Origin: Turneriella sp.
GTDB taxonomy: Bacteria > Spirochaetota > Leptospiria > Turneriellales > Turneriellaceae
Direction: 5' to 3'
NCBI GenBank assembly: GCA_965279515.1
Contig: CBDIID010000003.1
Coordinates: forward strand, 3,904,001 to 3,968,000
Length of the DNA stretch: 64,000 nucleotides
In this document: positions 1-64,000 of the stretch, one piece after another
How the letters are laid out: each line of letters starts with the position of its first letter
Position numbering within the stretch: position 1 is the first letter of the stretch
The notes under the pieces: model-generated
The model's input: only the letters and a program-made list of their open reading frames with translations
The model's database searches: none
What the model was told of the DNA's origin: nothing
Position numbers and translations under genes: made by a program

Positions 1-1
1 A

Positions 2-871
2 CTGAGGCAAGAAGCCCCGGCTACGGGCGCAGCCCTCGCAGCAGGGCCCGTCGTACTCGACGGGGCGAAATTTTTTGTCTGCGTCGCCGCGGTGACAACG
101 CTGGGTAAGCAGAGCCGAGATTATTACGATCTCACGCTATCGTTCGGTGAAGCTACGCAAAAGGGCGAAGTGGAACCAAATAATTCGCCCGGCACTGCAA
201 GCCCGATTCTCGCAGACCAGATAGAGGGAACGATCTCGACTTTCACCGATAGTGATTATTTTTCATACCGTAACCGCCGTGAATATCCGGTTTCCTTGCG
301 CATCGATCTCGAAAGTGTTATTTTAGCGACACTGTCGCTGACTGCGGCAAAACCCGGCCAGAGTCTTCAGCTTTTCGAAGACAGCGCCGCGAAAGGTGAG
401 GTGGGGGAGAATATACGCCTCGAGGCTGGCGAGACAGTAATTTTCTCAGTACGCAACCGGGCGAAACTGAAAAAGAAAAATTTTAAAATCACCGGGTATA
501 CTCTTAAATTACAGGAAACACAGGCGAGCGATGAAAATGAAACTGAACCTAACCATATTCCCGAAAAGGCCGACGGTCTCGTGGACCTGACGCAAAAATG
601 GGGTTTCGTGAACCCGATCGGCGATGTGGATTATTACCGCCTCAAGCTGTCATCCCCAGCGGAACGCCTGCTATCCTTCGAAAGTAAGATCGACTGCAAG
701 ATACGCATCGAACATTTACGCGCAGGCAAGAGCGTGGGAACGCAGAGCGCCCCGCAGAACGTGCGTTACCGCGCCCTGTTTGAAAAAGACGATCTTATCA
801 AAGTGCAGTGTTTAGGGCAAAAGCCTAACCCGGCGGAACGCGCGTACCGCATCGCACTGACGGAGCCCTGA
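2..871 (+). CDS. Hypothetical protein with pre-peptidase C-terminal (PPC)-like repeats, 5'-truncated by window edge
   Basis: Frame is open from base 2, upstream of the GTG at 92. Repeated ExEPN ... DxDYF/Y motifs (EVEPNNS..DSDYFSY; ETEPN..DVDYYRL). Confidence 0.6.
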   Translation: MRQEAPATGAALAAGPVVLDGAKFFVCVAAVTTLGKQSRDYYDLTLSFGEATQKGEVEPNNSPGTASPILADQIEGTISTFTDSDYFSYRNRREYPVSLRIDLESVILATLSLTAAKPGQSLQLFEDSAAKGEVGENIRLEAGETVIFSVRNRAKLKKKNFKITGYTLKLQETQASDENETEPNHIPEKADGLVDLTQKWGFVNPIGDVDYYRLKLSSPAERLLSFESKIDCKIRIEHLRAGKSVGTQSAPQNVRYRALFEKDDLIKVQCLGQKPNPAERAYRIALTEP

Positions 872-2139
872 TGCGCCTCGGTTCTGCTGTTATTATCGCC
901 CTGCCCATGCTCATGGGTGGCTTTGTCCAGTTTGTCATTTCCCAGTTCTACCAGAAGTTTGCCACCGACGCGCTGTTGCTCGACAGCGCCATTGTCGGGT
1001 CGATTTTCTTCGTCAGCCGCGCGACCGATGCTATTCTCGACCCTGTGTGCGGTTACCTGAGCGATCGTTTCAGCGCCCGGCGTGGCTTTATTGCTGCAGG
1101 CCTGGTGGCGCTTGCCGCGGGAACCCTGCTGGCTTTTTTACCGGCAAATTTCACGGCAGGTGAAAGCCGTGTCGCATACTATGCGCTTGCCGCTGCGGGA
1201 ATTTTCACCATCTACCTGGGCGTCACCCTCGTCTACATACCCCATTACGCGTGGCTGGCCTCGCTGCAAAAATTGCATCACACGGCGCCACTCTTTGCCG
1301 CGCGCGCCGTCACTGAGAATTTCGGCACCATTCTCGGGGGAGCCGCCCTGACTTTGCTGGTGCCTTACCAAAGTAGTATCAGCGGCCGCGGCGCCGATCT
1401 CATGATCACAGTGGCTGGCATGGTACTGGTACTCGCCGTCGTCGGAGCCCTGCCGCTGCTCTTTTACCGGGCCGGCGACGGCGAGACGGCGGCCTCGCCA
1501 TCATTTCTGAAAGCGCTCCGTGTGCTCGGCCAAAACCGCCGCTTTGCTCTCGTTGCGGCGATGAGCTTTTGTAACCAGTTTGCGGCGACGACGCTGCTGG
1601 CTGTTTCGATGTATTATGCGGATTATGTTTTGGGCCGCAAAGATCTCGGTGTCACTGTTGCGATTGTATTCCTGCTCAGTGCGACAGCCTTCGTTCCCGT
1701 TTGGTCGACGCTCGGGCGCAGGTTCGACCGCCATCGTCTCTGGGGTATCGCCCTCGCCGTTATTATTCTGGTGTTCCCGACATTGCTGATCACGCAGGCA
1801 GGCCATCTCTGGTATCTGACTGTTTTTGCCGTGATTGTGGGTGGTGCGGCGGGTGCGGTGATTCTCTATGTGCCGCAGGAAGTCTCAGAGATCACCGGGC
1901 TCAGCGACGGCGATGCAGGCGGCGGCCTCTATTTTGCCGCGTTCACATTTGTAAATAAATCGGCGATGGCCCTGTCGCCGCTGGCGATCGGTTTTGCCCT
2001 GAGCGCCGCCGCGTATAATCCCGCGGAGCGTACAGCGGCAGGTGCAGGCACGATAACATTCCTCTTCATCGGCCTGCCGGCCCTGGCTTTTATTCTCTCG
2101 GCGCTGCTGCTCAGGCTTTACACAAAACGTAGGTCATAA
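871..2139 (+). CDS. MFS transporter (GPH/MelB-like)
   Basis: About 12 hydrophobic segments; DAILDPVCGYLSDR motif typical of glycoside-pentoside-hexuronide symporters. Confidence 0.85.
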   Translation: MRLGSAVIIALPMLMGGFVQFVISQFYQKFATDALLLDSAIVGSIFFVSRATDAILDPVCGYLSDRFSARRGFIAAGLVALAAGTLLAFLPANFTAGESRVAYYALAAAGIFTIYLGVTLVYIPHYAWLASLQKLHHTAPLFAARAVTENFGTILGGAALTLLVPYQSSISGRGADLMITVAGMVLVLAVVGALPLLFYRAGDGETAASPSFLKALRVLGQNRRFALVAAMSFCNQFAATTLLAVSMYYADYVLGRKDLGVTVAIVFLLSATAFVPVWSTLGRRFDRHRLWGIALAVIILVFPTLLITQAGHLWYLTVFAVIVGGAAGAVILYVPQEVSEITGLSDGDAGGGLYFAAFTFVNKSAMALSPLAIGFALSAAAYNPAERTAAGAGTITFLFIGLPALAFILSALLLRLYTKRRS

Positions 2140-2803
2140 CCGGAAAGTTTTCTCCGGTTATGGCCAGGCCGTAGTTCGGCGTGATCTCTTTCATGGTGAA
2201 ACCCGCGGCCGCTGCGGTTTGGGTCAATTCTTCGGCGGCGAATATTCTCTGTGTATGTTGTTCTGTCGCCGATACCCGGCCGGTCATTGTCACTGTCGTG
2301 GTTAACAAGCGCAGGTCGGATGCATAGCGGTGCGCAAAACACACCTCGCCGTTCAGCGCATCGAACGTGCGCGTGGTGAGCATCACTGCACGTTCCGGCG
2401 GACAGACATCGAATACATAGACACCCCCTGTTTCGAGAACACGGTGGCATTCGCTGAAGTGCTGCAAGAGTGCCGCGTCGTCGCGCAGGTAATTCAGCGC
2501 CGCGTTGGTCGCCGCCAGCGCCGAAAATGCGGCGTCGCCAAAGGGTAAATGCAACGCATCGGCGCACACGCCCGAGGTTACGTCTTTCAGAAAGGGGAGG
2601 TGTTTATCGACCGAGATGCAGCTGAGGCCCGCGGCGCGCGCCGCGGCGGCGACGTAGCCGGGGCCGCTGAAGAGATCGGCCAGGGGTTTAGAAGAAGGGG
2701 AAAGATGACGCGCTATGAAGGCAAACCAGGCGCTATGGGGGAGATCCCCCATGACCTTGTCGTAATAAGAGTCGAAGACCGAGTACGGGGGGTGGGCCTG
2801 CAC
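2111..2803 (-). CDS. Class I SAM-dependent methyltransferase
   Basis: ADLFSGPG motif I, ADALHLPF, RVLETGGVYVFD. Confidence 0.8.
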   Translation of the reverse strand: MQAHPPYSVFDSYYDKVMGDLPHSAWFAFIARHLSPSSKPLADLFSGPGYVAAAARAAGLSCISVDKHLPFLKDVTSGVCADALHLPFGDAAFSALAATNAALNYLRDDAALLQHFSECHRVLETGGVYVFDVCPPERAVMLTTRTFDALNGEVCFAHRYASDLRLLTTTVTMTGRVSATEQHTQRIFAAEELTQTAAAAGFTMKEITPNYGLAITGENFPVMTYVLCKA

Positions 2804-3438
2804 TACTGCAGTTTAAAATCAGAAATGGCGTCTTTGACGCCCTTCGCCAGGTCGTCGAGTTTCATCAGCTGCTCTTTTTTCTCGGGCGGGGCTTCCTGTA
2901 TCAGTTTATCAAGGCTTTCGCGCATAAACCGCGACATCTGGTCGATGCGCTTGATGCGCGCCTGCAGCCCGTCGAGCATGGTGTTCAGCTGGTCTGCGGT
3001 TTCCTTGAGTTCGTCACCCTGCCTCAGCTTGATGCGCTGTGTCAGGTCGCCGCCGAGCGCTTCTTCAAAAGTACGCTCGATGCGCAGGATTGGACCTGCG
3101 ATTTTGTGCGAGAAAAGAACGAAGAGGATAGTCAGCGACAGCGCCATGACCAGCGCGAGCGAACCGAGGCCCAGCATGCCGTAGAGTTTTACTTTCTGGA
3201 ATACCGGACCCGAGCTCGCATCGACGCCGAGCGTCATCGAGAGCTTCTGTATGAGCTCCGCGGTGTTTTCAAACTGGTATTCTTTCGCGATGCTGTTGAC
3301 AGCAAACATAAAGCCGAAAGCCAGCACCAGCACAAAGAGCATGAGCGGTATAACCGCCTTGAAGATGAACTTACTTTGGAACCTGAAATCGATGACATAC
3401 TGGCGCTTTAGGGCAGAAGGGCGCTTGGCTTCACTCAT
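2803..3438 (-). CDS. Two-TM HAMP-domain membrane protein
   Basis: Two TM helices, then SHKIAGPILRIE..GDLTQRIKLRQGDEL HAMP signature. Confidence 0.75.
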   Translation of the reverse strand: MSEAKRPSALKRQYVIDFRFQSKFIFKAVIPLMLFVLVLAFGFMFAVNSIAKEYQFENTAELIQKLSMTLGVDASSGPVFQKVKLYGMLGLGSLALVMALSLTILFVLFSHKIAGPILRIERTFEEALGGDLTQRIKLRQGDELKETADQLNTMLDGLQARIKRIDQMSRFMRESLDKLIQEAPPEKKEQLMKLDDLAKGVKDAISDFKLQ

Positions 3439-3501
3439 CCCGCTGTATTGAGCCGACCTTTTCAGACGTCAAGGGGGTTTCAAAGGGAATTGCTGGGCCG
3501 G

Positions 3502-4586
3502 CCTTCATTCTCCAATGTACGCAAACCCCTCAAAAGCCCGCCCCAATAGCCGTTGACAGGCAATTTTATACGACTCTAACCGATTCGATCCTGGATCAAT
3601 TCTATCCGAAGTTCTGTTGCAATGAAAAGCTAACCAAAACCAGTTTGACAAGGGTTACTGTCGTACGTTGCCCAACCTGTCACAAGAGCTATTCTAAGCT
3701 TGCCGGAACGCCCCTAAACCACCTTAAAATTGATCGTTGGATGTTTGGCTATCTGTTGAAAGAGGGGCAAATTCAGTACCCCAAGGTTCTAACCATTGCT
3801 GAAATTCGAAAGAGGTTAGGGGTCTCTATTACAACTGCGGTGCGTTTGAAACGCCGATTGCAACTGTTCGCGAGTGATGTAATGCCACGGATGCAGAAGA
3901 AATTCTATACCGATAACAAATTGTTATTCCATGACTTCCAATTTCCTAAGAATCGTGAAACCGATTTAACTTCTATGGTGAAGGATTTGAAAATACCAAG
4001 TGCTGATACTGTTGTATTGTATAGCTGTGGAAGGCTTGCAAACAAAGGACGAAAACGCCATAAACGATCGGGTCAAACAAGTTCAATTTACCGTTCAGAA
4101 TCATTGGGAGCCGATCAGGTTGGAACGCTTGTAAATACATTGGGGGTTAAACAAGGGCCCACATTTTACGATTCAATTCCCAACCAAAAATCCGAAACTA
4201 TCTTCCGATAGTTCACAAGTACATCCCCTGGCATAACCCGCTATTCACAGACGAAGGTTATTCGCTGCCTTCAAGAAATCACAGGACTGTAAATCATTCA
4301 CGAAAGTCTTCGGATAAACGTTTCAAATGGGCACGGAATCGGTTTTCAAAGAATGGAATTCATAACAATGTAGCTGAAGGAAAAAATGGGGTGTTGAAAA
4401 AGGCGTTTGGTGCCCACACCTGGATTAATCCAAAGCATTCAAATCTGTACCTTACGGAGTTCGCTTTTAATGCCAATTTAAGGTATTTCGAATTGGAGGA
4501 TTTGCTGCCGGATGAATCGCGTTCAAATAGTGCGCCGCAATACCAATTGGATGAAAATTGGCAATTGCGCTCATTGAAGAGCAAGA
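3502..4586 (+). mobile_element. IS1595-like insertion sequence at the 3' end of tRNA-Gln
   Basis: Flanked by the 11-bp direct repeat TGCTGGGCCGG (3491-3501 and 4587-4597). Subterminal imperfect IRs: TCTCCAATGTACGCAA vs reverse-complement TCTTCAATGAGCGCAA (13/16). Contains a transposase. Confidence 0.7.
3546..4586 (+). pseudogene. IS1595-family (ISXO2-like) DDE transposase, frameshifted
   Basis: Zn-ribbon (YPKFCC..RCPTC) and HTH in one frame up to a stop at 4211. The -1 frame from ~4202 continues LPIVHKYIP..FTDEGY..HRTVNHS..IHNNVAEG..LKK..HTWINPKHSNLYLTEFAFNAN, the IS1595 catalytic pattern. Start codon unclear. Confidence 0.75.
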
Positions 4587-4588
4587 TG

Positions 4589-4660
4589 CTGGGCCGGAAG
4601 GGGTCGAACCTTCGCATGGCGGAATCAAAATCCGCTGCCTTACCACTTGGCTACGGCCCA
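4589..4660 (-). tRNA. tRNA-Gln (anticodon TTG)
   Basis: Reverse complement TGGGCCGTAGCCAAGTGGTAAGGCAGCGGATTTTGATTCCGCCATGCGAAGGTTCGACCCCTTCCGGCCCAG folds as a cloverleaf with GGTTCGA T-loop; complete CCA not encoded. Confidence 0.97.
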
Positions 4661-5659
4661 ATATTTCGAAACGGTATCACCTGCCAGGTCCCGCCGAGCC
4701 TCGCAGAGAGCAAAGCCTTGAGAGAAGTCAGGTTGCGCATCGGTATTTCTGCATCGGACGCGGCGAATAAAGCCGCTCCCGAACCCGTCATACCGAGCAC
4801 CCAGGCACCGGGAAAAAACTGCTTTGCCGTGCGGGCAAGTACAGTCTTAGCCTCAGAGAGCAAACGGCTCTGGGCGGGGAATACCGCCTGCGCCGCCGCG
4901 TCAAAGTCGTTTCGAAGCACTCTGACACCGCTGATGGGTTCGTCCGAATAGGGGATTTCGTTGAGGCGTAAAGCCAAATTAGATTGCGCAGACGCGGCAT
5001 TTTTCGCCGCCTCTGCCTCAACCTCCGGCAAATTCCAGCGGCGCACCTCGGCGAACATTTGCCCCGTCGGAAAGCCAAAACCGGGCACACAGATCCATCC
5101 GCCTAACCGCGGAATGCTCACTGCGGTGAGCTCATGCCCGACACCCTGGAGAAGCGCCGCCTGCCCCTGGAGACCATATTTCAGAAAAAACGGGATATCT
5201 GCGCCGAGCCTTTCTGTCTGTTTTATGAATTCGGGCGGAAGATTTTCAGCGCTGCCTGCCGCAGCCCAGAGCGCGGCGATGAGCGCTGCAGCGTCCGCTG
5301 AGGCACCGCCCAGACCGCCGGGTGAGGGTATCTGTTTTTCAACAGAAATCTGAAGCGCAGGCAGTGCGAGCGCGCACTCTTGTTTAAGATAAGAGCGCAT
5401 CACCCCGAGGGTTTTGAGGAGCAGGGGATTTGTAAGGGTGCCGGAGGCGATCTCGCGCCGGCGCGCAGGGCTGAGGTCAGTGGGCCAGCTGTGTTTCACC
5501 GCTTCCGCAGCGGCGGCCGTCACCGAAATACGATCGAAGACAGAGACCGGTACAAAGATGCTTTCGAGCCGGTGATAGCCGTTTTTGTAGCGTCCTGTGA
5601 TGCTCAGGCCGAGATTAATTTTTGCCGGCGCGCTAAAGGCAAGCGGTAGACGCATGCCG

Positions 5660-5667
<8 letters not shown>
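4651..5667 (-). CDS. ispE: 4-diphosphocytidyl-2-C-methyl-D-erythritol kinase
   Basis: APAKINLGL, KQIPSPGGLGGASADAA, LGADIPFF, MTGSGAALF motifs; ispE followed by tRNA-Gln is a common synteny. Confidence 0.95.
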
Positions 5668-7011
<1,344 letters not shown>

Positions 7012-7018
7012 TTAGAAT

Positions 7019-7912
7019 ATGAATATTTTTATCACTGGAATTGCCGGCTTTGTTGGTCAGCATTTGCGTGATTATTTTCTCAAGAAAGGATTTTCTGTAA
7101 CGGGTATTGCGAAGACGCAGACGTCGTATGCTCATATTTGTGATATAAATGACACTTCGCGAATGGCTGACCTGCTTTTGCAAGAGCAGCCAGATCGGAT
7201 TATCCACTTGGCCGCTATTTCAAACGTCGCCGGCAGTTTTGAGACAGAACGTCTTACTCACGAGATAAACTACATGGGTACTCTCTCGCTATTGCAAGCG
7301 GCACGAAAAGCGACACCAAAAGCCCGGATATTATTTGTTTCTAGTGGCCAGGTTTATGAATCGGCTTCCTTTCCAATAACCGAAACGGGTAAATTGGAAC
7401 CTCTCTCGCCTTATGCGTCATCGAAACTAGCGGCGGAAGTCTTGTGCCTTGAATTTTATTGTACCAAGAAAATGCATACAGTTGTAGCAAGATCGTTCAA
7501 CCATATCGGATCTGGACAGGACGAAGGCTTCTTTATTCCCTCAACACTTAAGCAGATAAAGACGGCTTTATCATCAGGGCAAAAAGAGCTTGTGCTCAAT
7601 GTCGGCAACTTGACTGCAATTAGGGATTTTCTCAGCGTGCAAGATGTTTGCGAAGCCTATTCGGTGCTGCTTGAAAAAGGCCAGCCAGGCAAGGCCTACA
7701 ACGTAGCATCGGGTAAAGGATACTCTATTCGCGAGGTCATAGATATATTTGCCGAAGTTTCCGGTTTGAAGATAACGATCAATCAAGATCCAGCAAGGGT
7801 GCGTACAGTTGAGAAGCCGAGTTTAATTGGCAATGCAAGTGAACTTATTAATCTGGGTTGGCGTCAAAGTCAGCAGTTCCGTGATATTCTGAAAAAACTT
7901 ATACACCCTTAA
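7019..7912 (+). CDS. rmd: GDP-4-keto-6-deoxyhexose reductase (Rmd-like extended SDR)
   Basis: ITGIAGFVG, PYASSK, RSFNHIG, VGNLTAIRDF; directly downstream of gmd. Confidence 0.75.
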   Translation: MNIFITGIAGFVGQHLRDYFLKKGFSVTGIAKTQTSYAHICDINDTSRMADLLLQEQPDRIIHLAAISNVAGSFETERLTHEINYMGTLSLLQAARKATPKARILFVSSGQVYESASFPITETGKLEPLSPYASSKLAAEVLCLEFYCTKKMHTVVARSFNHIGSGQDEGFFIPSTLKQIKTALSSGQKELVLNVGNLTAIRDFLSVQDVCEAYSVLLEKGQPGKAYNVASGKGYSIREVIDIFAEVSGLKITINQDPARVRTVEKPSLIGNASELINLGWRQSQQFRDILKKLIHP

Positions 7913-7925
7913 ATCTTGCTTGTTT

Positions 7926-9170
7926 TTAAGCGAAGTGGATTTCAGGCAATGGGAAAAGTAATTTGCCACCGGTGGCTAGAAACTCCCTCTCTCGCTCCAG
8001 TATGTTTTTTTCAAAATGCCATGGCAAAACAACAAATACATCTGGCTTAAGCTTTCTCGCTTCGGCCTCGGATATGATCGGAATTTTTGTTGCAGGTGTA
8101 AAAGCTCCGAATTTATCTTCGTTTACTTCAGCAATATATGGCATGAGTTCTGTGGTAATATTGCAATATTGTAATACGACATTGCCTTTAGTTGATGCTC
8201 CATATCCAAAAACTTTTTTGCCTTGTTTTTTCAGATCAACGAGCGTTTCATAGAATTCTTTCCTGTGCTTTTCTACCCGTTCTTTAAAGTGCTGGTATAC
8301 TTCCATTTGACCGTATCCATCATTTTTTTCTTTTTCCATTAAGCTCAATATGGCCTTTTCATTGATTGGGTGCTTGCTTTTTTCTTTTGCCACCGTAATA
8401 GAAAAGCTACCGCCGTTGACATCATTTAGCTCCACATTAATGATTTTAAAACCAACTTTTTTTGCCATGTAGTCAATTTGGCGTAGGGCATAGTATTCAA
8501 GATGCTCATGACAAACCGTGTCATAGGCATTCATTTCAATCATGGTCGGGAGATAACTTTGCTCAAAGGTCCACGTCCCTTCGTCATCTAAGATATTATG
8601 AATATCTTGTACAAAACGGATCGGTTCTTCGAGATCATAGAACATGGCAATTGAAGTTACAATTTTGGCCTTTTCATTTCCAAACACTGACTTGAAATTA
8701 GTTTCGGAGAAAAAGTCCGTTACGAGCTTTATGTACTCTGGATAGAAATGCCGGAATTTTTCCGCCGACGGATCAAAGCCGGCATACCGCCCTAGGTCTG
8801 GAGGGTAGGCTTTTAAAGTCGTTGCGTCGTTACAGCCAATATCGATGACGATATCTCCCTTTTTTATGGGATATTTCTGTAGCAGATTAGAAATCTTACC
8901 GTGTAAGTGCTTAACCATAGACAAATTGAGTCCGGATCGGTAACCGTATGTTTCGCCATACATACCATCCAGCTTATATGTATGTTTTAATTGAACTAAG
9001 CCGCAACCGCCATGGCTTTCACTGCATTTTACAAGCTCCAGAGGCATCGTATCCACCTGCTGATTCTCATTTTTTGGAAATATCCCCGTAAGGGCTTGTA
9101 CGCCCAAATCGAGGATGCTGCTAAGATGCGGACTATTGCATATGCGACAGTGTTCAACCGCTTGGTACAT
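7926..9170 (-). CDS. NDP-hexose C-methyltransferase
   Basis: N-terminal CRIC..C..GC zinc site, DIGCNDAT, CHEHLEYY, GYGASTKG, VLPWHF..FPLP C-terminal domain. Confidence 0.88.
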   Translation of the reverse strand: MYQAVEHCRICNSPHLSSILDLGVQALTGIFPKNENQQVDTMPLELVKCSESHGGCGLVQLKHTYKLDGMYGETYGYRSGLNLSMVKHLHGKISNLLQKYPIKKGDIVIDIGCNDATTLKAYPPDLGRYAGFDPSAEKFRHFYPEYIKLVTDFFSETNFKSVFGNEKAKIVTSIAMFYDLEEPIRFVQDIHNILDDEGTWTFEQSYLPTMIEMNAYDTVCHEHLEYYALRQIDYMAKKVGFKIINVELNDVNGGSFSITVAKEKSKHPINEKAILSLMEKEKNDGYGQMEVYQHFKERVEKHRKEFYETLVDLKKQGKKVFGYGASTKGNVVLQYCNITTELMPYIAEVNEDKFGAFTPATKIPIISEAEARKLKPDVFVVLPWHFEKNILEREREFLATGGKLLFPLPEIHFA

Positions 9171-9177
9171 ACGTAGC

Positions 9178-9191
9178 TTTTTTTTTTTTTT
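9178..9191. repeat. 14-nt homopolymer (T14 on +, A14 on coding strand)
   Basis: Counted directly; lies 7 nt upstream of the C-methyltransferase ATG. Confidence 0.95.
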
Positions 9192-9209
9192 AATCGAGTG
9201 TCAATGAGA

Positions 9210-11654
9210 TTATGGTTCGACAAGTTCAGAGAGCAACCTGTTGACGTTTTTCTTAAATTTCGCAGGATCCCCGAGTTGCGCGATCTTTTCGCGGATACGC
9301 TCCTGCGCTTTGATTGTTTGCTTCCTATTATGAAGAGCTTGTACTAATTTTGCCTTGAAATCTGCGGCATTTCCAACTTCAGCTAAATGCAGATATTCGA
9401 TTTGATCAGGAATTTCTCGGGTGATTAATGGGATATTTGATGCAACAATGGGTACATTCAAGGCGAGAGCTTCGTTTACCTGGGTAGGGAAATTTCCTTC
9501 CAGTTCGCTCGTGAATACTAGACATGCGGCGCGTTTGTATAACCAGGAAAGAGTAGCATCGCTGACATCTTGAACTATGTGGACGTATTTTTCGAGGTCC
9601 AAAGATTTCAACAAGCCTTGGTTTTCGGGGGAAAGATCAGATGTTAGTACGAGGCAAAAGTTTGTATATTTTGACTCCTTGTGTAATAATTGCAGAGCTT
9701 TCAACAAGACATCTAATCTTTTGCTGGGGCGATCTCGGGTGGGGTAAAATAGATAATCCAGATGCTGGACTGTCTCCATTACGCTTCGATTCGGTTTACT
9801 AGTGCGGTCAAAATTACCTTGTAGGTTTGGCAATGGGAAGTAACGTATTTTCTCTACAGGTGGAAAAAGTTCAGTTTGCGGTAGGTATTCCTGACTATAT
9901 TTGGAGTTTGTCAGTATTAGTTTTGCTCCTGCGACAATTTTCTGGCCAGTAGCTAGATGTCTTTTCTCCCCTTTAAAATCTTTTTTCCGGGGATAAAAAT
10001 GTGGTATGTAGTCAGGTAAGTAGAGCAGATATGATTTATTCAGCTCAGCAGCTTCTGGGAAAGCATAGTAATGTGGTACAATAATGCCATCAATGTTGTC
10101 ATCATTTTTTAAGGCTGATAGAATCTTATCTGGCCGAATCTGAGCGATAAGTATTCTGAGCGCGTCTTGTATACCGCACCATATTATGGTCTTTTTCATA
10201 ACCACGATGATGCCTAGCTTTGCGAATGATATAATCTTTTTTAACGGAGGCTTTGGGAGGTTTCTTATGTGATGCCGAATCGGATATTGAATGATTTTAT
10301 CCACAATTCTGAAATCCGCGCCGCCGACATCAAAAACCTGGCATTGTATTTCCGAACCGGGCATATTGAAGAAGCCATGAATTCTCTGGATCATGCTTGA
10401 CCGGCTTGTAATTATCACCTCAAAATTCCCGGATTTGATCAGTGCTTGAGCTACCTGCCGCATTACCCGACAAATACCTTCTACGGCAAAATAGCTGCCT
10501 TCATGGAATAGCACAGGTTCACCGGGGAAATGCATAAATATCGCCAGCCGTCTTTTTCCGGAAGTTGGTTTCTCCGGAAAATAGATGAATTTAGGTCGTG
10601 ATACCGTATCGGATTCAATTATCCGCTGCAAAACCCTGTCAAATACCGGCCATACCTTCCGCGGAATATATCGATCAACGACGCTTTTTTGTGAAGCGAC
10701 GATCGCCTGAATGAATTTTTTATCTCCTTCTAAAAGGCGCTCACATTTTCCTTTCGCCTCATCTTCGCTAAATGCCCGCCCGGGAGAATTAACCGGCATC
10801 ATTCTGGAGAGCAGAGAACCGTCAAGAAAAACGACCGGGGCACCGAGAATCATCATTTCGATAGGCTGTAAGAAACAAACAGTTCTGGAGGGGTGTGTAT
10901 AGAGAGCGCCTTTTGATTGGAGGAACTGCTCTAATTGTTGACTCCGCGGGAGGGTGCCAACGATTTGGGGATCTTGGGCGTGGCTCGTTTGAACTCCATA
11001 GTAACGAAAGTGTTTTTCTGGAAAATGGCGCTTAAGATATTTGTAGTGGTGGCGAAAATAGGGGTCCCTAATGTTCGGCGATGTCAGACAAATTTCTGGG
11101 GTTAAAGCTCCATGTTGGTTCCAAGATCCCTGAAGATTAATAATGTCATCAGTGACACAATAGGGGACAACTTCTCCCATTTCTCTTAACCACAGATGTT
11201 CTTCTTCTAATATTTCCATGGAGGTAGGTAAGTAAAAGAAATTTTTGATTCCGGAAAATAATTCCAGGGCACCGACTCTCTGCAATTCATCGCTAACAAG
11301 GTCTTTCAGTCCGTATGCCCGAAAAATAACCTTACCGTGAAAAACCGAAAGGACATCCTTAAGGATATTGGGGGAACTAGGAATGATAACGCAATCAAAG
11401 TACTCGTTCAGCATTTGGGCCATCTCGGCATTAATTGGATTATGATAGAAGTTATATTTGCTCAATTTATCATGAATTTTAGGTGGAAGAGTGGTCGATG
11501 AAGGTACCCACTCCCTGATTACCGATTGATCATTGACTTTGCTAAGGTAAGGTGGCGTAAATACTTCGTAGCCCAGCATCCGGAGACGAGCGACCTCGGT
11601 TTGAAGCAAGATTTTATGAGCACAGATAAAAAAAATTCGGCGATTCTTTTTCAT
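9210..11654 (-). CDS. Multidomain glycosyltransferase (C-terminal GT4/GT-B)
   Basis: YLFYPT..KRL..LYKRAACLVFTSELEGNF..EALALNVPIVASNIP; the N-terminal half looks like a second degenerate GT-B domain. Confidence 0.8.
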   Translation of the reverse strand: MKKNRRIFFICAHKILLQTEVARLRMLGYEVFTPPYLSKVNDQSVIREWVPSSTTLPPKIHDKLSKYNFYHNPINAEMAQMLNEYFDCVIIPSSPNILKDVLSVFHGKVIFRAYGLKDLVSDELQRVGALELFSGIKNFFYLPTSMEILEEEHLWLREMGEVVPYCVTDDIINLQGSWNQHGALTPEICLTSPNIRDPYFRHHYKYLKRHFPEKHFRYYGVQTSHAQDPQIVGTLPRSQQLEQFLQSKGALYTHPSRTVCFLQPIEMMILGAPVVFLDGSLLSRMMPVNSPGRAFSEDEAKGKCERLLEGDKKFIQAIVASQKSVVDRYIPRKVWPVFDRVLQRIIESDTVSRPKFIYFPEKPTSGKRRLAIFMHFPGEPVLFHEGSYFAVEGICRVMRQVAQALIKSGNFEVIITSRSSMIQRIHGFFNMPGSEIQCQVFDVGGADFRIVDKIIQYPIRHHIRNLPKPPLKKIISFAKLGIIVVMKKTIIWCGIQDALRILIAQIRPDKILSALKNDDNIDGIIVPHYYAFPEAAELNKSYLLYLPDYIPHFYPRKKDFKGEKRHLATGQKIVAGAKLILTNSKYSQEYLPQTELFPPVEKIRYFPLPNLQGNFDRTSKPNRSVMETVQHLDYLFYPTRDRPSKRLDVLLKALQLLHKESKYTNFCLVLTSDLSPENQGLLKSLDLEKYVHIVQDVSDATLSWLYKRAACLVFTSELEGNFPTQVNEALALNVPIVASNIPLITREIPDQIEYLHLAEVGNAADFKAKLVQALHNRKQTIKAQERIREKIAQLGDPAKFKKNVNRLLSELVEP

Positions 11655-12013
11655 GGAAAATTCTTAGTAAGAAGGGCGGTAATTCATGACGTTTCTGGCA
11701 AACGGAGCAAATGCTTAGGTAGTCTCACAAGGGGACAGGCTCTTAATGTGAAATCACATTCCTTGAACGCCCCTCCGGAGAGGAGGCTTCGAGCCTATAT
11801 TTATCTTTACATTCGACAAGGTTTTTTCCTAAACCAAAAATTTCATACTAAGTTGATAGTTTTTGGGTAAAACATGAAGTGACAACTCGAAAACTCAGAT
11901 ATCAGTATATTACAGCGTTGGCTGCAAGTTGGCCTCGTTTGGCTATCTATATTGAAGCCTGGCGTAAGATTATACACATTCCTCTGGTCTTTATCGGCCG
12001 TTGATTTACCTGG

Positions 12014-13261
12014 CTACTTGCCATCGTGGCGCGTTAACTTCAAAGCAATATCCGGATGAACATAAAACGGGGTCCGCCTGGTTCGAATAATATTTATTTT
12101 TATGGCCAGATCCCACCAGTCATAAATTGTCAAAGAATTTTTTGAATGTGCAGTAACTTCGATCCAATGGGCCCCATTTTCCAATATATTCGGTATGCTC
12201 CAGGTTATCTCAATGGTCTCGCCCGCTTTAACATTTGCAAGCGTCGAATCTTCTAGCTGAGTATTCGTGCCGAATAGTGGCTGCTTCAGCTCATTCTTAA
12301 TGCAGATGCCGGTTACCAATTCCGCAACCGCATGATTCGCAGCTAATTGCGCTCTCACAGTTATTATGCCACCCCGCTCCGCTGAATAAGTTGTAGCATC
12401 AGCTTCCAAAGCCGTGAATTTAACGTCTCCGTTTCCAAAACGAAATGGGTTGACTGTTTGCATATCAGGACGCTCTCCGCTTGCAGGTATGCTTGCAATT
12501 GCAGCTTCGCTGTTGCTGAATAACTTTCTATACTCACGGGCGACATCTCTCGGCATTCCTTCATGAGTAATCCTGCCTTGATCGATCAAAATAGCGCGGT
12601 CGCAGAATTGTTCGACAGCCCCCATATCATGAGTTACGAATACTACGGTTTTCCCGACGCGTTTAAGCAGCTCAAAATGGCGAAAACACTTCTGTTGAAA
12701 ATCTAAATCACCAACGGCCAAGACTTCGTCCACCAGCAGAATATCGGCATCAGTCATCGAGGCAATGGAAAAGGCCAAGCGAACCTGCATGCCCGACGAG
12801 AAGTTTTTTAGGGGTTTGTCCATATGCCCTTCTAATTCCGCAAATTTCACGATTGCTTCCATCTTGGCTGTAATGCTTGCGCGGCTGAATCCGAGCAGCG
12901 CGCCGTTCATATAAACGTTTTCATAGCCACTGAGTTCACCATGGAACCCAACCCCAAGCTCAATAAATGGGACTATCAAACCTTTTACATTCACGGAGCC
13001 TTTTGTAGGCGCGTAAATTTGAGCTATAAGTTTTAGGAGTGTACTTTTGCCGCCTCCATTACGCCCCACTATTCCAAAAAACTCTCCTTTCCGAATGTTA
13101 AGATTTATATCCTGTAATACAGTTATCGGTGTGGATTTTTTCTGCCCTAGAACCTGACTTGGATGAATAAAGAGATTCTTTAGATTACTTCCTGCAAACC
13201 GGGGGGGGCGAAAAATTTTTGTTACATTGCTGATAGAAATAGCTACTTCATATTTGAGCAT
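12014..13261 (-). CDS. wzt: Polysaccharide ABC exporter ATPase with C-terminal carbohydrate-binding domain
   Basis: GRNGGGKST, FSSGMQVRLAF, LLVDEVLAVGD, VTHD and a ~170-aa C-terminal extension; ATG at 13261 overlaps the wzm stop. Confidence 0.92.
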   Translation of the reverse strand: MLKYEVAISISNVTKIFRPPRFAGSNLKNLFIHPSQVLGQKKSTPITVLQDINLNIRKGEFFGIVGRNGGGKSTLLKLIAQIYAPTKGSVNVKGLIVPFIELGVGFHGELSGYENVYMNGALLGFSRASITAKMEAIVKFAELEGHMDKPLKNFSSGMQVRLAFSIASMTDADILLVDEVLAVGDLDFQQKCFRHFELLKRVGKTVVFVTHDMGAVEQFCDRAILIDQGRITHEGMPRDVAREYRKLFSNSEAAIASIPASGERPDMQTVNPFRFGNGDVKFTALEADATTYSAERGGIITVRAQLAANHAVAELVTGICIKNELKQPLFGTNTQLEDSTLANVKAGETIEITWSIPNILENGAHWIEVTAHSKNSLTIYDWWDLAIKINIIRTRRTPFYVHPDIALKLTRHDGK

Positions 13262-14052
13262 CAAATTCTCTCGGCAAAAAATTTTGCTGAACGCTGAAAG
13301 AAAATCAGTCCGAATATCAGAATTAAGACCGTAATGCCAATCGGAATTCCTCGCAGCCAAGGCATTTCGGGATGAAGGGTTTCAATTATTACGGTCTGTT
13401 TAGATATAAACACATATCGAAAATCCTGGATTATCTGAGCTACTGGAAAAAGAATCAAAATCTTTGCTGCCAAAGGTGGAAGAGCTAATGGCGTATACAG
13501 AATAGGCGTTCCATAAAAACCGATCTGAAGAGTTAGTTCCCAAATGGGTGAGATATCACGGAAATTAATATAGAGAACCGATAATATGGCGCCCACGCCT
13601 AAAAAGAGCGCGCATGCCTCGATAGTCAGAGGCAGAATCCAAAGCGCTTGAAGGCCGATATCTACTTGATTGACGATGGCGAAAATCAATACAACGACAA
13701 AGTTAAGTACAAAGCTAATACCTGCCGCGGCTACAACACTTGTTAACAATACCCACTTCGGAAAATTTAGCTTTCGAAGCAAGTGACCGCGCGCCGCGAT
13801 TGCCTGAAGTCCTGCTGTTGAGGCTTCCGTAAAGAAAGACCAGATTATCATCCCCAGTAAAAGATAAATCGCCGGTGAAGATACTTTTAGGTCAAATTTT
13901 AGGAATCGAACAAATACAATGTAGAGCACAACGAACATGCACAATGGCTTTAATAGCGTCCAAAAATACCCCAGCAAGGATCCATGGTATCTAAGTCTAA
14001 AATCTGTTCTAATAAACTCAGATAAGATATTTAGCGACTGCGATTTTGACAT
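13261..14052 (-). CDS. wzm: Polysaccharide ABC exporter permease
   Basis: DFRLRYHGSLLGYFWTLLKPL, FRDI, FYGTPILY motifs. Confidence 0.93.
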   Translation of the reverse strand: MSKSQSLNILSEFIRTDFRLRYHGSLLGYFWTLLKPLCMFVVLYIVFVRFLKFDLKVSSPAIYLLLGMIIWSFFTEASTAGLQAIAARGHLLRKLNFPKWVLLTSVVAAAGISFVLNFVVVLIFAIVNQVDIGLQALWILPLTIEACALFLGVGAILSVLYINFRDISPIWELTLQIGFYGTPILYTPLALPPLAAKILILFPVAQIIQDFRYVFISKQTVIIETLHPEMPWLRGIPIGITVLILIFGLIFFQRSAKFFAERI

Positions 14053-14485
14053 ATAAGCTAACCAGAATATTCGATTTTAACATCAGGAATCATCACGGGC
14101 AAAACCTGTTTACTATATGCATTCTACCCCATCAATTCGACGAACCACCTTGGCTATTCAGGCCCGCTCGTAAAGAATTTACTCTGCGATAACAACCAAG
14201 CCATAAGCGTTTAGTTGAATCTAGGAAAAATTCGGGCTACAAGTCTTCTGGCGGCGAATTTGAACTGTCTTTCCGGCTTGCCGGCTTTCTGCAGTTAAGA
14301 CAGGGGTAGTATCCCAGCAAAAAATTTAGAGTATTCAATGTCAAGCCCTAGTTCAGTAGAGATTCCAATCGAGTTGGCACCTTATCGGGCTTAATATTCT
14401 TGACCTTTTATGCTCAGTATGCTCAAAATTCTAATGGGCTCTAAACCGTTGTTCATGCCATAACTGCTTAGTTTTAAACAGGCTT

Positions 14486-15262
14486 ATGCGTAGAGTAAAA
14501 AAGGCAGAATTTGTGTCCGGTCATCTCAAGAAAAATCAAAGTCATCAAAATGCCGAGAATCGTGAATATTCGGGTACCGCATTACTTTTTCAGGCCGAAG
14601 AAGACATACCAAGGTATAATCGGTGGATTGTTAAACAGGTAATTGATGCAACCGGCAAAAAGCCTGGGCTTAGGGTCTTGGACTTCGGTGCAGGAGTGGG
14701 GACTCTGAGCCAGATTTTTGCGACGCAGGCAGGAGTTACTCCCGATTGCATTGAGCTCGATCGGGAAAATCAGGCGACGATTGCCAGCCGGGGGTTTCGA
14801 TGTTATCAGGAAATCCACGAGCTTCAGGATAAATACAGCTTAGTGTACTCATCGAATGTCTTTGAGCACATACCCGACGATAGTGCCGTTGCCAATGAGC
14901 TTCGTGATCATATGCTTGATGGCGCGAAATTAGTTATCTTTGTTCCTGCATTACCACTATTATGGTCAAAAATGGATTCTCGGGTTGGCCACATTCGGAG
15001 GTACACTAAAAAATCGATGCGTCAAATGCTGGAAAAGTCCGGATTTGATGTTATTTCAATGCGTTATTGTAATTCAGTTGGTTTCGCGTTAACTTTATTG
15101 TTTAAATTGGTTGGTAGTTCAAGTGGTGAGCCTTCGCGCACAGCTCTGAGGATATTCGATAAGTTTTTGTTGCCAATTTCCAGAGTATTTGACTTTCTGT
15201 TGTTGGGTTCTTTAGGTCAAAATTTATTTGTCGTAGCAGATTTAAAACCTGATACCCGGTAA
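14486..15262 (+). CDS. Class I SAM-dependent methyltransferase
   Basis: VLDFGAGVG, SNVFEHIPDD, VPA..GHIRRY. Confidence 0.85.
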   Translation: MRRVKKAEFVSGHLKKNQSHQNAENREYSGTALLFQAEEDIPRYNRWIVKQVIDATGKKPGLRVLDFGAGVGTLSQIFATQAGVTPDCIELDRENQATIASRGFRCYQEIHELQDKYSLVYSSNVFEHIPDDSAVANELRDHMLDGAKLVIFVPALPLLWSKMDSRVGHIRRYTKKSMRQMLEKSGFDVISMRYCNSVGFALTLLFKLVGSSSGEPSRTALRIFDKFLLPISRVFDFLLLGSLGQNLFVVADLKPDTR

Positions 15263-15267
15263 AATGA

Positions 15268-16104
15268 ATGCTTAAAAAAGATATTGAATACTGGCGTGGA
15301 AAAACTGTCCTGATTACTGGCGGGTCCTCAGGTATTGGTTTGGCGCTTGCACATGAAGTCGTTGAAACTTGCGGAGCCGTTGCCATAATATCACGGAATG
15401 ATACAAGCTTGTCAAAGGCGAAGAAAATTCTTACTGGCCCGAAAAATCAGGCAAAGATCAGGTTTTATCCGTGTGATGTGGGCAGTTCAGTTCAGGTCAA
15501 GAAAATGGCCAACCGCGTATTGAAGGAAGTGGGTTGTCCAGATATAATTATCAATAATGCGGGATTTGCTCACTTTTACACTTTTGACCAAATGGATGAA
15601 AATGATATCGAAGAGACGGCGAATGTTAACTTTTCTGGCTTTCTGCGCGTTACCCGGGCATTCCTTCCAGCGATGATCACAGCAACAGCTCCGGGATGTA
15701 TTGTGAACATTGCTTCCGTGGCCGGTGCGTTCCCGATCACGCCCAATGCTGTGTACGGAGCGGCAAAAGCCGGAATGCTTGCTTTTTCTGAGCTTTTGGG
15801 CATCGAATTGGATCATTTTGGGATAAGAGTTGTCACAGTGTGCCCAGGGCGCGTAGAAACGTCTTTTTTTGACCACATCTCATACAAAAGGCGCGTTGCA
15901 GGTTCCGAGACGCAAATTGTGACTCCGATTCGCAAAGTAACCGATGGGATCATCAGGGCTGTAACTGCCCAGAAGCGAGTTGTCTTTATTCCAGGATACT
16001 GGCGATATTTTGCCTGGCTTTTATCTGTTGATAAACTTGTATTGCGACCTTTGTACCGCGCTTTTCTCAAGAAGCGTGTTGCTCGGTTAAGAAATCAGAA
16101 ATAG
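15268..16104 (+). CDS. Short-chain dehydrogenase/reductase
   Basis: TGGSSGIG, NNAG, YGAAK. Confidence 0.9.
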   Translation: MLKKDIEYWRGKTVLITGGSSGIGLALAHEVVETCGAVAIISRNDTSLSKAKKILTGPKNQAKIRFYPCDVGSSVQVKKMANRVLKEVGCPDIIINNAGFAHFYTFDQMDENDIEETANVNFSGFLRVTRAFLPAMITATAPGCIVNIASVAGAFPITPNAVYGAAKAGMLAFSELLGIELDHFGIRVVTVCPGRVETSFFDHISYKRRVAGSETQIVTPIRKVTDGIIRAVTAQKRVVFIPGYWRYFAWLLSVDKLVLRPLYRAFLKKRVARLRNQK

Positions 16105-16111
16105 GTAATAT

Positions 16112-16999
16112 ATGAATGAGAAAACCATCGTTTGCCCACTAAATGGGCTTCCAGCCCGGATTTACGTCAGAAAAGGTCGAGCAATCTATTATTTGGAGCC
16201 AAAGTCGGGTTTGATTTTTCAAGGCAATCTGCCCACCGTCAATGATATGGAGGCGTTTAATCAATCCGAATATGAGTCCGGCAGTTACAAAGCTTATGTT
16301 GAGATGGGGCATTTGAAGAAGCGGACGGCCAGAAATAGATTGGAAAAAATTCGAAAATTCGGGAAAGCTTCGGGTAATCTGCTCGATGTTGGTTGCTCTG
16401 CTGGCCTGTTTCTCGAGGTTGCTCAGGAATTCGGATTTAAGGTGCACGGCGTCGAGCTTTCCGCAAAGGCCATTGAGCTAGCGAAACCGGACATCCGGAA
16501 ATTGATTTCTAAAGCGGATGCGAATAAGCACATTAAGAAGTACGGTGCAGTGTATGATGTTGTGACGGCGTACGATATTATTGAACATACACAGGAGCCA
16601 AAAGTTTTTCTCAAGGATCTATATAATGCGTTGGCTCCCGAGGGAGTTGTAGCAATTGCAACTCCGGATTCTGGTCATTTTCTGCGTTACCTGATGCGTG
16701 GGAGCTGGTCAATGTTGCAACCGATGCAGCATACCTTTCTATTTAGCCGCCGAGGGCTTAAGTCGCTGCTAGAGGAGACCGGTTTTCAGGAAGTGCAAAT
16801 AATGTCCGCCAAAAAAACCTTAACTATTAATTATCTATTTGGTCAATTAGCGCAGACAAATCCGCTGATTTCGCGGCTATACAAAATCTTCAAGTTCCTC
16901 ATACCTTCTTTTATCGGAGATGCCATGTTCGATCTGAATATCAGCGAGTTTTTGGCGTTGGCACGAAAGGTCCCAGCAAAAACCAAGGCTTCGAAATGA
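16112..16999 (+). CDS. Class I SAM-dependent methyltransferase
   Basis: LLDVGCSAG, DIIEH, ATPD. Confidence 0.87.
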   Translation: MNEKTIVCPLNGLPARIYVRKGRAIYYLEPKSGLIFQGNLPTVNDMEAFNQSEYESGSYKAYVEMGHLKKRTARNRLEKIRKFGKASGNLLDVGCSAGLFLEVAQEFGFKVHGVELSAKAIELAKPDIRKLISKADANKHIKKYGAVYDVVTAYDIIEHTQEPKVFLKDLYNALAPEGVVAIATPDSGHFLRYLMRGSWSMLQPMQHTFLFSRRGLKSLLEETGFQEVQIMSAKKTLTINYLFGQLAQTNPLISRLYKIFKFLIPSFIGDAMFDLNISEFLALARKVPAKTKASK

Positions 17000-18432
17000 G
17001 TCCTTTACGAAACTCAAGAGTTAAAGAAAAGTCGCAGCGTGCTACCTACTCGCAAGGTGCGTGTCCGCTTTGCGGTAGCAAACATCAAGCGTATGTTTAT
17101 TCAAAAGTACATTCCCGTGTTGTCCATTGTACGAATTGCGGGTTGCTGGAAGATGTCGCTTTTGACATAAGGAATCAGCCTCAGAATCATTGGTCCCCGG
17201 AAAAGCTTGAGAAATTATCGGATCTTGTTCAGAATACTCAGGGCAATGTCACATTAATTACGACCATCCGGGGCAATAAGTCCCTCGAGCGTGTTTTTAG
17301 GCAAACTTTGCCGGCAGAGCGTCTGAATGTTGTCGACTTCGCAAAGCTAGGGTCGTTTAGGTCAAAAAATGAAAGCGTTTTTGTAGATGACCACTTACTG
17401 GATCAACCTAATCCCAGGGAAATATTAAGCAAGCTGAACCGAAACTTTCTGCCTGATCAACGCGTGGTTTTTTGCATCGAATTAATTGGCGGAAATCATG
17501 GATGGTTAAGGGAATCCTTGAAACCCAGGGAGGCTTACGCGCGTTTTTGGCCTGATTGGGTTACATTCCACAAATTGCTCTTATCCGCAGGTTTTGAGAA
17601 GGTCTGGCTAAACAACGTCCAAGAAGACCAGCACGGAACCAGTATGGCAATTGTTTCAGCCAAAAATGGAATCGCCCGAGTTCGTCCAAAACTCTCAATA
17701 GTCATGCCCGTTTTCAACGAAGCGGCAACATTTGAATCAACATTTTCCCGGGTGTTGAGTAAGAAAATTCCTGGCGCAGATAAGGAAATAATCATTGTTG
17801 AAAGTAACTCAACGGATGGAACAAAAGATCTTGTTGCGCGCGTTGCAGCAGCGCCGAATGTCAAAGTTCTTTGGCAAGAACGTCCCCGTGGCAAAGGTCA
17901 TGCAGTTCGGCAAGGTATTGAAGCATCCACAGGGAACATCATTCTGATTCAGGATGCGGACCTTGAATATGACGTTAACGATTATGATGCGCTGGTTGAA
18001 GAACTCTTATCGTGGCGCTCTACATTTGTTCTTGGCTCCAGGCATACGGGAGATTGGAAAATGAGGAAGTTTAACGATATGCCGTTCATGGCGGGGTTTT
18101 TCAACTTGGGGCACATTTTTTTCGTTTGGCTAATTAACGTCTTGATTAGGGCCAAAATGAAAGACCCGTTTACAATGTATAAGGTATTCTACAAAGATTG
18201 CATTTATGGTTTACATTTCCGGTATAATCGCTTTGATTTTGATCATGAGTTAGTAATAAAGTTGTATCGAAAGGGCTTTCATCCGCCAGAAATACCCGTT
18301 AACTATGTTGCCCGGTCGTTTTCAGAAGGGAAAAAAGTTTCATTTTTTAAAGATGGAATTTCCTGGTTGGTAAAAGATATTAAGCTGGCGACAGAATCTT
18401 TGAACTCAGCTGATCTCAGGAAAATACCATAG
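16996..18432 (+). CDS. GT2 glycosyltransferase (DPM-synthase-like) with N-terminal degenerate methyltransferase-like domain
   Basis: C-terminal LSIVMPVFNE, GKGHAVRQG, IQDADLEYD, GSR; N-terminal CPLC..CTNC. Confidence 0.85.
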   Translation: MSPLRNSRVKEKSQRATYSQGACPLCGSKHQAYVYSKVHSRVVHCTNCGLLEDVAFDIRNQPQNHWSPEKLEKLSDLVQNTQGNVTLITTIRGNKSLERVFRQTLPAERLNVVDFAKLGSFRSKNESVFVDDHLLDQPNPREILSKLNRNFLPDQRVVFCIELIGGNHGWLRESLKPREAYARFWPDWVTFHKLLLSAGFEKVWLNNVQEDQHGTSMAIVSAKNGIARVRPKLSIVMPVFNEAATFESTFSRVLSKKIPGADKEIIIVESNSTDGTKDLVARVAAAPNVKVLWQERPRGKGHAVRQGIEASTGNIILIQDADLEYDVNDYDALVEELLSWRSTFVLGSRHTGDWKMRKFNDMPFMAGFFNLGHIFFVWLINVLIRAKMKDPFTMYKVFYKDCIYGLHFRYNRFDFDHELVIKLYRKGFHPPEIPVNYVARSFSEGKKVSFFKDGISWLVKDIKLATESLNSADLRKIP

Positions 18433-18499
18433 ACATGATGAAAAAGTTTGGTGATAATCGCGTTTTTTACTTTTTATTATCGGGACGGGAGACTCATAA

Positions 18500-19456
18500 A
18501 TGAAGTTCATAGTAACAGGCTGTGCCGGCTTTATCGGGAGCAACCTCACGGACCGATTGCTTGATGAAGGGCACTCTGTGGTCGGAATCGACAATTTTTC
18601 CACGGGGCAACGGGAGTTTCTTCACAAGGCACTGAAAAATTCAAAATTCTCCCTGGTTGAGGCAGATCTGCTTAATCCGGAAGTTTATGTTGATTCTTTT
18701 TCCGGCGGAGATAGGGTTTATCATCTTGCAGCGAATGCTGATGTCCGTTTTGGTACCAATCATCCAAGAAGGGACCTGGAGCAGAACACGATTGCAACTT
18801 ATAATGTTCTTGAGGCGATGCGGGCAAACGGAATTAAGCAGATTATCTTTTCATCGACCGGGTCAGTTTACGGGGAAGCTCCTGTCATACCAACGCCTGA
18901 AGATTGTCCATTTCCAATCCAAACATCACTGTATGCGGCGTCTAAACTTGCATGTGAGGGTTTGCTGGCAGCATATAGTGCAGGATTTGGATTTCAGGTT
19001 TGGATTTTTCGGTTTGTATCTATTCTTGGAGAGCGATACACGCATGGTCACGTATTTGACTTCTACAAACAACTAAAAGCAGATGGTTCCCGCTTGCGCG
19101 TGCTGGGCAATGGAAAACAAAGAAAATCTTATCTCTATATTCAGGATTGTTTGGATGCGATTCATGTCGCGGTTGAAATGGCTAAGGAAAACGTCAATAT
19201 ATTCAATCTTGGCGTTGATGGATATTGTGAAGTCAATGATTCCATTGGATGGATTTGTGGCTCGCTCGGACTAAAGCCAATTTTAGAATACACCGGGGGA
19301 GATCGCGGGTGGATCGGCGACAATCCCTTTATCTTCCTGGAGACCCGGAAAATAAAACAACTAGGATGGATACCGAAGTTATCGATTCAGGAAGGCGTCA
19401 AAAAAACCATAGATTACCTTCGCGAAAATCCATGGGTAATGGAAGCTAGGGCATGA
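18500..19456 (+). CDS. NAD-dependent NDP-sugar epimerase/dehydratase
   Basis: TGCAGFIGS, HLAA, SSTGSVYG, YAASK. Confidence 0.92.
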   Translation: MKFIVTGCAGFIGSNLTDRLLDEGHSVVGIDNFSTGQREFLHKALKNSKFSLVEADLLNPEVYVDSFSGGDRVYHLAANADVRFGTNHPRRDLEQNTIATYNVLEAMRANGIKQIIFSSTGSVYGEAPVIPTPEDCPFPIQTSLYAASKLACEGLLAAYSAGFGFQVWIFRFVSILGERYTHGHVFDFYKQLKADGSRLRVLGNGKQRKSYLYIQDCLDAIHVAVEMAKENVNIFNLGVDGYCEVNDSIGWICGSLGLKPILEYTGGDRGWIGDNPFIFLETRKIKQLGWIPKLSIQEGVKKTIDYLRENPWVMEARA

Positions 19457-20763
19457 AAATCTGCGTTCAGGGTTTGTGGCATCTCGGTACGGTAATCGTC
19501 GCGGGATCAGCCAGCCTTGGGCACGACGTAATCGGTCTGGATTTTGACGAATCGGTCATCAATAATCTGCGAAACGGTCAGGCTCCTATACACGAGCCTG
19601 GTCTAGACGACCTCCTTTTGGATGGCCTCTCCAAGAAACTAATCCATTTTACAGAAATGGCGTCAGATATTCCTGGAGATACCGATGTTCTCTGGGTTAC
19701 GTATGATACTCCCGTCGATGCAGACGACAAAGCCGATGCAGATTTTGTCTACAATCAGATAATTCAGACTTTGCCTTTCTTGCCCAATGGAGTTATTGTA
19801 ATGATCTCCTCGCAACTACCCGTTGGGTCAATTGCGCATTTGGAAGAAATCGCCCGGAAGGAATTTGCGGCGAAAGAACTCACTTTTGCGTGCTCTCCAG
19901 AAAATTTGCGATTGGGGAGGGCGCTTGATGTATTTTTACATCCGGATAGAATCGTAGTTGGCTATCGTAGTGCTAAGGACAAAGAAAAGCTGCAAAAACT
20001 CTTTCATCCATGGTCATCTCCGATCGAGTGGATGTCCGTAGAATCTGCGGAAATGACAAAGCATGCTATTAATTCATTTCTGGCGGTTTCTGTCACCTAC
20101 GCAAATGAGATTGCATCTATTTGCGAGCTCGTCGGTGCGGACGCCAAAGAGGTCGAGCGCGGTCTGAAATCGGAGCAGAGGATTGGACCAGGGGCTTACC
20201 TTTCACCGGGTGGTGCTTTTGCGGGGGGGACACTCGCCAGGGACATCGCCTTCCTGAACCAGTTAAGCCTGCGATTGGGCCTAGAATCTTCACTGCTGGC
20301 ATCAGTGCGCAAGAGTAACGAGAATCATAAGCATTGGGTAGAGCGCCGTTTGAAAGCAATTTTTCCATCTCTGCATAAATTGAAGGTTGCCGTTTGGGGA
20401 CTTACGTATAAGCCTGAAACGGACACTTTAAGGAGATCTGCGGTCGTAGAATTTTGCAGCCGGCTCATTAATGATCAGGTTCAATTGCGGGTTCATGATC
20501 CTCTTGTGAAAGAATTACCTGAGGGATGGGAAGAAAAGGTGGAACGCTATTCCGATCCGCTCGACATGCTCCGGGCTGCTGATGTTCTTATTGTTGGAAC
20601 GGCGCATTCATCATACAAGTCAATCACCCCTGAGGAAATAAAAAATGTGGCACGAGGGCTGGTAATCCTGGATCAAAACAGAATATTGAAAGATCTAATG
20701 GGTCACGTCGAGCTGCGATATTATTCCGTTGGAACCTCTCAAACTTTGGTAGGCTCGGGATGA
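19453..20763 (+). CDS. UDP-glucose/GDP-mannose dehydrogenase-family protein lacking the catalytic Cys
   Basis: Family motifs (EPGL, SPENLRLG, EMTKHAINSFLA, GLTYKPETDTLRRS) but GGTLARD in place of GGxCxxKD. Confidence 0.85.
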   Translation: MKICVQGLWHLGTVIVAGSASLGHDVIGLDFDESVINNLRNGQAPIHEPGLDDLLLDGLSKKLIHFTEMASDIPGDTDVLWVTYDTPVDADDKADADFVYNQIIQTLPFLPNGVIVMISSQLPVGSIAHLEEIARKEFAAKELTFACSPENLRLGRALDVFLHPDRIVVGYRSAKDKEKLQKLFHPWSSPIEWMSVESAEMTKHAINSFLAVSVTYANEIASICELVGADAKEVERGLKSEQRIGPGAYLSPGGAFAGGTLARDIAFLNQLSLRLGLESSLLASVRKSNENHKHWVERRLKAIFPSLHKLKVAVWGLTYKPETDTLRRSAVVEFCSRLINDQVQLRVHDPLVKELPEGWEEKVERYSDPLDMLRAADVLIVGTAHSSYKSITPEEIKNVARGLVILDQNRILKDLMGHVELRYYSVGTSQTLVGSG

Positions 20764-21635
20764 ATTATTCCCTTGAAAATAAAGTCGCTATCATAACCGG
20801 AGCCAGTCAGGGATTGGGGCTCGAAATTTCGCGGAAATACATCATGGCTGGAGCCTCTGTTATGCTTTGTGCCCGGGAGACCGGCCGACTTGAAAGAGAG
20901 GCTAGCGAACTTACGAAACTCCTTAAGCAAGGACAAACGTTAGAGGCTTTTTCCGTGGATGTGTCCTTGGAAGGTGAAGTGGGTTTGATGGTTGAAAACA
21001 TTATCAAACGCCACGGCCGGATTGATATTCTTGTCAACAATGCCGGGATTTACGGGCCTATGGGACCTATCGAATCGGTGGACTGGTTGCACTGGAAGAA
21101 GGCTATAGATGTAAATCTCTTTGGTTCCATACTGATGTGCCGGCTTGTAGTACCTTACATGAAAAAGCAAAAATCTGGAAAAATAATTCAGCTCTCCGGC
21201 GGAGGAGCCACCAATCCATTGCCAAATATCAGCGCATACGCGGTTTCCAAGGCTGCGATAGTCCGGTTTGCCGAGACCCTCGCTGAAGAATTGCGTGAAT
21301 TTGGCGTAGATGTCAATTCGATAGCACCCGGTGCCTTAAACACGCGTATGCTTGATGAAGTTCTGTCAGCAGGACCTGAAAATGTTGGTAAAAACTTCTA
21401 TGAGAAATCCGTTAAGCAAAAGCAAAATGGTGGTGCAGGACTTGAGGCTGGCGCGGAATTAGCCGTGTTTCTCGGGTCTGCCGTGAGTAACGGAATTACA
21501 GCAAAACTCATAAGTGCAGTATGGGATAATTGGCAGGAATGGCCCAAACATCTTGCAAAACTTAATAATTCAGATGCATATACCATTCGACGCATTGCGG
21601 GGCGCGAGCGGGATTTTTCGCTGGGTGACAAATGA
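20760..21635 (+). CDS. Short-chain dehydrogenase/reductase
   Basis: TGASQGLG, NNAG, YAVSK. Confidence 0.9.
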   Translation: MNYSLENKVAIITGASQGLGLEISRKYIMAGASVMLCARETGRLEREASELTKLLKQGQTLEAFSVDVSLEGEVGLMVENIIKRHGRIDILVNNAGIYGPMGPIESVDWLHWKKAIDVNLFGSILMCRLVVPYMKKQKSGKIIQLSGGGATNPLPNISAYAVSKAAIVRFAETLAEELREFGVDVNSIAPGALNTRMLDEVLSAGPENVGKNFYEKSVKQKQNGGAGLEAGAELAVFLGSAVSNGITAKLISAVWDNWQEWPKHLAKLNNSDAYTIRRIAGRERDFSLGDK

Positions 21636-22621
21636 GTCTGCGCATCGGAATCATCGGTTGTGGATTGATTGGACAAAAGCGGGCAAATTCTTTAGGGGAT
21701 ATGAGCTTAGTTGCGTGCGCTGATTTAAGCGAAGATCGAGCCAAGGCTGTCGCAAAGGGAAAAGCAAAGGTATATACCCAGTGGCGTGAGCTCCTCGCCG
21801 ATCCTCAAGTGGAGGCTGTAATAATTGCAACCCTGCACGATTCATTGGCAGAAATTACTTTGGCTGCAATTCAAAGCGGGAAGCATGTGTTGGTAGAAAA
21901 GCCAGCGGCGCGAAACTCCTCGGAATTGCTCCCAATTCTTGATGCTTTGAAAACAAGCAAAATAAAAGTCCGGGTTGGCTTTAATCATCGCTTTCATCGT
22001 GCAATGCAAGCGGCCCGGGAGCTCGTTGATTCCGGCTCGCTCGGAGAATTAATGTATATCCGGGCGCGCTACGGCCATGGAGGTCGTCCCGGCTATGATC
22101 GTGAATGGCGTGCTCAACCTAAGGTTTCAGGGGGGGGTGAATTGATCGATCAGGGACCGCATATTATAGACTTGGCCCGTTGGTTTCTGGGGGATTTTTC
22201 AGACATCAATGGATTCGCACATACTTATTTCTGGGATATGGCCGTAGATGATAACGGATTTCTGCTATTAAGAAATACAAAAAAGCAGGTGGCTTTTTTA
22301 CATGCGAGTTGCACTGAATGGAAGAACATGTTCTCCATGGAGATATACGGCAAAATCGGCAAGGTGGAAATTTCAGGACTGGGGGGAAGCTACGGTGTGG
22401 AGCGCCTTTGCTTTTACAAAATGCTGCCTGAGATGGGGCCACCTGAAACTACAATTTGGGAGTATCCGATGGCAGATAATTCCTGGGCGCTTGAACTCTC
22501 TGAGTTCGCCAGAGATATAAGTTTGAACAGAAATTCTTCGCCTGGAATCAATGATGCATATCAAACACTTAAAATAATCGAGAAGATTTATCAGGAGTCT
22601 GGCTATGATCATCGCGCGTAG
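21632..22621 (+). CDS. Gfo/Idh/MocA-family oxidoreductase
   Basis: IIGCGLIG, HVLVEKP, VGFNHRF, GGGELIDQGPH. Confidence 0.92.
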   Translation: MSLRIGIIGCGLIGQKRANSLGDMSLVACADLSEDRAKAVAKGKAKVYTQWRELLADPQVEAVIIATLHDSLAEITLAAIQSGKHVLVEKPAARNSSELLPILDALKTSKIKVRVGFNHRFHRAMQAARELVDSGSLGELMYIRARYGHGGRPGYDREWRAQPKVSGGGELIDQGPHIIDLARWFLGDFSDINGFAHTYFWDMAVDDNGFLLLRNTKKQVAFLHASCTEWKNMFSMEIYGKIGKVEISGLGGSYGVERLCFYKMLPEMGPPETTIWEYPMADNSWALELSEFARDISLNRNSSPGINDAYQTLKIIEKIYQESGYDHRA

Positions 22622-23585
22622 TCCGTTACGTATTACACTTGGCGGAGGGGGCACAGATTTACCTTCTTATTATCGCCAACATGAAGGATTTCTCATCGCG
22701 GGAGCTATTAACAAATACGTTTATGTAACTGTTATGCGCCCGTTCACCGAAGGTATCTACCTGAAGTATTCGGAGTTGGAACAAGTGGCGAAAGTGACTG
22801 ATGTCAAGCACCGAATCATCAGGGAAGCCCTGCTAATACAAAACTTGCGGACCCCCCAAATCGAAATCACAACTCTCGCAGATATTCCGGCAGGAACCGG
22901 CTTAGGGTCTTCAGGAAGTTTTACAACGGCTCTTTTGAAAGCATTATATGCACATCGGCGTCAATTATTGCATCCTAAGGAACTTGCAGAAATGGCATGT
23001 CATGTTGAAATTGACAGGCTTGGTGAACCCATCGGCAAACAGGATCAATATATTGCAGCTTATGGGGGGCTAACTTGCTTCACTTTCCACAAAGACGATA
23101 GTGTAACCGCGATACCGCTAAATATCACCATGGATACCATGCATGATCTGGAGGATAATATCCTGTTGTTTTTTACCGGTTACGCGCGCAGTGCGAGCGG
23201 AATACTCACGGATCAAAATGTTCGAACGCAGAGTAGCGATGCGGAAATGCTAAAAAATCTTCATTTTGTGAAGGAGCTCGGTTATCGCAGCTTGCATGCG
23301 TTAGAAGCGGGTGATGTCATCAAATTTGGGGAGCTAATGCATGAGCATTGGGAACATAAGAAAAGTCGATCTGGAGGGATGAGTAATCCACAAATTGATG
23401 AGTGGTACTCCCTTGGAATCAAAAGCGGCGCCGTTGGCGGAAAACTTGTAGGTGCGGGCGGCGGCGGCTTTTTAATGTTCTATGCGTCTGATCGTACTAA
23501 ACTCCGGCAAGCGATGACACGCGCTGGCCTTGAAGAGGTTCGGTTTACTTTCGATTTCGAAGGTACAAAGGTTGTATTGTCTTGA
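22605..23585 (+). CDS. hddA: GHMP sugar-phosphate 1-kinase (HddA/LmbP-like)
   Basis: PLRITLGGGGTD, PAGTGLGSSG, GKQDQY, GKLVGAGGGGF. Confidence 0.85.
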   Translation: MIIARSPLRITLGGGGTDLPSYYRQHEGFLIAGAINKYVYVTVMRPFTEGIYLKYSELEQVAKVTDVKHRIIREALLIQNLRTPQIEITTLADIPAGTGLGSSGSFTTALLKALYAHRRQLLHPKELAEMACHVEIDRLGEPIGKQDQYIAAYGGLTCFTFHKDDSVTAIPLNITMDTMHDLEDNILLFFTGYARSASGILTDQNVRTQSSDAEMLKNLHFVKELGYRSLHALEAGDVIKFGELMHEHWEHKKSRSGGMSNPQIDEWYSLGIKSGAVGGKLVGAGGGGFLMFYASDRTKLRQAMTRAGLEEVRFTFDFEGTKVVLS

Positions 23586-24289
23586 GTTTACCGGTCGCCA
23601 TTCTGGCGGGCGGGTTTGCGACCCGGTTATTGCCCATCACTGAAAAGATTCCAAAAGCGTTGGTTGACGTCGCAGGAAAGCCTTTTATCCTTCGTCAATT
23701 GGAGCACCTGCACGTCCAAGGATTGGATCGCGTCGTAATCTGCGTCAACTATCTTGGCGGACAAATTGAAGCTGCGCTCGGAGATGGCAAGGCCCTTGGC
23801 ATGGAAATTAAGTACTCATGGGATGGAGAAAATCCTTTGGGGACAGCGGGTGCTTTAAAAAAAGCGAGTCGGTTGCTTGGCGATACATTCTTCGTTTATT
23901 ATGGTGATTCCTTTTTGCCTATTGATTTTCAGGCTGTCGCGGCAGCTTTTGCCAGCTGTGGCCACCCGGCGTTGATGACCGTACTTAAGAACGAAGATAG
24001 ATGGGATAAGAGCAATGTCATATTTGTAAATGGCAAATTGATAAGTTACGATAAAAAAAATCAGGTGCCTGAAATGAAATATATTGATTACGGTCTAGGT
24101 ATAATCTCCGCTTCAATTCTAAAAGAAGTATCGGAAGATAAATCCACGGATCTTTCCGATATTTATCGTGAACTTTCTCGCGATGGACGTCTGGCCGGAT
24201 TCGAAGTTTTTGACCGATTCTATGAAATTGGATCTCACAAAGGCCTTGACGAGACGACTAGATACTTTACGAATACAGGTTTACAATGA
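23582..24289 (+). CDS. Sugar-1-phosphate nucleotidyltransferase (HddC/LmbO-like)
   Basis: ILAGGFATRL..PKAL, LGTAGAL, YGDS. Confidence 0.85.
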   Translation: MSLPVAILAGGFATRLLPITEKIPKALVDVAGKPFILRQLEHLHVQGLDRVVICVNYLGGQIEAALGDGKALGMEIKYSWDGENPLGTAGALKKASRLLGDTFFVYYGDSFLPIDFQAVAAAFASCGHPALMTVLKNEDRWDKSNVIFVNGKLISYDKKNQVPEMKYIDYGLGIISASILKEVSEDKSTDLSDIYRELSRDGRLAGFEVFDRFYEIGSHKGLDETTRYFTNTGLQ

Positions 24290-24891
24290 GCTATTCCGCA
24301 AAGCATTTGGCTGAGGCTGTAGAGATTCTTGCCAAAATTAATCCTGATGATCTGGAAAAAATGACCGATTTGTTGGTTCAAGTAAAGGCAGACGGTGGTA
24401 GAATATTTTTTCTCGGTGTAGGCGGAAGTGCCGGAAATTGCTCCCATGCGGTTAACGATTTCCGAAAAATCGTGGGAATTGAATGTTATGCCCCGACAGA
24501 TAATGTTTCCGAACTCACGGCAAGAACCAATGACGAAGGCTGGGCAACTATTTTTGTGGAATGGTTGAAGATTAGTAAGCTGACTTCGAAGGATTTGCTT
24601 TTCATTCTTTCTGTCGGTGGTGGTAGCTTGGAAAAAAATATTAGCCCAAATCTGGTTACTGCTTTGCAATATGGAAAACAACAAGGAGCAAAGATTACGG
24701 GAGTGATTGGTCGTGATGGCGGATATACAGCTACAGTAGCCGACGCATGCCTGATAATCCCGACAGTGAATCCGGAGAACATTACTCCGCATTCCGAAGC
24801 CTTTCAGGCCGTAGCATGGCATTTGCTTGTGTCACATCCGAAGCTAAAGGCTTCCGCGACTAAATGGGAATCTACAGTAAAAACTTCGTGA
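24286..24891 (+). CDS. gmhA: SIS-domain phosphosugar isomerase (GmhA-like)
   Basis: GVGGSAGNCSHAVND, TARTND, SPNL. Confidence 0.8.
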   Translation: MSYSAKHLAEAVEILAKINPDDLEKMTDLLVQVKADGGRIFFLGVGGSAGNCSHAVNDFRKIVGIECYAPTDNVSELTARTNDEGWATIFVEWLKISKLTSKDLLFILSVGGGSLEKNISPNLVTALQYGKQQGAKITGVIGRDGGYTATVADACLIIPTVNPENITPHSEAFQAVAWHLLVSHPKLKASATKWESTVKTS

Positions 24892-24901
24892 TTCGCTTTG
24901 T

Positions 24902-25447
24902 GTGATTGCTAAAGCAGTTTTTTTAGACAGGGACGGTGTTATTAACCGTGCCTTGGTTAAAGATGGCAGACCATATCCTCCCAGGGATTTGCAGGGTGTC
25001 GAAATTATCCCGGGTGTACACACTGCCTTACAGAAATTGAAGAGCCATGGATTCATTCTGATTGTGGTCACAAATCAACCCGATGTTGGCAGGGGTGTAA
25101 CGCCAATAACCTTAGTCGAAGCAATAAATAAGTATCTTGGACGGGAATTGCCAATCGATAAGTTCTTAGTGTGCTACCACGATGACGCTGATAATTGCTT
25201 ATGCCGAAAGCCAAAACCGGGAATGTTATTCGAAGCTGCCAGGGCTTTTGATATCGACTTGAATCAGTCATATTTGATCGGTGATCGCTGGAGAGATGTG
25301 GAGGCTGGGATTAATGCGGGCTGTAAGACAATATTTATTGACTACGGATACAATGAAAAACAACCCGAAAATGCGGATTTTGTAGTGAAATCGATAGATG
25401 AAGTTGTGGAGATTATTCTCAAAGGAGTGCATGATGAAGAAAATTGA
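24902..25447 (+). CDS. gmhB: HAD sugar-bisphosphate phosphatase (GmhB/LmbK-like)
   Basis: FLDRDGVIN, VTNQ, CxH..CxCRKPKPGM, IGD. Confidence 0.88.
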   Translation: MIAKAVFLDRDGVINRALVKDGRPYPPRDLQGVEIIPGVHTALQKLKSHGFILIVVTNQPDVGRGVTPITLVEAINKYLGRELPIDKFLVCYHDDADNCLCRKPKPGMLFEAARAFDIDLNQSYLIGDRWRDVEAGINAGCKTIFIDYGYNEKQPENADFVVKSIDEVVEIILKGVHDEEN

Positions 25448-26150
25448 AGATCTGAACATCAAGATATTTGCAGATGGTGCTGATAAAGAAGGGATGCTCG
25501 AAATGAACAGCAAGTCTTACATAAAAGGACTTACAACAAACCCGACTTTGATGAACAAAGCCGGCATAAAGGACTACAAAGCCTTCGCCCAAGACATACT
25601 TTCAACCATCAAGGATAAGCCTATTTCATTCGAAGTTTTTTCCGATGATTTTGCCGAAATGGAAAGACAGGCTATGGAAATAGCCGGATGGGGAAGTAAT
25701 GTTTACGTGAAAATTCCGGTAACTAATACTAAGGGCGAAACCTGCTACAGCATGGTGAAAAAACTGGCTGCAAATAAGGTAAAGTTAAATGTAACCGCCC
25801 TCATGACACTTGCCCAGGTTCGGGACGTCGTTGCTTCGTTGCAAAATGATGTACCCAGTTACGTGTCTGTTTTTGCAGGCCGCATTGCTGATACAGGCTG
25901 CGATCCGATGCCTTTGATGGCAGCCGCCGTAGAAATGCTCAAGCCAAACCGCAGTGCGGAACTTATTTGGGCAAGTCCCCGCGAACTTTTGAATATTTTT
26001 CATGCAGAAGCGATTGGGTGCCAAGTAATAACCGTGACAAATGATATTCTGAAAAAGCTGACTCTAGTCGGTTATGACTTAGGAGCATATTCCCTTGATA
26101 CTGTGAAAATGTTCTATAAAGATGCTGTGGCGGCCGGATTTAAGCTGTAA
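25434..26150 (+). CDS. tal: Transaldolase-family protein
   Basis: IFADGAD, GLTTNPTL, VYVKIP, NVT, SVFAGRIAD, WASPRE; AAGGAG RBS at ~25422. Confidence 0.9.
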   Translation: MKKIEDLNIKIFADGADKEGMLEMNSKSYIKGLTTNPTLMNKAGIKDYKAFAQDILSTIKDKPISFEVFSDDFAEMERQAMEIAGWGSNVYVKIPVTNTKGETCYSMVKKLAANKVKLNVTALMTLAQVRDVVASLQNDVPSYVSVFAGRIADTGCDPMPLMAAAVEMLKPNRSAELIWASPRELLNIFHAEAIGCQVITVTNDILKKLTLVGYDLGAYSLDTVKMFYKDAVAAGFKL

Positions 26151-26477
26151 ATTTTTCCTCCGGTTTTATTTAAGTAGGCTGGCTGAAAATGTATCTTTCC
26201 GGAAAGTGCATGCCTGCATTATTTCGCACGTTTATGGCGTAACGTCTGGCTGATCGCAAGGTTAACATCAGTGTGACTATGCTCTAAGCCAGACATGCAT
26301 AAACGGGTCAGGTAGCAATCAATGCGATTGTAAAGAAACCCAAGAAAATAAAACTCGGATAAAGGCTAGTTTATACCAAGCCCTGTACCGACCCCCTAAA
26401 TCACCGGACACCTTATCCTGCTCCTAAGACATAGGAGTAGTGATAGTACTAAGGCTAAGGTAGAGTTAGTCACAACC

Positions 26478-26828
26478 GTGCAGCGTCGTCGCAGATGGTC
26501 TGTTGCAGAGAAGCTGGAGATTCTCGCCGAAGCTGAACAACCCGGAATGAGCATGTCGTATGTGGCCCGCAAACATGGCATTGCGGCAACGCAGATTTTT
26601 AAGTGGAAAAAGCTGAAAGAAGCTGGCGCTCTGGCGGCTGTCGATAGCGAAGAAGAGGTGTTGCCCGTATCTCAGGTTAAGCAACTACGCGAACGCATCC
26701 GCCGACTGGAAAACATTCTGGGCCGTAAAACCGAAGAAGTGGAAATTCTTAAGGAAGCGGTTCGTATTGGACGCGAAAAAAAACTCATCTCGCACAAGCC
26801 GTTACACGGAATCGACGGTTTCGAGTGA
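26478..26828 (+). CDS. IS3-family transposase OrfA (HTH)
   Basis: RRRRWSVAEK..VARKHGIAATQIFKW HTH plus leucine zipper; A8C slippery run at 26776-26784. Confidence 0.9.
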   Translation: MQRRRRWSVAEKLEILAEAEQPGMSMSYVARKHGIAATQIFKWKKLKEAGALAAVDSEEEVLPVSQVKQLRERIRRLENILGRKTEEVEILKEAVRIGREKKLISHKPLHGIDGFE

Positions 26829-27646
26829 GTCGGGTTGCTGATGTATTGCGCGTTGCGCGGTCGAATATCTATGAGGGCTTGAAATCCTCACGTCGGGGAC
26901 GGAAAATTGATCGTATAGTCGATGAACGAGTCCTGCCTGAAATCCGCCGGATTTGCGACGAAAGGCCAACATATGGTTACCAGCGCGTGACTCCCGTACT
27001 CAACAAAAACCTTGAAAAACAAGGATTTTCCCGCGTGAATAAGAAGCGCGTTTATCGGCTGATGAAAGAACACCAGCTGTTGCTACCGAAAAGCGCCAGC
27101 CGTCGGACGCTGGTGCATGATGGCAAGATCATCACTGCCAAAAGTGACGTGCGCTGGTGCATGGATATATTTGGAGTGCTCACCTGGAATGGGACTCACG
27201 TCTGGGTTGCATTTGTTTTGGATTGCCACGACCGCCAGATCATCAACCATTTCAGCAGTACCATCGGCATCGACGGTCTGAATATTCGTGACATGCTGCT
27301 GGGTGCTGTCGAGGAACGCTTCGGTAAGGCCGAATGTCCTCACACCATTCAACTGCTGAGTGACAATGGTCCGCAATTCACAAGCCGCGAAACAGTTCAT
27401 TTTGCATCCTCGATCGGATTTCAAGTATGCACCACGCCAGCCTACAGCCCCGAAAGCAATGGCATGGCCGAAGCATTTGTGAAAACATTCAAGCGCGATT
27501 ACGTTTACATCAATCGCCTTGAGTCCGCATGGAAAGTAATGCCGCAGATTTCGGAGTGGATGCATGACTACAACCATCATGCGCCCCATAAAGGCTTGAA
27601 GATGCGTTCACCGGTTGAATACAGGAGCTTAATGGCAGCAGGCTAA
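26825..27646 (+). CDS. IS3-family transposase OrfB (DDE), in the -1 frame relative to OrfA
   Basis: YGYQRV, WCMD, LSDNGPQF, SPESNGMAEAFVKTFK, YNHHAPH. Confidence 0.92.
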   Translation: MSRVADVLRVARSNIYEGLKSSRRGRKIDRIVDERVLPEIRRICDERPTYGYQRVTPVLNKNLEKQGFSRVNKKRVYRLMKEHQLLLPKSASRRTLVHDGKIITAKSDVRWCMDIFGVLTWNGTHVWVAFVLDCHDRQIINHFSSTIGIDGLNIRDMLLGAVEERFGKAECPHTIQLLSDNGPQFTSRETVHFASSIGFQVCTTPAYSPESNGMAEAFVKTFKRDYVYINRLESAWKVMPQISEWMHDYNHHAPHKGLKMRSPVEYRSLMAAG

Positions 27647-27733
27647 GCTGTCCGCTTTTCGGGGGGCACTGCAACCCCGAGGTTTGCGAAGCCCTGTCCA
27701 TTGGAGCTTCCCCATGGGATATGGCAGAAGACT

Positions 27734-29470
27734 TCAAGGAGTATCCGATCTCTCTGCCTTTCTTGTCGGTTGTTCACAGGTTGGCGCAATTGCTTTGTTT
27801 GGACATGCTGAAAATTTCAAGTTCGGCAATCCCGTGCCGCAATATCCCGTGAAGAGGGCATATATTTCATAGTCTACAGGTTTGTCACAGGCTGCAACAT
27901 TAAAGGTGATGGCGTCGCCTTTTAGGTTAAAGGCGCCACTTTCATATTTTCGCGTGCCGCAGTCATATTTAATAATATTGTCATCGAATGGCCTCTTTAG
28001 CGGTTGATTTCGCACATCCGTAAAGCTGATTTTTACTTCACATTGTCCATTGATGCATTTAGCATTCGTCGTAGGTTTAGGATTCAGGTGCCTGCTAGTC
28101 AGTTCAAACCAGTTATATTTTGGTATCAGCCATTGTCCGACGCCAATCGCTAGCGTACTTATGCCTACCAAAGGTATAAGCCAAGCCAAGCGTTTTTTCT
28201 TGAATGCCTGGGCAACGAATTGCAACAGACCAGGACCAGTGGCGATGGTGAGTAATAGCGTTGCGAGAATGAATTCTCTGGTCAGCCCATATTTGTTATG
28301 GGTACCACCCCAAACGGCGGTTGCATTGTAACCCAGAGTTATTGTCAAAAATGATCCAACCCCTATCAGGAATGCGAAACCAACCATTGGCGAATCAGTA
28401 CGCCAATCTCTTTTCAAAAAGATTCCAGTAAAGGAGGCAAAGAGCGTGAGCGGAATAATGTAGAAAAGAATCGGCAACTGCATAAGCAACGGCATATAGA
28501 AATCGGACCTTGAAAAACCACCCAGAATGATGCGTCGAAAGGAGTACTCGTTGCCGTAGCTATAGTAATTAGGGTCGACAAACGTTTGTATTAAATGCAA
28601 CGGAATCATCTTCGGATTGAGACTCATGTATTCTCTGATATAAGTGTCCTGTGATCGCAATTGGCTATAGTGCCCATTCATCGGCATTCCGTTAGAAAAA
28701 TAATAAATAAAAGCAACCGCAAAAATAGCTCCGGAAATGGAAGCTGTTATGCGTTTCAGCAATAGAGCAAAATCAATTTTGTTTTTCTTCAAAAACAAGT
28801 AATGGCCAAACATGATTGCGGTTGCAACAGCACAGGCTAAGAAAACGGCCATGGCCTCATGACGGCGAACATTAGCGAATAAAATTCCAGAAAAAGCCGC
28901 CGCGAAATACCACAGGAGCCGGTTATTGCACATAGCCTCTATGAACGAAAATACGAAAGCAACTCCGCAGAAAGCAGCAGCGTAATGCGACCAGGGGATG
29001 TAGTTAAAACGCAAGATGGTGCTAAGCTGATACATAATAATCCATAGCAAAACAGAGAAAAACGCCAATGAGAGTTTGTTTTTTACTGGGTTCAGTACCA
29101 TTCCCACTCGAAACATAAGCAATACTGAGAGCAGGGCTGCAGCCATGGCGTAAGCCATGCCGTGATAGGCGAAAGATGCGTCCACTGACGGTGTATACCA
29201 CACGCCGGATAATTTGTGGTAAAATCCGATCAGAGATAAATAGCCTGTTGCCATATATCCGCTTCGCACGGAGTCAGGCACTTCACCTGCCATAGCCGCT
29301 TTAAAGGCCATATATATCTCGCCCTGATCGTCACGATTGCTAAATGTTGCACTGTTTTGGGTCAGATTATGTTTAGCGCCGGCAAAATTGTCCTGAAAAA
29401 CAAAATAGCAGGGTAAAATCAGGCAAATTACAATTAACAACACCTTCAGCGATTTCAGCATAGAAGTCAT
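27734..29470 (-). CDS. Polytopic membrane protein (possible GT-C-type transferase); start uncertain
   Basis: About 11 TM helices, acidic RDDQGE in the first loop, Cys-rich soluble C-terminus. Confidence 0.6.
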   Translation of the reverse strand: MTSMLKSLKVLLIVICLILPCYFVFQDNFAGAKHNLTQNSATFSNRDDQGEIYMAFKAAMAGEVPDSVRSGYMATGYLSLIGFYHKLSGVWYTPSVDASFAYHGMAYAMAAALLSVLLMFRVGMVLNPVKNKLSLAFFSVLLWIIMYQLSTILRFNYIPWSHYAAAFCGVAFVFSFIEAMCNNRLLWYFAAAFSGILFANVRRHEAMAVFLACAVATAIMFGHYLFLKKNKIDFALLLKRITASISGAIFAVAFIYYFSNGMPMNGHYSQLRSQDTYIREYMSLNPKMIPLHLIQTFVDPNYYSYGNEYSFRRIILGGFSRSDFYMPLLMQLPILFYIIPLTLFASFTGIFLKRDWRTDSPMVGFAFLIGVGSFLTITLGYNATAVWGGTHNKYGLTREFILATLLLTIATGPGLLQFVAQAFKKKRLAWLIPLVGISTLAIGVGQWLIPKYNWFELTSRHLNPKPTTNAKCINGQCEVKISFTDVRNQPLKRPFDDNIIKYDCGTRKYESGAFNLKGDAITFNVAACDKPVDYEIYALFTGYCGTGLPNLKFSACPNKAIAPTCEQPTRKAERSDTP

Positions 29471-29695
29471 TGACCGATTGTGCACCATCGACTTGCCGAG
29501 AAGAAGAATTTGACTTTGGATATGGAATATCGCGTGTTTGGCAACAATTAACTGAACAGCCGGCCCGAAACTGGAAATGTTTACGAATTGCAAAACAGCC
29601 AAAAATCGCCGGCGCTAAACCGTCATCGCCATTAAAAAAGTGCATGCAAATTGCCAGGCAATTTCCACTCACTTTAAAAGCCTGGTTAAGAAATT

Positions 29696-30814
29696 TCAGG
29701 GGTGGAGGATTTTACTGAGGGCTTTCACAACCTTCTGAATCTGCCCGGAACTAAGATGGCTACTTGAAGGTAAATATAGTCCACGCTCGGCAAGGTATTC
29801 GCTAACGGGTAAGGTTTGACGTGTTGCATATATAGGCTGCTTATGCATCGGGAAAAAAAAGGGCCTCGAATCGACACCCTCTGCGCGCAGTTGTTGCATA
29901 ATATTTTCGCGTGAATTTTTCACATGATCATTCAGAGTTACTCCAAACATCCAGTAGCAGTTTTTGGCCCAATCTCGTTCGACTGGTAACCCGAGCAGTT
30001 CACCCAAATTATGTTTTCGGATTTCTTGCAGATACTCCGCTGCATTCCTTCGTCGTGCGGTAACTAATTCGTCAAATCTCGCCGTTTGGGCATATCCAAT
30101 AGCTGCCTGCAAATTCGTCATCCGGTAATTATACCCTATTGCCTGGTGCACATAATTCCGTTGACCATCTAAGGGGAATGCAAGATTCTTGTAGTATTTA
30201 GCGGAATCTGAAATATCAGGATTATTTGTGCATACCATCCCGCCCTCGCCGGTCGTCAAAATCTTATTTGCGAAGAAGGAATATGCTGTTGCATCGGGCT
30301 GCTCCGCCAGACGCTTCTCATAAGCCAGGGCTCCATGACCCTCTGCCGCATCTTCAATCCACATGATTTTGTATTTGTCCCTCAGTTCAGCGATCACCTT
30401 ATAATCTGAAGGATGCCCGTAAATTGTTACGCTCAGGATTCCAAATGTCTTGTCATTAATCAGACTCTCAATCTGTGACGTGTCCATCGTCCAGGAATCT
30501 GATACCGAATCCACAAAGATGGGTTTTGCGTTACAGTATGATACAGCGTTTGCCGTTGCCACCATGGTGAATGATGGCATTATCACTTCTTGGCCTGGTT
30601 TCAAACCTGCAGCAAGCAAAGCGATATGCACTGCAGCAGTACCATTACAAACCGAAATCCCGTACTTTGCACCAACCTTCTCTGCAAATCCAGTTTCAAA
30701 CTGACCAATATATTTGCCGACGGATCCGATCCAGCCGCTCTCCATCGCATCTCTGACGTACTCCTGCTCTAAGGGCCCCAGGGTGGGTTCACAGACGGGG
30801 ATCAATTCTGCCAT
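29696..30814 (-). CDS. DegT/DnrJ/EryC1/StrS aminotransferase (perosamine-synthase-like)
   Basis: CNGTAAVH, IEDAAEGHG, SFFANKILTTGEGG, GYNYRMTNLQAA. Confidence 0.9.
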   Translation of the reverse strand: MAELIPVCEPTLGPLEQEYVRDAMESGWIGSVGKYIGQFETGFAEKVGAKYGISVCNGTAAVHIALLAAGLKPGQEVIMPSFTMVATANAVSYCNAKPIFVDSVSDSWTMDTSQIESLINDKTFGILSVTIYGHPSDYKVIAELRDKYKIMWIEDAAEGHGALAYEKRLAEQPDATAYSFFANKILTTGEGGMVCTNNPDISDSAKYYKNLAFPLDGQRNYVHQAIGYNYRMTNLQAAIGYAQTARFDELVTARRRNAAEYLQEIRKHNLGELLGLPVERDWAKNCYWMFGVTLNDHVKNSRENIMQQLRAEGVDSRPFFFPMHKQPIYATRQTLPVSEYLAERGLYLPSSSHLSSGQIQKVVKALSKILHP

Positions 30815-31215
30815 GGGAAAATGCGTTTATCGGATTCACGGGACAGGTATGGTCCCAACTTGACTTCGAGAATTTTTGTCTCTTTATTCATGACAAGGCT
30901 GTGTCCTCCCTGTATTAACAATACGGTATCTCCGTCCTCAAGAGTTACGGATTTTACAATTTTGTCCCGCCAGTACATATTTACGATACAACTGCCGTGC
31001 ATGATGTGTAGCAACTCGGGACTTAAATCGGCAGGTAAGTCAGGTTGGTTTTTCAGAATGTGCTCATGGGGTTCGCACTTTCCCCCTGCGGGATAATTAT
31101 TAAACCCAATTTGGAATAACCATTCGTTTGGAGAAATAAAATTATATCCTGTAGGAAAATCGGCACTTTTGATGATTACGGCAAGTTGCGTTTCACCAGA
31201 AAATATTTTTTCCAT
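30802..31215 (-). CDS. Small cupin-fold protein of sugar-biosynthesis clusters
   Basis: PHEH..E..GGHSL..EVKLGPY; AAGGAG RBS before ATG 31215. Confidence 0.65.
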   Translation of the reverse strand: MEKIFSGETQLAVIIKSADFPTGYNFISPNEWLFQIGFNNYPAGGKCEPHEHILKNQPDLPADLSPELLHIMHGSCIVNMYWRDKIVKSVTLEDGDTVLLIQGGHSLVMNKETKILEVKLGPYLSRESDKRIFPWQN

Positions 31216-31287
31216 CAAACTCCTTTTGCTCTTTGAGACTCGAAGTCCCAAATCTATTCACGATGGAAAGCAGCAACGCGCTGAATA

Positions 31288-33162
31288 CTACAATTCAAGA
31301 GGGGCATGCGGATCGATCCTCGGCCGAATGCAATAAAGCCATGATAGCAAAGCGCAGCAGGAAATCAAAGAAATAGCCGCGAGAGCAAAAACCGAGTTCG
31401 AAACAGGGTTTTTCACCTTAAACACGGCGACAGTTTGGTGGTCCTGCCTGCTATTGGCAGACTTCTTTTTAAGGTGCCATGAGAGCTTCATTTGATAGAG
31501 CCCAATGCTCGTGAGTTTAACCCCTTCCGGAGGGCCATTTTCAAAGCCGAGGGCAGGATACTTCAGCTCTAAGATTGCAGTGCCATCAGGATCTTTTGCG
31601 TGCAACCTGATCTCGTTGTGCGTGATCTCCACCTGATCGCACGATCCGCTGCAGACCCGTCCGTAACTTCCTGGCGGGCCAAATTTCTTATAAATATACT
31701 GCGTATACTGAGGACAATGACTGTCAACAAGGACTTCATTAGGGCACGGGCTACCAATTATGTGAACTTGCCCGGCCATAACAACCCCTTGCAGGATATT
31801 ATCCCGGTTCCACGCAAGCCATGTGTTTCCCGCATCAGAGTCCAAATTAGCTACTGCTAGCGTGCCCATGGCATTGTGGGTCGTCGAGAATTCAACTATT
31901 TTAGGTTGATATTTGGCTCCATGAAAATCATAACCCTGCTTCCGCATTCTTATCGTCAGGAAAGCGAGAGTAAGGATGTTGGCAAAGATCACTATGCTAA
32001 TCAGCAGTTTTCTTCTCTTTTGTAACGAATCATCAATGCGCCAGCTCCAAAGGCTGACAAAAATCAAGATTAGACCGAAGCTCGCCACCCACATGAATCG
32101 TGCAGGCACCCGGACCGCGCCATGCATTAATTTTCTGAAAAGATTCCACAGAATTTCATTACCTATGTAGACAAAAACACTGCTCACTAGAAAGATACCA
32201 AAAAATAGCATGAATTTTTCAATTTTCATTTCTTTCCAGGGCCTGGCTGATCGCCGGTAAAGAAACCAATACAGTGGTAGCGAAAATAATGTGCCCAATA
32301 AGGGGGCGACATGGGCTTCATGAGGCCCGTAACTGCCCCATTTAGCACTTAACGCGGTTTGTAAGAATGGCCAAAAAAGCGCCTCAACTGCTGTCAGCAA
32401 TGGGATTGAACCATCACCACTCAACGCTCTTTCCGGCCTTAATTTCAGGAATGCCATAAGTTTCGGCAAGCTAATTATTAAAGCGATGAGGGCAGAGCAA
32501 AGGAAACTAGTCACTGTGAGCGCAATTTTATCAGTCTTCCAGATTTTTTTCCAGATAGAATAAAAGAATCCGTACATAACTGTGACCGGGAATATCAGGT
32601 AGATCATTGCATGAAAGGCCGGAGCGAGAACGAACAAGCCGGCTGAAACACCGAGAAAAATGGTACCCTTTAGCCGGCTGGTTCCAGTCTTTGCGTCAAT
32701 TACCATTTCAATCAGTTTTAGGAAAAGAGGCAATAATAATCCATACATGAAAAAATCATTTCCCCAGCTCACCCTCCAGAATACCCAAGTATTCATAGTC
32801 CACGCAGATCCTCCGAGAAGGGCAGCGGTTTCACCTACCCATCTTCTTATCCAGAAATAGAAAAAGATAAACCCGGAAAAACTAAGGAGCAAAATTACGA
32901 GTCGTAGCGATAAAGTTGACCCGAAAAATAAATTTATCGGCGTAAAAATGGAAAACAACGGATTCTGCAAATCCTGTATGAGATAAGACCCCTGGTTCCA
33001 AAGAAAACTAAAATAGGGAAATTGATAGTGAACAGATAAGGCATTTTGAATAATCGCCCCTTGCGATTCCGATATGTACCAATCTCCGCCGGTCCAAAAC
33101 AAAGAAAAAATAAATACCGCGAGACTGCAAAATGCCGCGTAAATGAATGTACTGCGATTCAT
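31288..33162 (-). CDS. Polytopic membrane protein (YfhO/GT-C-like)
   Basis: GDW early motif, LWNQGSYLIQDLQNPLFS loop, many TMs, VRVPARF motif, periplasmic domain and terminal TM. Confidence 0.6.
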   Translation of the reverse strand: MNRSTFIYAAFCSLAVFIFSLFWTGGDWYISESQGAIIQNALSVHYQFPYFSFLWNQGSYLIQDLQNPLFSIFTPINLFFGSTLSLRLVILLLSFSGFIFFYFWIRRWVGETAALLGGSAWTMNTWVFWRVSWGNDFFMYGLLLPLFLKLIEMVIDAKTGTSRLKGTIFLGVSAGLFVLAPAFHAMIYLIFPVTVMYGFFYSIWKKIWKTDKIALTVTSFLCSALIALIISLPKLMAFLKLRPERALSGDGSIPLLTAVEALFWPFLQTALSAKWGSYGPHEAHVAPLLGTLFSLPLYWFLYRRSARPWKEMKIEKFMLFFGIFLVSSVFVYIGNEILWNLFRKLMHGAVRVPARFMWVASFGLILIFVSLWSWRIDDSLQKRRKLLISIVIFANILTLAFLTIRMRKQGYDFHGAKYQPKIVEFSTTHNAMGTLAVANLDSDAGNTWLAWNRDNILQGVVMAGQVHIIGSPCPNEVLVDSHCPQYTQYIYKKFGPPGSYGRVCSGSCDQVEITHNEIRLHAKDPDGTAILELKYPALGFENGPPEGVKLTSIGLYQMKLSWHLKKKSANSRQDHQTVAVFKVKNPVSNSVFALAAISLISCCALLSWLYCIRPRIDPHAPLEL

Positions 33163-33194
33163 ACAGAATGAATCAAACACCAATTCGTGCAATA

Positions 33195-34136
33195 CTATTC
33201 AGTGCGAAAATAGAAATATTCTCCAAAATAACTACGCATGAAATAGTATAAGTCATTGAGTATCCTGGCATTTCCGTGCAGCTCCCGATTTGAAAAATTA
33301 ATATAATTGCTAACTTTCAGGTTTTCGGGGATTGATGCCGTGCAAAAAATAAATATTTGCGACGCAGTAACTACCGAAGGTTTATTGACATCATAAAGGA
33401 TTATGCTCCATTTTTTACCTTTCCAGCAGCCATGGCCGTCATCCAGAAATCCATTGTATCGGCAGAAAGTTTCCAGCATTTGTCTGACTCGATCAAGACG
33501 TGATTGTGAATTGACTTTCTGCATTATTTTTGTTGCAGAAGTAATTCTTTTTGCAGGCGCGCCGGCGAAAAATTCTTTTGCAGGAACATCTTTTACTATC
33601 GTCGAACATGAACCAACGATGCTATGAGCACCAACTTTTACTCCTGGTCCAACAAATACTCTGGCCTGCAACCAGGCATGATCCATGATCTCTATGGATC
33701 CGAACTTTCTGGGATATCCCTCGGTATACGGTAAAAAAACTCCGTGAGTAAATGCCAGAGAATGGGGTCCCAGACCGGAGAAATCGCCCATCGAAAAGTT
33801 TTCATAATTGTTTATTACCGATCGGAATCCGATGTAGCAAAACTTACCAATAGAAACCGACCCTTCTCCGTAAAACCAGCAACCAAGACTGATAATCGCC
33901 TGTTCACCAATCTGAATTTTGTTGCCAAAAATCCAAGTGAGATGTCCCACCTCCACTCTGTCACCAATGTGGCATGAATTGCCAAAAATCCCTGAGAACC
34001 ATCCCCATTGGACGCGCCTGCCGACAGAATATCCGATCAGCCGGTAACAGAGCGACTTGAGCGCTGGTGGCAACAGGCAAATGATGAACAGAAAGAATAG
34101 CTTGAATTTCGGCGTGGAAGCAGGGCCTAAATTCAA
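33195..34136 (-). CDS. Hexapeptide-repeat acyltransferase
   Basis: Left-handed beta-helix repeats, AWLQARVFVGPGVKVG, VKDVP..GAPAK; TTG at 34136 overlaps the upstream stop. Confidence 0.8.
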   Translation of the reverse strand: MNLGPASTPKFKLFFLFIICLLPPALKSLCYRLIGYSVGRRVQWGWFSGIFGNSCHIGDRVEVGHLTWIFGNKIQIGEQAIISLGCWFYGEGSVSIGKFCYIGFRSVINNYENFSMGDFSGLGPHSLAFTHGVFLPYTEGYPRKFGSIEIMDHAWLQARVFVGPGVKVGAHSIVGSCSTIVKDVPAKEFFAGAPAKRITSATKIMQKVNSQSRLDRVRQMLETFCRYNGFLDDGHGCWKGKKWSIILYDVNKPSVVTASQIFIFCTASIPENLKVSNYINFSNRELHGNARILNDLYYFMRSYFGEYFYFRTE

Positions 34137-34888
34137 TTGCCGTACCCGATTACTGGAAGCGGCAACCGCAATGCCATCCAAATATATTTTACCCCTCTGC
34201 GAAAGAGCTTTGTAAAAGTGTTGCCTGTTTTCGATTCGCCCCATTCTCTGGGTGGGCTTTTAAATGGAATCTCTTTAATCTGAATTTTCTCGCGGCGTTC
34301 TAAAAAATACATAAGTGCAATGAAATATTCTCCGTAATCACCTATCCAAGAATGTCGGCGCAAGGCATCCGAACGACAGACTATAAAGCCGCTGGTATAA
34401 TCTCTTATGCTGAGACGAAGCCAAAACCGAATTAGGAAATTCAGCAGCGTTGAAAGCATAACGGCAGCCTTAGAATCAACAGCATTGGCCTCTAGATTCT
34501 TCTGACTGCCGCCAGCAATAAACCTGGAACCCATAGCGCAGCCGGTAATTCTGGCTTCTTTCAGCAAGAGGGGTAAATATTCGGGCGGATGAGAAAAATC
34601 AGCATCCATCCAAGCTACAAATTTTGTCTGTGCCGCAAAGACACCATCTTTTATTGAACCCGTTAGGCCAGGATTTGCCATTCGTGCATTGAGTTTTATA
34701 GCAGGATTTTGCTTCATCATTCTGCTGACAATTTTCTGAGTATCATCGCTTGAGTTATCGTCAGACACGATCACTTGTGCGTCGGGGACGTGATAAAAAA
34801 TATCATTCAGCAATTTTTCTATGTTCCCGGCTTCATTAAGTGTTGGTAGAACAACCGTCAGGTCGGCAGATACGGTCTTATTTTTCAT
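34133..34888 (-). CDS. GT2 polyprenol-phosphate glycosyltransferase (DPM1-like)
   Basis: VVLPTLNEAGNI, DDNSSDDT, MDADFSHPP, GSRF, DYTSGF, GESK. Confidence 0.88.
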   Translation of the reverse strand: MKNKTVSADLTVVLPTLNEAGNIEKLLNDIFYHVPDAQVIVSDDNSSDDTQKIVSRMMKQNPAIKLNARMANPGLTGSIKDGVFAAQTKFVAWMDADFSHPPEYLPLLLKEARITGCAMGSRFIAGGSQKNLEANAVDSKAAVMLSTLLNFLIRFWLRLSIRDYTSGFIVCRSDALRRHSWIGDYGEYFIALMYFLERREKIQIKEIPFKSPPREWGESKTGNTFTKLFRRGVKYIWMALRLPLPVIGYGN

Positions 34889-35048
34889 CTTCGATGGTTT
34901 TTGCACCCACGTTGGGCGCGCCATCGTATTTACCTGTTCACGTACTGTAAACGTAAAAAGAGTTCAGTTGTAGAGAACGAGTGATCGTAGATTTACATAC
35001 CCGCACACAGTTTGGCTCTTATGGGGGTATGAATAAGAAAGATTTTTA

Positions 35049-38000
35049 TCAGCGATCAGTATGGGTCAGACCGAATCGCACTAATAAACTCGTAGCAGAA
35101 GCCGAATGTTTCTGGAGACCAATCCTGCCTGCTTTCTGATATATTGCCATAAATTCAGACAATTTAGATCTGAATGCCGGAAGGTGTTTATGCCGTGCAA
35201 TGAAGCGTTCCATTGAAAAGTACTGCTGATTATTTTCCGTATCCTCAAAATAGATTTTCTCCAGGAAATGCAGTGCACCTGGTAGGTTATGCGTTCGCCA
35301 ATGATCGATCTCGGCAGGATTTGCACCTTTCAGCTCTGCGAGGTCGTACAGCTCTGGCAGTCGTTCCAGCACCCACAGAGGAGCATATTTCCCCCAGGAA
35401 ACATTCATATTGACTACAAGGCTGGGAGTTCCAACCCAATACCCTGCTTCATTCATCATGTGTTGGCAAACGTAATACGAAGTAGGTATACAGGTTAACA
35501 TAGTCGAAAAAGGGCGGCCTTGAGTGTTTTGTGAGTATGCTCGCAGAGCATGATCGCGGCGGAATATCAGACAGTAAATTGCCGTAAAAAAATTCTCGCA
35601 CACAGCTGCGATCTTGGAAATCGGGGCATATAAATCTTGTGTCGGTGGCCGGATGGGTACGCCATCCCTCAAGTGTTTATCGATGTTTTTTGCCTTATCG
35701 GCGTCTGCGATTGTTGTATATGCATAGTTTAGGTAGACGAGGCTAACCTCTGGATGCTCGATAATTGCTTTCAAAGCTTTTTCTACAGCGCCGTACTGAA
35801 GCAAGTCGTCGTCACCGAGTATCCAAACATATTGCCCTTGGGTGCTCTGTGCTGTGACTTTGAGGTTTCCCAGCATGCCTACGTTTTCAGGATTACGAAT
35901 ATAGCGGAAGCCGGATTCCGATAAATAGGGTTCAACAACTTGCGGCGTTTCGTCTGTGGACGTATTGTCACAAACGATCACCTCCACGATATCGCGATAC
36001 CGGGCGGTTTGCTTTAAAAGCAGCGGTAAGCTTAGGGCCAGCCATGAAGCCCGGTTGTATGTGGAAATACAAATCGAGAGAATAGGTGCGTGAAAAACTG
36101 AACGAGATGGCATGACATGAGCCGGTGGAAAGATATTAGCACGCCATTCTGAGCTAGCTACCAGTTCAGCCAAAACCTCATCTCCGTATTCCTTCCATGT
36201 CTTAAATGTGCGACTGGTTGCCTCATCTCTCAGCTGTGCGAGCACGGCAGGATTTGCAACCAGATCTACAATTGCCTGGGCTAGCACTTCCGGATTTGCG
36301 GTCTCAACCAGGACGCATCCACCTTCTTCGGCAATTTCTTTCATCGAGCTGGCATTGCGGCAAATGCAGGGACGCGCATACCATAAGCTTTCTAAAATGG
36401 GCAGTCCAAAACCCTCTTCAAGCGAAGGATAAACAGTAAAATCGCAGCTAAGGTATAAATCGTGCAAGACCCGATCATCCGGATGGGGCATCCAGATGAT
36501 ATCGCTATCCTTCTCGCAATATTCCCTGACGATTTTTTCAATATCTGGAAAAGGAGCTTGTCCGGCTAGAATCAGCTTTAGCGGGACCTTCGTGGTCAAT
36601 TTTGCCTGCTGGAAGGCTTGAAGCAATGTGATTTGATTCTTTCTGGGCTCCAGCGTTCCTACCGATAATATGGAGATAGTATCTCCCTTCCTCGTGCTCG
36701 CTCTGGGATCAAGTTGCCGTTCTATTTCCGGAAATTCTGCAGGTAGTAATATGGCTCTTAGGCGGTGGTCAACATTTACTAAGCGTTCAAGGTTCGAACG
36801 CAAATAATTCCATAGATCCGATTTGCTCTGATTTGATATGCAAAGTACCCGATCAAAAAGGGGGAGAGTCCTCATATAATCGGCGTGGGCAAGTTGTGCC
36901 TCTATGGGGTATAGTTCAGACATTTTATAAGGAATTGCGTCAAAGAATATGATAGCGGTTCGCATACCCCTTCTTTTGGCCTGCTGAATGATTTTATTGA
37001 CGGCAGGCGCGTTTGCATAAGTAATTAGTTCAGAAACGATGAGCCAGGCACCAGATTCATCTGATCCGGGGCTAGTCAGGTTCCACAAGTTTTCCTGCGG
37101 CCCGGTCCATTTTTCCAAATGTTCCAGGCCTGTCTGATCTGCGACGGCGAAATCGCCAGCTTTTGAATTCCAGGCAACTGGCGTTACGGGAATATCGGTT
37201 TTTTGCAAAACTGAAGCAAGCCCGCGGACAACCCTTTGGATTCCGGAGTTCGCTGGGTAATGTTGCGTGTGATCTACCCAGTAGAAGATTTTTTTAATTC
37301 GCGTTTGTGGAGCTGATTGGTTTTTAAGCTGTCCTGTGAGAGTTTGCGTGTATTCGGTCCAGCGGCTGTATTTTCGCTCCCGCAATTCATTCCGAAGCTG
37401 TGTGAGGAGATTTGGTTTAAGGATGAGCTTGGATATTCCTGAGAAAAAAGCCGTTTCAGACAGCATATCCACAGTTAGGCACCCGCCGCCCTCTGCCAGC
37501 GTTGCGGCGGATCCAAAATTTGCGCATAAGCAGGGTTTTCCCATCCACAAGCTTTGTATTATGGGAAATACAGAACTCCCTTCTATCGATGGGGAAATCG
37601 TAAAATCGCACTTCTCATAGCATTCATCTAACTTTTCCCGATCGATATCGAGCAAGTGGTGGACTTTTGGATTTTCAAGTAAGGCGGCCTCAATCTCTCC
37701 TTTGATAGATGGATGAATATCGCCGGTCAAAAATAATTTGATTTCTGATTCCGGGAAATCCAGACAGAATTTTTTAAACAGCCGCAGTAGTTGGAGATGA
37801 TTATTTTGAGGTTCAATGGGACCGACGCTCAGAATATTCCCAGTGGGCTTATGCTCAGCATCTGGTATTCGCCTTTCCTGATCTAATATTTCCGATGGAA
37901 GCTGTAGGGGGGCGATTGGGGGCAGGTTTTCCGTTCGAAAGTAACATCGGTTCAGGTAAAAGGAGACTAGATCTTCCGCAGCCTGAACAGAAATAGGCAG

Positions 38001-38489
38001 AATGAGATCAGCAAACACCAGTTGTTGCACATACTCGGCATGCTGTTGCTGTAAATCTGCATAATATGGGTATTTAAGCCAAATAGCATCATGGAAAAGG
38101 AACGCCGTTCTTAGCCTGTGTTGGACACAATAGTCCAAAAGATCATTTGTCCGGAAGGACACGAGTTGGCTATGGAGTATTTCCGGTATCAGAAGCCATT
38201 GAAAGGCGGCGGATTCCGCAGAATTCTCCTCCACAAGAATAGCGGTTTCTTTGTCCGCCGGATAGCTACGAATCTGTTCTGCCGATAAGATAGGGCCAAT
38301 TCGCGAAAAAATATTTTTTAAATACTGCTGCTCAAGGAGAATGATTGCTTTTCGGTCTGCGCACCAGGTTACAAAGCTTACTTCGTGCCCTGCGGCGATT
38401 AGGGATTGTGCAAGCGCCCGAACAATGCGCTGGGGTTCCGAATAATCTGGAAATCTAATCGTCTGATCAACAAAATAGAATAATTTCAT
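35049..38489 (-). CDS. Three-domain glycosyltransferase (GT4-GT4-GT2), candidate polysaccharide polymerase
   Basis: Two GT-B repeats (SGIQRVVR, VGTLEPRKN, PSLEEGFGLPILES) then GT2 (ICISTYNR, CDNTSTD, LGDDD). Confidence 0.88.
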   Translation of the reverse strand: MKLFYFVDQTIRFPDYSEPQRIVRALAQSLIAAGHEVSFVTWCADRKAIILLEQQYLKNIFSRIGPILSAEQIRSYPADKETAILVEENSAESAAFQWLLIPEILHSQLVSFRTNDLLDYCVQHRLRTAFLFHDAIWLKYPYYADLQQQHAEYVQQLVFADLILPISVQAAEDLVSFYLNRCYFRTENLPPIAPLQLPSEILDQERRIPDAEHKPTGNILSVGPIEPQNNHLQLLRLFKKFCLDFPESEIKLFLTGDIHPSIKGEIEAALLENPKVHHLLDIDREKLDECYEKCDFTISPSIEGSSVFPIIQSLWMGKPCLCANFGSAATLAEGGGCLTVDMLSETAFFSGISKLILKPNLLTQLRNELRERKYSRWTEYTQTLTGQLKNQSAPQTRIKKIFYWVDHTQHYPANSGIQRVVRGLASVLQKTDIPVTPVAWNSKAGDFAVADQTGLEHLEKWTGPQENLWNLTSPGSDESGAWLIVSELITYANAPAVNKIIQQAKRRGMRTAIIFFDAIPYKMSELYPIEAQLAHADYMRTLPLFDRVLCISNQSKSDLWNYLRSNLERLVNVDHRLRAILLPAEFPEIERQLDPRASTRKGDTISILSVGTLEPRKNQITLLQAFQQAKLTTKVPLKLILAGQAPFPDIEKIVREYCEKDSDIIWMPHPDDRVLHDLYLSCDFTVYPSLEEGFGLPILESLWYARPCICRNASSMKEIAEEGGCVLVETANPEVLAQAIVDLVANPAVLAQLRDEATSRTFKTWKEYGDEVLAELVASSEWRANIFPPAHVMPSRSVFHAPILSICISTYNRASWLALSLPLLLKQTARYRDIVEVIVCDNTSTDETPQVVEPYLSESGFRYIRNPENVGMLGNLKVTAQSTQGQYVWILGDDDLLQYGAVEKALKAIIEHPEVSLVYLNYAYTTIADADKAKNIDKHLRDGVPIRPPTQDLYAPISKIAAVCENFFTAIYCLIFRRDHALRAYSQNTQGRPFSTMLTCIPTSYYVCQHMMNEAGYWVGTPSLVVNMNVSWGKYAPLWVLERLPELYDLAELKGANPAEIDHWRTHNLPGALHFLEKIYFEDTENNQQYFSMERFIARHKHLPAFRSKLSEFMAIYQKAGRIGLQKHSASATSLLVRFGLTHTDR

Positions 38490-38520
38490 CGTGGCGTATC
38501 CGAACAGGGGCAGCAATTCA

Positions 38521-39027
38521 TCAAAATCCGGATTTTCTTATTCGATTTAGAATGTCCTCGGGGGCAATAGCGGGGTGACCATTTGGAACACTTGTATACA
38601 TTAGATATGAAATACCAGATAGTTTTCTGTCTCTTTCCTTTTGCTGCAATTCTTTCGTCAAGATCTCCGAGTTTCTAAAAAAAAAAATATCAAACTTATC
38701 TGTGCTTGGTTGGATTATGTGAAGTCGTGTTGAAATGTTCTTAATCTTGCTTAATAGCCGGCTCACTCTTGATTTGATGCCATGAATATGCAGTTTCCTG
38801 AAGAGATGGTCCTTAATCCGGCGAATGGCGAAAGCCAAACGCAAGATAGGGGTATTCAGAATTTTTTGTAATTTTGATTCTGCGCGGATCGCGCGCAGTT
38901 CGGCACGCTCAGCTTCCGCTTCAGCATCCCTCGCTTTCGCTTCGGCTCTGACAATTCGCGACTCCGCTCGCAGGAGTTGTACCTCTGCTGTAGGGGGCGT
39001 TAGCTGCTCGGCTTTAGGCTTATTCAA
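38521..39027 (-). CDS. Hypothetical coiled-coil protein
   Basis: RAE-rich heptads followed by an amphipathic basic helix; TTG start. Confidence 0.55.
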   Translation of the reverse strand: MNKPKAEQLTPPTAEVQLLRAESRIVRAEAKARDAEAEAERAELRAIRAESKLQKILNTPILRLAFAIRRIKDHLFRKLHIHGIKSRVSRLLSKIKNISTRLHIIQPSTDKFDIFFFRNSEILTKELQQKERDRKLSGISYLMYTSVPNGHPAIAPEDILNRIRKSGF

Positions 39028-39102
39028 AGTAATATCTCAGCTCAACAGGCGAATATTAAAATCCCAATAAAGACTAAATTTATTGGGCGGCTGTCAACCA
39101 AA

Positions 39103-39128
39103 ATTACCAATATAGATTACCAATATAG
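39103..39128. repeat. 13-bp tandem duplication ATTACCAATATAG x2
   Basis: Read directly at 39103-39115 and 39116-39128, in a divergent intergenic region. Confidence 0.9.
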
Positions 39129-39415
39129 ATGAACCCGGATCCTCCCCAGCCTCCAGAAAATCGTGGAATGATAAACACCCGTATAAGAGCTTGAATCGAA
39201 GTCAGTATTTTTCTCAAAATAATCCGGTCAGGGATTTTTGACCATCCCCCTAATGCGGTTTGCCGCGTATTGTTTTGCGGCAGCATCTTCCACAGTGAAT
39301 CCGGGTTTTGCACTTGGGTAGGCGTGCCCGTTTTTCAGGCGACTTGTCGCTTTTTCGGCTTAGATTCAGCTTTAGTTTGACAATATGAATTTGAAACTAT
39401 TTTCATGGCGGCTAC

Positions 39416-41275
39416 ATGCAAAAACCCGATTTCGTAACAAACCAGCGCCTATTGACTTGGGTCGAGGCTATGGCAAACCTCACCCAACCCGATGATATCT
39501 ACTTTTGTGATGGCAGCGATGAAGAATATGATCGCCTTTGCGCCGAGATGGTCGCCAAAGGCACCTTCATCAAGCTGAATCCAGAGAAGCGGCCCAATAG
39601 CTTTCTGACTCGTTCTGACCCATCCGATGTTGCCCGTGTAGAAGATCGCACTTTTATCTGCAGCAAGCGCCGCGAAGATGCCGGCCCTACCAATAACTGG
39701 CTTGATCCTCGTGAGATGAAAAGCACCTTAAACAGCCTGTTTAACGGCTGTATGCGCGGGCGTACGATGTATGTGGTGCCTTTTTGCATGGGCCCGGTTA
39801 AATCAGAAATGTCCCTGTATGGTGTGCAGATTACAGATTCTCCTTATGCAGTTGTTAGCATGCGTATTATGACCCGGATGGGTAAACAAGCGCTCGATGT
39901 GATTGGCGATGGTAACTTTATTCCTTGCATGCATTCGGTCGGCGCACCGCTTGCAAAAGGTGAGAAGGATGTACTTTGGCCTTGCAATAAAGATAACAAA
40001 TATATTGTTCATTTTCCTGAAGAGCGCGCAATCTGGTCCTTCGGTTCTGGCTATGGTGGAAACGCCTTGTTAGGAAAAAAGTGCCTTGCGCTCAGAATTG
40101 CCTCCGTCATCGGACGTGACGAAGGCTGGCTTGCAGAACACATGCTTATTCTCGGGATGGAGAGACCCAATAAGGAAAAAACGTATGTTGCCGCCGCTTT
40201 TCCGTCAGCTTGCGGTAAGACAAACTTTGCAATGATGATTCCACCCGAACATTATAAAGGTTACAAGGTCACGACAGTTGGGGATGACATCGCATGGATC
40301 AGACCAGCAGCGGATGGTGGTCTTGTCGCGATCAATCCCGAAGCCGGATACTTCGGAGTTTTACCTGGAACATCGCGCGAGTCGAATAAGAACGCAATGG
40401 AGATTATCAGCAAAAATACCATTTTTACCAATGTCGCCCTGACGCCAGACGGAGATGTATGGTGGGAAGGTATGACAGAGAAACCACCTGCTGGTATTAT
40501 CGACTGGACTGGCCAGCCTTGGACGGCGGATTCCGGGAGAAAAGCCGCACATCCAAATGCGCGTTTTACTTCTCCGGCAACGCAGAATCCGGCACTGGAC
40601 AGTGATTTTGACAACCCAAAAGGTGTTAAAATCAGTGCGTTTATTTTCGGAGGCCGTCGCTCAACAACAGTCCCGTTGGTTTTTCAGGCAGTGAACTGGA
40701 ACCACGGCGTTTATTTTGCGGCGACAATTGGTTCAGAAATGACTGCGGCCGCAGCTGGTACAATCGGCCAGGTTCGCCGTGATCCTTTTGCAATGTTGCC
40801 TTTTGGCGGTTACCATATGGCTGATTATTTTAATCATTGGCTGCAGATGGGGCGTGACTTGGGCAATCCACCGAGGATGTTTTTTGTAAATTGGTTTAGA
40901 AAGGATAAAGACGGTAAGTTTGTCTGGCCCGGTTTTGGCGAAAATACGCGAGTGCTCAAATGGATTGTTGATCGTGTGCACGGCATGGGGACCGCAAGCG
41001 AAAGCCCTCTCGGCTGGATGCCACGTTACGAAGAGATGGACTGGGACGGACTGGAATTCAGCCGCGAACAATTTAACGAGTTGATGACCATCGATACACG
41101 CCTCTATAAAGATGAAGTTTTGCAGCACGAAGAGTTTTTTGATCGTATCTACGATCGTCTTCCAAAGGAACTTTTCTTTATCCGTCAGCTTTTACTCTCG
41201 AGCCTTTGGCGTTCGGGTGACAAATGGTTGGTTGGAAGTAAGGCTGGTGAAACCACCCATATGACGAAGTTATAG
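39416..41275 (+). CDS. pckG: Phosphoenolpyruvate carboxykinase (GTP)
   Basis: [45 protein letters not shown]. Confidence 0.97.
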
Positions 41276-41306
41276 TAAGCTACGCTCTGCGCATGCTGCG
41301 TAGACA

Positions 41307-42479
41307 ATGAAAATAGTAATCTTCAACAATTATCTGCACACGCGAGGCGGCGGAGAAAAATCGACTCTGGATTTTGCCGGATATTGCGCACTGCGTTATA
41401 AGGGCAGTGATATCACGATCACTTCGTGGAATGATCTCACGATCGACCTGAAAAGTTATGCGGCTTATTTCGGGCTTAAGGTGCCCAAAAACATAAAATT
41501 TAAGTCAATTCTGCGTGGGATTCCATCCTGGTTCCGCCGTTTGGCTAAAACCAGAATTTTTAAGCTCCTTTTTCAGGGATATTTACTGCGAAAGCAATTT
41601 TCAGACTGTGATCTGTTTATCAACCACACTGCTGCTTCGTTATGCGGCGGGATTGGCAAGCGAAATATCTATGTGATGATGTTTCCCTTTATCGGTAGTT
41701 CTAAAAATTTCGTTAAGAATATTGTCGGAATATTGTGGACCAGGCTGATATTGAAGAAATACGATCTAATCGCCGCCAATTCTAATTTTACGAGGGAGCT
41801 TGCGGAGAAGATGTATGGAATAAAGGGCAAGATCAGAACCATCTATCCGTGTTTTGAGCAGATTCCAGTGCGAAATACTCACAAGAGAAAAGGCAGTTTG
41901 AAGATTCTGTCTGTGGCCCGGTTCAGTGACCGGGGACATAGAAAGAGGCAAGATCTCTTACTGCTGGCATTTCAAAGTATTCTCAAAAAAATTCCCAACG
42001 CACAGCTTAAAATGATTGGGTCATTGGATGGGAAAAACTCTGAGGATTTACAGTTTTTTAAAAATCTCAAAAATACATCGAAGACTTTAAGCCTTCCCGT
42101 TACTTTTATTGCTAATGCGGAAATAGAGGAAAAAATCAAGGCATTACAATGGGCAGATGTTTTTTGGTTGGGGACGGGGTTTTTCGATACATCTCCGCCC
42201 AGGGAGATAGAAAAGGAACATTTTGGTATAGTTGTGTTAGAAGCTATGCAATTCGGGCTTATACCGTTTACGTATGCTGGGGGTGGTGTTGTCGAACTTT
42301 ATGAAGATGGGGTATCGGGTTTTAGTTGCCAGAGTGTTTCAGAGTTATCTCAAAAAACACTTGGTTTTGCCAAAAAGACTGCGGTACAGAGAAAGCATAT
42401 GCAGAAAGAAGCCATGCACCGGGTTGGGCGTTTCAGTAAAGCCGCGTTTTACAGAAGCCTTGATCAGGTTATGATTTAA
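41307..42479 (+). CDS. GT4 glycosyltransferase
   Basis: GGGEK, NSNFT, KRQD, EHFGIVVLEAM. Confidence 0.9.
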   Translation: MKIVIFNNYLHTRGGGEKSTLDFAGYCALRYKGSDITITSWNDLTIDLKSYAAYFGLKVPKNIKFKSILRGIPSWFRRLAKTRIFKLLFQGYLLRKQFSDCDLFINHTAASLCGGIGKRNIYVMMFPFIGSSKNFVKNIVGILWTRLILKKYDLIAANSNFTRELAEKMYGIKGKIRTIYPCFEQIPVRNTHKRKGSLKILSVARFSDRGHRKRQDLLLLAFQSILKKIPNAQLKMIGSLDGKNSEDLQFFKNLKNTSKTLSLPVTFIANAEIEEKIKALQWADVFWLGTGFFDTSPPREIEKEHFGIVVLEAMQFGLIPFTYAGGGVVELYEDGVSGFSCQSVSELSQKTLGFAKKTAVQRKHMQKEAMHRVGRFSKAAFYRSLDQVMI

Positions 42480-42519
42480 GATCTCCTCGCTGCGGTAGTT
42501 ATTCATGTTTTTTTTGGTG

Positions 42520-43431
42520 CTATCCGGGCTTGAGGCAGAGGAAAACAACTTGTTTTGCCTGGGATTCTTCTTTTTTTGAAACCCCGCTGAAAACTTTCGG
42601 GTCCTTACTATCACGGACCAGGAACTTTGTATAGGCACCGCCTGTTTGCGAAGTGAGTATCTTTTCAACCATAGTTATGGAATACGGCTTAAGGCAATCC
42701 GGATTTTTCCAGAATTCATCGAAAAATATATCAGGGTTTCTCAAATTGGGTACCTGCAAATACAGTGCGCCTCCGGCATTGAGCAAGGTCACGGCTAAAA
42801 TGAGCAGTTCGACTTGTTCGCGAGGGGTCAAAGTTTCAAAAACTCCGATACAGGATATCAAATCAAATTTCTGAGCAGATAGAACCTTTAGTGCGGTTAG
42901 GGGGGTGCTCACAATTTTTTCTTCAACTTCATCAGGAAAAGTTTCATGTGGAGAAACTGCTACACTTTCCCTTAGATGGGGTAACTTTGTTTTCAGTAAT
43001 GTAAGGTCAGGGGAGTTTTCAGCTGATAAATGGAGTATTCGCTTTATCGGAATTCTATTTTTCTTCAGGTATGCTGAAGTGATACGACTAAAATTGCGCC
43101 CTATGATCTGGCGTCGAATTATTCTGGTATCGCTTTCTTCTTTGCGAAAATACTCCGAGGCAATTTTGTCTGTGCCTAGACTGGGGTTCTGCAGTTGAGT
43201 AACAATAAATTTATCATTCCTGGGAGCCCCATACAAAAGCATATTTGCCTTAGCTTCAAGTGTTGACATTCGGGCATAAATTCTACGGTTGAAGTCAATC
43301 TCTTCGATCCCGGAAGCTGTTCGTTTTTTGTCCTCCACTCGGGTAAGAATCGGTTTAATGCGTGTTTTCAGAAACACCCAAAGCCTTTCAGGCATTATTA
43401 TGGGACCGATTTTTTTGATTATTTTTTTCAC
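42520..43431 (-). CDS. Methyltransferase-fold protein with degenerate SAM motif
   Basis: FDLISCIGVFETL, LLNAGGALYLQVPN, FWKNPDCLKPY; motif I not canonical. Confidence 0.55.
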   Translation of the reverse strand: MKKIIKKIGPIIMPERLWVFLKTRIKPILTRVEDKKRTASGIEEIDFNRRIYARMSTLEAKANMLLYGAPRNDKFIVTQLQNPSLGTDKIASEYFRKEESDTRIIRRQIIGRNFSRITSAYLKKNRIPIKRILHLSAENSPDLTLLKTKLPHLRESVAVSPHETFPDEVEEKIVSTPLTALKVLSAQKFDLISCIGVFETLTPREQVELLILAVTLLNAGGALYLQVPNLRNPDIFFDEFWKNPDCLKPYSITMVEKILTSQTGGAYTKFLVRDSKDPKVFSGVSKKEESQAKQVVFLCLKPG

Positions 43432-43471
43432 ATTCAGGTTCCTGTAAGAAAACTCTCTCAGAGCATAATTT

Positions 43472-44656
43472 CTATTGGCATAACTCCGTTAAAATAGCTT
43501 TTGCATATTTTTCCCAGCCATTTGTGTTTTGCTCAAAGTTGGGAGCAATTAACCTTCTACTGGGATTCAAAAAAATCTGTCTTATGCCTGCGGCAACAGA
43601 CCAAGAGTCGGCCGGATTAACGAACACGCCTTCCAGGGAGCATGCTTCAGGCAGGCTTGAGCCGATGTGTGTTAGTACTGGGACTCCCATGGCATGGGCT
43701 TGAGCCAGTGGCAAACCAAGCCCTTCGTAAATCGAGAGCATAGCAACACAGCCTGAGTAGTGCATTAACGAGGCCAAGTCAGAATCAGGGACATATCCTG
43801 GAAGAATAATATCGTTTTTCAGGGTTGATTCGTTAATACGGAGAAAAATATCCGAATTAAGCCACCCCGTGCCGCCTACGAGCAAGAGCTTTATAGTGCT
43901 TTCGGGAAATTTTTTTCGAAAAAGCTCCCAACCTTCGATGAGACGAATGATATTTTTTCGTGGTTCAAGGGATCCTGCTGCTAAAATATACTGCATTGGA
44001 ATTAGTTTTAAAGCCAGTAGTGCTTCTTCTGAAACTGCGCCTGCATCTAATTCTGCAGGGATTTTCAGATATGAAATCTTTCCTTTCTGCTGATCCCCGT
44101 AGTAGTCATGCAGATCGATTGCTGTGCTGCGGGATATGCAGATCATTTTTTCCATATATCTCCCCATTGGTTGCAGATAATTTTCACGATACCAGAGGCT
44201 AAATTCGGGGATAAAAAATTCGGGAAAGTAATGCGCGATGAGATCATAAATTACGGCGCTCAAAGCGGTTTTTTTAGGATTTACCTGCCCTGACCTTATC
44301 AGGTACGATAAATCGAGAATGGACTGAAAGTGTACCTGATATGCATTTTTTGTCAACTGCATCGAAAATTTTTCCTTTACATAATATCCTTTTGACTTGA
44401 GGTTATAACCCCAAATATCTTCAGAGTTAAGGCCAAGAGCTTCCTCCACTTGGGCTAGAATACACGCCGAATTTGTTTCAAGGCCCCAAATCTTGAAGCG
44501 CGGGTGTAGAATAATCTCATAATCCGGAAACTGTGGCCTCAGTTTTATAAAATTTTGAATGATCCGAAAATTGTATTCCTGAATGCCGGTTTTCAGCCAA
44601 CGATAAGCGTCAGTCGATAAATTGGAGACATCGACGATGAGTCTGCGTTTGGTCAT
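43472..44656 (-). CDS. GT4 glycosyltransferase
   Basis: TGIQ, IYDLI, GSLEPRKNI, SIYEGLGLP. Confidence 0.9.
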   Translation of the reverse strand: MTKRRLIVDVSNLSTDAYRWLKTGIQEYNFRIIQNFIKLRPQFPDYEIILHPRFKIWGLETNSACILAQVEEALGLNSEDIWGYNLKSKGYYVKEKFSMQLTKNAYQVHFQSILDLSYLIRSGQVNPKKTALSAVIYDLIAHYFPEFFIPEFSLWYRENYLQPMGRYMEKMICISRSTAIDLHDYYGDQQKGKISYLKIPAELDAGAVSEEALLALKLIPMQYILAAGSLEPRKNIIRLIEGWELFRKKFPESTIKLLLVGGTGWLNSDIFLRINESTLKNDIILPGYVPDSDLASLMHYSGCVAMLSIYEGLGLPLAQAHAMGVPVLTHIGSSLPEACSLEGVFVNPADSWSVAAGIRQIFLNPSRRLIAPNFEQNTNGWEKYAKAILTELCQ

Positions 44657-44736
44657 CCGTTTTCCCGGAAAAATCGATTGAACAACGGTTCAAATCAATT
44701 TACGTCCCACGCCAGCAATCGATTTCAACCGGAGAC

Positions 44737-46113
44737 ATGTCTTCACTCCAAAAAGTCATCTGTCTCGGCGCCGGTTATGTTGGTGGGCCCACGATGGCTA
44801 TTATGGCCTCACATAATCCGGAAGTGCAATTTTTTGTGACTGATCAGAACGCCGAACGCATCGTCGCGTGGAATACTGAAAAACTGCCAGTTTTTGAACC
44901 TGGGCTCGGCGACATTGTACGCAAAATCCGTGGCAAGAATCTCTTTTTTAAAGTCATCACTCCCGAACTTTTGGCTGAGGCCGACATTGTCTTCGTCTGC
45001 GTCGGTACCCCCACCAAAGAATACGGCGAAGGCAAGGGCATGGCTGCCGACATGCAGTTCACCGAACTGGCCGTCCGCGATATTGAAAAATACTGCAAAA
45101 CCGGGACGATCATCGTCGAGAAGAGTACGGTACCCGTAAAAACGGCCGAGGCGATACTGAACATCGTCAATACGCAGGGGAGCGCGAAGCGCTTCGAAGT
45201 ACTTTCCAACCCCGAATTCCTCGCCGAGGGCACTGCGATACGCGACCTCGAAAACCCTGACCGCGTGCTCATTGGCCATGCGGAAACCGAATCGGGTCGC
45301 TCCGCAGCACAAACAGTCAAGGAACTCTATACAGCGTGGGTCAAACCCGAGCGGGTACTGCTGACAAATGTCTGGTCCAGTGAGCTCTCAAAACTGGTGG
45401 CTAACGCATTTCTGGCGCAGCGGGTTTCGTCGATTAACAGTATCTCGGCCCTGTGTGAGAAAACAAACGCTTCAGTAAAACAAATCAGCCGGGCGATCGG
45501 AGCGGACCAGCGGATCGGTTCGCGCTTTATCGAGGCAAGCGTGGGCTTTGGCGGATCTTGTTTCAAAAAGGATATCCTCAATCTGGTTTATATCTGCCGT
45601 CAGCAGGGACTCCTCGAAGTAGCCAATTACTGGCAGGCGGTCATTGATATGAACGACTACCAGACACGCCGGTTTGTCAGCCAGATCATTGAAACACAGT
45701 TCAACAGCGTTGCCGGTAAAAAAATTGCCATATTGGGTTTTGCCTTTAAGCCCGACACGAACGACACGCGCGAATCACCGGCAATCTATGTCTGCAAACG
45801 TCTGATCGAGGAGAAGGCGAAGCTCTTTATCCACGATCCGCAGGCGCTCGACCATGCCAAAATTGACCTCAAGGGCATTGATGCAACGGTAACCTACACA
45901 GATCAAATTGAAGAAGCTATCGAGGGGGCGCACGCCCTCGTCATTCTCACACAATGGCAGCAATATGCGGATCTCGACTATACAAAAATATTCCACAGAA
46001 TGCAGAAGCCGGCCTTTATCTTTGACGGACGTTCTATCATCGATGCGCAGGCGCTTCATAAGATTGGTTTTAATGTAACCCAGATTGGTATTGCTCCATT
46101 GACGTACTTCTAG
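44737..46113 (+). CDS. ugd: UDP-glucose 6-dehydrogenase
   Basis: GAGYVGGP, EKSTVP, NPEFLAEG, GFGGSCFKKD with intact catalytic Cys, FKPDTNDTRES. Confidence 0.95.
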   Translation: MSSLQKVICLGAGYVGGPTMAIMASHNPEVQFFVTDQNAERIVAWNTEKLPVFEPGLGDIVRKIRGKNLFFKVITPELLAEADIVFVCVGTPTKEYGEGKGMAADMQFTELAVRDIEKYCKTGTIIVEKSTVPVKTAEAILNIVNTQGSAKRFEVLSNPEFLAEGTAIRDLENPDRVLIGHAETESGRSAAQTVKELYTAWVKPERVLLTNVWSSELSKLVANAFLAQRVSSINSISALCEKTNASVKQISRAIGADQRIGSRFIEASVGFGGSCFKKDILNLVYICRQQGLLEVANYWQAVIDMNDYQTRRFVSQIIETQFNSVAGKKIAILGFAFKPDTNDTRESPAIYVCKRLIEEKAKLFIHDPQALDHAKIDLKGIDATVTYTDQIEEAIEGAHALVILTQWQQYADLDYTKIFHRMQKPAFIFDGRSIIDAQALHKIGFNVTQIGIAPLTYF

Positions 46114-46347
46114 TATTGCCAGACGGGCCGACACCTTTGGCCCAAGTGCTATAAATCCAGATTTTTTGTTTTTTTATTGCCACCCGGGGCGTCTAACTGT
46201 ATTATGTCACATAGACTGAACAGAAAGACTACAGGTTTTTCAAACAGGCGTCGACATTTAAAGATGGCTGGGCCGCAAGGTCTGGCAGGGGCGAATCTGA
46301 AAGGATTCGCCCGGGGTGGTTTTCGAACGGGTGTCTCTGCGGAGACT

Positions 46348-46608
46348 ATGAAAATAACAACCACAAACACCCGGTCGGTCGTAACAGCGATTTCAGGCAG
46401 CTCGCAGAGGGGCGCCTGGGAATACCAGCGAAAGCCCAGTGTCTTTCGAGCGGTTTACCGCCCGAAAGACTTGGTTGCTCCTAAAGGGCAAAGTTTTCGC
46501 GACATTCTTGAAAGAGAATTGGGAAGTGGAAAGGTAGCAGGGCAGGGTAACACCGGGTCTGATGCCGAAACAACTCAGGTTCTCGCAGGATTCTGGGGGG
46601 TGGCGTAA
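46348..46608 (+). CDS. Small hypothetical protein (86 aa)
   Basis: GGAGA RBS before ATG 46348; SFRDILEREL segment; overlaps the convergent gene by 34 nt. Confidence 0.45.
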   Translation: MKITTTNTRSVVTAISGSSQRGAWEYQRKPSVFRAVYRPKDLVAPKGQSFRDILERELGSGKVAGQGNTGSDAETTQVLAGFWGVA

Positions 46609-47126
46609 TAGCGCCCCCCAACTAATCCTGTCAGTATCCAAAAAAAAGTAACCAGCTGAAAAACGTAAAAGCTCCACGCAAAAGTGGCTTCTTTCGTTGC
46701 GGCAATGCGGTAGGGATTCACCCAGTTCCAAAGTGCGAACAGCGCGACGATGGCAAGGCCCACGTAGCGGTACACCGGCCCGCGCTTGAGCAGCTTCGGT
46801 TCACGGGGCATCAGAAACCAGAACAGAGATATCGCCGCGAGTAGGCATCCCACTAAGATTAAGGCAAAGTCATCGCTGTAGATGCCATGCTTGCGTGCGG
46901 CATCGTCGCCGAATTGAATGCGGTAACTGCGCCAGGGCAAGAAGGTGAAGATGATCACCACGCCGGTTAAGAGTGCAAAGGTGCGCTCGGCGAGGGGGAT
47001 AGACATAAAGCGGGACCAGCGGCTACTAAAAAAATCGGCCGCAATGCGGCCGATTTCAGCGAATACCCCGGCATAGAGCACGAGGTAACCCGTAATAGCG
47101 GAAATGAATTTTTTGAACAAACTCAT
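46575..47126 (-). CDS. Hypothetical membrane protein
   Basis: 4-5 TM helices; coupled to the acyl-CoA dehydrogenase stop. Confidence 0.7.
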   Translation of the reverse strand: MSLFKKFISAITGYLVLYAGVFAEIGRIAADFFSSRWSRFMSIPLAERTFALLTGVVIIFTFLPWRSYRIQFGDDAARKHGIYSDDFALILVGCLLAAISLFWFLMPREPKLLKRGPVYRYVGLAIVALFALWNWVNPYRIAATKEATFAWSFYVFQLVTFFWILTGLVGGRYYATPQNPART

Positions 47127-48304
47127 TTCATACTGGCTGAGTCTTTAATCACGTACGAACCGATCTCATTTTTCTGGATCTGGCTGGTACCTTCGTAGAT
47201 CGTGAGAATTTTCGCGTCGCGGTACATCTTCTCAATCGGATAGTCTTTGGTGAAACCATAGCCGCCGTGCAGCTGCAGCGCGTCATTGCAGATCGAAACT
47301 GCGGCTTCAGACGACATGAGTTTTGCCATTGCTGAGTAGCGCGCCGATTCAGGGTGGCCGTTCAGCGAGTATTTCGCTGCGCGGTAAGCGAGAAGGCGCG
47401 CCGCTTCGATCTTGGTTGTCATATCGGCGAGCATGTGCTGCACTGCCTGGAAGTTGATGATCTTTTTGCCGAACTGCTCGCGCTGGCGCGCGTATTTTAC
47501 CGCTTCTTTATAAGCGCCCTGTGAGAGGCCTGTACCCATCGTGGCGATGAACGGGCGTGAAGAGATCAGAGTTTTGATCGCGTGGATAAAGCCTGCGTTG
47601 GGTTTGAGTCCCACGAGGTTTTCAGCCGGCACTTCCATATCTTCCATGATGACCTGGCGAGTATGCGAGCAGCGGATACCCATCTTTTGTTCGAGCTTGC
47701 CGAAGCTGAGGCCCTTGGTGTCTTTTTCGACGATAAAGCATGAGATACCGCGCGGGCCCTTGGTCTTATCGGTGATCGCAAAAATCGTGTAGATATCGGC
47801 CTGGCCGGCATTGGTAATCCACTGCTTGGTGCCGTTCAGGATGTACTTGTCGCCTTTTTTCTCGGCGTAAGTTTTCAGGGCAGGTACGTCTGAACCTGCG
47901 CCTGGTTCGGTGAGCGCAAAGGCAGCGATTTTCTGACCGCTGGCGATGAGCGGCAGGTATTTCATTTTTTGTTCTTCAGTGCCGCCGTGTTCGATCGGAA
48001 GGGCACCGAGTTTCATGGCGCCGGCGCTGGTGGCAACGCCGAGGCAATACTCGCTCATGACTTCGATGGCGAGTACGGTTAAGAAAGAGGATAAGCCGAG
48101 GCCGCCGTATTTTTCTTCGAACATGATGCCGAAGAGGCCCGCCTCTGCGAATTTTTTAAAGATTTCATGGGGGAACTTCTCGTGCTCATCCATTTCAGCG
48201 CGGCGGGGAACGATTTCGTTCTTGCAGAGCTCGTGCGCCATATCGAGCATCTCTTGCATCTCATCGGTGATGCTAAAATCCAACAGTCCTTCGTATTGTG
48301 CCAT
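47123..48304 (-). CDS. Acyl-CoA dehydrogenase
   Basis: FALTEPGAGSD, NGTKQWITN, KMGIR, REQFGK, QLHGGYG, IYEGTSQIQ; GAGGA RBS before ATG 48304. Confidence 0.95.
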   Translation of the reverse strand: MAQYEGLLDFSITDEMQEMLDMAHELCKNEIVPRRAEMDEHEKFPHEIFKKFAEAGLFGIMFEEKYGGLGLSSFLTVLAIEVMSEYCLGVATSAGAMKLGALPIEHGGTEEQKMKYLPLIASGQKIAAFALTEPGAGSDVPALKTYAEKKGDKYILNGTKQWITNAGQADIYTIFAITDKTKGPRGISCFIVEKDTKGLSFGKLEQKMGIRCSHTRQVIMEDMEVPAENLVGLKPNAGFIHAIKTLISSRPFIATMGTGLSQGAYKEAVKYARQREQFGKKIINFQAVQHMLADMTTKIEAARLLAYRAAKYSLNGHPESARYSAMAKLMSSEAAVSICNDALQLHGGYGFTKDYPIEKMYRDAKILTIYEGTSQIQKNEIGSYVIKDSASMK

Positions 48305-48448
48305 ATTTTCCTCTCTGTTTATGGGGTTTGAAAAGCGATTCGACAGATTTCCTTTTTTAGTCAGTCGGACAAGTCGAAATGAACCGGTGTTCATTATTGG
48401 TTTAAGCCCCTGACCCCAGCCCCAGACTTGGGGAGGGGCGATAATTTC

Positions 48449-48489
48449 TTGACATCATGATAACAATTTTATAAATTATGTTATCATGA
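48449..48489 (+). promoter_or_regulatory. Sigma70-type promoter overlapped by an operator palindrome for the TA operon
   Basis: TTGACA(48449)-17 nt-TAAATT(48472); perfect 11-bp IR TCATGATAACA/TGTTATCATGA at 48455-48465 and 48479-48489. Confidence 0.7.
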
Positions 48490-48710
48490 CGCGTACACAG
48501 ATCAGCCTCGAAAAAGAAGAAATGGAAATCGCGCAGGTGACGGCTAAATCATACGGCATCTCGCTCGCCGAAATGATGCGCAGGGCTATCCGCAAAGAGT
48601 TTTCGCCCGACCAGGGCAAACCCTGGATGAAATACTGCGGCAGCATCAGTTCGGGTGGTGCGGTAACATCTGCCGAGGTTGACGAGCTTGTCTATGGCCG
48701 AAAAGACTGA
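48486..48710 (+). CDS. vapB: Ribbon-helix-helix (CopG-like) antitoxin
   Basis: MTRTQISL..A...GISLAEMMRRAI; DELVYG tail; upstream of a PIN gene. Confidence 0.8.
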   Translation: MTRTQISLEKEEMEIAQVTAKSYGISLAEMMRRAIRKEFSPDQGKPWMKYCGSISSGGAVTSAEVDELVYGRKD

Positions 48711-49122
48711 CAGATTGCCTGGCCATATTGAAGCTTATGTCGACTCAGGGGCATTCATTGCCTTCTTTGATAAGAGCGACACCTGGCACCCGCTGTTTGC
48801 CGGGCTCTTTGCCCGCACCAAGGGCCTCATCACGACGCCGCTCGTCATCGCCGAAACCCATGGCTGGTTCGTGCGCCGCTTTGATAGCTACCGCGGCCTT
48901 GAATTTCTGACATTCATAGAAACACTGCGGATTTTGACTGTGCTGTCAACGGACACCGAAATGCTCACAGCAGCGACGGCTTTACTGCGCAAGTTTTCCG
49001 ATCAAAAGTTAACGCTCGCCGACGCATGTGGCCTCCACCTTTTAAAGAAGCATTCGAAGCTTAAGAACTGGTCTACCGACCGGCATCTGACCTTGACTGG
49101 CAGAAAGCTTGTAATCGATTGA
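48694..49122 (+). CDS. vapC: PIN-domain toxin
   Basis: YVDSGAFIA..D.WH, VIAET, LTLADA, STDRH acidic tetrad. Confidence 0.88.
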   Translation: MAEKTDRLPGHIEAYVDSGAFIAFFDKSDTWHPLFAGLFARTKGLITTPLVIAETHGWFVRRFDSYRGLEFLTFIETLRILTVLSTDTEMLTAATALLRKFSDQKLTLADACGLHLLKKHSKLKNWSTDRHLTLTGRKLVID

Positions 49123-49168
49123 TTTGTCGTGCACTAAGGTAAGGCTTCGTCGCAGCAAGACGTAAATC

Positions 49169-49193
49169 TCACCCTGAGCTTGTCGAAGGGTGA
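49169..49193. repeat. Short palindromic repeat TCACCCTGAGCTTGTCGAAGGGTGA
   Basis: TCACCCT/AGGGTGA arms; resembles a widespread REP-like CTGAGCTTGTCGAAG intergenic repeat family. Confidence 0.6.
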
Positions 49194-49298
49194 CGGCTAG
49201 GAAAAATCTAAAAAATATTTGACGCCTTGTTCAAGTTTGACTATTTTTCAAAAGTTGACGGGTTGTTCATATATGACATCCCTGTCAGGAGACCAAAA

Positions 49299-50165
49299 AT
49301 GTTAAACGAAAAACAGATGCGCCAGACGCCGACAAAACGCTCAGAACAGATTCTCGTGCGCAAGCCGCAGTGGACTTTTAAGGACCTCGTCGGGCAAAAG
49401 CCGCGGTCTGATTTCGGCCGCATGATGTTCGGCGCGATGAGCCTGGTTTTTCCCGAGGGCGAGCGCTTTTTTATCCGCGCCGTGAAACATTTCGCAGGGC
49501 AGATTAAAGACGAAAACCTTGCGCAGGATGTCAAAAATTTCATCGGCCAGGAAGCCCAACATGGCAAATTACACGAAACCTTCAATAAGGCTGTGCTCGG
49601 CCACGAATATGACATCGAACCCTTTTTGAAATGGTATAAATCCACGATGTTTGATTTTGTCGAAGAAAAAGCGACGCAGTTGCTCGGCAAAGAACTCGCT
49701 CTTTCGGTCACGGCCGCTGCTGAGCATTTTACCGCCACCTGGGCCGCGCATGGCTTGAGCTCAGGCTACCTCGAAGAGCATATCAAGAGCCAGGAACTGC
49801 TCGACTTCATGCAATGGCATGCCGTCGAAGAGATTGAGCACAAACATGTCGCCTTCGATGTGCTGCAGGAAATCAATGACGCTTATCTACTGCGCGTAGC
49901 GGGGATGCTCTTCTGCGCCGTGCTGTTGCCGTTCGTGATTTCAGCGGCATTCGTTTCCCTCGCGGCGCAGGCAAAGAATCTTGATATCTTGGCATTTTTC
50001 GGAGACGGTTTTGCTGAGGGCAAAAACGGCAGCATCATATCCTCGTTTTTGCCGGCGATTGTCGAATACCTGAAACCGGGGTTCCATCCCTCTGACCACG
50101 ACGACTATGCGCTGGCGCGCGGCGTGGCCGGGCGCATTGAAGCGCGCATGAAACAAGTTGCGTAA
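49299..50165 (+). CDS. Predicted metal-dependent hydrolase family (ferritin-like diiron motifs)
   Basis: FPEGERFF, QEAQH, AAEHFTA, WHAVEEIEHK; AGGAGA RBS. Confidence 0.85.
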   Translation: MLNEKQMRQTPTKRSEQILVRKPQWTFKDLVGQKPRSDFGRMMFGAMSLVFPEGERFFIRAVKHFAGQIKDENLAQDVKNFIGQEAQHGKLHETFNKAVLGHEYDIEPFLKWYKSTMFDFVEEKATQLLGKELALSVTAAAEHFTATWAAHGLSSGYLEEHIKSQELLDFMQWHAVEEIEHKHVAFDVLQEINDAYLLRVAGMLFCAVLLPFVISAAFVSLAAQAKNLDILAFFGDGFAEGKNGSIISSFLPAIVEYLKPGFHPSDHDDYALARGVAGRIEARMKQVA

Positions 50166-50175
50166 GGAGATCAAA

Positions 50176-51288
50176 ATGCCCACAAGACTACCTGTGCAAA
50201 CACCGGCGAATCGTGGATTCGCCTTAAATCCGGCCGAGCGCGTTGTGCGCATCAGCCGCTCGATCCGCATGTCAGACCGCTACCTGCGCCGGCATCACAC
50301 CATTCTCAATCGCCAGGATTTCCTGGGCTTTTCGATCTGGCTGGGCTCGATCGCTGGCATGATCGGCATGGCCGTACTGTACTTCTTCGGCCTTGTGCCG
50401 GCGTGGCCCGTGATTATCGTCAATGCGATTCTCGCTTCTTTGCTGCACGAACTTGAACACGATCTCATCCACAGTCTCTACTTCCGCGAAACGTGGATAG
50501 AGAAGATGATGATGTGGGGCGTGTGGATTTTCCGCCTCAATACACCAAGCCCGTTTTACCGTAAAAAAATCCACCTGCTGCACCACAAAGATTCCGGCCA
50601 GATGTCTGACATTGAAGAGCAGATGATCGGCAATGGTATGAAATGGGGCCTGAAGCGGATTATCACGATGCTCGACCAGGGGTTGGCGTTTCTCATCAAT
50701 GCTCACCGTGTAAAAAAGACTGCGCCTAAACTCAGCATGCTTGAAATGGCGAAGGCTGCATTTCCGTTTACGTATATGTATCAGGCAACTTCGCTCGTCT
50801 TCATCATCGGCAACCTCTATCTGCTACTCACGCCGCTTTTTAATCCCGCCTTTGCCGCATTCGCATGGTTTGTACAGGTGATGACCGTCGTGAATTTTCT
50901 CGCGGTGGTGATCGGTCTGCCGAATTTTATCCGCCAGGGCTCGCTGCAGATTATCTCGTCGAGCATGCACTATTTTGGCGATGTGAACCCCGATGCGAGT
51001 GTGGGCTTGCTCGAGCAGTGCCAGGTAATGACAGCGCGCTCATGGTACATGCTGCCATTCCAGCTGTTTTGCTTTAACTTTGGCAGCACGCATGGCATTC
51101 ACCACTTCATCGTCAACCAGCCGTTCTACCTGCGGCAGATCGGTGCGTCATATTCGCATGCGGCCATGAGAAAATACGGCGTGCGTTTCGATGATCACGG
51201 TAGCTTTGCGCGCGCGAACCGTTACCACCTCACCCCCCGACCCCCTCTCCACAATGTGGAGAGGGGGAGCGCTCTGGCGCGGGGGTGA
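50176..51288 (+). CDS. Membrane fatty-acid desaturase family protein
   Basis: Three His boxes HELEHDLIH, HLLHH, HGIHH; TAAGGAG RBS. Confidence 0.88.
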   Translation: MPTRLPVQTPANRGFALNPAERVVRISRSIRMSDRYLRRHHTILNRQDFLGFSIWLGSIAGMIGMAVLYFFGLVPAWPVIIVNAILASLLHELEHDLIHSLYFRETWIEKMMMWGVWIFRLNTPSPFYRKKIHLLHHKDSGQMSDIEEQMIGNGMKWGLKRIITMLDQGLAFLINAHRVKKTAPKLSMLEMAKAAFPFTYMYQATSLVFIIGNLYLLLTPLFNPAFAAFAWFVQVMTVVNFLAVVIGLPNFIRQGSLQIISSSMHYFGDVNPDASVGLLEQCQVMTARSWYMLPFQLFCFNFGSTHGIHHFIVNQPFYLRQIGASYSHAAMRKYGVRFDDHGSFARANRYHLTPRPPLHNVERGSALARG

Positions 51289-51294
51289 GGTGGT
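51224..51294. repeat. Nested palindromic (REP/MITE-like) element, 71 bp
   Basis: Outer 14-bp perfect IR ACCACCTCACCCCC/GGGGGTGAGGTGGT; inner 13-bp IR CCCCCTCTCCACA/TGTGGAGAGGGGG. Confidence 0.85.
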
Positions 51295-51871
51295 TTTGCA
51301 GGTCGTCAGGCGCCGCGCCGAGATTGAGGCACCCATCGAAGCGGTGCTGTCGCTCACGCTCGACGCCGAGCGTTACCCGGAGTTTGCCCCTTCGATTGCC
51401 TCAACGAAACTGCTCTGGCACGATCAGGCGAGCCGCAAGTACTTGATCCGCTATGAGTCGGTGATTCCCGTAATTCAGAAGACGGCAGTCTCGGAGCAAG
51501 AGGTGCACTATGACATTGCTCAGACGACATTCCACTTCCGCGAAACCAAGGGCACTTTCGGCCGCTTCGAGGGCTACCGCAAGCTCATCAGCCTTGAGGG
51601 TAACCGCTCGGCTATCGAGTCCGAGGTGCGCTATTCCTTTGGCGGCAACAAACTCGTGGCGGCGCTGGTGAATAAGGCGACGCAGAGCCTTGTCGAAACC
51701 AACCTCATGCACATCCAGGAAGGCATCAAGCGCCTCGCCGAAGGGGGTAAGGCCGACCCTCTGCAATTAGTCCTCGATAAACTCGAGGTCACCCCGCAAA
51801 TGCTGATTGAGCAGGGGGTGAAGCGGGAAATCCTAATAGGCTATGGAATTACGGCACCGGTATTTGTTTGA
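51290..51871 (+). CDS. SRPBCC/START (polyketide cyclase-like) lipid-binding protein
   Basis: IEAPIEAVLSL..DAERYPEF.P, GTFGRFEG; GTG start just after the desaturase stop. Confidence 0.78.
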   Translation: MVLQVVRRRAEIEAPIEAVLSLTLDAERYPEFAPSIASTKLLWHDQASRKYLIRYESVIPVIQKTAVSEQEVHYDIAQTTFHFRETKGTFGRFEGYRKLISLEGNRSAIESEVRYSFGGNKLVAALVNKATQSLVETNLMHIQEGIKRLAEGGKADPLQLVLDKLEVTPQMLIEQGVKREILIGYGITAPVFV

Positions 51872-51911
51872 TTTTTTGGCCTTTAAGGCCTCTTTAGGCT
51901 AATTTATCTGT

Positions 51912-52076
51912 ATGCGAGTCGAAGAAGCGAATAACAACCATGTGAACGTCGGCCGCGCGATTTACGAATCACAGCAAGCCGCCGCAAAAGAGGCGCAAAA
52001 CAAGATAGAGCCCGTACAAAAAGACCAGCCTGCACAGGCTACCGGTACTGCCTCGGCCGTCGACACTTACGCATAA
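51912..52076 (+). CDS. Small hypothetical protein (54 aa), absent from the ORF track
   Basis: Hand translation MRVEEANNNHVNVGRAIYESQQAAAKEAQNKIEPVQKDQPAQATGTASAVDTYA*; fills the intergenic gap. Confidence 0.55.
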   Translation: MRVEEANNNHVNVGRAIYESQQAAAKEAQNKIEPVQKDQPAQATGTASAVDTYA

Positions 52077-52175
52077 TTGAGCTGCGCGGAGTGCCTTTTA
52101 AGAAGCGGTCAGCCCGTTTCTTGCTTCGCGGCAGATTTCCTCTTTAATAAACGCGGCAGAAGCCGAAAATAGACT

Positions 52176-52982
52176 ATGGCCGTAGATCAGGCGACAAAAA
52201 AACTCTACAACGAGCGCATCGGAGCGCACAAAACCGAGATTTCAGAGCACGAGAAAGAGCTTTCTGCCTATAAGAAAGCCATGATGTCGAACAAGAAACT
52301 GAAGCCGTTTTTCCACCTCGGTAATTGTGCCCAGAACATCGAAATCATCCGCCTGCAGATGGAGATGAATGAAATCTCCGAACAGATGATGCAGGTGAAG
52401 AATAACTCGTTCCTCGACAATGCGCGCAAGAACCTCTATAAGATCTTCGCCGATCTCGATGCCGCGGTTAAGGGTGATGTCGACGAACCGATCGATTTTA
52501 ACCGCGACGAACTCGACAAAATTGTCCCGTTTACCCCCAAGCAGCGCCTGAACCTCTACCGCCATATACGGCGCGCGATCGAAAAACTGATCGCGGCATA
52601 CGGGCCCAATACCAAGTGGATATGGTCATTTCCCGAGCTCTTTGCCAAGAGCGCGAACCTCGGCAAGAACCTGATCGATTTCCGCGAGGTGCAGTCGAAG
52701 CGCGACCCGCGCGAAGAGTTTTTCTACGACCGCAAAGAAATGGTACAGCATGTCGTCGACGACCTCATGGACGCCTCGAACCGTTACCGCGATAAGTACG
52801 AGATTTCGACAAAGGCGACGGGCGATCTCATTATGGCGATCAAGCTTTTGGATGGCCTGCGTCGGGTGGCTCTTGTAACCAAAGATGATGCTCTCGCTGC
52901 AAAGGCGAAGACTGGTATCGATTCGTACAAAGCCCGCATCGAAGCCGAAAAAGACGAGAAAAAGGTACCGCCGAAGAAGTAG
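52176..52982 (+). CDS. Hypothetical alpha-helical protein
   Basis: 268-aa ORF with host-like codon usage; no motif recognised. Confidence 0.75.
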   Translation: MAVDQATKKLYNERIGAHKTEISEHEKELSAYKKAMMSNKKLKPFFHLGNCAQNIEIIRLQMEMNEISEQMMQVKNNSFLDNARKNLYKIFADLDAAVKGDVDEPIDFNRDELDKIVPFTPKQRLNLYRHIRRAIEKLIAAYGPNTKWIWSFPELFAKSANLGKNLIDFREVQSKRDPREEFFYDRKEMVQHVVDDLMDASNRYRDKYEISTKATGDLIMAIKLLDGLRRVALVTKDDALAAKAKTGIDSYKARIEAEKDEKKVPPKK

Positions 52983-53003
52983 CACGCGTCAGCCGGCGGA
53001 AAA

Positions 53004-54548
53004 ATGAAAAAATTTCAATCCGGCTGGTGGATGGCGTTTTTCTATAATTCCGTACCGATAGTGTCGAATGCCTTTGTGCTGTTCGTTTCAAATTTCGTCA
53101 TTGGCTCCTTGCTTTATGATCAGGTAAATCAGGAGATTTTTCGCAAAACAATTTTAGAAAACGCGCGCTATAGTTTCTTCGTCAATATTCTGCCTTTTCC
53201 TGTCATCATGGCGGGTATTGTTTTTGTCTCTTATCCCGCGTTTCGGATTTTTTCCCGCGACCAGGGCGATGCGCGCTACCAGCTGGGATTGCGTCGTATA
53301 TTGAACGCACCCTTTAATATCGGTCTTTGGAGCCTATTCGGTTGGATCTACGGCAACCTGACAGCCCGGGTTATCTATGCCGTCGAAGGTATTCCCCAGG
53401 GTGGTATTGTCTTACTGCGTGTATTTGGAATCTCAACTGTTTCAGGGTTGTTGAATTTTGTTCTGAATTATTACCTGTTGACGTTGATCAACCGGCGATT
53501 TTATATTCCGGTTTTTTTTCCGAATGGTGGTCTCAAAGACGTACCCGGCGTCCGCAATCTCTCCCTGCGATTCAATCTGGAAATCTTCGTGCTTGCGGTT
53601 GCAACCGGACCGATTTTAATTTTAGGTTTGAGCCTGCTCAATATGCAAGGGTTGATAGGATTCGAAAACCGTCCGCCTTACTCAACGAGTATCGGGCTTA
53701 TTCTGGGGTTGGTGGCCCTTGGCATTTTTATGAGTACCCTGCTCGCACGTTCTTTGCGGCGACCTTTGAGTAATATGCGCAACGCCGCACAAACTATCCA
53801 GGGCGGAGACTATTCTGTGAAGCTGCCGGTCGACACCACCGACGAAGTCGGCGATCTTGCACTCAGCATCAATGAAATGGCGATCAGCCTTGCCGAGAAA
53901 GAAAAGATCAAGGAATCCTTTGGCCGCGCCGTCGACCCGCGTGTGCGCGACTATCTGCTCGAACGCGGCGGTGAAATGGGCGGCTTCGAGGTTGAGGCGA
54001 CGATCCTGTTCAGTGACATCCGCGGCTTTACCAGTTTTTCAGAATCCCACTCGGCGCCGGAAGTCGTGGCATGGCTCAATACCTATTTCGAACGTATGGC
54101 CGAGTGCGTACGCGAACACGGCGGCATTGTGAATAAGTATGTCGGCGACGCCATTCTTGCGGTATTCAATGCGCCGCTGCCGCTGGCGAACCATACACAG
54201 GCTGGCGTCGATTGCGCTTTCCGCATGCTCGAAAAGCTCGATGAACTGAACCATGAGCTGCGCGAAAAGGGCATTCCTGAGATCCACATCGGCATTGGTC
54301 TTCATACGGGCAGCGTCGTTGCCGGCAATATCGGCAGCCGCGACCGCCAGGAATTCACTGTCATCGGCGATACCGTCAATACCGCTTCGCGGATCGAAAG
54401 TCTCTGCAAAAAGTTTCAGGCGCCGCTTTTGGTGAGCGAAGCGATCTTCAGCGCGGTGGGGGCAAACTCCGCTTTAAGGAAGCTGGGGTTTGCCCGGGTG
54501 AAGGGTAAAGCCGGTGAGCTGACAATCTATGGCTTAAAGGCGGGGTAA
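53004..54548 (+). CDS. Membrane adenylate/guanylate cyclase with HAMP domain
   Basis: Six TMs, HAMP, ILFSDIRGFT, KYVGDA, GIGLHTG, FTVIGDTVNTASRIE. Confidence 0.93.
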   Translation: MKKFQSGWWMAFFYNSVPIVSNAFVLFVSNFVIGSLLYDQVNQEIFRKTILENARYSFFVNILPFPVIMAGIVFVSYPAFRIFSRDQGDARYQLGLRRILNAPFNIGLWSLFGWIYGNLTARVIYAVEGIPQGGIVLLRVFGISTVSGLLNFVLNYYLLTLINRRFYIPVFFPNGGLKDVPGVRNLSLRFNLEIFVLAVATGPILILGLSLLNMQGLIGFENRPPYSTSIGLILGLVALGIFMSTLLARSLRRPLSNMRNAAQTIQGGDYSVKLPVDTTDEVGDLALSINEMAISLAEKEKIKESFGRAVDPRVRDYLLERGGEMGGFEVEATILFSDIRGFTSFSESHSAPEVVAWLNTYFERMAECVREHGGIVNKYVGDAILAVFNAPLPLANHTQAGVDCAFRMLEKLDELNHELREKGIPEIHIGIGLHTGSVVAGNIGSRDRQEFTVIGDTVNTASRIESLCKKFQAPLLVSEAIFSAVGANSALRKLGFARVKGKAGELTIYGLKAG

Positions 54549-54602
54549 ATCCCACCGGGCAAAAAACCCTTGACGGAGGAAAAGAATCTCGCGGCAAAAT
54601 CT

Positions 54603-55070
54603 ATGGTGATCTTGCCACGTTCTTTTTTTGCCACACTTCTCTGCAGCGCCTTTTTATTCTCGGGGTTGTTAACTGCCGCGGGGGAGAATCCAGTAGAGGC
54701 TCCCGAAATTTCGTGGAAGACGCTGCGCGGTTATAATCTCAAAACCGGTAAAATGTCAGAGATGCTGACCAAGCTCAACGGCAAGGCGATCAAAATTCCC
54801 GGCTTCATGGTGCCGCTCGACGACATGGAATATGAATCGGTGGGGCGTTTTCTGCTCGTGCCCGACCCCCAGGCATGTATTCACGTACCGCCGCCACCCG
54901 CAAACCAGATGATCTACGTCGTGATGGAAAATAAAAAAAAGGCACCGGTGACCTGGGGTATGCCGGTCGTGCTGATGGGTAAGCTCAAGGTGAAATCGAT
55001 TCGTTCGCAGTTCGGCGTCGTTTCTTTTCAGGTCGCGGGCGAACTCGTGAAGCCCTATACAGGGAAGTGA
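54603..55070 (+). CDS. DUF3299-family protein
   Basis: Signal peptide; IKIPGFMVPL, FLLVP..ACIHVPPPPANQMIYV. Confidence 0.85.
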   Translation: MVILPRSFFATLLCSAFLFSGLLTAAGENPVEAPEISWKTLRGYNLKTGKMSEMLTKLNGKAIKIPGFMVPLDDMEYESVGRFLLVPDPQACIHVPPPPANQMIYVVMENKKKAPVTWGMPVVLMGKLKVKSIRSQFGVVSFQVAGELVKPYTGK

Positions 55071-55783
55071 TGGCGAAGGGCAGGGCAACCAGGGCAAAAG
55101 GCACTTCGCCGGCAATTCATCTCCAGCGTGTCGGCTTCCGTTATGGTACGCAGCCGGTGCTCGACATCGGTGAGCTTAAAATTCCTGCCGGTGCACATAC
55201 GCTGATCTACGGTGAAAGCGGCTGCGGCAAGAGCACGCTCATGAATCTCTTGTCGGGCATTCTCACCGGGCATACCGGGCTGCTCGAAGTGCTCGGGACA
55301 GACTACGCGGGCATGAAAGCCACGCGCCACGACCGGTTTCGTGCGCAGAATCTTGCGGTGATCTTTCAGCAGTTCAATCTGATTCCTTATCTTACCGTGA
55401 GCGAAAATGTTTTACTCGGCGCAAAGCTTGCGGGTAAACATGCGGATCTATCGCAGATGGAGAAAATTCTCGATCATTTGCAGATCTCTGCTCTCTCTCA
55501 GCAACGCGCGGTATCGCTCAGCCACGGCCAGCAGCAACGCGTTGCTGCGGCGCGCGCGCTTGTGGCGCGTGCGTCGATCATTCTCGCCGATGAACCGACG
55601 AGCGCACTCGACGAACTCAATGCCCGGCTGTTTCTCGACCTATTGTTCCGCGAGGCTGAGGAAAATAACACGACAATTGTTGTCGTCTCACACGATCTGC
55701 GGCATAAAAAACGTTTCGATCAGGTGATTGATCTGACGAAGATCAACAAAGTCGTGAAAACCGGAAGGGGCAGGGCAGCGTGA
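55067..55783 (+). CDS. ABC transporter ATP-binding protein (LolD/MacB-like)
   Basis: GESGCGKST, LSHGQQQRV, ILADEPT, VSHD. Confidence 0.92.
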   Translation: MMAKGRATRAKGTSPAIHLQRVGFRYGTQPVLDIGELKIPAGAHTLIYGESGCGKSTLMNLLSGILTGHTGLLEVLGTDYAGMKATRHDRFRAQNLAVIFQQFNLIPYLTVSENVLLGAKLAGKHADLSQMEKILDHLQISALSQQRAVSLSHGQQQRVAAARALVARASIILADEPTSALDELNARLFLDLLFREAEENNTTIVVVSHDLRHKKRFDQVIDLTKINKVVKTGRGRAA

Positions 55784-57021
55784 TTCGGCTCGTTCTCGCC
55801 TCGCTGGCAAACCGCAAAGCCATAGCGTTTCTGACAGCGCTCTCTGTCGCCCTCAGCGTATTTCTTTTTGCCGGCGTTGAAAAACTCAGGCACGGGGCGC
55901 GCGCAAGTTTTACCCATACGGTAAGCGGCACGCACATCATTGCGGGTGCGCGCTCAGGGCAGATACCGCTGCTGTTGTTTTCACTCTTCCACATCGGTTC
56001 GCCCACGAGCAATATTTCGTACAAATCTTACCTGAAATACAAAAGGCATCCGTCGGTTGCCTGGGCCGTACCGGTTTCGATCGGTGACAGCCACCGCGGT
56101 TTCCGGGTTGTCGGTACCGACGATAGCATCTTCTCGCATTACCAATACGGTAATGGCCAAAAACTACGTGTCGCCGCCGGTGAGCTCAGCCTCAGCCGTT
56201 TTCGCGCTGTGCTCGGCAGTACTGCGGCGCGTGAACTCAGGTACAAAGCGGGTGATAAGCTGGTGCTGACCCATGGTATCAGTGATGTGCAGGGCATCCA
56301 CGACCATGATGAAAATCCCTTTGTTGTTTCGGGGGTGCTCGAACCTACGGGGACGCCCTTCGATAAAGGTATCTACGTCTCCCTGGAAAGCGTCGAACTC
56401 ATGCACGAAGCCGAAAGCCACGGGGACGAGAAAAGCGGCGAACATGCGGATGATAAACCCGTGCGCATTGAAAAACTCACCAGCTTTCTCGTTGGTGTCA
56501 GAGAACCGGTGGATATCCTGCCTTTGATGCGTGCCATCAACGAGGATGAAAATGAGCCATTGACGGCTATTTTACCGGGTGTCGTCTTAAGCGAGATCTG
56601 GAATGTCATGGGTTATCTCGAGAACATTCTGAAACTTGTTTCGGTGCTCGTTATGCTGACCGCGCTCTGCGGCCTCTTTATCGCCCTCTATGCCTCGCTC
56701 GCCGAGCGTTACCGCGAGATGGCCATTCTGCGCTCGCTGGGCGCGGCCCCCGCCAAGATCGCGTCGCTGCTGATCACCGAAAGTCTGATACTGACCCTGG
56801 GTGGATTGCTCCTGGGGTACGTGCTATTGTTCCTTGCAACGACTGTTTTCCATTCGGCGTTGCTGCGTTCTTTTTCCGTCGCGATCGGCGTTTTTCCCCT
56901 TACCGGCCAGGAAACAATTTTCCTTGCCGTTCTGATTGTCACAGGTACGGTCGTCGCCATGATCCCGGCTTACATACTCTATCGCCGCGCGCTCAGCGAA
57001 GGGCTTCAGGTTACAAAATAA
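55780..57021 (+). CDS. ABC transporter permease (FtsX/MacB-like)
   Basis: GDSHRGFRVVGT, ERYREMAILRSLGA, four TMs, His-containing periplasmic loop. Confidence 0.9.
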   Translation: MIRLVLASLANRKAIAFLTALSVALSVFLFAGVEKLRHGARASFTHTVSGTHIIAGARSGQIPLLLFSLFHIGSPTSNISYKSYLKYKRHPSVAWAVPVSIGDSHRGFRVVGTDDSIFSHYQYGNGQKLRVAAGELSLSRFRAVLGSTAARELRYKAGDKLVLTHGISDVQGIHDHDENPFVVSGVLEPTGTPFDKGIYVSLESVELMHEAESHGDEKSGEHADDKPVRIEKLTSFLVGVREPVDILPLMRAINEDENEPLTAILPGVVLSEIWNVMGYLENILKLVSVLVMLTALCGLFIALYASLAERYREMAILRSLGAAPAKIASLLITESLILTLGGLLLGYVLLFLATTVFHSALLRSFSVAIGVFPLTGQETIFLAVLIVTGTVVAMIPAYILYRRALSEGLQVTK

Positions 57022-57698
57022 TGGGCCGCCGGACTCTCGAAAAAGAGCGCGAACTCGACCCCCAGGTCCGCAGCGAATACATGGCACGGCTGATGCCGTT
57101 CTTCGTCGAGAAAGGCATGTCGATGCATAGCATGGACGACATTGTGCAATACCTCGAAATCAGTAAGGCGACATTTTACCGCCACTTCCGCTCGCGTGAC
57201 GAACTTTTTGAGCTGTTTATCGACTACGTGGTCGATAAAATTCTTTCATCGCGTGTTTTTCTGCACAACAAGGCATTGCCCTATGAAGAGCGTTACCTGC
57301 TCACCTTCGCGGCGATTCTACATGAACTGGGCGGCATGGGGTTCACCCTCATGTCAGACCTGCGGTATAGCCTGCTGCCGCTGTGGGATAAAATACGCGG
57401 TACGTATACGATCTGGGAAGCGGAGCTGAACGTCTTCTTTAAAGAAGGCATCGCCAGCGGCTATGTACATGACGTGAATCCCTCTATTCTCGCGCACATG
57501 ATTATTCTGTTTTTCAGGGAGCTCATGACACCCGAGTACCTGCAGTCGCTCAAGATGACGCTCGCCGAGGCATTTATGGCGACATTTCGTATCCAGATCC
57601 GCAGCATCGTCAAAGACCCGAATTTTTCATTCGAAACCATCGAAGAGCGCATGCGCACTACTTTCCCTGAACTCGAAAAATTATTTAACAAAATGTAG
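57021..57698 (+). CDS. TetR/AcrR-family transcriptional regulator
   Basis: SMDDIVQYLEISKATFYRHFRSRDEL HTH. Confidence 0.9.
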   Translation: MGRRTLEKERELDPQVRSEYMARLMPFFVEKGMSMHSMDDIVQYLEISKATFYRHFRSRDELFELFIDYVVDKILSSRVFLHNKALPYEERYLLTFAAILHELGGMGFTLMSDLRYSLLPLWDKIRGTYTIWEAELNVFFKEGIASGYVHDVNPSILAHMIILFFRELMTPEYLQSLKMTLAEAFMATFRIQIRSIVKDPNFSFETIEERMRTTFPELEKLFNKM

Positions 57699-57713
57699 GT
57701 GGCCGAGTCGACC

Positions 57714-57738
57714 AAAAAAAAGCCCCTTGCGGGGCTTT
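57714..57738 (-). terminator. Rho-independent terminator for rpmI-rplT (possibly bidirectional)
   Basis: Minus strand AAAGCCCC-GCAA-GGGGCTTTTTTTT. Confidence 0.8.
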
Positions 57739-57795
57739 CATCACGGGAGGAAATTCAAAAAAACTATTTGGTTAGCCGAAATCCCCTGATTTTTC

Positions 57796-58143
57796 TTATG
57801 CGGCTTTAGCGATACGTACGACTTCTTTAAAAGCCACCGGATCGATCACCGCCATTTCGCTCAGGCTCTTGCGGTTGAGCGCGATTTTAGCCTTGATGAC
57901 GCCTGCCATAAACTTGCTATAGCTGATGCCTTCGGGGCGAACCGCTGCATTGATGCGGGCAATCCAAAGAACGCGGAAATGGCGTTTCCTTTGTTTGCGG
58001 TCGCGGAACGCCCACATGTCAGCCTTGAGCGCGGCGTCTTTTGCCGTGCGGTAAAGGCGACGGCGACCGGCTCTGAAGCCCTTGGTGCGTTTGAGTATTT
58101 TCTTACGACGATTTTTGTGTATGGTACCGTTTGTGGCGCGCAT
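57796..58143 (-). CDS. rplT: 50S ribosomal protein L20
   Basis: KGFRAGR, AFRDRKQRKRHFRVLWIARINAA, LNRKSLSEMA. Confidence 0.98.
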   Translation of the reverse strand: MRATNGTIHKNRRKKILKRTKGFRAGRRRLYRTAKDAALKADMWAFRDRKQRKRHFRVLWIARINAAVRPEGISYSKFMAGVIKAKIALNRKSLSEMAVIDPVAFKEVVRIAKAA

Positions 58144-58160
58144 GGTGTTCCCTTAATTGC

Positions 58161-58358
58161 TTACTTGATGCCTAAAAGGCGGCGTACGCGGCCTTCGTCA
58201 GCTTCATGCACGTAACCGGCCTTAGCGAGGTTATTTTTGCGTTTCGCGGATTTTTTTGTCAGAATGTGGTTCTTACCCGCTTTGGTTCTTTTAATCTTAC
58301 CTTTGGCGGAGACGCGAAAACGCTTTTTCGCGGCCTTATTGGTCTTCTTGCCGTGCAT
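58161..58358 (-). CDS. rpmI: 50S ribosomal protein L35
   Basis: KTNKAAKKRF..GKIKR..HILTKKS.KRK. Confidence 0.96.
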   Translation of the reverse strand: MHGKKTNKAAKKRFRVSAKGKIKRTKAGKNHILTKKSAKRKNNLAKAGYVHEADEGRVRRLLGIK

Positions 58359-58420
58359 CCGCCAAAATTGGATTTTCAGACACAGCGTCAATATGAATGA
58401 GGATTTAAGGTGGCTGAAAC

Positions 58421-59008
58421 ATGGAGTCGTATTTTTGGGTGTTTTTGCCGTCTGACCCGGCCCAGGGCCAGGTTCGTGCGGTGCAAACAGAGCTGCATGA
58501 CCGTTTTGGGCTAAAAAAAGCCCTGCTGCCCCCCGTCCATATTTCCTTTCCCGCCGAAGCGCCCGTGCCGCCGGATCAGGTTGCCCGGTTATTGGAAATT
58601 TCGCTTTCCTTTGCCCGGCGCTCTGGGCCGATTCCCGTCGAACTGACAGGCTTTCAAGCCTTTGGAAACCGGACGATTTCGCTCAAAGTCAGGGATAATG
58701 AGCCCTTCCGCAGTTTTTGGCGCCCGTTTCGGGCAAAGCTCATGGCCGAGTTCGGCTTTTCGGCCAAAGCTGTGGAATCGACAGTCAACCCGCATGTCAC
58801 GGTGGCCTTCCGCGATCTGACCCCGGAGATATTTGCGATACTCTGGCCTGAGCTCAGGGATCGCAGTTTTCATGCCAGCTTTGTACTCCATGCACTGCAC
58901 CTCTATAAGTATGGCCCCTATCGCAGATGGATTCACATCGCGGAGCTGCCGCTTTCAGGGGAAAATGTGGCGTCAGACAGTCAAGGGACGCTATTTCAAA
59001 TACCTTGA
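58421..59008 (+). CDS. 2H phosphoesterase (2'-5' RNA ligase family)
   Basis: Two HxS/T motifs, HISF and PHVTV. Confidence 0.82.
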   Translation: MESYFWVFLPSDPAQGQVRAVQTELHDRFGLKKALLPPVHISFPAEAPVPPDQVARLLEISLSFARRSGPIPVELTGFQAFGNRTISLKVRDNEPFRSFWRPFRAKLMAEFGFSAKAVESTVNPHVTVAFRDLTPEIFAILWPELRDRSFHASFVLHALHLYKYGPYRRWIHIAELPLSGENVASDSQGTLFQIP

Positions 59009-59091
59009 CGCGGCGTCCCAATTTCGTGCAATGCACCAGCGCACTGCGTGAGAGCCGGGCTTTCTCATGTGCAACGCGCAAAAGGATTGTT

Positions 59092-59706
59092 ATGAAAATA
59101 ATTAAACGTTATGCGAACCGCCGGCTCTATGATCCTGAAACATCGCGTACCATCACCCTCGACGAAGTGGCGCAGTACGTGCGCGACGGTATCGATATCA
59201 AGGTGATCGACAATACCAATGGCGAAGACATTACCCGCAAAGTCCTGGGCCAAACCTTCCTTAAACTCAATGATAATGACAGAGTCGGTAATCCCGTTCT
59301 GCAAAACCAGATGCTGAAGCTACTCATCCGCGAAAGCAAAGGCGGAGTGCTCGAAGTTCTGAAAAAACTCGTACTTGCCGGCGTCGGCATGACACAGAGC
59401 ACTTCAGACGAACGCAAAACACTGCTCGAAATGATGCTCAACCCCTCTGAGGCGCATGAGCAGGAACAACGTGCTTTCCTGAAAGGCCTTGCCGATAAGG
59501 GCCAGCAAGAGGCCGACCGCGTGATGCAGAGCATCTCTGGCCTTGTGACCAACATCTCGCAATCGATCCAGGATAACATGGTCTCTGTGCTCGACCCCAA
59601 TGAGCGCGCACGCAAGCTCGACGGTCTTTTGGGCCAGATCGAGACGATTCAAAAATCGATCAGTAAATTCAGCAAAACAGAAAAGAACGGCTCGAAAGCC
59701 GGCTAA
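59092..59706 (+). CDS. PhaR-like N-terminal DNA-binding domain protein
   Basis: IIKRYANRRLYD..SRTITLDEV..V..G....VIDN..GEDITR.VL.Q. Confidence 0.85.
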   Translation: MKIIKRYANRRLYDPETSRTITLDEVAQYVRDGIDIKVIDNTNGEDITRKVLGQTFLKLNDNDRVGNPVLQNQMLKLLIRESKGGVLEVLKKLVLAGVGMTQSTSDERKTLLEMMLNPSEAHEQEQRAFLKGLADKGQQEADRVMQSISGLVTNISQSIQDNMVSVLDPNERARKLDGLLGQIETIQKSISKFSKTEKNGSKAG

Positions 59707-59714
59707 GTTCTACT

Positions 59715-60470
59715 ATGTCGGTGCTGATGCGCCCACCCCGCCGCAGCTTTGTGCGGCGGCTCATTCTACCGGTTCTGACGCTCGGTGCACTCACCGGTGT
59801 CATTATTTTCCTCGTCTACCGCTTCGGCGATACCCCTGTCGAAAAAGCCGAAAAGCTGTTTGCAAAACGCGATCTCGGGGGATTACATTCTTATACGCGT
59901 AAAAAGCTCGAAAAGGGCGAAGTCAATCCGCTGCTTTATTCGTACTTTGCCGTCGCCGAATTCAGCACTAACCCCAAGGCAACACTGGCTGGCGTGCTGA
60001 GCAATATTAAAGCGGTGGATGATCGCCCGGTTTTCCGGCGCGAGGCTTTGCACCGCATTCTGCAAATACCCGCTAACCTCGAACGCGCCGGCGAAATTCT
60101 CGCTGAGGCCCTGAAGCTCGAGCAACCGCCCGGCGATGAGATGAAGATCCTTGTCCGTAACGTGGTGGCGTCTGAAGCACCGCTTTCAGGTGACAGCGGT
60201 CTTTTTGCGGTGCTTAAGGGTATATTCCCGGGGGATATCCGCCGGGTGAAAGCCAGGGAGCTACAGTGGCGCAAGTCGCCTTCAACGGAAGGCGCCGTCA
60301 TACGCCGCCTGACCGACAAAGAAGAGCTTTTGCTGCGCCAGGTGGGGCATGCGACGACCGTCTCGGGTAAAAAGGGGACCTGGGTTTTCGTTTTGGATGC
60401 CGAGATGAACTCTGGTTGGGTTTTTGATGCCTACCTTGAAAAAGTGCCAATTACCGAATCGGCAGAATAG
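59715..60470 (+). CDS. Membrane-anchored protein with C-terminal bacterial SH3 domain
   Basis: N-terminal TM; R.SPST.G.VI..L, W....GWVFDAYL. Confidence 0.75.
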   Translation: MSVLMRPPRRSFVRRLILPVLTLGALTGVIIFLVYRFGDTPVEKAEKLFAKRDLGGLHSYTRKKLEKGEVNPLLYSYFAVAEFSTNPKATLAGVLSNIKAVDDRPVFRREALHRILQIPANLERAGEILAEALKLEQPPGDEMKILVRNVVASEAPLSGDSGLFAVLKGIFPGDIRRVKARELQWRKSPSTEGAVIRRLTDKEELLLRQVGHATTVSGKKGTWVFVLDAEMNSGWVFDAYLEKVPITESAE

Positions 60471-60556
60471 CCTATTTTTTGCGCGGCGCACAATGTACCC
60501 GCCGCATTGGATTTTTTTGCTTGCCGCCTGTTATGGAAGGCAATGATTACACTATT

Positions 60557-61360
60557 ATGCATCCCATGACCCGCCTTTTGCATGAGCGCAAAAAGCAAAA
60601 GGGGTACCTTTTCATTCCGTATATTGCCTACGGCGACCCAGACGCTAAAATCACATTTGAAATTATCTGCAAAATGGTCGAGGGCGGCGCTGCGACGGTT
60701 GAAATTGGCCTGCCCTTCACCGACCCGGTCGCTGACGGGCCGGCGCTCGAGCGTGCGTTCAGGCGATCCCTGAAGCATGAATTCAAAATGACGGATGTAC
60801 TCTCGATGCTGGGTAAGTTGCACCGCAAATACCCTAAATTCCCTTTCACGATTATGGGCTATGCCAATATCTTTTACCAGGCGGGCTTCAAGACGCTGCT
60901 CGAGAAATTTTACGACCTCGGTGTCCAGGCCGTTATTATTCCCGACATCCCCTTTGATGAAAAAAAGTATATCATCGAGAAAGAAGGCCTCGCCGATGCG
61001 CTGACGCGCGTCGCGTGGATCGATTTTATCACACCGACGACGACAGTGAAGCGCATGCAGGAGATCACGCGCGACGCGAACGGTTTTGTCTACCTGGTCT
61101 CATATAAAGGCGTCACGGGGCAAAAGAATTTTACGCTGAAACCCTTGAAGCCGCTCATCAAGTCGATACGCAAGGCAACGCGCGTGCCCCTCGTCGTGGG
61201 TTTTGGTATCAAAGATAAAATCCATGCCAGCGAGGCGGTGCGCCTCACCGACGGGTTTATCATGGGTACGGTTTTTCACGAAATGATCGAGCACAATATC
61301 GAACGCGCGCCGGCGATACCGCATGAAATCGGCTGGGCGTTGCCGAATATGTTACCCTGA
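60557..61360 (+). CDS. trpA: Tryptophan synthase alpha subunit
   Basis: EIGLPFTDPVADGP, MGYAN, IIPDIP, FVYLVS..GVTG, VGFGI. Confidence 0.95.
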   Translation: MHPMTRLLHERKKQKGYLFIPYIAYGDPDAKITFEIICKMVEGGAATVEIGLPFTDPVADGPALERAFRRSLKHEFKMTDVLSMLGKLHRKYPKFPFTIMGYANIFYQAGFKTLLEKFYDLGVQAVIIPDIPFDEKKYIIEKEGLADALTRVAWIDFITPTTTVKRMQEITRDANGFVYLVSYKGVTGQKNFTLKPLKPLIKSIRKATRVPLVVGFGIKDKIHASEAVRLTDGFIMGTVFHEMIEHNIERAPAIPHEIGWALPNMLP

Positions 61361-62014
61361 ATAGCCGATTGCCTTTTCTTTAACTTCGCCTGTCTTATGC
61401 CGGCGTAATAACCATTCGACAAAGGCCAGGTTGATGAGCCATGCCACGGCCATCGCCGCATCGCGCGTGTAACCTGTAGGTAGGCTACCACCGCCGGCAA
61501 TGATCCACGGCAAATGTGTAAATACCTGTGTGCCCGCTCCCATACCGAGAGCATACGCGCGCATCATCCACGCGCCGTGTTCGGCGAAGCGCCGCCGCAA
61601 GATCGCGCGCACGGCGAGCACAATGCTCAAAAACATGGCGCTGCCGACCACCATGCGCACTGAAAAGAGCGTCGGGCCGTCGCTCTCAAGGTGGGGAAAA
61701 ACTATGGCGAGGTAGAGGCCCGTCAATGCCGCGGCGGCGCCGGCAACGATGACGGGGCGGCCGGCATTGCGGTGCCAGCGCGGGTATGCCGCGCGAAAGC
61801 CCGGTGAGAATTGCAGGGCGCCGAAAACGCCAAAGAAAAACGAACCCACAATGTGGATCGTTACAGCGATGGGCGCGGTGAAAAAGCGCGCATTTTCAGC
61901 CGTGACGGGACCGCCCTGCGCGAGGCCAGCGAGGCGAAAGACCCCGGCGATCGATGGCACGAGGGTGAGCAGAATGAGGCCTAAGGGAATCAGCCAGTCG
62001 GATTTCTTTTTCAT
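61352..62014 (-). CDS. DUF2306-like membrane protein
   Basis: Six TMs with HI, WHRNAGR and HGAWMMRAYA motifs. Confidence 0.8.
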   Translation of the reverse strand: MKKKSDWLIPLGLILLTLVPSIAGVFRLAGLAQGGPVTAENARFFTAPIAVTIHIVGSFFFGVFGALQFSPGFRAAYPRWHRNAGRPVIVAGAAAALTGLYLAIVFPHLESDGPTLFSVRMVVGSAMFLSIVLAVRAILRRRFAEHGAWMMRAYALGMGAGTQVFTHLPWIIAGGGSLPTGYTRDAAMAVAWLINLAFVEWLLRRHKTGEVKEKAIGYSG

Positions 62015-62505
62015 AATTTACCTACTAAGATCGCAGAAGCATACAGCCCGAGGCCATAAACCGTGTGTATCGCCAGGTTGCGTAACCGCACCGCATGGGG
62101 TGCCGGCGCATGGTTTGCAGCGAGACCCAAACCCATTGCCGGCTGCATGATGAACCACGGCGCGAGCACTGTGGCGATGCCCACCGCCAGTGCTGGTAAG
62201 AATGAAGGCGATCTTAACCAGTCTGTGCCCCAGAGAAACGGTATGAGCGCCGCAAAGGCAATGCCGATGGCATAGTGGGATATCCAACCCAGTGCAACCT
62301 CGCCCCGGATCTTCGGGCTTTTGCCGATGGCGTCGTGAAAAAAACGGCCGCGGAGCAGGTGGCCTGCCCACCGGCCGAGCAGGCCGAGGTCGAGCGAAGT
62401 GACGCCGAACGCCCTCTGCAGGGAGAAGCGCCAGATATCCATGGCGGCTGTAGCGCCCGCGCCAATCACCAGCGTGCGCACCAGCACCTCATTAAAACTA
62501 TTCAT
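62011..62505 (-). CDS. DUF2938-like membrane protein
   Basis: GAGATAAMDIW, GRW, GWISHYAIG, PWFIMQPAMG, HTVYGLGLY. Confidence 0.82.
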   Translation of the reverse strand: MNSFNEVLVRTLVIGAGATAAMDIWRFSLQRAFGVTSLDLGLLGRWAGHLLRGRFFHDAIGKSPKIRGEVALGWISHYAIGIAFAALIPFLWGTDWLRSPSFLPALAVGIATVLAPWFIMQPAMGLGLAANHAPAPHAVRLRNLAIHTVYGLGLYASAILVGKL

Positions 62506-62531
62506 AAGACCTCCAATATTATCATTCTGTT

Positions 62532-62551
62532 ATTCAATATATTTATTGAAT
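62532..62551. promoter_or_regulatory. Candidate ArsR-family operator
   Basis: Perfect IR ATTCAATA-N4-TATTGAAT between divergent genes, one of which encodes an ArsR regulator. Confidence 0.65.
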
Positions 62552-62630
62552 GACAAAACGGCGAATATTTCTTACCCGCCTTGTATGCGCTGGTCCCAAA
62601 AATATTCGCCGCACTGTCCGGGCGGGTTGT

Positions 62631-63272
62631 ATGGTTAACCACGTGAGCGACATGGAGACGATCGCCCGCATGAGCGAGGTTGCGGGTACACTCGGCAACG
62701 ATTCGCGGCTGATTCTGATGTTGCTCATTGCCGCCGGCGAGAAGTCGGTCGAGACGTTGTCCGGGCTTTCGGGTATACCCGTGGCCAGCACGTCGCAGCA
62801 TCTGCAGGTCTTAAAAAAATCCAATATGGTGGCAACGCGGCGCGACGGTAAGCATGTGCTGTACCGCCTGCAAAATGGACCCATACGCGAATTCATCGAC
62901 GCGCTCGAGCGCTTTGCGGTCTTCCGCGGCCTAAAGACCGACGGTGATGCGGGGAGTGCCGATGGTATCACTGAAAAAGAATTACATAAGAAACTCAAAG
63001 CAGGAAAGACGGTGCTCATCGATGTGCGCTCGCGCGGGGAATACGATAAGGGACACATTACCGGTGCCCTGAGCATGCCCGTGGGCGAGCTGAAAAAACA
63101 GGCAGGTAAACTGTCCAAAGCGCGCGAGCTGGTGGTTTATTGCCGCGGCCCATACTGCCTGCTTTCTGTGAATGCGGTCGCGCTGCTCGCCGCGCAGGGA
63201 ATACCGGCGCTCCGCCTGGTTTCCGGTTACTCCGATTGGCGCGGTGACCGTACTGTGAGCCTGGGACGGTAG
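62631..63272 (+). CDS. ArsR-family regulator fused to a rhodanese domain
   Basis: RL.L..L..GEKSVE.L....ASTSQHLQVLK HTH; IDVR..EY..GHI.GA, YCRGPYC. Start could be 62652. Confidence 0.9.
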   Translation: MVNHVSDMETIARMSEVAGTLGNDSRLILMLLIAAGEKSVETLSGLSGIPVASTSQHLQVLKKSNMVATRRDGKHVLYRLQNGPIREFIDALERFAVFRGLKTDGDAGSADGITEKELHKKLKAGKTVLIDVRSRGEYDKGHITGALSMPVGELKKQAGKLSKARELVVYCRGPYCLLSVNAVALLAAQGIPALRLVSGYSDWRGDRTVSLGR

Positions 63273-63324
63273 CGTACGTGCCGCAACGGTCTCGACAGAA
63301 TGTCTCACCGCGCAACTGCGTGTT

Positions 63325-64000
63325 ATGGCCACCCAGCAGTTAAACCTGTCGAACCGCGCGATGGATCTCCACATCTTTCAGAACGGGGAATCCAAACAAC
63401 CGGCGATTATCTTTTTACCCGACCTCACCGGCGTCGCCGAATCTCAACTCGAAACCGCCCGGCTGCTCGCGCTCGAAGGTTTTCATGTCTTTGTGCCCGA
63501 ACTGTTCAGCCATGAGGGCGCGGCACGGTATTGCCTGCGTATTTTCTTTAACATGGCCTTCGTTACCAATGCCGCCGATAACCCGGGCGTGCTCGAAGTT
63601 TATGAAATCATCGACCAGGTCAAAAAACTGCCCTATGTGGATGCCTCGCGTATCGGCATCATCGGCCAGTGCCTGACCGGCGGTTTTGCGCTGCACTGTG
63701 CGTTGCGCGACGATATCCAGGCGCCCGTCGTATTCCATCACAGCTTTGGCCTGACGGGCAGCGGCATGCCCGAAGATTCGGCACGTGCCATCTGCAAGAA
63801 TGTGCAGGGGCACTATGTCAAAATCGATCCGTTCTGCCCAAAAGCCCGTGTCGATCAGCTCAAAGAACAGATGGGGGACTACCTCGATGTCAGCTACTAT
63901 GACTGGCTGCCTCACGGCATTCCGCACTTTTTTCGCCTGACCGACGAGGGTCGCCGGGCCTATATCAATATGGTCAGGTTTCTGAAGATGCAATTGGCGG
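63325..64000 (+). CDS. Dienelactone hydrolase family protein, runs off the window end
   Basis: Hand translation of the open frame from ATG 63325: PAIIFLPDLTG, GFHVFVPELF, RIGIIGQCLTGG nucleophile elbow, DPFCP, PHG. Confidence 0.85.
   Translation, partial: MATQQLNLSNRAMDLHIFQNGESKQPAIIFLPDLTGVAESQLETARLLALEGFHVFVPELFSHEGAARYCLRIFFNMAFVTNAADNPGVLEVYEIIDQVKKLPYVDASRIGIIGQCLTGGFALHCALRDDIQAPVVFHHSFGLTGSGMPEDSARAICKNVQGHYVKIDPFCPKARVDQLKEQMGDYLDVSYYDWLPHGIPHFFRLTDEGRRAYINMVRFLKMQLA

Follow-up and report, generated by a model that had tools for sequence, protein, structure and literature searches.

In a window of 64,000 nucleotides from a Turneriella sp. genome, a short transposase-encoding unit lies directly at the 3′ end of a tRNA-Gln gene. 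The locus raises the question of what was inserted there, which enzyme selected the site and by which route the unit arrived. The initial annotation, made from the window sequence alone, had proposed a minimal IS1595-like transposon that targets tRNA-Gln and regenerates its 3′ end.

Ends and target site of the window copy

The 11-mer TGCTGGGCCGG, on which the proposal was based, is indeed present at both 3491–3501 and 4587–4597 beside the tRNA-Gln gene and occurs three times in the 4.9-Mb genome. Its recurrence within 1200 nt has an empirical chance of 0.0022, which is still small but approximately 7-fold higher than the 1200/4^11 originally estimated. The imperfect subterminal inverted repeats (13 of 16 positions) were also confirmed. 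The target gene, a tRNA-Gln(ttg) on the minus strand (4588–4660 by ARAGORN; 4589–4660 by Rfam), is the only tRNA-Gln among the 39 tRNA genes of the genome.

The true ends of the unit were set by aligning both element ends on a conserved inner motif. The resulting target-site duplication is 8 bp long (CTGGGCCG, 3493–3500 and 4589–4596) and corresponds to positions 66–73 of tRNA-Gln, and the three additional matching bases of the 11-mer are element ends (TG at 4587–4588 and G at 3501). A length of 8 bp rather than 11 bp follows from three observations. A distant relative at tRNA-Gln (L150, 62% identical) is flanked on each side by exactly CTGGGCCG although its right end differs, the near relatives L146–L148 begin at the same G as the window element, and all solo or tandem copies for which both flanks are available show matching 8-mers when read in a 24-bp register. 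Duplications of 11 or 9 bp are ruled out by L150 and by the paired right ends, and the 10–11 bp initially proposed is thus replaced by an ordinary 8-bp duplication. The window copy has terminal inverted repeats (TIRs) of 24 bp with an 8-bp duplication, and so do four metagenome copies and the five further genome copies, solo or in tandem, of which both flanks are available.

The window element aligns with L146 from end to end at 85%. An exact empty site, sought in relatives, was found in the genome G001, which follows the window sequence as far as 3501, resumes at 4587 and has a single copy of the short direct repeat. In six other relatives, tRNA-Gln is followed by unrelated DNA. The insert is therefore the 1.1-kb unit alone (Table 1). 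A contig from another study (X2, record 10) contains a ∼91% relative that begins at 3489 behind the same HAMP gene. Window positions 3300–4800 gave no promoter signal beyond the level expected by chance. The GHMP kinase gene upstream of the tRNA is presumably ispE-like; it lies on the strand of tRNA-Gln, and its stop codon falls within the 5′ end of that gene (4651–4660).

Table 1. Coordinates of the inserted unit, its reading frames and the adjoining genes in the window.
Feature	Position	Strand	Evidence
HAMP-domain gene; directly follows the tRNA in the empty site	2803..3438	-	
Left target-site duplication CTGGGCCG, copy of tRNA-Gln positions 66–73	3493..3500	+	
Solo copy of the repeat unit, 1088 bp, 43% GC vs 57–58% in flanks	3501..4588	+	G001 empty site; L146 alignment
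Left 24-bp TIR, 14/24 identical to right; clade consensus N13 plus AATCCTCGCAA	3501..3524	+	
Transposase first frame, residues 17–250 of full-length P0260 (92%)	3501..4211	+	
Cysteine pairs of first frame; first catalytic Asp codon	near 3612 and 3666; 4005	+	
Frameshift, one base missing; first-frame stop at 4209–4211	4199..4204	+	
Transposase second frame, residues 252–377 of P0260 (93%)	4205..4588	+	
Asp codon; Glu codon of second frame	4250; 4376	+	
Right 24-bp TIR; last two bases supply C74-A75 behind the tRNA	4565..4588	-	
Right target-site duplication, tRNA-Gln acceptor 3′ strand and discriminator	4589..4596	+	
tRNA-Gln(ttg), intact target gene, convergent with transposase	4589..4660	-	ARAGORN, Rfam
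GHMP kinase gene, upstream of tRNA	4651..5667	-	

Transposase of the window copy

A single IS1595-type DDE transposase is encoded between the repeats, as initially annotated. It matches the Pfam domain DDE_Tnp_IS1595 (PF12762) with an E value of 1e-7 and 32.6 bits against a cut-off of 27, and it is frameshifted near 4199–4204. Scores for the NCBIfam model NF033547 (25.6 and 25.0 bits) are below the curated cut-off of 75. The transposase stands alone, and no ORF between the repeats fits a tyrosine or serine integrase, also in agreement with the initial annotation. A Pfam match suggesting TnsD homology (E 0.031) was under the cut-off and was rejected.

The window transposase has no start codon before 3645, and its second frame runs into the antisense tRNA in place of a 184-aa tail. 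The bases at the frameshift are also found in contigs of runs X20 and X21, possibly the source data of this genome, and an error of the final assembly was rejected on these grounds. The tail and the partner gene, which accompany the transposase in relatives, are both absent from the window's genome (G000), and the window copy is therefore an orphan. Because the unit lacks a start codon, the C-terminal domain and the partner, repair of the frameshift alone would probably not produce an active element, and the minimal autonomous transposon of the initial annotation does not hold. Judged by its sequence, the window copy looks like a solo scar that has no start, tail or partner and is frameshifted.

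Family distribution and target choice

The family forms a discrete set of 176 clusters. Within the class it is present in 108 of 190 genomes, and within the phylum in 73 of 401. The catalytic residues D153, D235 and E277 are invariant among 104 sequences. A quick tree was built from 88 rows, with frameshifted or partial copies other than the window copy excluded, and the window falls into a 17-row clade (SH-aLRT 99). All ten short copies of this clade abut the 3′ end of a tRNA or tmRNA gene in antisense orientation (Gln, Asn, Tyr in three copies, Leu(gag) in three, Leu(cag) and tmRNA), which upholds the proposal of a tRNA-targeting DDE element that leaves the tRNA intact. The six long copies and the cut copy L003 all have a tRNA-type 8-mer on the left flank; the 8-mers of G004 and L003 were assigned by likeness to known tRNA ends, not from a tRNA of their own.

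Copies with 85–86% identity to the window element are located at tRNA-Asn and tRNA-Arg(ccg), indicating that one lineage uses several tRNAs at the same position. Such near-identical copies do not support a specificity for tRNA-Gln, and the use of several tRNAs at one position points to the shared T-arm as the probable recognized feature. Homologue sites comprise Gln, Asn, Arg, Tyr, Leu and Ser tRNAs and tmRNA, including a broken copy at tRNA-Ser, and the duplication in tRNA-Tyr covers positions 67–74. At eight different RNA genes, the duplication directly adjoins the TIRs. Of eight metagenome loci, six adjoin tRNA targets; the other two are a circle junction and a weak match. A script assigned 51 database proteins of the clade to those running into an antisense tRNA (19), those running into the next copy (6), tailed proteins (10) and others (16), and most of the 16 fit the three defined classes by eye. 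Database entries annotate the copies as plain transposases or hypothetical proteins.

A second clade is located at tRNA-Val and tRNA-Asp, and other, sister clades adjoin the stop codons of protein-coding genes that lie on the opposite strand. The target genes of the latter are presumably fliG-, flgG-, bamA- and pfkA-like. At one stop codon of the pfkA-like type (L001:3736-6068; G000:C3 ∼3705700-3708100), two paralogous units of the same family with 75% identity are arranged in tandem with GTTATTCAACT at all three junctions of this non-tRNA target. In another genome, at least nine copies, two tailed ones among them, are stacked at one site (L123–L125; G051:C2 1603000-1646500).

A guide-like copy of the target inside the element was considered and rejected, as the longest matches in three tRNA-Tyr elements (10–12 nt) are comparable to shuffled maxima (12–13 nt). 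Viral contigs contained no relative of the family. No description of the family was found in the open literature searched, and the available parts of three Leptospira genome papers (PMC3493377, PMC1936430 and PMC4758666) do not mention it. The available part of PMC4758666 cites an excising 54-kb island in serovar Lai.

Paired direct repeats and cargo

Relatives of the window element also occur as pairs of direct repeats of 1.06–1.65 kb that are separated by 10–73 kb and enclose cargo. Candidate pairs were selected by eye from match tables, and 20 of 23 were counted; the other three were dropped because they are not true pairs (79%, 94% partial and 87% partial). Every pair is direct, with the long copy upstream. 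The two repeats are 100% identical in 17 of the 20 pairs and only 91–98% identical in three, and in one tRNA-Tyr pair (90.7%) the differences are spread along the length. Tandem neighbours are often only 65–66% identical and were not found as partners within one pair. The nearest genome relative of the window copy (G007, at tmRNA) is a pair that spans ∼30 kb and is cut by a contig end.

The outer flanks of the pairs display a duplication of at least 8 bp in 16 of 19 testable cases by script, or in 17 of 19 when the boundary of one pair is corrected; it is absent in two pairs (G111 and G156). None of the 20 pairs has a duplication at the inner flanks, where most pairs instead have conserved junctions (CAT before and AT after).

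Among the cargo genes are restriction systems, dynamins, Rhs, DNA polymerase B, ArdC, DUF932, ParB and mutagenic polymerases. In five paired elements, 126 of 169 ORFs were scanned, and these contained no tyrosine or serine recombinase, relaxase, T4SS or virion family and no TnsB, TnsC or TniQ/TnsD gene. A G2P-like (rolling-circle) Rep was found in only two elements; a candidate Rep gene at L087:9435-10466 has no Pfam or NCBIfam match and was discarded. One paired element contains a 532-aa reverse transcriptase (L090:6119-7714).

Start, tail and partner of the transposase gene

The whole transposase consists of 561 residues and is encoded entire only by a circular form. Its gene extends beyond both TIRs, by ∼16 codons on the left (start) side and by ∼180 codons on the right. 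In the pairs, the upstream copy reads across the right TIR into a conserved tail of ∼180–250 residues. An in-frame ATG outside the left TIR is found in 18 of 20 downstream copies and in 2 of 20 upstream copies (only ATG was counted). This ATG is located at −48 in all three tRNA-Tyr pairs, and the short leader before the left TIR is conserved between relatives. Two exceptions are G065, with an ATG inside the repeat, and G101, in which no ATG was found. The same forms are observed for proteins of the window lineage: P0004 has a tail without a start and is preceded by the tRNA-Gln duplication, P0259 has a start without a tail, and P0260 has both. Five database proteins contain both start and tail. 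The 787-residue protein P0016 combines the full-length transposase in frame with an upstream HNH/AP2 endonuclease region.

In a predicted model of the tailed protein (pLDDT 92), the core (residues 119–320) adopts an integrase-type (RNase H-like) fold (Z 11.4, rmsd 3.2, 132 aligned), and residues 421–508 of the tail region form a predicted winged helix (Z 7.5, rmsd 2.9, 79 aligned; a Z below 8 reflects a common arrangement). Foldseek yielded no match at E 0.001, and an Atlas search with the tail yielded only HTH leads (0.78). A fold of the tail alone predicted without an alignment was poor (pLDDT 52) and was discarded. After the tail, a partner gene encodes an HNH-fold protein of 95–110 residues (Atlas 0.96), which was identified in 8 of 9 Turneriella-type interiors and in 35 rows across loci and whose nuclease residues are often degenerate. 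Conservation across the family extends to both the tail and this HNH-fold partner.

Circle-type junctions

The order expected of a circle, with the end of the interior, the repeat and the start of the interior on one contig, is found in L151, which contains the complete frame. G067:C2 (61,003 bp) has the same type of junction and closes on itself through a 4073-codon frame. In KF114878.1, which is linear in GenBank, the gene is split across the two ends of the record. These junctions make a free circular form likely and stop short of proof, since assemblers that collapse a 1.1-kb repeat, or tandem elements, can yield the same junctions; G067:C11 starts exactly at a second copy. KF114878.1 (L154) was deposited as a Leptospira phage; it has no annotated virion genes, contains two annotated tyrosine recombinases and is bounded by a transposase of the family. 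The record may represent a member of the family instead of a phage.

Integration route and alternatives

We favour a route, with a probability of approximately 70%, in which an enzyme made from the circle forms a cointegrate at the tRNA 3′ end and thereby parts its own start from its tail, and host recombination leaves a solo scar. Comparison of the copies defines their anatomy and targeting, and the reaction pathway of cointegration and recombinational excision is proposed from this arrangement. The free form would be a 10–70-kb unit with one TIR-bounded repeat, as seen in the assembled junctions. The complete protein, perhaps with its partner, would recognize the T-arm end that tRNA and tmRNA genes have in common and would cut with an 8-bp stagger at positions 66–73 (67–74 in tRNA-Tyr). 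Replicative, cointegrate-type transposition would then produce the order target, repeat, cargo, repeat and target, with the 8-bp duplication outside the repeats and the tRNA kept whole. As the sequences of the pairs show, the upstream repeat retains the tail and loses the start, and the downstream repeat retains the start and loses the tail. Because start and tail are parted between the repeats, integration probably switches the gene off. Homologous recombination of the host between the repeats would release the circle, restore the gene and leave a solo repeat with neither gene end, similar to a solo LTR. New arrivals would stack at the same tRNA, and the window copy would have gained its frameshift later.

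The 100% identity of 17 of 20 pairs is expected from duplication during integration and argues against a two-step route, in which the circle-made transposase inserts only the 1.1-kb unit and circles later recombine with a resident copy; on this route, the unit in the window would represent a primary insertion and not an excision scar. That tandem neighbours of 65–66% identity were never seen as partners in one pair also disfavours this route. Recombination with an older resident copy would nevertheless fit the three pairs with 91–98% identity, including the tRNA-Tyr pair at 90.7%, solo and tandem copies are common, and IS1595 elements are thought to use copy-out circles according to the available part of PMC5704250. 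The two-step route is thus unlikely as the principal explanation, and both it and the favoured cointegration can operate.

A minimal autonomous IS of tRNA ends, with pairs that are ordinary compound transposons and a tail that is an incidental fusion, would account for the TIRs, 8-bp duplication and DDE triad all residing inside the unit and for the existence of solo copies with open frames. We consider it highly improbable, given that no start codon is found within the unit, that tail and HNH-fold partner are retained throughout the family, that the inner junctions are conserved (CAT/AT in most pairs) without a duplication and that all pairs are direct with the long copy upstream. The tRNA 3′ ends are the classic sites of integrases, and one Leptospira element (KF114878.1) contains tyrosine recombinases, as would suit a unit that is the passenger of a decayed tyrosine- or serine-integrase island responsible for the tRNA duplication. 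The exact empty site in G001 and the homologues at varied tRNA genes and tmRNA led us to reject this reading here. The empty site largely refutes it, nothing separates the duplication from the TIRs at eight different RNA genes, and the 126 of 169 ORFs scanned in five paired elements contain no such recombinase; a passenger origin is barely credible.

Comparison with known systems

LTR retroelements have long direct repeats and leave solo LTRs, and Ty3 inserts at tRNA genes. Integrases of the SSV1/pTN3 type also use tRNA targets. Tn7 and Tn7-like elements are directed by TnsD/TniQ to glmS or tRNA ends, and Tn7 generates a 5-bp duplication and lacks long direct repeats. The family resembles LTR elements and Ty3, by analogy only, in its long direct repeats, solo scars, tRNA targeting and integrase-type fold, but its repeat encodes the enzyme core and no reverse transcription step is implied. 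As with Tn7, insertion by a DDE enzyme is directed to the 3′ ends of conserved genes and has a single orientation; unlike Tn7, the family has no TnsB/C/D set among the ORFs scanned.

According to the available part of PMC5704250, IS1595 elements typically have TIRs of ∼25 bp, an 8-bp duplication, low target specificity and a gene inside the TIRs. The family shares the DDE_Tnp_IS1595 domain, N-terminal cysteine pairs and helical region of this group (including MTnSag1 and tISCpe8) as well as a similar TIR length (24 bp) and the same duplication length. It differs in its fixed target, in a gene that crosses both TIRs, in the winged-helix tail and partner gene and in an NCBIfam score (25.6) below the cut-off of 75. 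Direct IS repeats around cargo with an 8-bp duplication on the outer flanks only are also described for IS6/IS26 (available part of PMC7986276), and RecA-resolved cointegrates, one-IS circles and arrays are described for IS6/IS26 and the Burkholderia IS2-like megacircle (available parts of PMC7986276 and PMC6350997). However, IS6/IS26 transposases belong to another family, with only PF12762 matched here, and the same sources present a whole gene in the IS with no fixed chromosomal target and no partner gene. In the suicidal integrases of SSV1/pTN3, the gene is split on integration and whole when free (available part of PMC8371274), and in the family described here the free form comes from assemblies only. 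Those enzymes are tyrosine recombinases with a single internal split, exclusively archaeal per that review, whereas the enzyme here is a bacterial DDE protein with a duplicated core and both ends separated. TnGBS/p-MULT are likewise large DDE-mobilized elements with a target class, in their case sigmaA promoters, but they use a Mutator-like enzyme and 5′ targets, and no duplicated transposase unit is described in the available part of PMC3942029.

There is an even chance that the family constitutes a new class of integrative elements in Leptospirae, a two-gene machine that is whole only on the circle, reads a gene-end feature and forms cointegrates of 10–70 kb while splitting its own gene. The two genes of such a class would be the DDE transposase with its winged-helix tail and the HNH-fold partner with degenerate nuclease residues. 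The feature read would be the T-arm for tRNA and tmRNA, and the target would change readily in evolution between several tRNAs, tmRNA and the stop codons of different protein genes. By analogy, the family may be likened to IS26 in cointegration, to suicidal integrases in switching and to Tn7 in site choice; it departs in a defining feature from each of IS26, suicidal integrases, Tn7 and IS1595 proper. If the class is real, its enzyme would be the first suicidal integrase known from bacteria and based on DDE chemistry, and the system would offer a compact tool for placing large DNA at safe-harbour sites. Each trait has a precedent on its own, and the novelty would reside in the architecture: the combination of fixed safe-harbour targeting by an IS-sized DDE enzyme, LTR-like scar-leaving repeats and a gene that is complete only in the free form was not found in the literature searched. 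Given its presence in 108 of 190 genomes of the class, the family may be a main, overlooked entry route for 10–70-kb islands in Leptospira-type genomes. The means by which a single small transposase locates many tRNA ends, always at the same position, can be tested directly.

Other loci in the genome of the window

A decayed right end of the same family lies directly behind tRNA-Asn with its right TIR in register (L002:1824-1995; G000:C3 ∼3420320-3420500). None of the 39 tRNA genes of the genome encodes CCA; behind the discriminator, 20 of them have CA and the majority of the remainder AA, and the targets seen for the clade of the window are all of the CA class. Behind tRNA-Arg(tcg), at G000:C3:1512999-1513330, part of the gene is repeated once and its 3′ end recurs twice more, an arrangement that looks like a decayed integration site. 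Within the window, positions 6031–11654 contain a low-GC cluster of nucleotide-sugar and glycosyltransferase-like genes, possibly an acquired surface-polysaccharide locus.

Follow-up and report, generated by a model that had tools for sequence, protein, structure and literature searches.

A conserved nine-gene cassette in a Turneriella glycan locus is related to lincosamide sugar genes and may specify an 8-deoxy-octose

The sugar of lincomycin and celesticetin is made by way of GDP-octose and GDP-lincosamide by the proteins LmbR/N/P/K/O/M/L/Z/S and CcbR/N/P/K/O/M/L/Z/S, respectively, in a series of steps that includes a 6,8-dehydration. A three-component glycosylation system, GtrA/GtrB/GT-C, is also known. 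The GDP-manno-heptose pathway (GmhA/HddA/GmhB/HddC), found in surface-glycan loci, follows a logic of isomerase, anomeric kinase, phosphatase and nucleotidyltransferase that the locus described here shares. The LmbR reaction and the C8 roles in the lincosamide pathway are described in parts of PMC5854111, PMC4351081, PMC7014725 and PMC12945683.

The window, that is the whole stretch of DNA analysed, comprised 64,000 nucleotides from Turneriella sp. (GCA_965279515.1 CBDIID010000003.1:3904001-3968000). Nine ORFs were observed directly at 18500-26150 on the plus strand, in the order stated beforehand and with no internal stops, and their families were called by Pfam/NCBIfam.

18500..19456, plus strand: NDP-sugar epimerase, CcbM/LmbM-like, 38% to CcbM; closest solved structures: archaeal GDP-sugar 4-epimerases
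19453..20763, plus strand: UGDH-fold protein lacking the catalytic Cys, NAD motif altered, CcbL/LmbL-like, 36% to CcbL
20760..21635, plus strand: classical SDR of a cassette-specific family (Pfam adh_short)
21632..22621, plus strand: Gfo/Idh/MocA oxidoreductase, CcbZ/LmbZ-like, 33% to CcbZ
22605..23585, plus strand: GHMP anomeric sugar-phosphate kinase, forming a separate clade distinct from HddA and not clearly with CcbP
23582..24289, plus strand: nucleotidyltransferase (NTP transferase), CcbO/LmbO-like, 33% to CcbO; presumably giving a GDP-sugar
24286..24891, plus strand: SIS ketose-aldose isomerase, CcbN/LmbN-like, in a clade with CcbN
24902..25447, plus strand: HAD-IIIA sugar-bisphosphate phosphatase (CcbK/GmhB superfamily); best BLAST rows K-type
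25434..26150, plus strand: transaldolase, TIGR02134 family (335 bits, cut-off 282), the genome's second copy

All nine genes are genuine and intact, and they are tightly coupled. Seven of the eight junctions overlapped (five by 4 nt, one by 17 and one by 14) and the remaining gap was 10 nt, in agreement with the earlier note, which had described nine mostly overlapping genes of these families. The transaldolase start at 25434 agreed with homologues, the first ATG being at 25398.

Trees were made with the proteins of the authentic celesticetin cluster as reference, to which the cassette proteins showed identities of 29-38%. By their sequences, six proteins (L, Z, N, O, M and R) clustered with the corresponding Ccb proteins and were separated from canonical UGDH, GmhA, HddC, GalE and TalC. 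The UGDH-like protein formed a clade with CcbL (100/100), and the Gfo oxidoreductase formed one with CcbZ (98/99) against 16 other Gfo proteins, with motifs common to both. The nucleotidyltransferase fell in a 98/94 clade with CcbO, one partial cassette and locus L131, apart from HddC-type enzymes. The isomerase was joined to CcbN (100/97), with an SV(G/H)GG insertion in common, and lay outside the GmhA clade; it scored 46 bits against the gmhA model (cut-off 209) and carried H-x3-D and E..Q where GmhA has H-x3-E and Q..H, which we take to be the metal and catalytic residues of that enzyme. The epimerase was placed with CcbM and six other kinase-locus epimerases (100/100), apart from GalE, RmlB, Gmd, Fcl and HldD. 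By PDB search rather than by tree, its best solved relatives were the archaeal GDP-sugar 4-epimerases 8RDG (PhGal4E_1) and 3EHE, at E values of 3e-72 and 1.5e-85, compared with 1e-42 or weaker for UDP-type enzymes; the archaeal work concerned hexose substrates, and part of PMC12171764 describes the GDP preference of this subgroup.

Eight of the nine genes had been matched to the Lmb set by family in the earlier note. This held at tree level for the six pairs above, but not for the kinase, which formed a clade of its own apart from both CcbP and HddA (although its union with CcbP was not rejected, p-AU 0.065), nor for the phosphatase, whose tree had no resolution and whose best five of 20 BLAST rows were K-type genes of Ccb-type clusters (37-39%). 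Reciprocal searches agreed less well than the trees: by BLAST, CcbN and CcbR gave slightly stronger matches to housekeeping GmhA and TalC than to the cassette isomerase and transaldolase, both of which have long branches, and neither pair was a reciprocal best hit. Unlike the enzymes of the GDP-manno-heptose pathway, the cassette isomerase, kinase and transferase lay outside the GmhA, HddA and HddC clades, and all four corresponding enzymes were below the NCBIfam cut-offs, although no canonical-looking hit reached that for HddA either (best 440 of 600).

Databases label the UGDH-like family as UDP-glucose 6-dehydrogenase. The protein shares with Ugd, BceC and TuaD the three Pfam domains and the fold (predicted structure with pLDDT 91.9; TM 0.91 to BceC), and it keeps the Lys, Asn and Asp positions that are presumably catalytic in UGDH. 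In contrast, direct inspection showed that GSCFPKD of UGDH was replaced by GGTLARD, which bore out its earlier description as Cys-less, and that GxGYVG, KST and PEF were changed to GxWHLG, SSQ and PEN. GGTLARD was present in all of the best 119 database matches. The change of Cys to Thr was found in 53/54 UGDH-family ORFs of cassette loci and 6/6 of Ccb-type clusters, whereas Cys was kept in 39/39 others. The motifs GxWHL, SQ, PENL, KH and TLxRD were common to the protein and CcbL. Four-electron oxidation to a uronate is not expected, and the protein is likely to be an elimination (dehydratase) partner.

Across about 11 bacterial phyla and one archaeal bin, the cassette was found at 55 loci, which supplied the synteny survey across bacteria that had been called for. 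The complete nine-gene set was present in 39 of them, so the block is not a chance association, and gene order was identical in 30. The cassette-type dehydrogenase-like gene was absent from all 40 relatives of the Turneriella genome examined. In our interpretation the nine genes form a single conserved and mobile unit, with the lincosamide sugar genes as its relatives. The number of protein clusters found at E 1e-80 or better was at least 7,692. Non-pathogenic carriers in culture include Rhizobium jaguaris, Bradyrhizobium and Paraburkholderia records.

In contrast to the lincosamide clusters, the cassette has a different gene order, is spread over many phyla and is flanked by glycan genes. The surrounding features of the window were as follows.

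12014..14052, minus strand: ABC polysaccharide exporter (Wzm/Wzt) belonging to the surrounding locus (ABC2_membrane, ABC_tran, Wzt_C)
14486..16999, plus strand: two SAM methyltransferases (14486-15262, 16112-16999) and a second SDR (15268-16104), syntenic as a whole set in L014
16996..18432, plus strand: GT2 of polyprenyl-phosphate glycosyltransferase type, with additional sequence at the N-terminus (PF00535; AglJ-like below cut-off), candidate acceptor of the NDP-sugar
26478..27646, plus strand: IS3-family transposase pair immediately following the cassette and present once in the genome
27734..29602, minus strand: multi-pass membrane protein, GT-C-like lead; no Pfam match, GT39/PMT_2-like clusters matched at an atlas score of 0.95 (136-141 of 256 features), about 10 hydrophobic segments
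31288..33192, minus strand: multi-pass membrane protein, YfhO/GT-C-like lead; atlas score 0.98-0.99, about 9 hydrophobic segments

The methyltransferases and second SDR are probably in the same operon as the cassette, and a tailoring role is possible. A DegT-family gene (33%) lies 3.5 kb away on the opposite strand within the window.

Of the 55 cassette loci, 15 had a neighbouring gene of the GT2 family represented at 16996..18432, and 22 had one of a second, GtrB-like family. A lipid-carrier-type GT2 adjoined 36/55 cassette loci, compared with 0/20 HddA loci, 5/31 other kinase loci and 0/29 UGDH loci. A GtrA-like flippase adjoined 9/55; among the window proteins scanned there was no GtrA match, the window having the GT2 and the two GT-C-like leads. 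The DPM1/GtrB-like GT2, GtrA-like flippase and GT-C-like proteins seen beside cassette loci are reminiscent of GtrA/GtrB/GT-C glycosylation, but here a higher-carbon sugar would serve as donor, and the GT-C partners vary. These neighbours suggest a surface glycan rather than an antibiotic, as had been predicted. GT1/GT2 genes and the ABC exporter are also in the window, so that the sugar may have a different destination.

We propose, with a probability of roughly 0.6, that the cassette makes a neutral GDP-8-deoxy-octose, which would reach a surface glycan by way of a polyprenyl carrier. Following Ccb/Lmb precedent, the transaldolase would transfer the C3 unit of fructose-6-P to ribose-5-P to give octulose-8-P, which the SIS protein would convert to a gluco-configured octose-8-P, and the kinase, phosphatase and nucleotidyltransferase would then yield GDP-octose. 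After inversion at C6 and/or C4 by the epimerase, C6 would be oxidised by the Gfo protein, the C8 hydroxyl eliminated by the Cys-less UGDH-fold protein and C7 re-reduced, to give a 6-keto-8-deoxy sugar. Gene context suggests the remaining steps: the SDR may reduce the 6-ketone where CcbS would aminate, giving a 6-hydroxy analogue of the lincosamide sugar, the GT2 may load the product onto polyprenyl phosphate, from which a membrane enzyme of GT-C type may transfer it outside the membrane.

A rival reading is that the cassette makes an unusual heptose. In that case the transaldolase would boost sedoheptulose-7-P, the CcbN-type isomerase would give gluco- rather than manno-heptose, and the epimerase, Gfo protein, SDR and UGDH-like protein would invert or modify C4 and C6. 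The transaldolase formed a clade with CcbR against TalC/FSA (100/99; 100/100 with a mixture model; long branches, 8 outgroup rows) and shared a 4-residue insertion with it. By alignment, the Schiff-base Lys was present together with Glu and Phe as in ordinary transaldolases, whereas CcbR has Gln and Leu-Trp; the acceptor preference of LmbR is therefore not transferable to the cassette enzyme, and an ordinary active site would suit a heptose. The family also occurred outside the cassette (L083, L086, L294), and one member adjoined two heptosyltransferases in an LPS-core locus (L291). Further points in favour of a heptose are that the kinase scored higher by BLAST against HddA-type kinases, that the epimerase clade includes enzymes of kinase loci without a transaldolase, and that Gfo and SDR, a possible epimerising pair, persist in a variant without the UGDH-like gene. 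However, the union of the kinase with HddA was rejected (p-AU 1e-32). The transaldolase was present in 45/55 cassette loci but in 0/20 canonical HddA loci, which also had no L-like or Z-like gene, and in 0/31 other kinase loci, a set defined to exclude two partial cassettes (L146 and L230), both with a transaldolase and a CcbN-type isomerase. The transaldolase had been called dedicated, and a second, TalC-type one was indeed found elsewhere in the genome, as were GmhA, a GmhB-like gene, HldD and WaaF-like genes, so the cassette is not needed for ordinary heptose; a second transaldolase also occurred in 4/5 other cassette genomes checked. In addition, where the cassette is complete the L and Z orthologues stay together, and the mechanism as we understand it requires a C8 hydroxyl as leaving group, which makes the terminal-deoxy heptose that the earlier note had allowed chemically unlikely by the L/Z route. 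We consider a heptose unlikely, though the strongest competitor of the octose.

An octose or longer sugar with a different back half, fully hydroxylated or otherwise modified through absence of C8 deoxygenation, another oxidised carbon, another nucleotide or an SDR acting elsewhere, appeared less probable still. The UGDH-like gene was missing from an otherwise present cassette in two genomes (L292, L293), which indicated that deoxygenation is not obligatory; the use of GDP is a prediction, and the best PDB matches of the SDR were generic SDRs, none a characterised close relative. Nevertheless, the motifs that the UGDH-like and Gfo proteins have in common with CcbL and CcbZ, respectively, were invariant across the cassette. 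The SDR was the next gene after the UGDH-like gene in 55/55 loci and diverged to 30-33% where that gene was missing; it formed its own clade (98/96) with S146, Y160 and K164 invariant in 43 rows. A CcbS-like aminotransferase (at least 120 bits) was found in 0/55 cassette loci compared with 6/6 Ccb-type clusters. An SDR thus stands in the LmbS position, as had been proposed, and is likely to be a ketoreductase replacing the aminotransferase. Finally, a small secreted lincosamide-like metabolite, or ordinary GDP-manno-heptose synthesis with unrelated passengers, is very improbable: despite the antibiotic-gene homology, the four Ccb-type sugar blocks found in other Streptomyces-like clusters and the sub-threshold matches to all four heptose families, the nine genes travel together, the neighbours are glycosyltransferases, GtrA and Wzm/Wzt, the isomerase has no GmhA motif, and the cassette lacks a carrier-protein domain and thiol-transfer and amide-condensation genes, with no CcbD, E, F, T, V or Q homologue in the whole genome (tblastn, E 1e-4).

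No paper on the nine-gene cassette was found in the literature searched, and GDP-octose chemistry was met in lincosamide antibiotics only. On a reading of the 8-deoxy-octose proposal that we hold more tentatively, at somewhat below even odds, thousands of bacteria and some archaea carry an undescribed straight-chain 8-deoxy-octose on their surfaces, the so-called UDP-glucose dehydrogenase serves as a dehydratase subunit, and the sugar genes of lincomycin and celesticetin branched off from this cassette, with an aminotransferase taking the place of the reductase. This is directly testable with nine small soluble enzymes, cultured carriers and a natural variant without the dehydratase-like gene. 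If true, bacterial glycobiology would gain a new monosaccharide, a large mis-annotation would be corrected, enzymes for the preparation of C8 sugars would become available, and the antibiotic's sugar genes would have a possible source.

The nine ORFs that the earlier note had claimed at 18500–26150 on the forward strand were all present and intact, in the order and of the families stated (Pfam/NCBIfam): an epimerase, a UDP-glucose dehydrogenase (UGDH)-like protein, an SDR, a Gfo oxidoreductase, a GHMP kinase, a nucleotidyltransferase, an SIS isomerase, a HAD phosphatase and a transaldolase. The genes, described there as mostly overlapping, overlap at seven of the eight junctions. The GC content of the block was 45.9%, that of the surrounding glycan locus 44.7% and that of the chromosome 53.1%, and an IS3 pair, single-copy in the genome, lies just downstream. 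The glycan locus also encodes Wzm/Wzt, Gmd, a C-methyltransferase, a number of glycosyltransferases and a second UGDH, which does contain the Cys. The features around the cassette include:

6031–9170 and 35049–46113: genes for Gmd and a second extended SDR, for a C-methyltransferase acting on sugars, a triple glycosyltransferase of 1,155 aa, a canonical UGDH and PEP carboxykinase

Gmd and the second extended SDR likely form a GDP-D-rhamnose route. It was also observed that the PEP carboxykinase gene sits within the glycan locus. Promoter-like sites in the window numbered 32 (21.8 ± 4.6 in shuffles) and terminator-like sites 19 (15.0 ± 4.3).

With the UGDH-like protein as query, 224 relatives were obtained, and the best 80 of the 224 were taken further. 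All 51 with identity of at least 40% lay amid other cassette genes; the 29 at 29–33% had no SDR, Gfo, kinase, transferase, SIS, HAD or transaldolase gene nearby. These 51 loci, together with L084, L085, L141 and L218, made up a set of 55. The complete nine-gene set was found in 39 of the 55 (26 of the 32 loci of at least 20 kb), 30 of them in the gene order of the window. The synteny survey proposed in the earlier note revealed a recurrent cassette, distributed by record titles over ∼11 bacterial phyla and one archaeal (Methanospirillum) bin, the binning being taken as given. One rearranged example was:

L084, Lawsonia intracellularis plasmid 3: full cassette in rearranged order, accompanied by a GT2, a membrane protein of the LPG-synthase type and two proteins of 1,090 aa without Pfam match

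Of 8,000 clusters scored in a database search with the UGDH-like protein, at least 7,692 reached E 1e-80 or better, and ordinary UGDHs scored lower with this query. The Cys was missing in all 119 listed non-self matches. Because no UGDH-like match above 34% identity was found in 40 relatives of the Turneriella genome, the block was probably gained laterally. The transaldolase family occurred in 5/301 and 4/151 sampled genomes of two phyla; in one phylum sample, the TIGR02134 count of 0/151 carries no weight, the positive control being silent too.

Authentic lincosamide genes for comparison were sought with a kinase query in 401 genomes from a single large actinomycete genus; of the 14 matches, six had the complete K-L-M-N-Z-P-O-S-R sugar set. 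L134 is the celesticetin (Ccb) cluster, its CcbD and CcbF being identical to PDB chains; Ccb proteins stand in for lincomycin (Lmb) proteins throughout, the S. lincolnensis cluster lying outside the comparison. L127 proved not to be the lmb cluster, and L083, a plasmid-borne Streptomyces transaldolase gene, stands alone, outside any lincosamide cluster. The window proteins showed 29–38% identity to their Ccb counterparts. Trees (IQ-TREE, LG+G4; support as bootstrap/SH-aLRT) were built from subsamples of 26–51 rows, each with 9–17 cassette loci, 4–6 Ccb-type loci and controls. The cassette proteins formed clades with CcbL (100/100, versus 17 UGDHs), CcbZ (98/99, versus 16 Gfo proteins), CcbM (100/100, with six epimerases of other kinase loci also inside), CcbN (100/97, with an insertion in common), CcbO (98/94, L131 included) and CcbR (100/99, or 100/100 under a mixture model, versus only eight TalC/FSA rows). 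At tree level, the match to the Lmb set proposed earlier was borne out for five of these proteins and, less securely, for the transaldolase. It did not extend to the kinase, which formed its own clade (union with HddA rejected; union with CcbP not rejected, p-AU 0.065), or to the phosphatase, for which no placement was supported. The suggested reciprocal searches ran against the trees in two cases, as housekeeping genes scored slightly above cassette genes with CcbN and CcbR in BLAST.

In its mode of action the cassette resembles the lincosamide sugar pathway, and most of its genes have a common origin with that pathway, but it is not a member of it, because it lacks the aminotransferase and every condensation gene. 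In tblastn, CcbD, E, F, T, V and Q had no match anywhere in the genome. An antibiotic cluster was rejected on the absence of the condensation genes. A literature search, with most subscription papers outside its scope, found no account of the cassette, nor of any surface glycan that contains a straight-chain octose.

Four Streptomyces-like clusters (L137–L140; G358, G456, G623 and G427) carried the complete K-L-M-N-Z-P-O-S-R block. L138 is flanked by an ABC exporter, a glycosyltransferase-like ORF and a tRNA-synthetase-like ORF, which are not lincosamide condensation genes, and by further genes that look like the AHBA set; the product of such a cluster may be an amino-octose compound from a different natural-product class. 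In L141 (G192), an actinobacterial cassette with the SDR, the transaldolase falls outside TIGR02134 as well as CcbR on the tree, and the L-like protein leans to CcbL (90/80). L141 is a possible intermediate between cassette and antibiotic genes.

The late steps of lincosamide sugar synthesis include a 6,8-dehydration. Passages of PMC5854111 and PMC7014725 describe LmbR as making octulose from ribose-5-P and fructose-6-P or sedoheptulose-7-P, Table 2 of PMC4351081 lists K, L, M, N, Z, P, O and S as C8 enzymes, and a passage of PMC12945683 assigns conversion of GDP-octose to GDP-lincosamide to M, L, Z and S. The transaldolase gene was found in 45/55 cassette loci, versus 0/20 canonical HddA loci (∼8 kb each side) and 0/31 other kinase loci, from which two partial cassettes had been left out:

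L146 (G189) and L230 (G759): transaldolase and CcbN-type isomerase together with kinase, phosphatase and transferase, and another epimerase than that of the cassette; no L-like, Gfo or SDR gene

The retention of L and Z together favours an octose, because a terminal hydroxyl can be lost from the position beta to a C6 ketone only if there is a C8. We consider, at a probability of roughly 0.6, that the product is an 8-deoxy-octose. A heptose is a less likely product, at odds with this joint retention and with the lack of the transaldolase in canonical HddA loci; it is kept in view because the cassette transaldolase looks ordinary (Glu and Phe at active-site positions occupied by Gln and Leu-Trp in CcbR) and its family is also found alone or beside heptosyltransferases. 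Ordinary GDP-manno-heptose synthesis was rejected on the failed HddA union and the N and O clades with Ccb counterparts, and a housekeeping role for the transaldolase on the presence of the genome's own TalC elsewhere, where GmhA (43% to E. coli), GmhB-like, HldD and WaaF-like genes also occur.

Separately, a TIGR02134 transaldolase gene in an LPS-type locus (L291, 6398–10462, G868) has as neighbours a Gfo gene, a gene for a DegT aminotransferase and a pair of heptosyltransferase-like genes. Kinase loci with a CcbM-clade epimerase and no transaldolase (L153, L219, L226, L131 and L142), many Rhizobium plasmids among them, would represent another uncharacterised higher-sugar route.

The earlier note had placed the SDR where LmbS would stand. 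Consistently, the cassette gene that follows the L-like gene is that of the SDR in 55/55 loci, rearranged ones included, and a CcbS-like gene at ≥120 bits was found in 0/55 (weaker DegT matches in five) versus 6/6 Ccb-type clusters. The window has one DegT candidate:

29696–31251, reverse strand: DegT-family aminotransferase (33% to CcbS) and a 149-aa ORF without Pfam match

With gmd at 6031 this aminotransferase perhaps serves perosamine synthesis; in the Turneriella genome, the keto sugar of the cassette is in principle a possible substrate for it as well. A GT2 of either of two polyprenyl-phosphate-type families lies beside 36/55 loci, and GtrA-like genes lie beside 9/55; for two methyltransferase families the counts are 12 and 11 of the 55. 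The window itself encodes one such GT2 and two GT-C-like membrane proteins, the latter leads only. The most probable destination is a surface glycan reached by way of a lipid carrier, and direct use by the ABC-exported polysaccharide is a lesser possibility.

The predicted structure of the UGDH-like protein kept the UGDH fold (pLDDT 91.9; TM 0.91 to BceC). Five substitutions are common to it and CcbL, among them Thr for Cys and Trp within the glycine-rich NAD loop; an ordinary UGDH was rejected on these two changes. Going by residue roles in UGDH, the protein is not expected to form a uronate, and its NAD binding may be abnormal. The altered residues would fit an elimination role, with the redox steps left to the Gfo protein. 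In two genomes, the cassette occurs without the UGDH-like gene (L292, 2442–10290, G1378; L293, G1371), in the order GT2-GtrA-EPI-SDR-GFO-KIN-NTT-SIS-HAD-TAL. Their Gfo is kept, and their SDR, though diverged to 30–33%, belongs to the same clade as the cassette SDR; no cassette-type UGDH-like gene was found elsewhere in these genomes (94–95% complete). This suggests that Gfo and SDR are able to act without the UGDH-like protein, and that deoxygenation is an optional module. The variant provides a natural control for the dehydration step.
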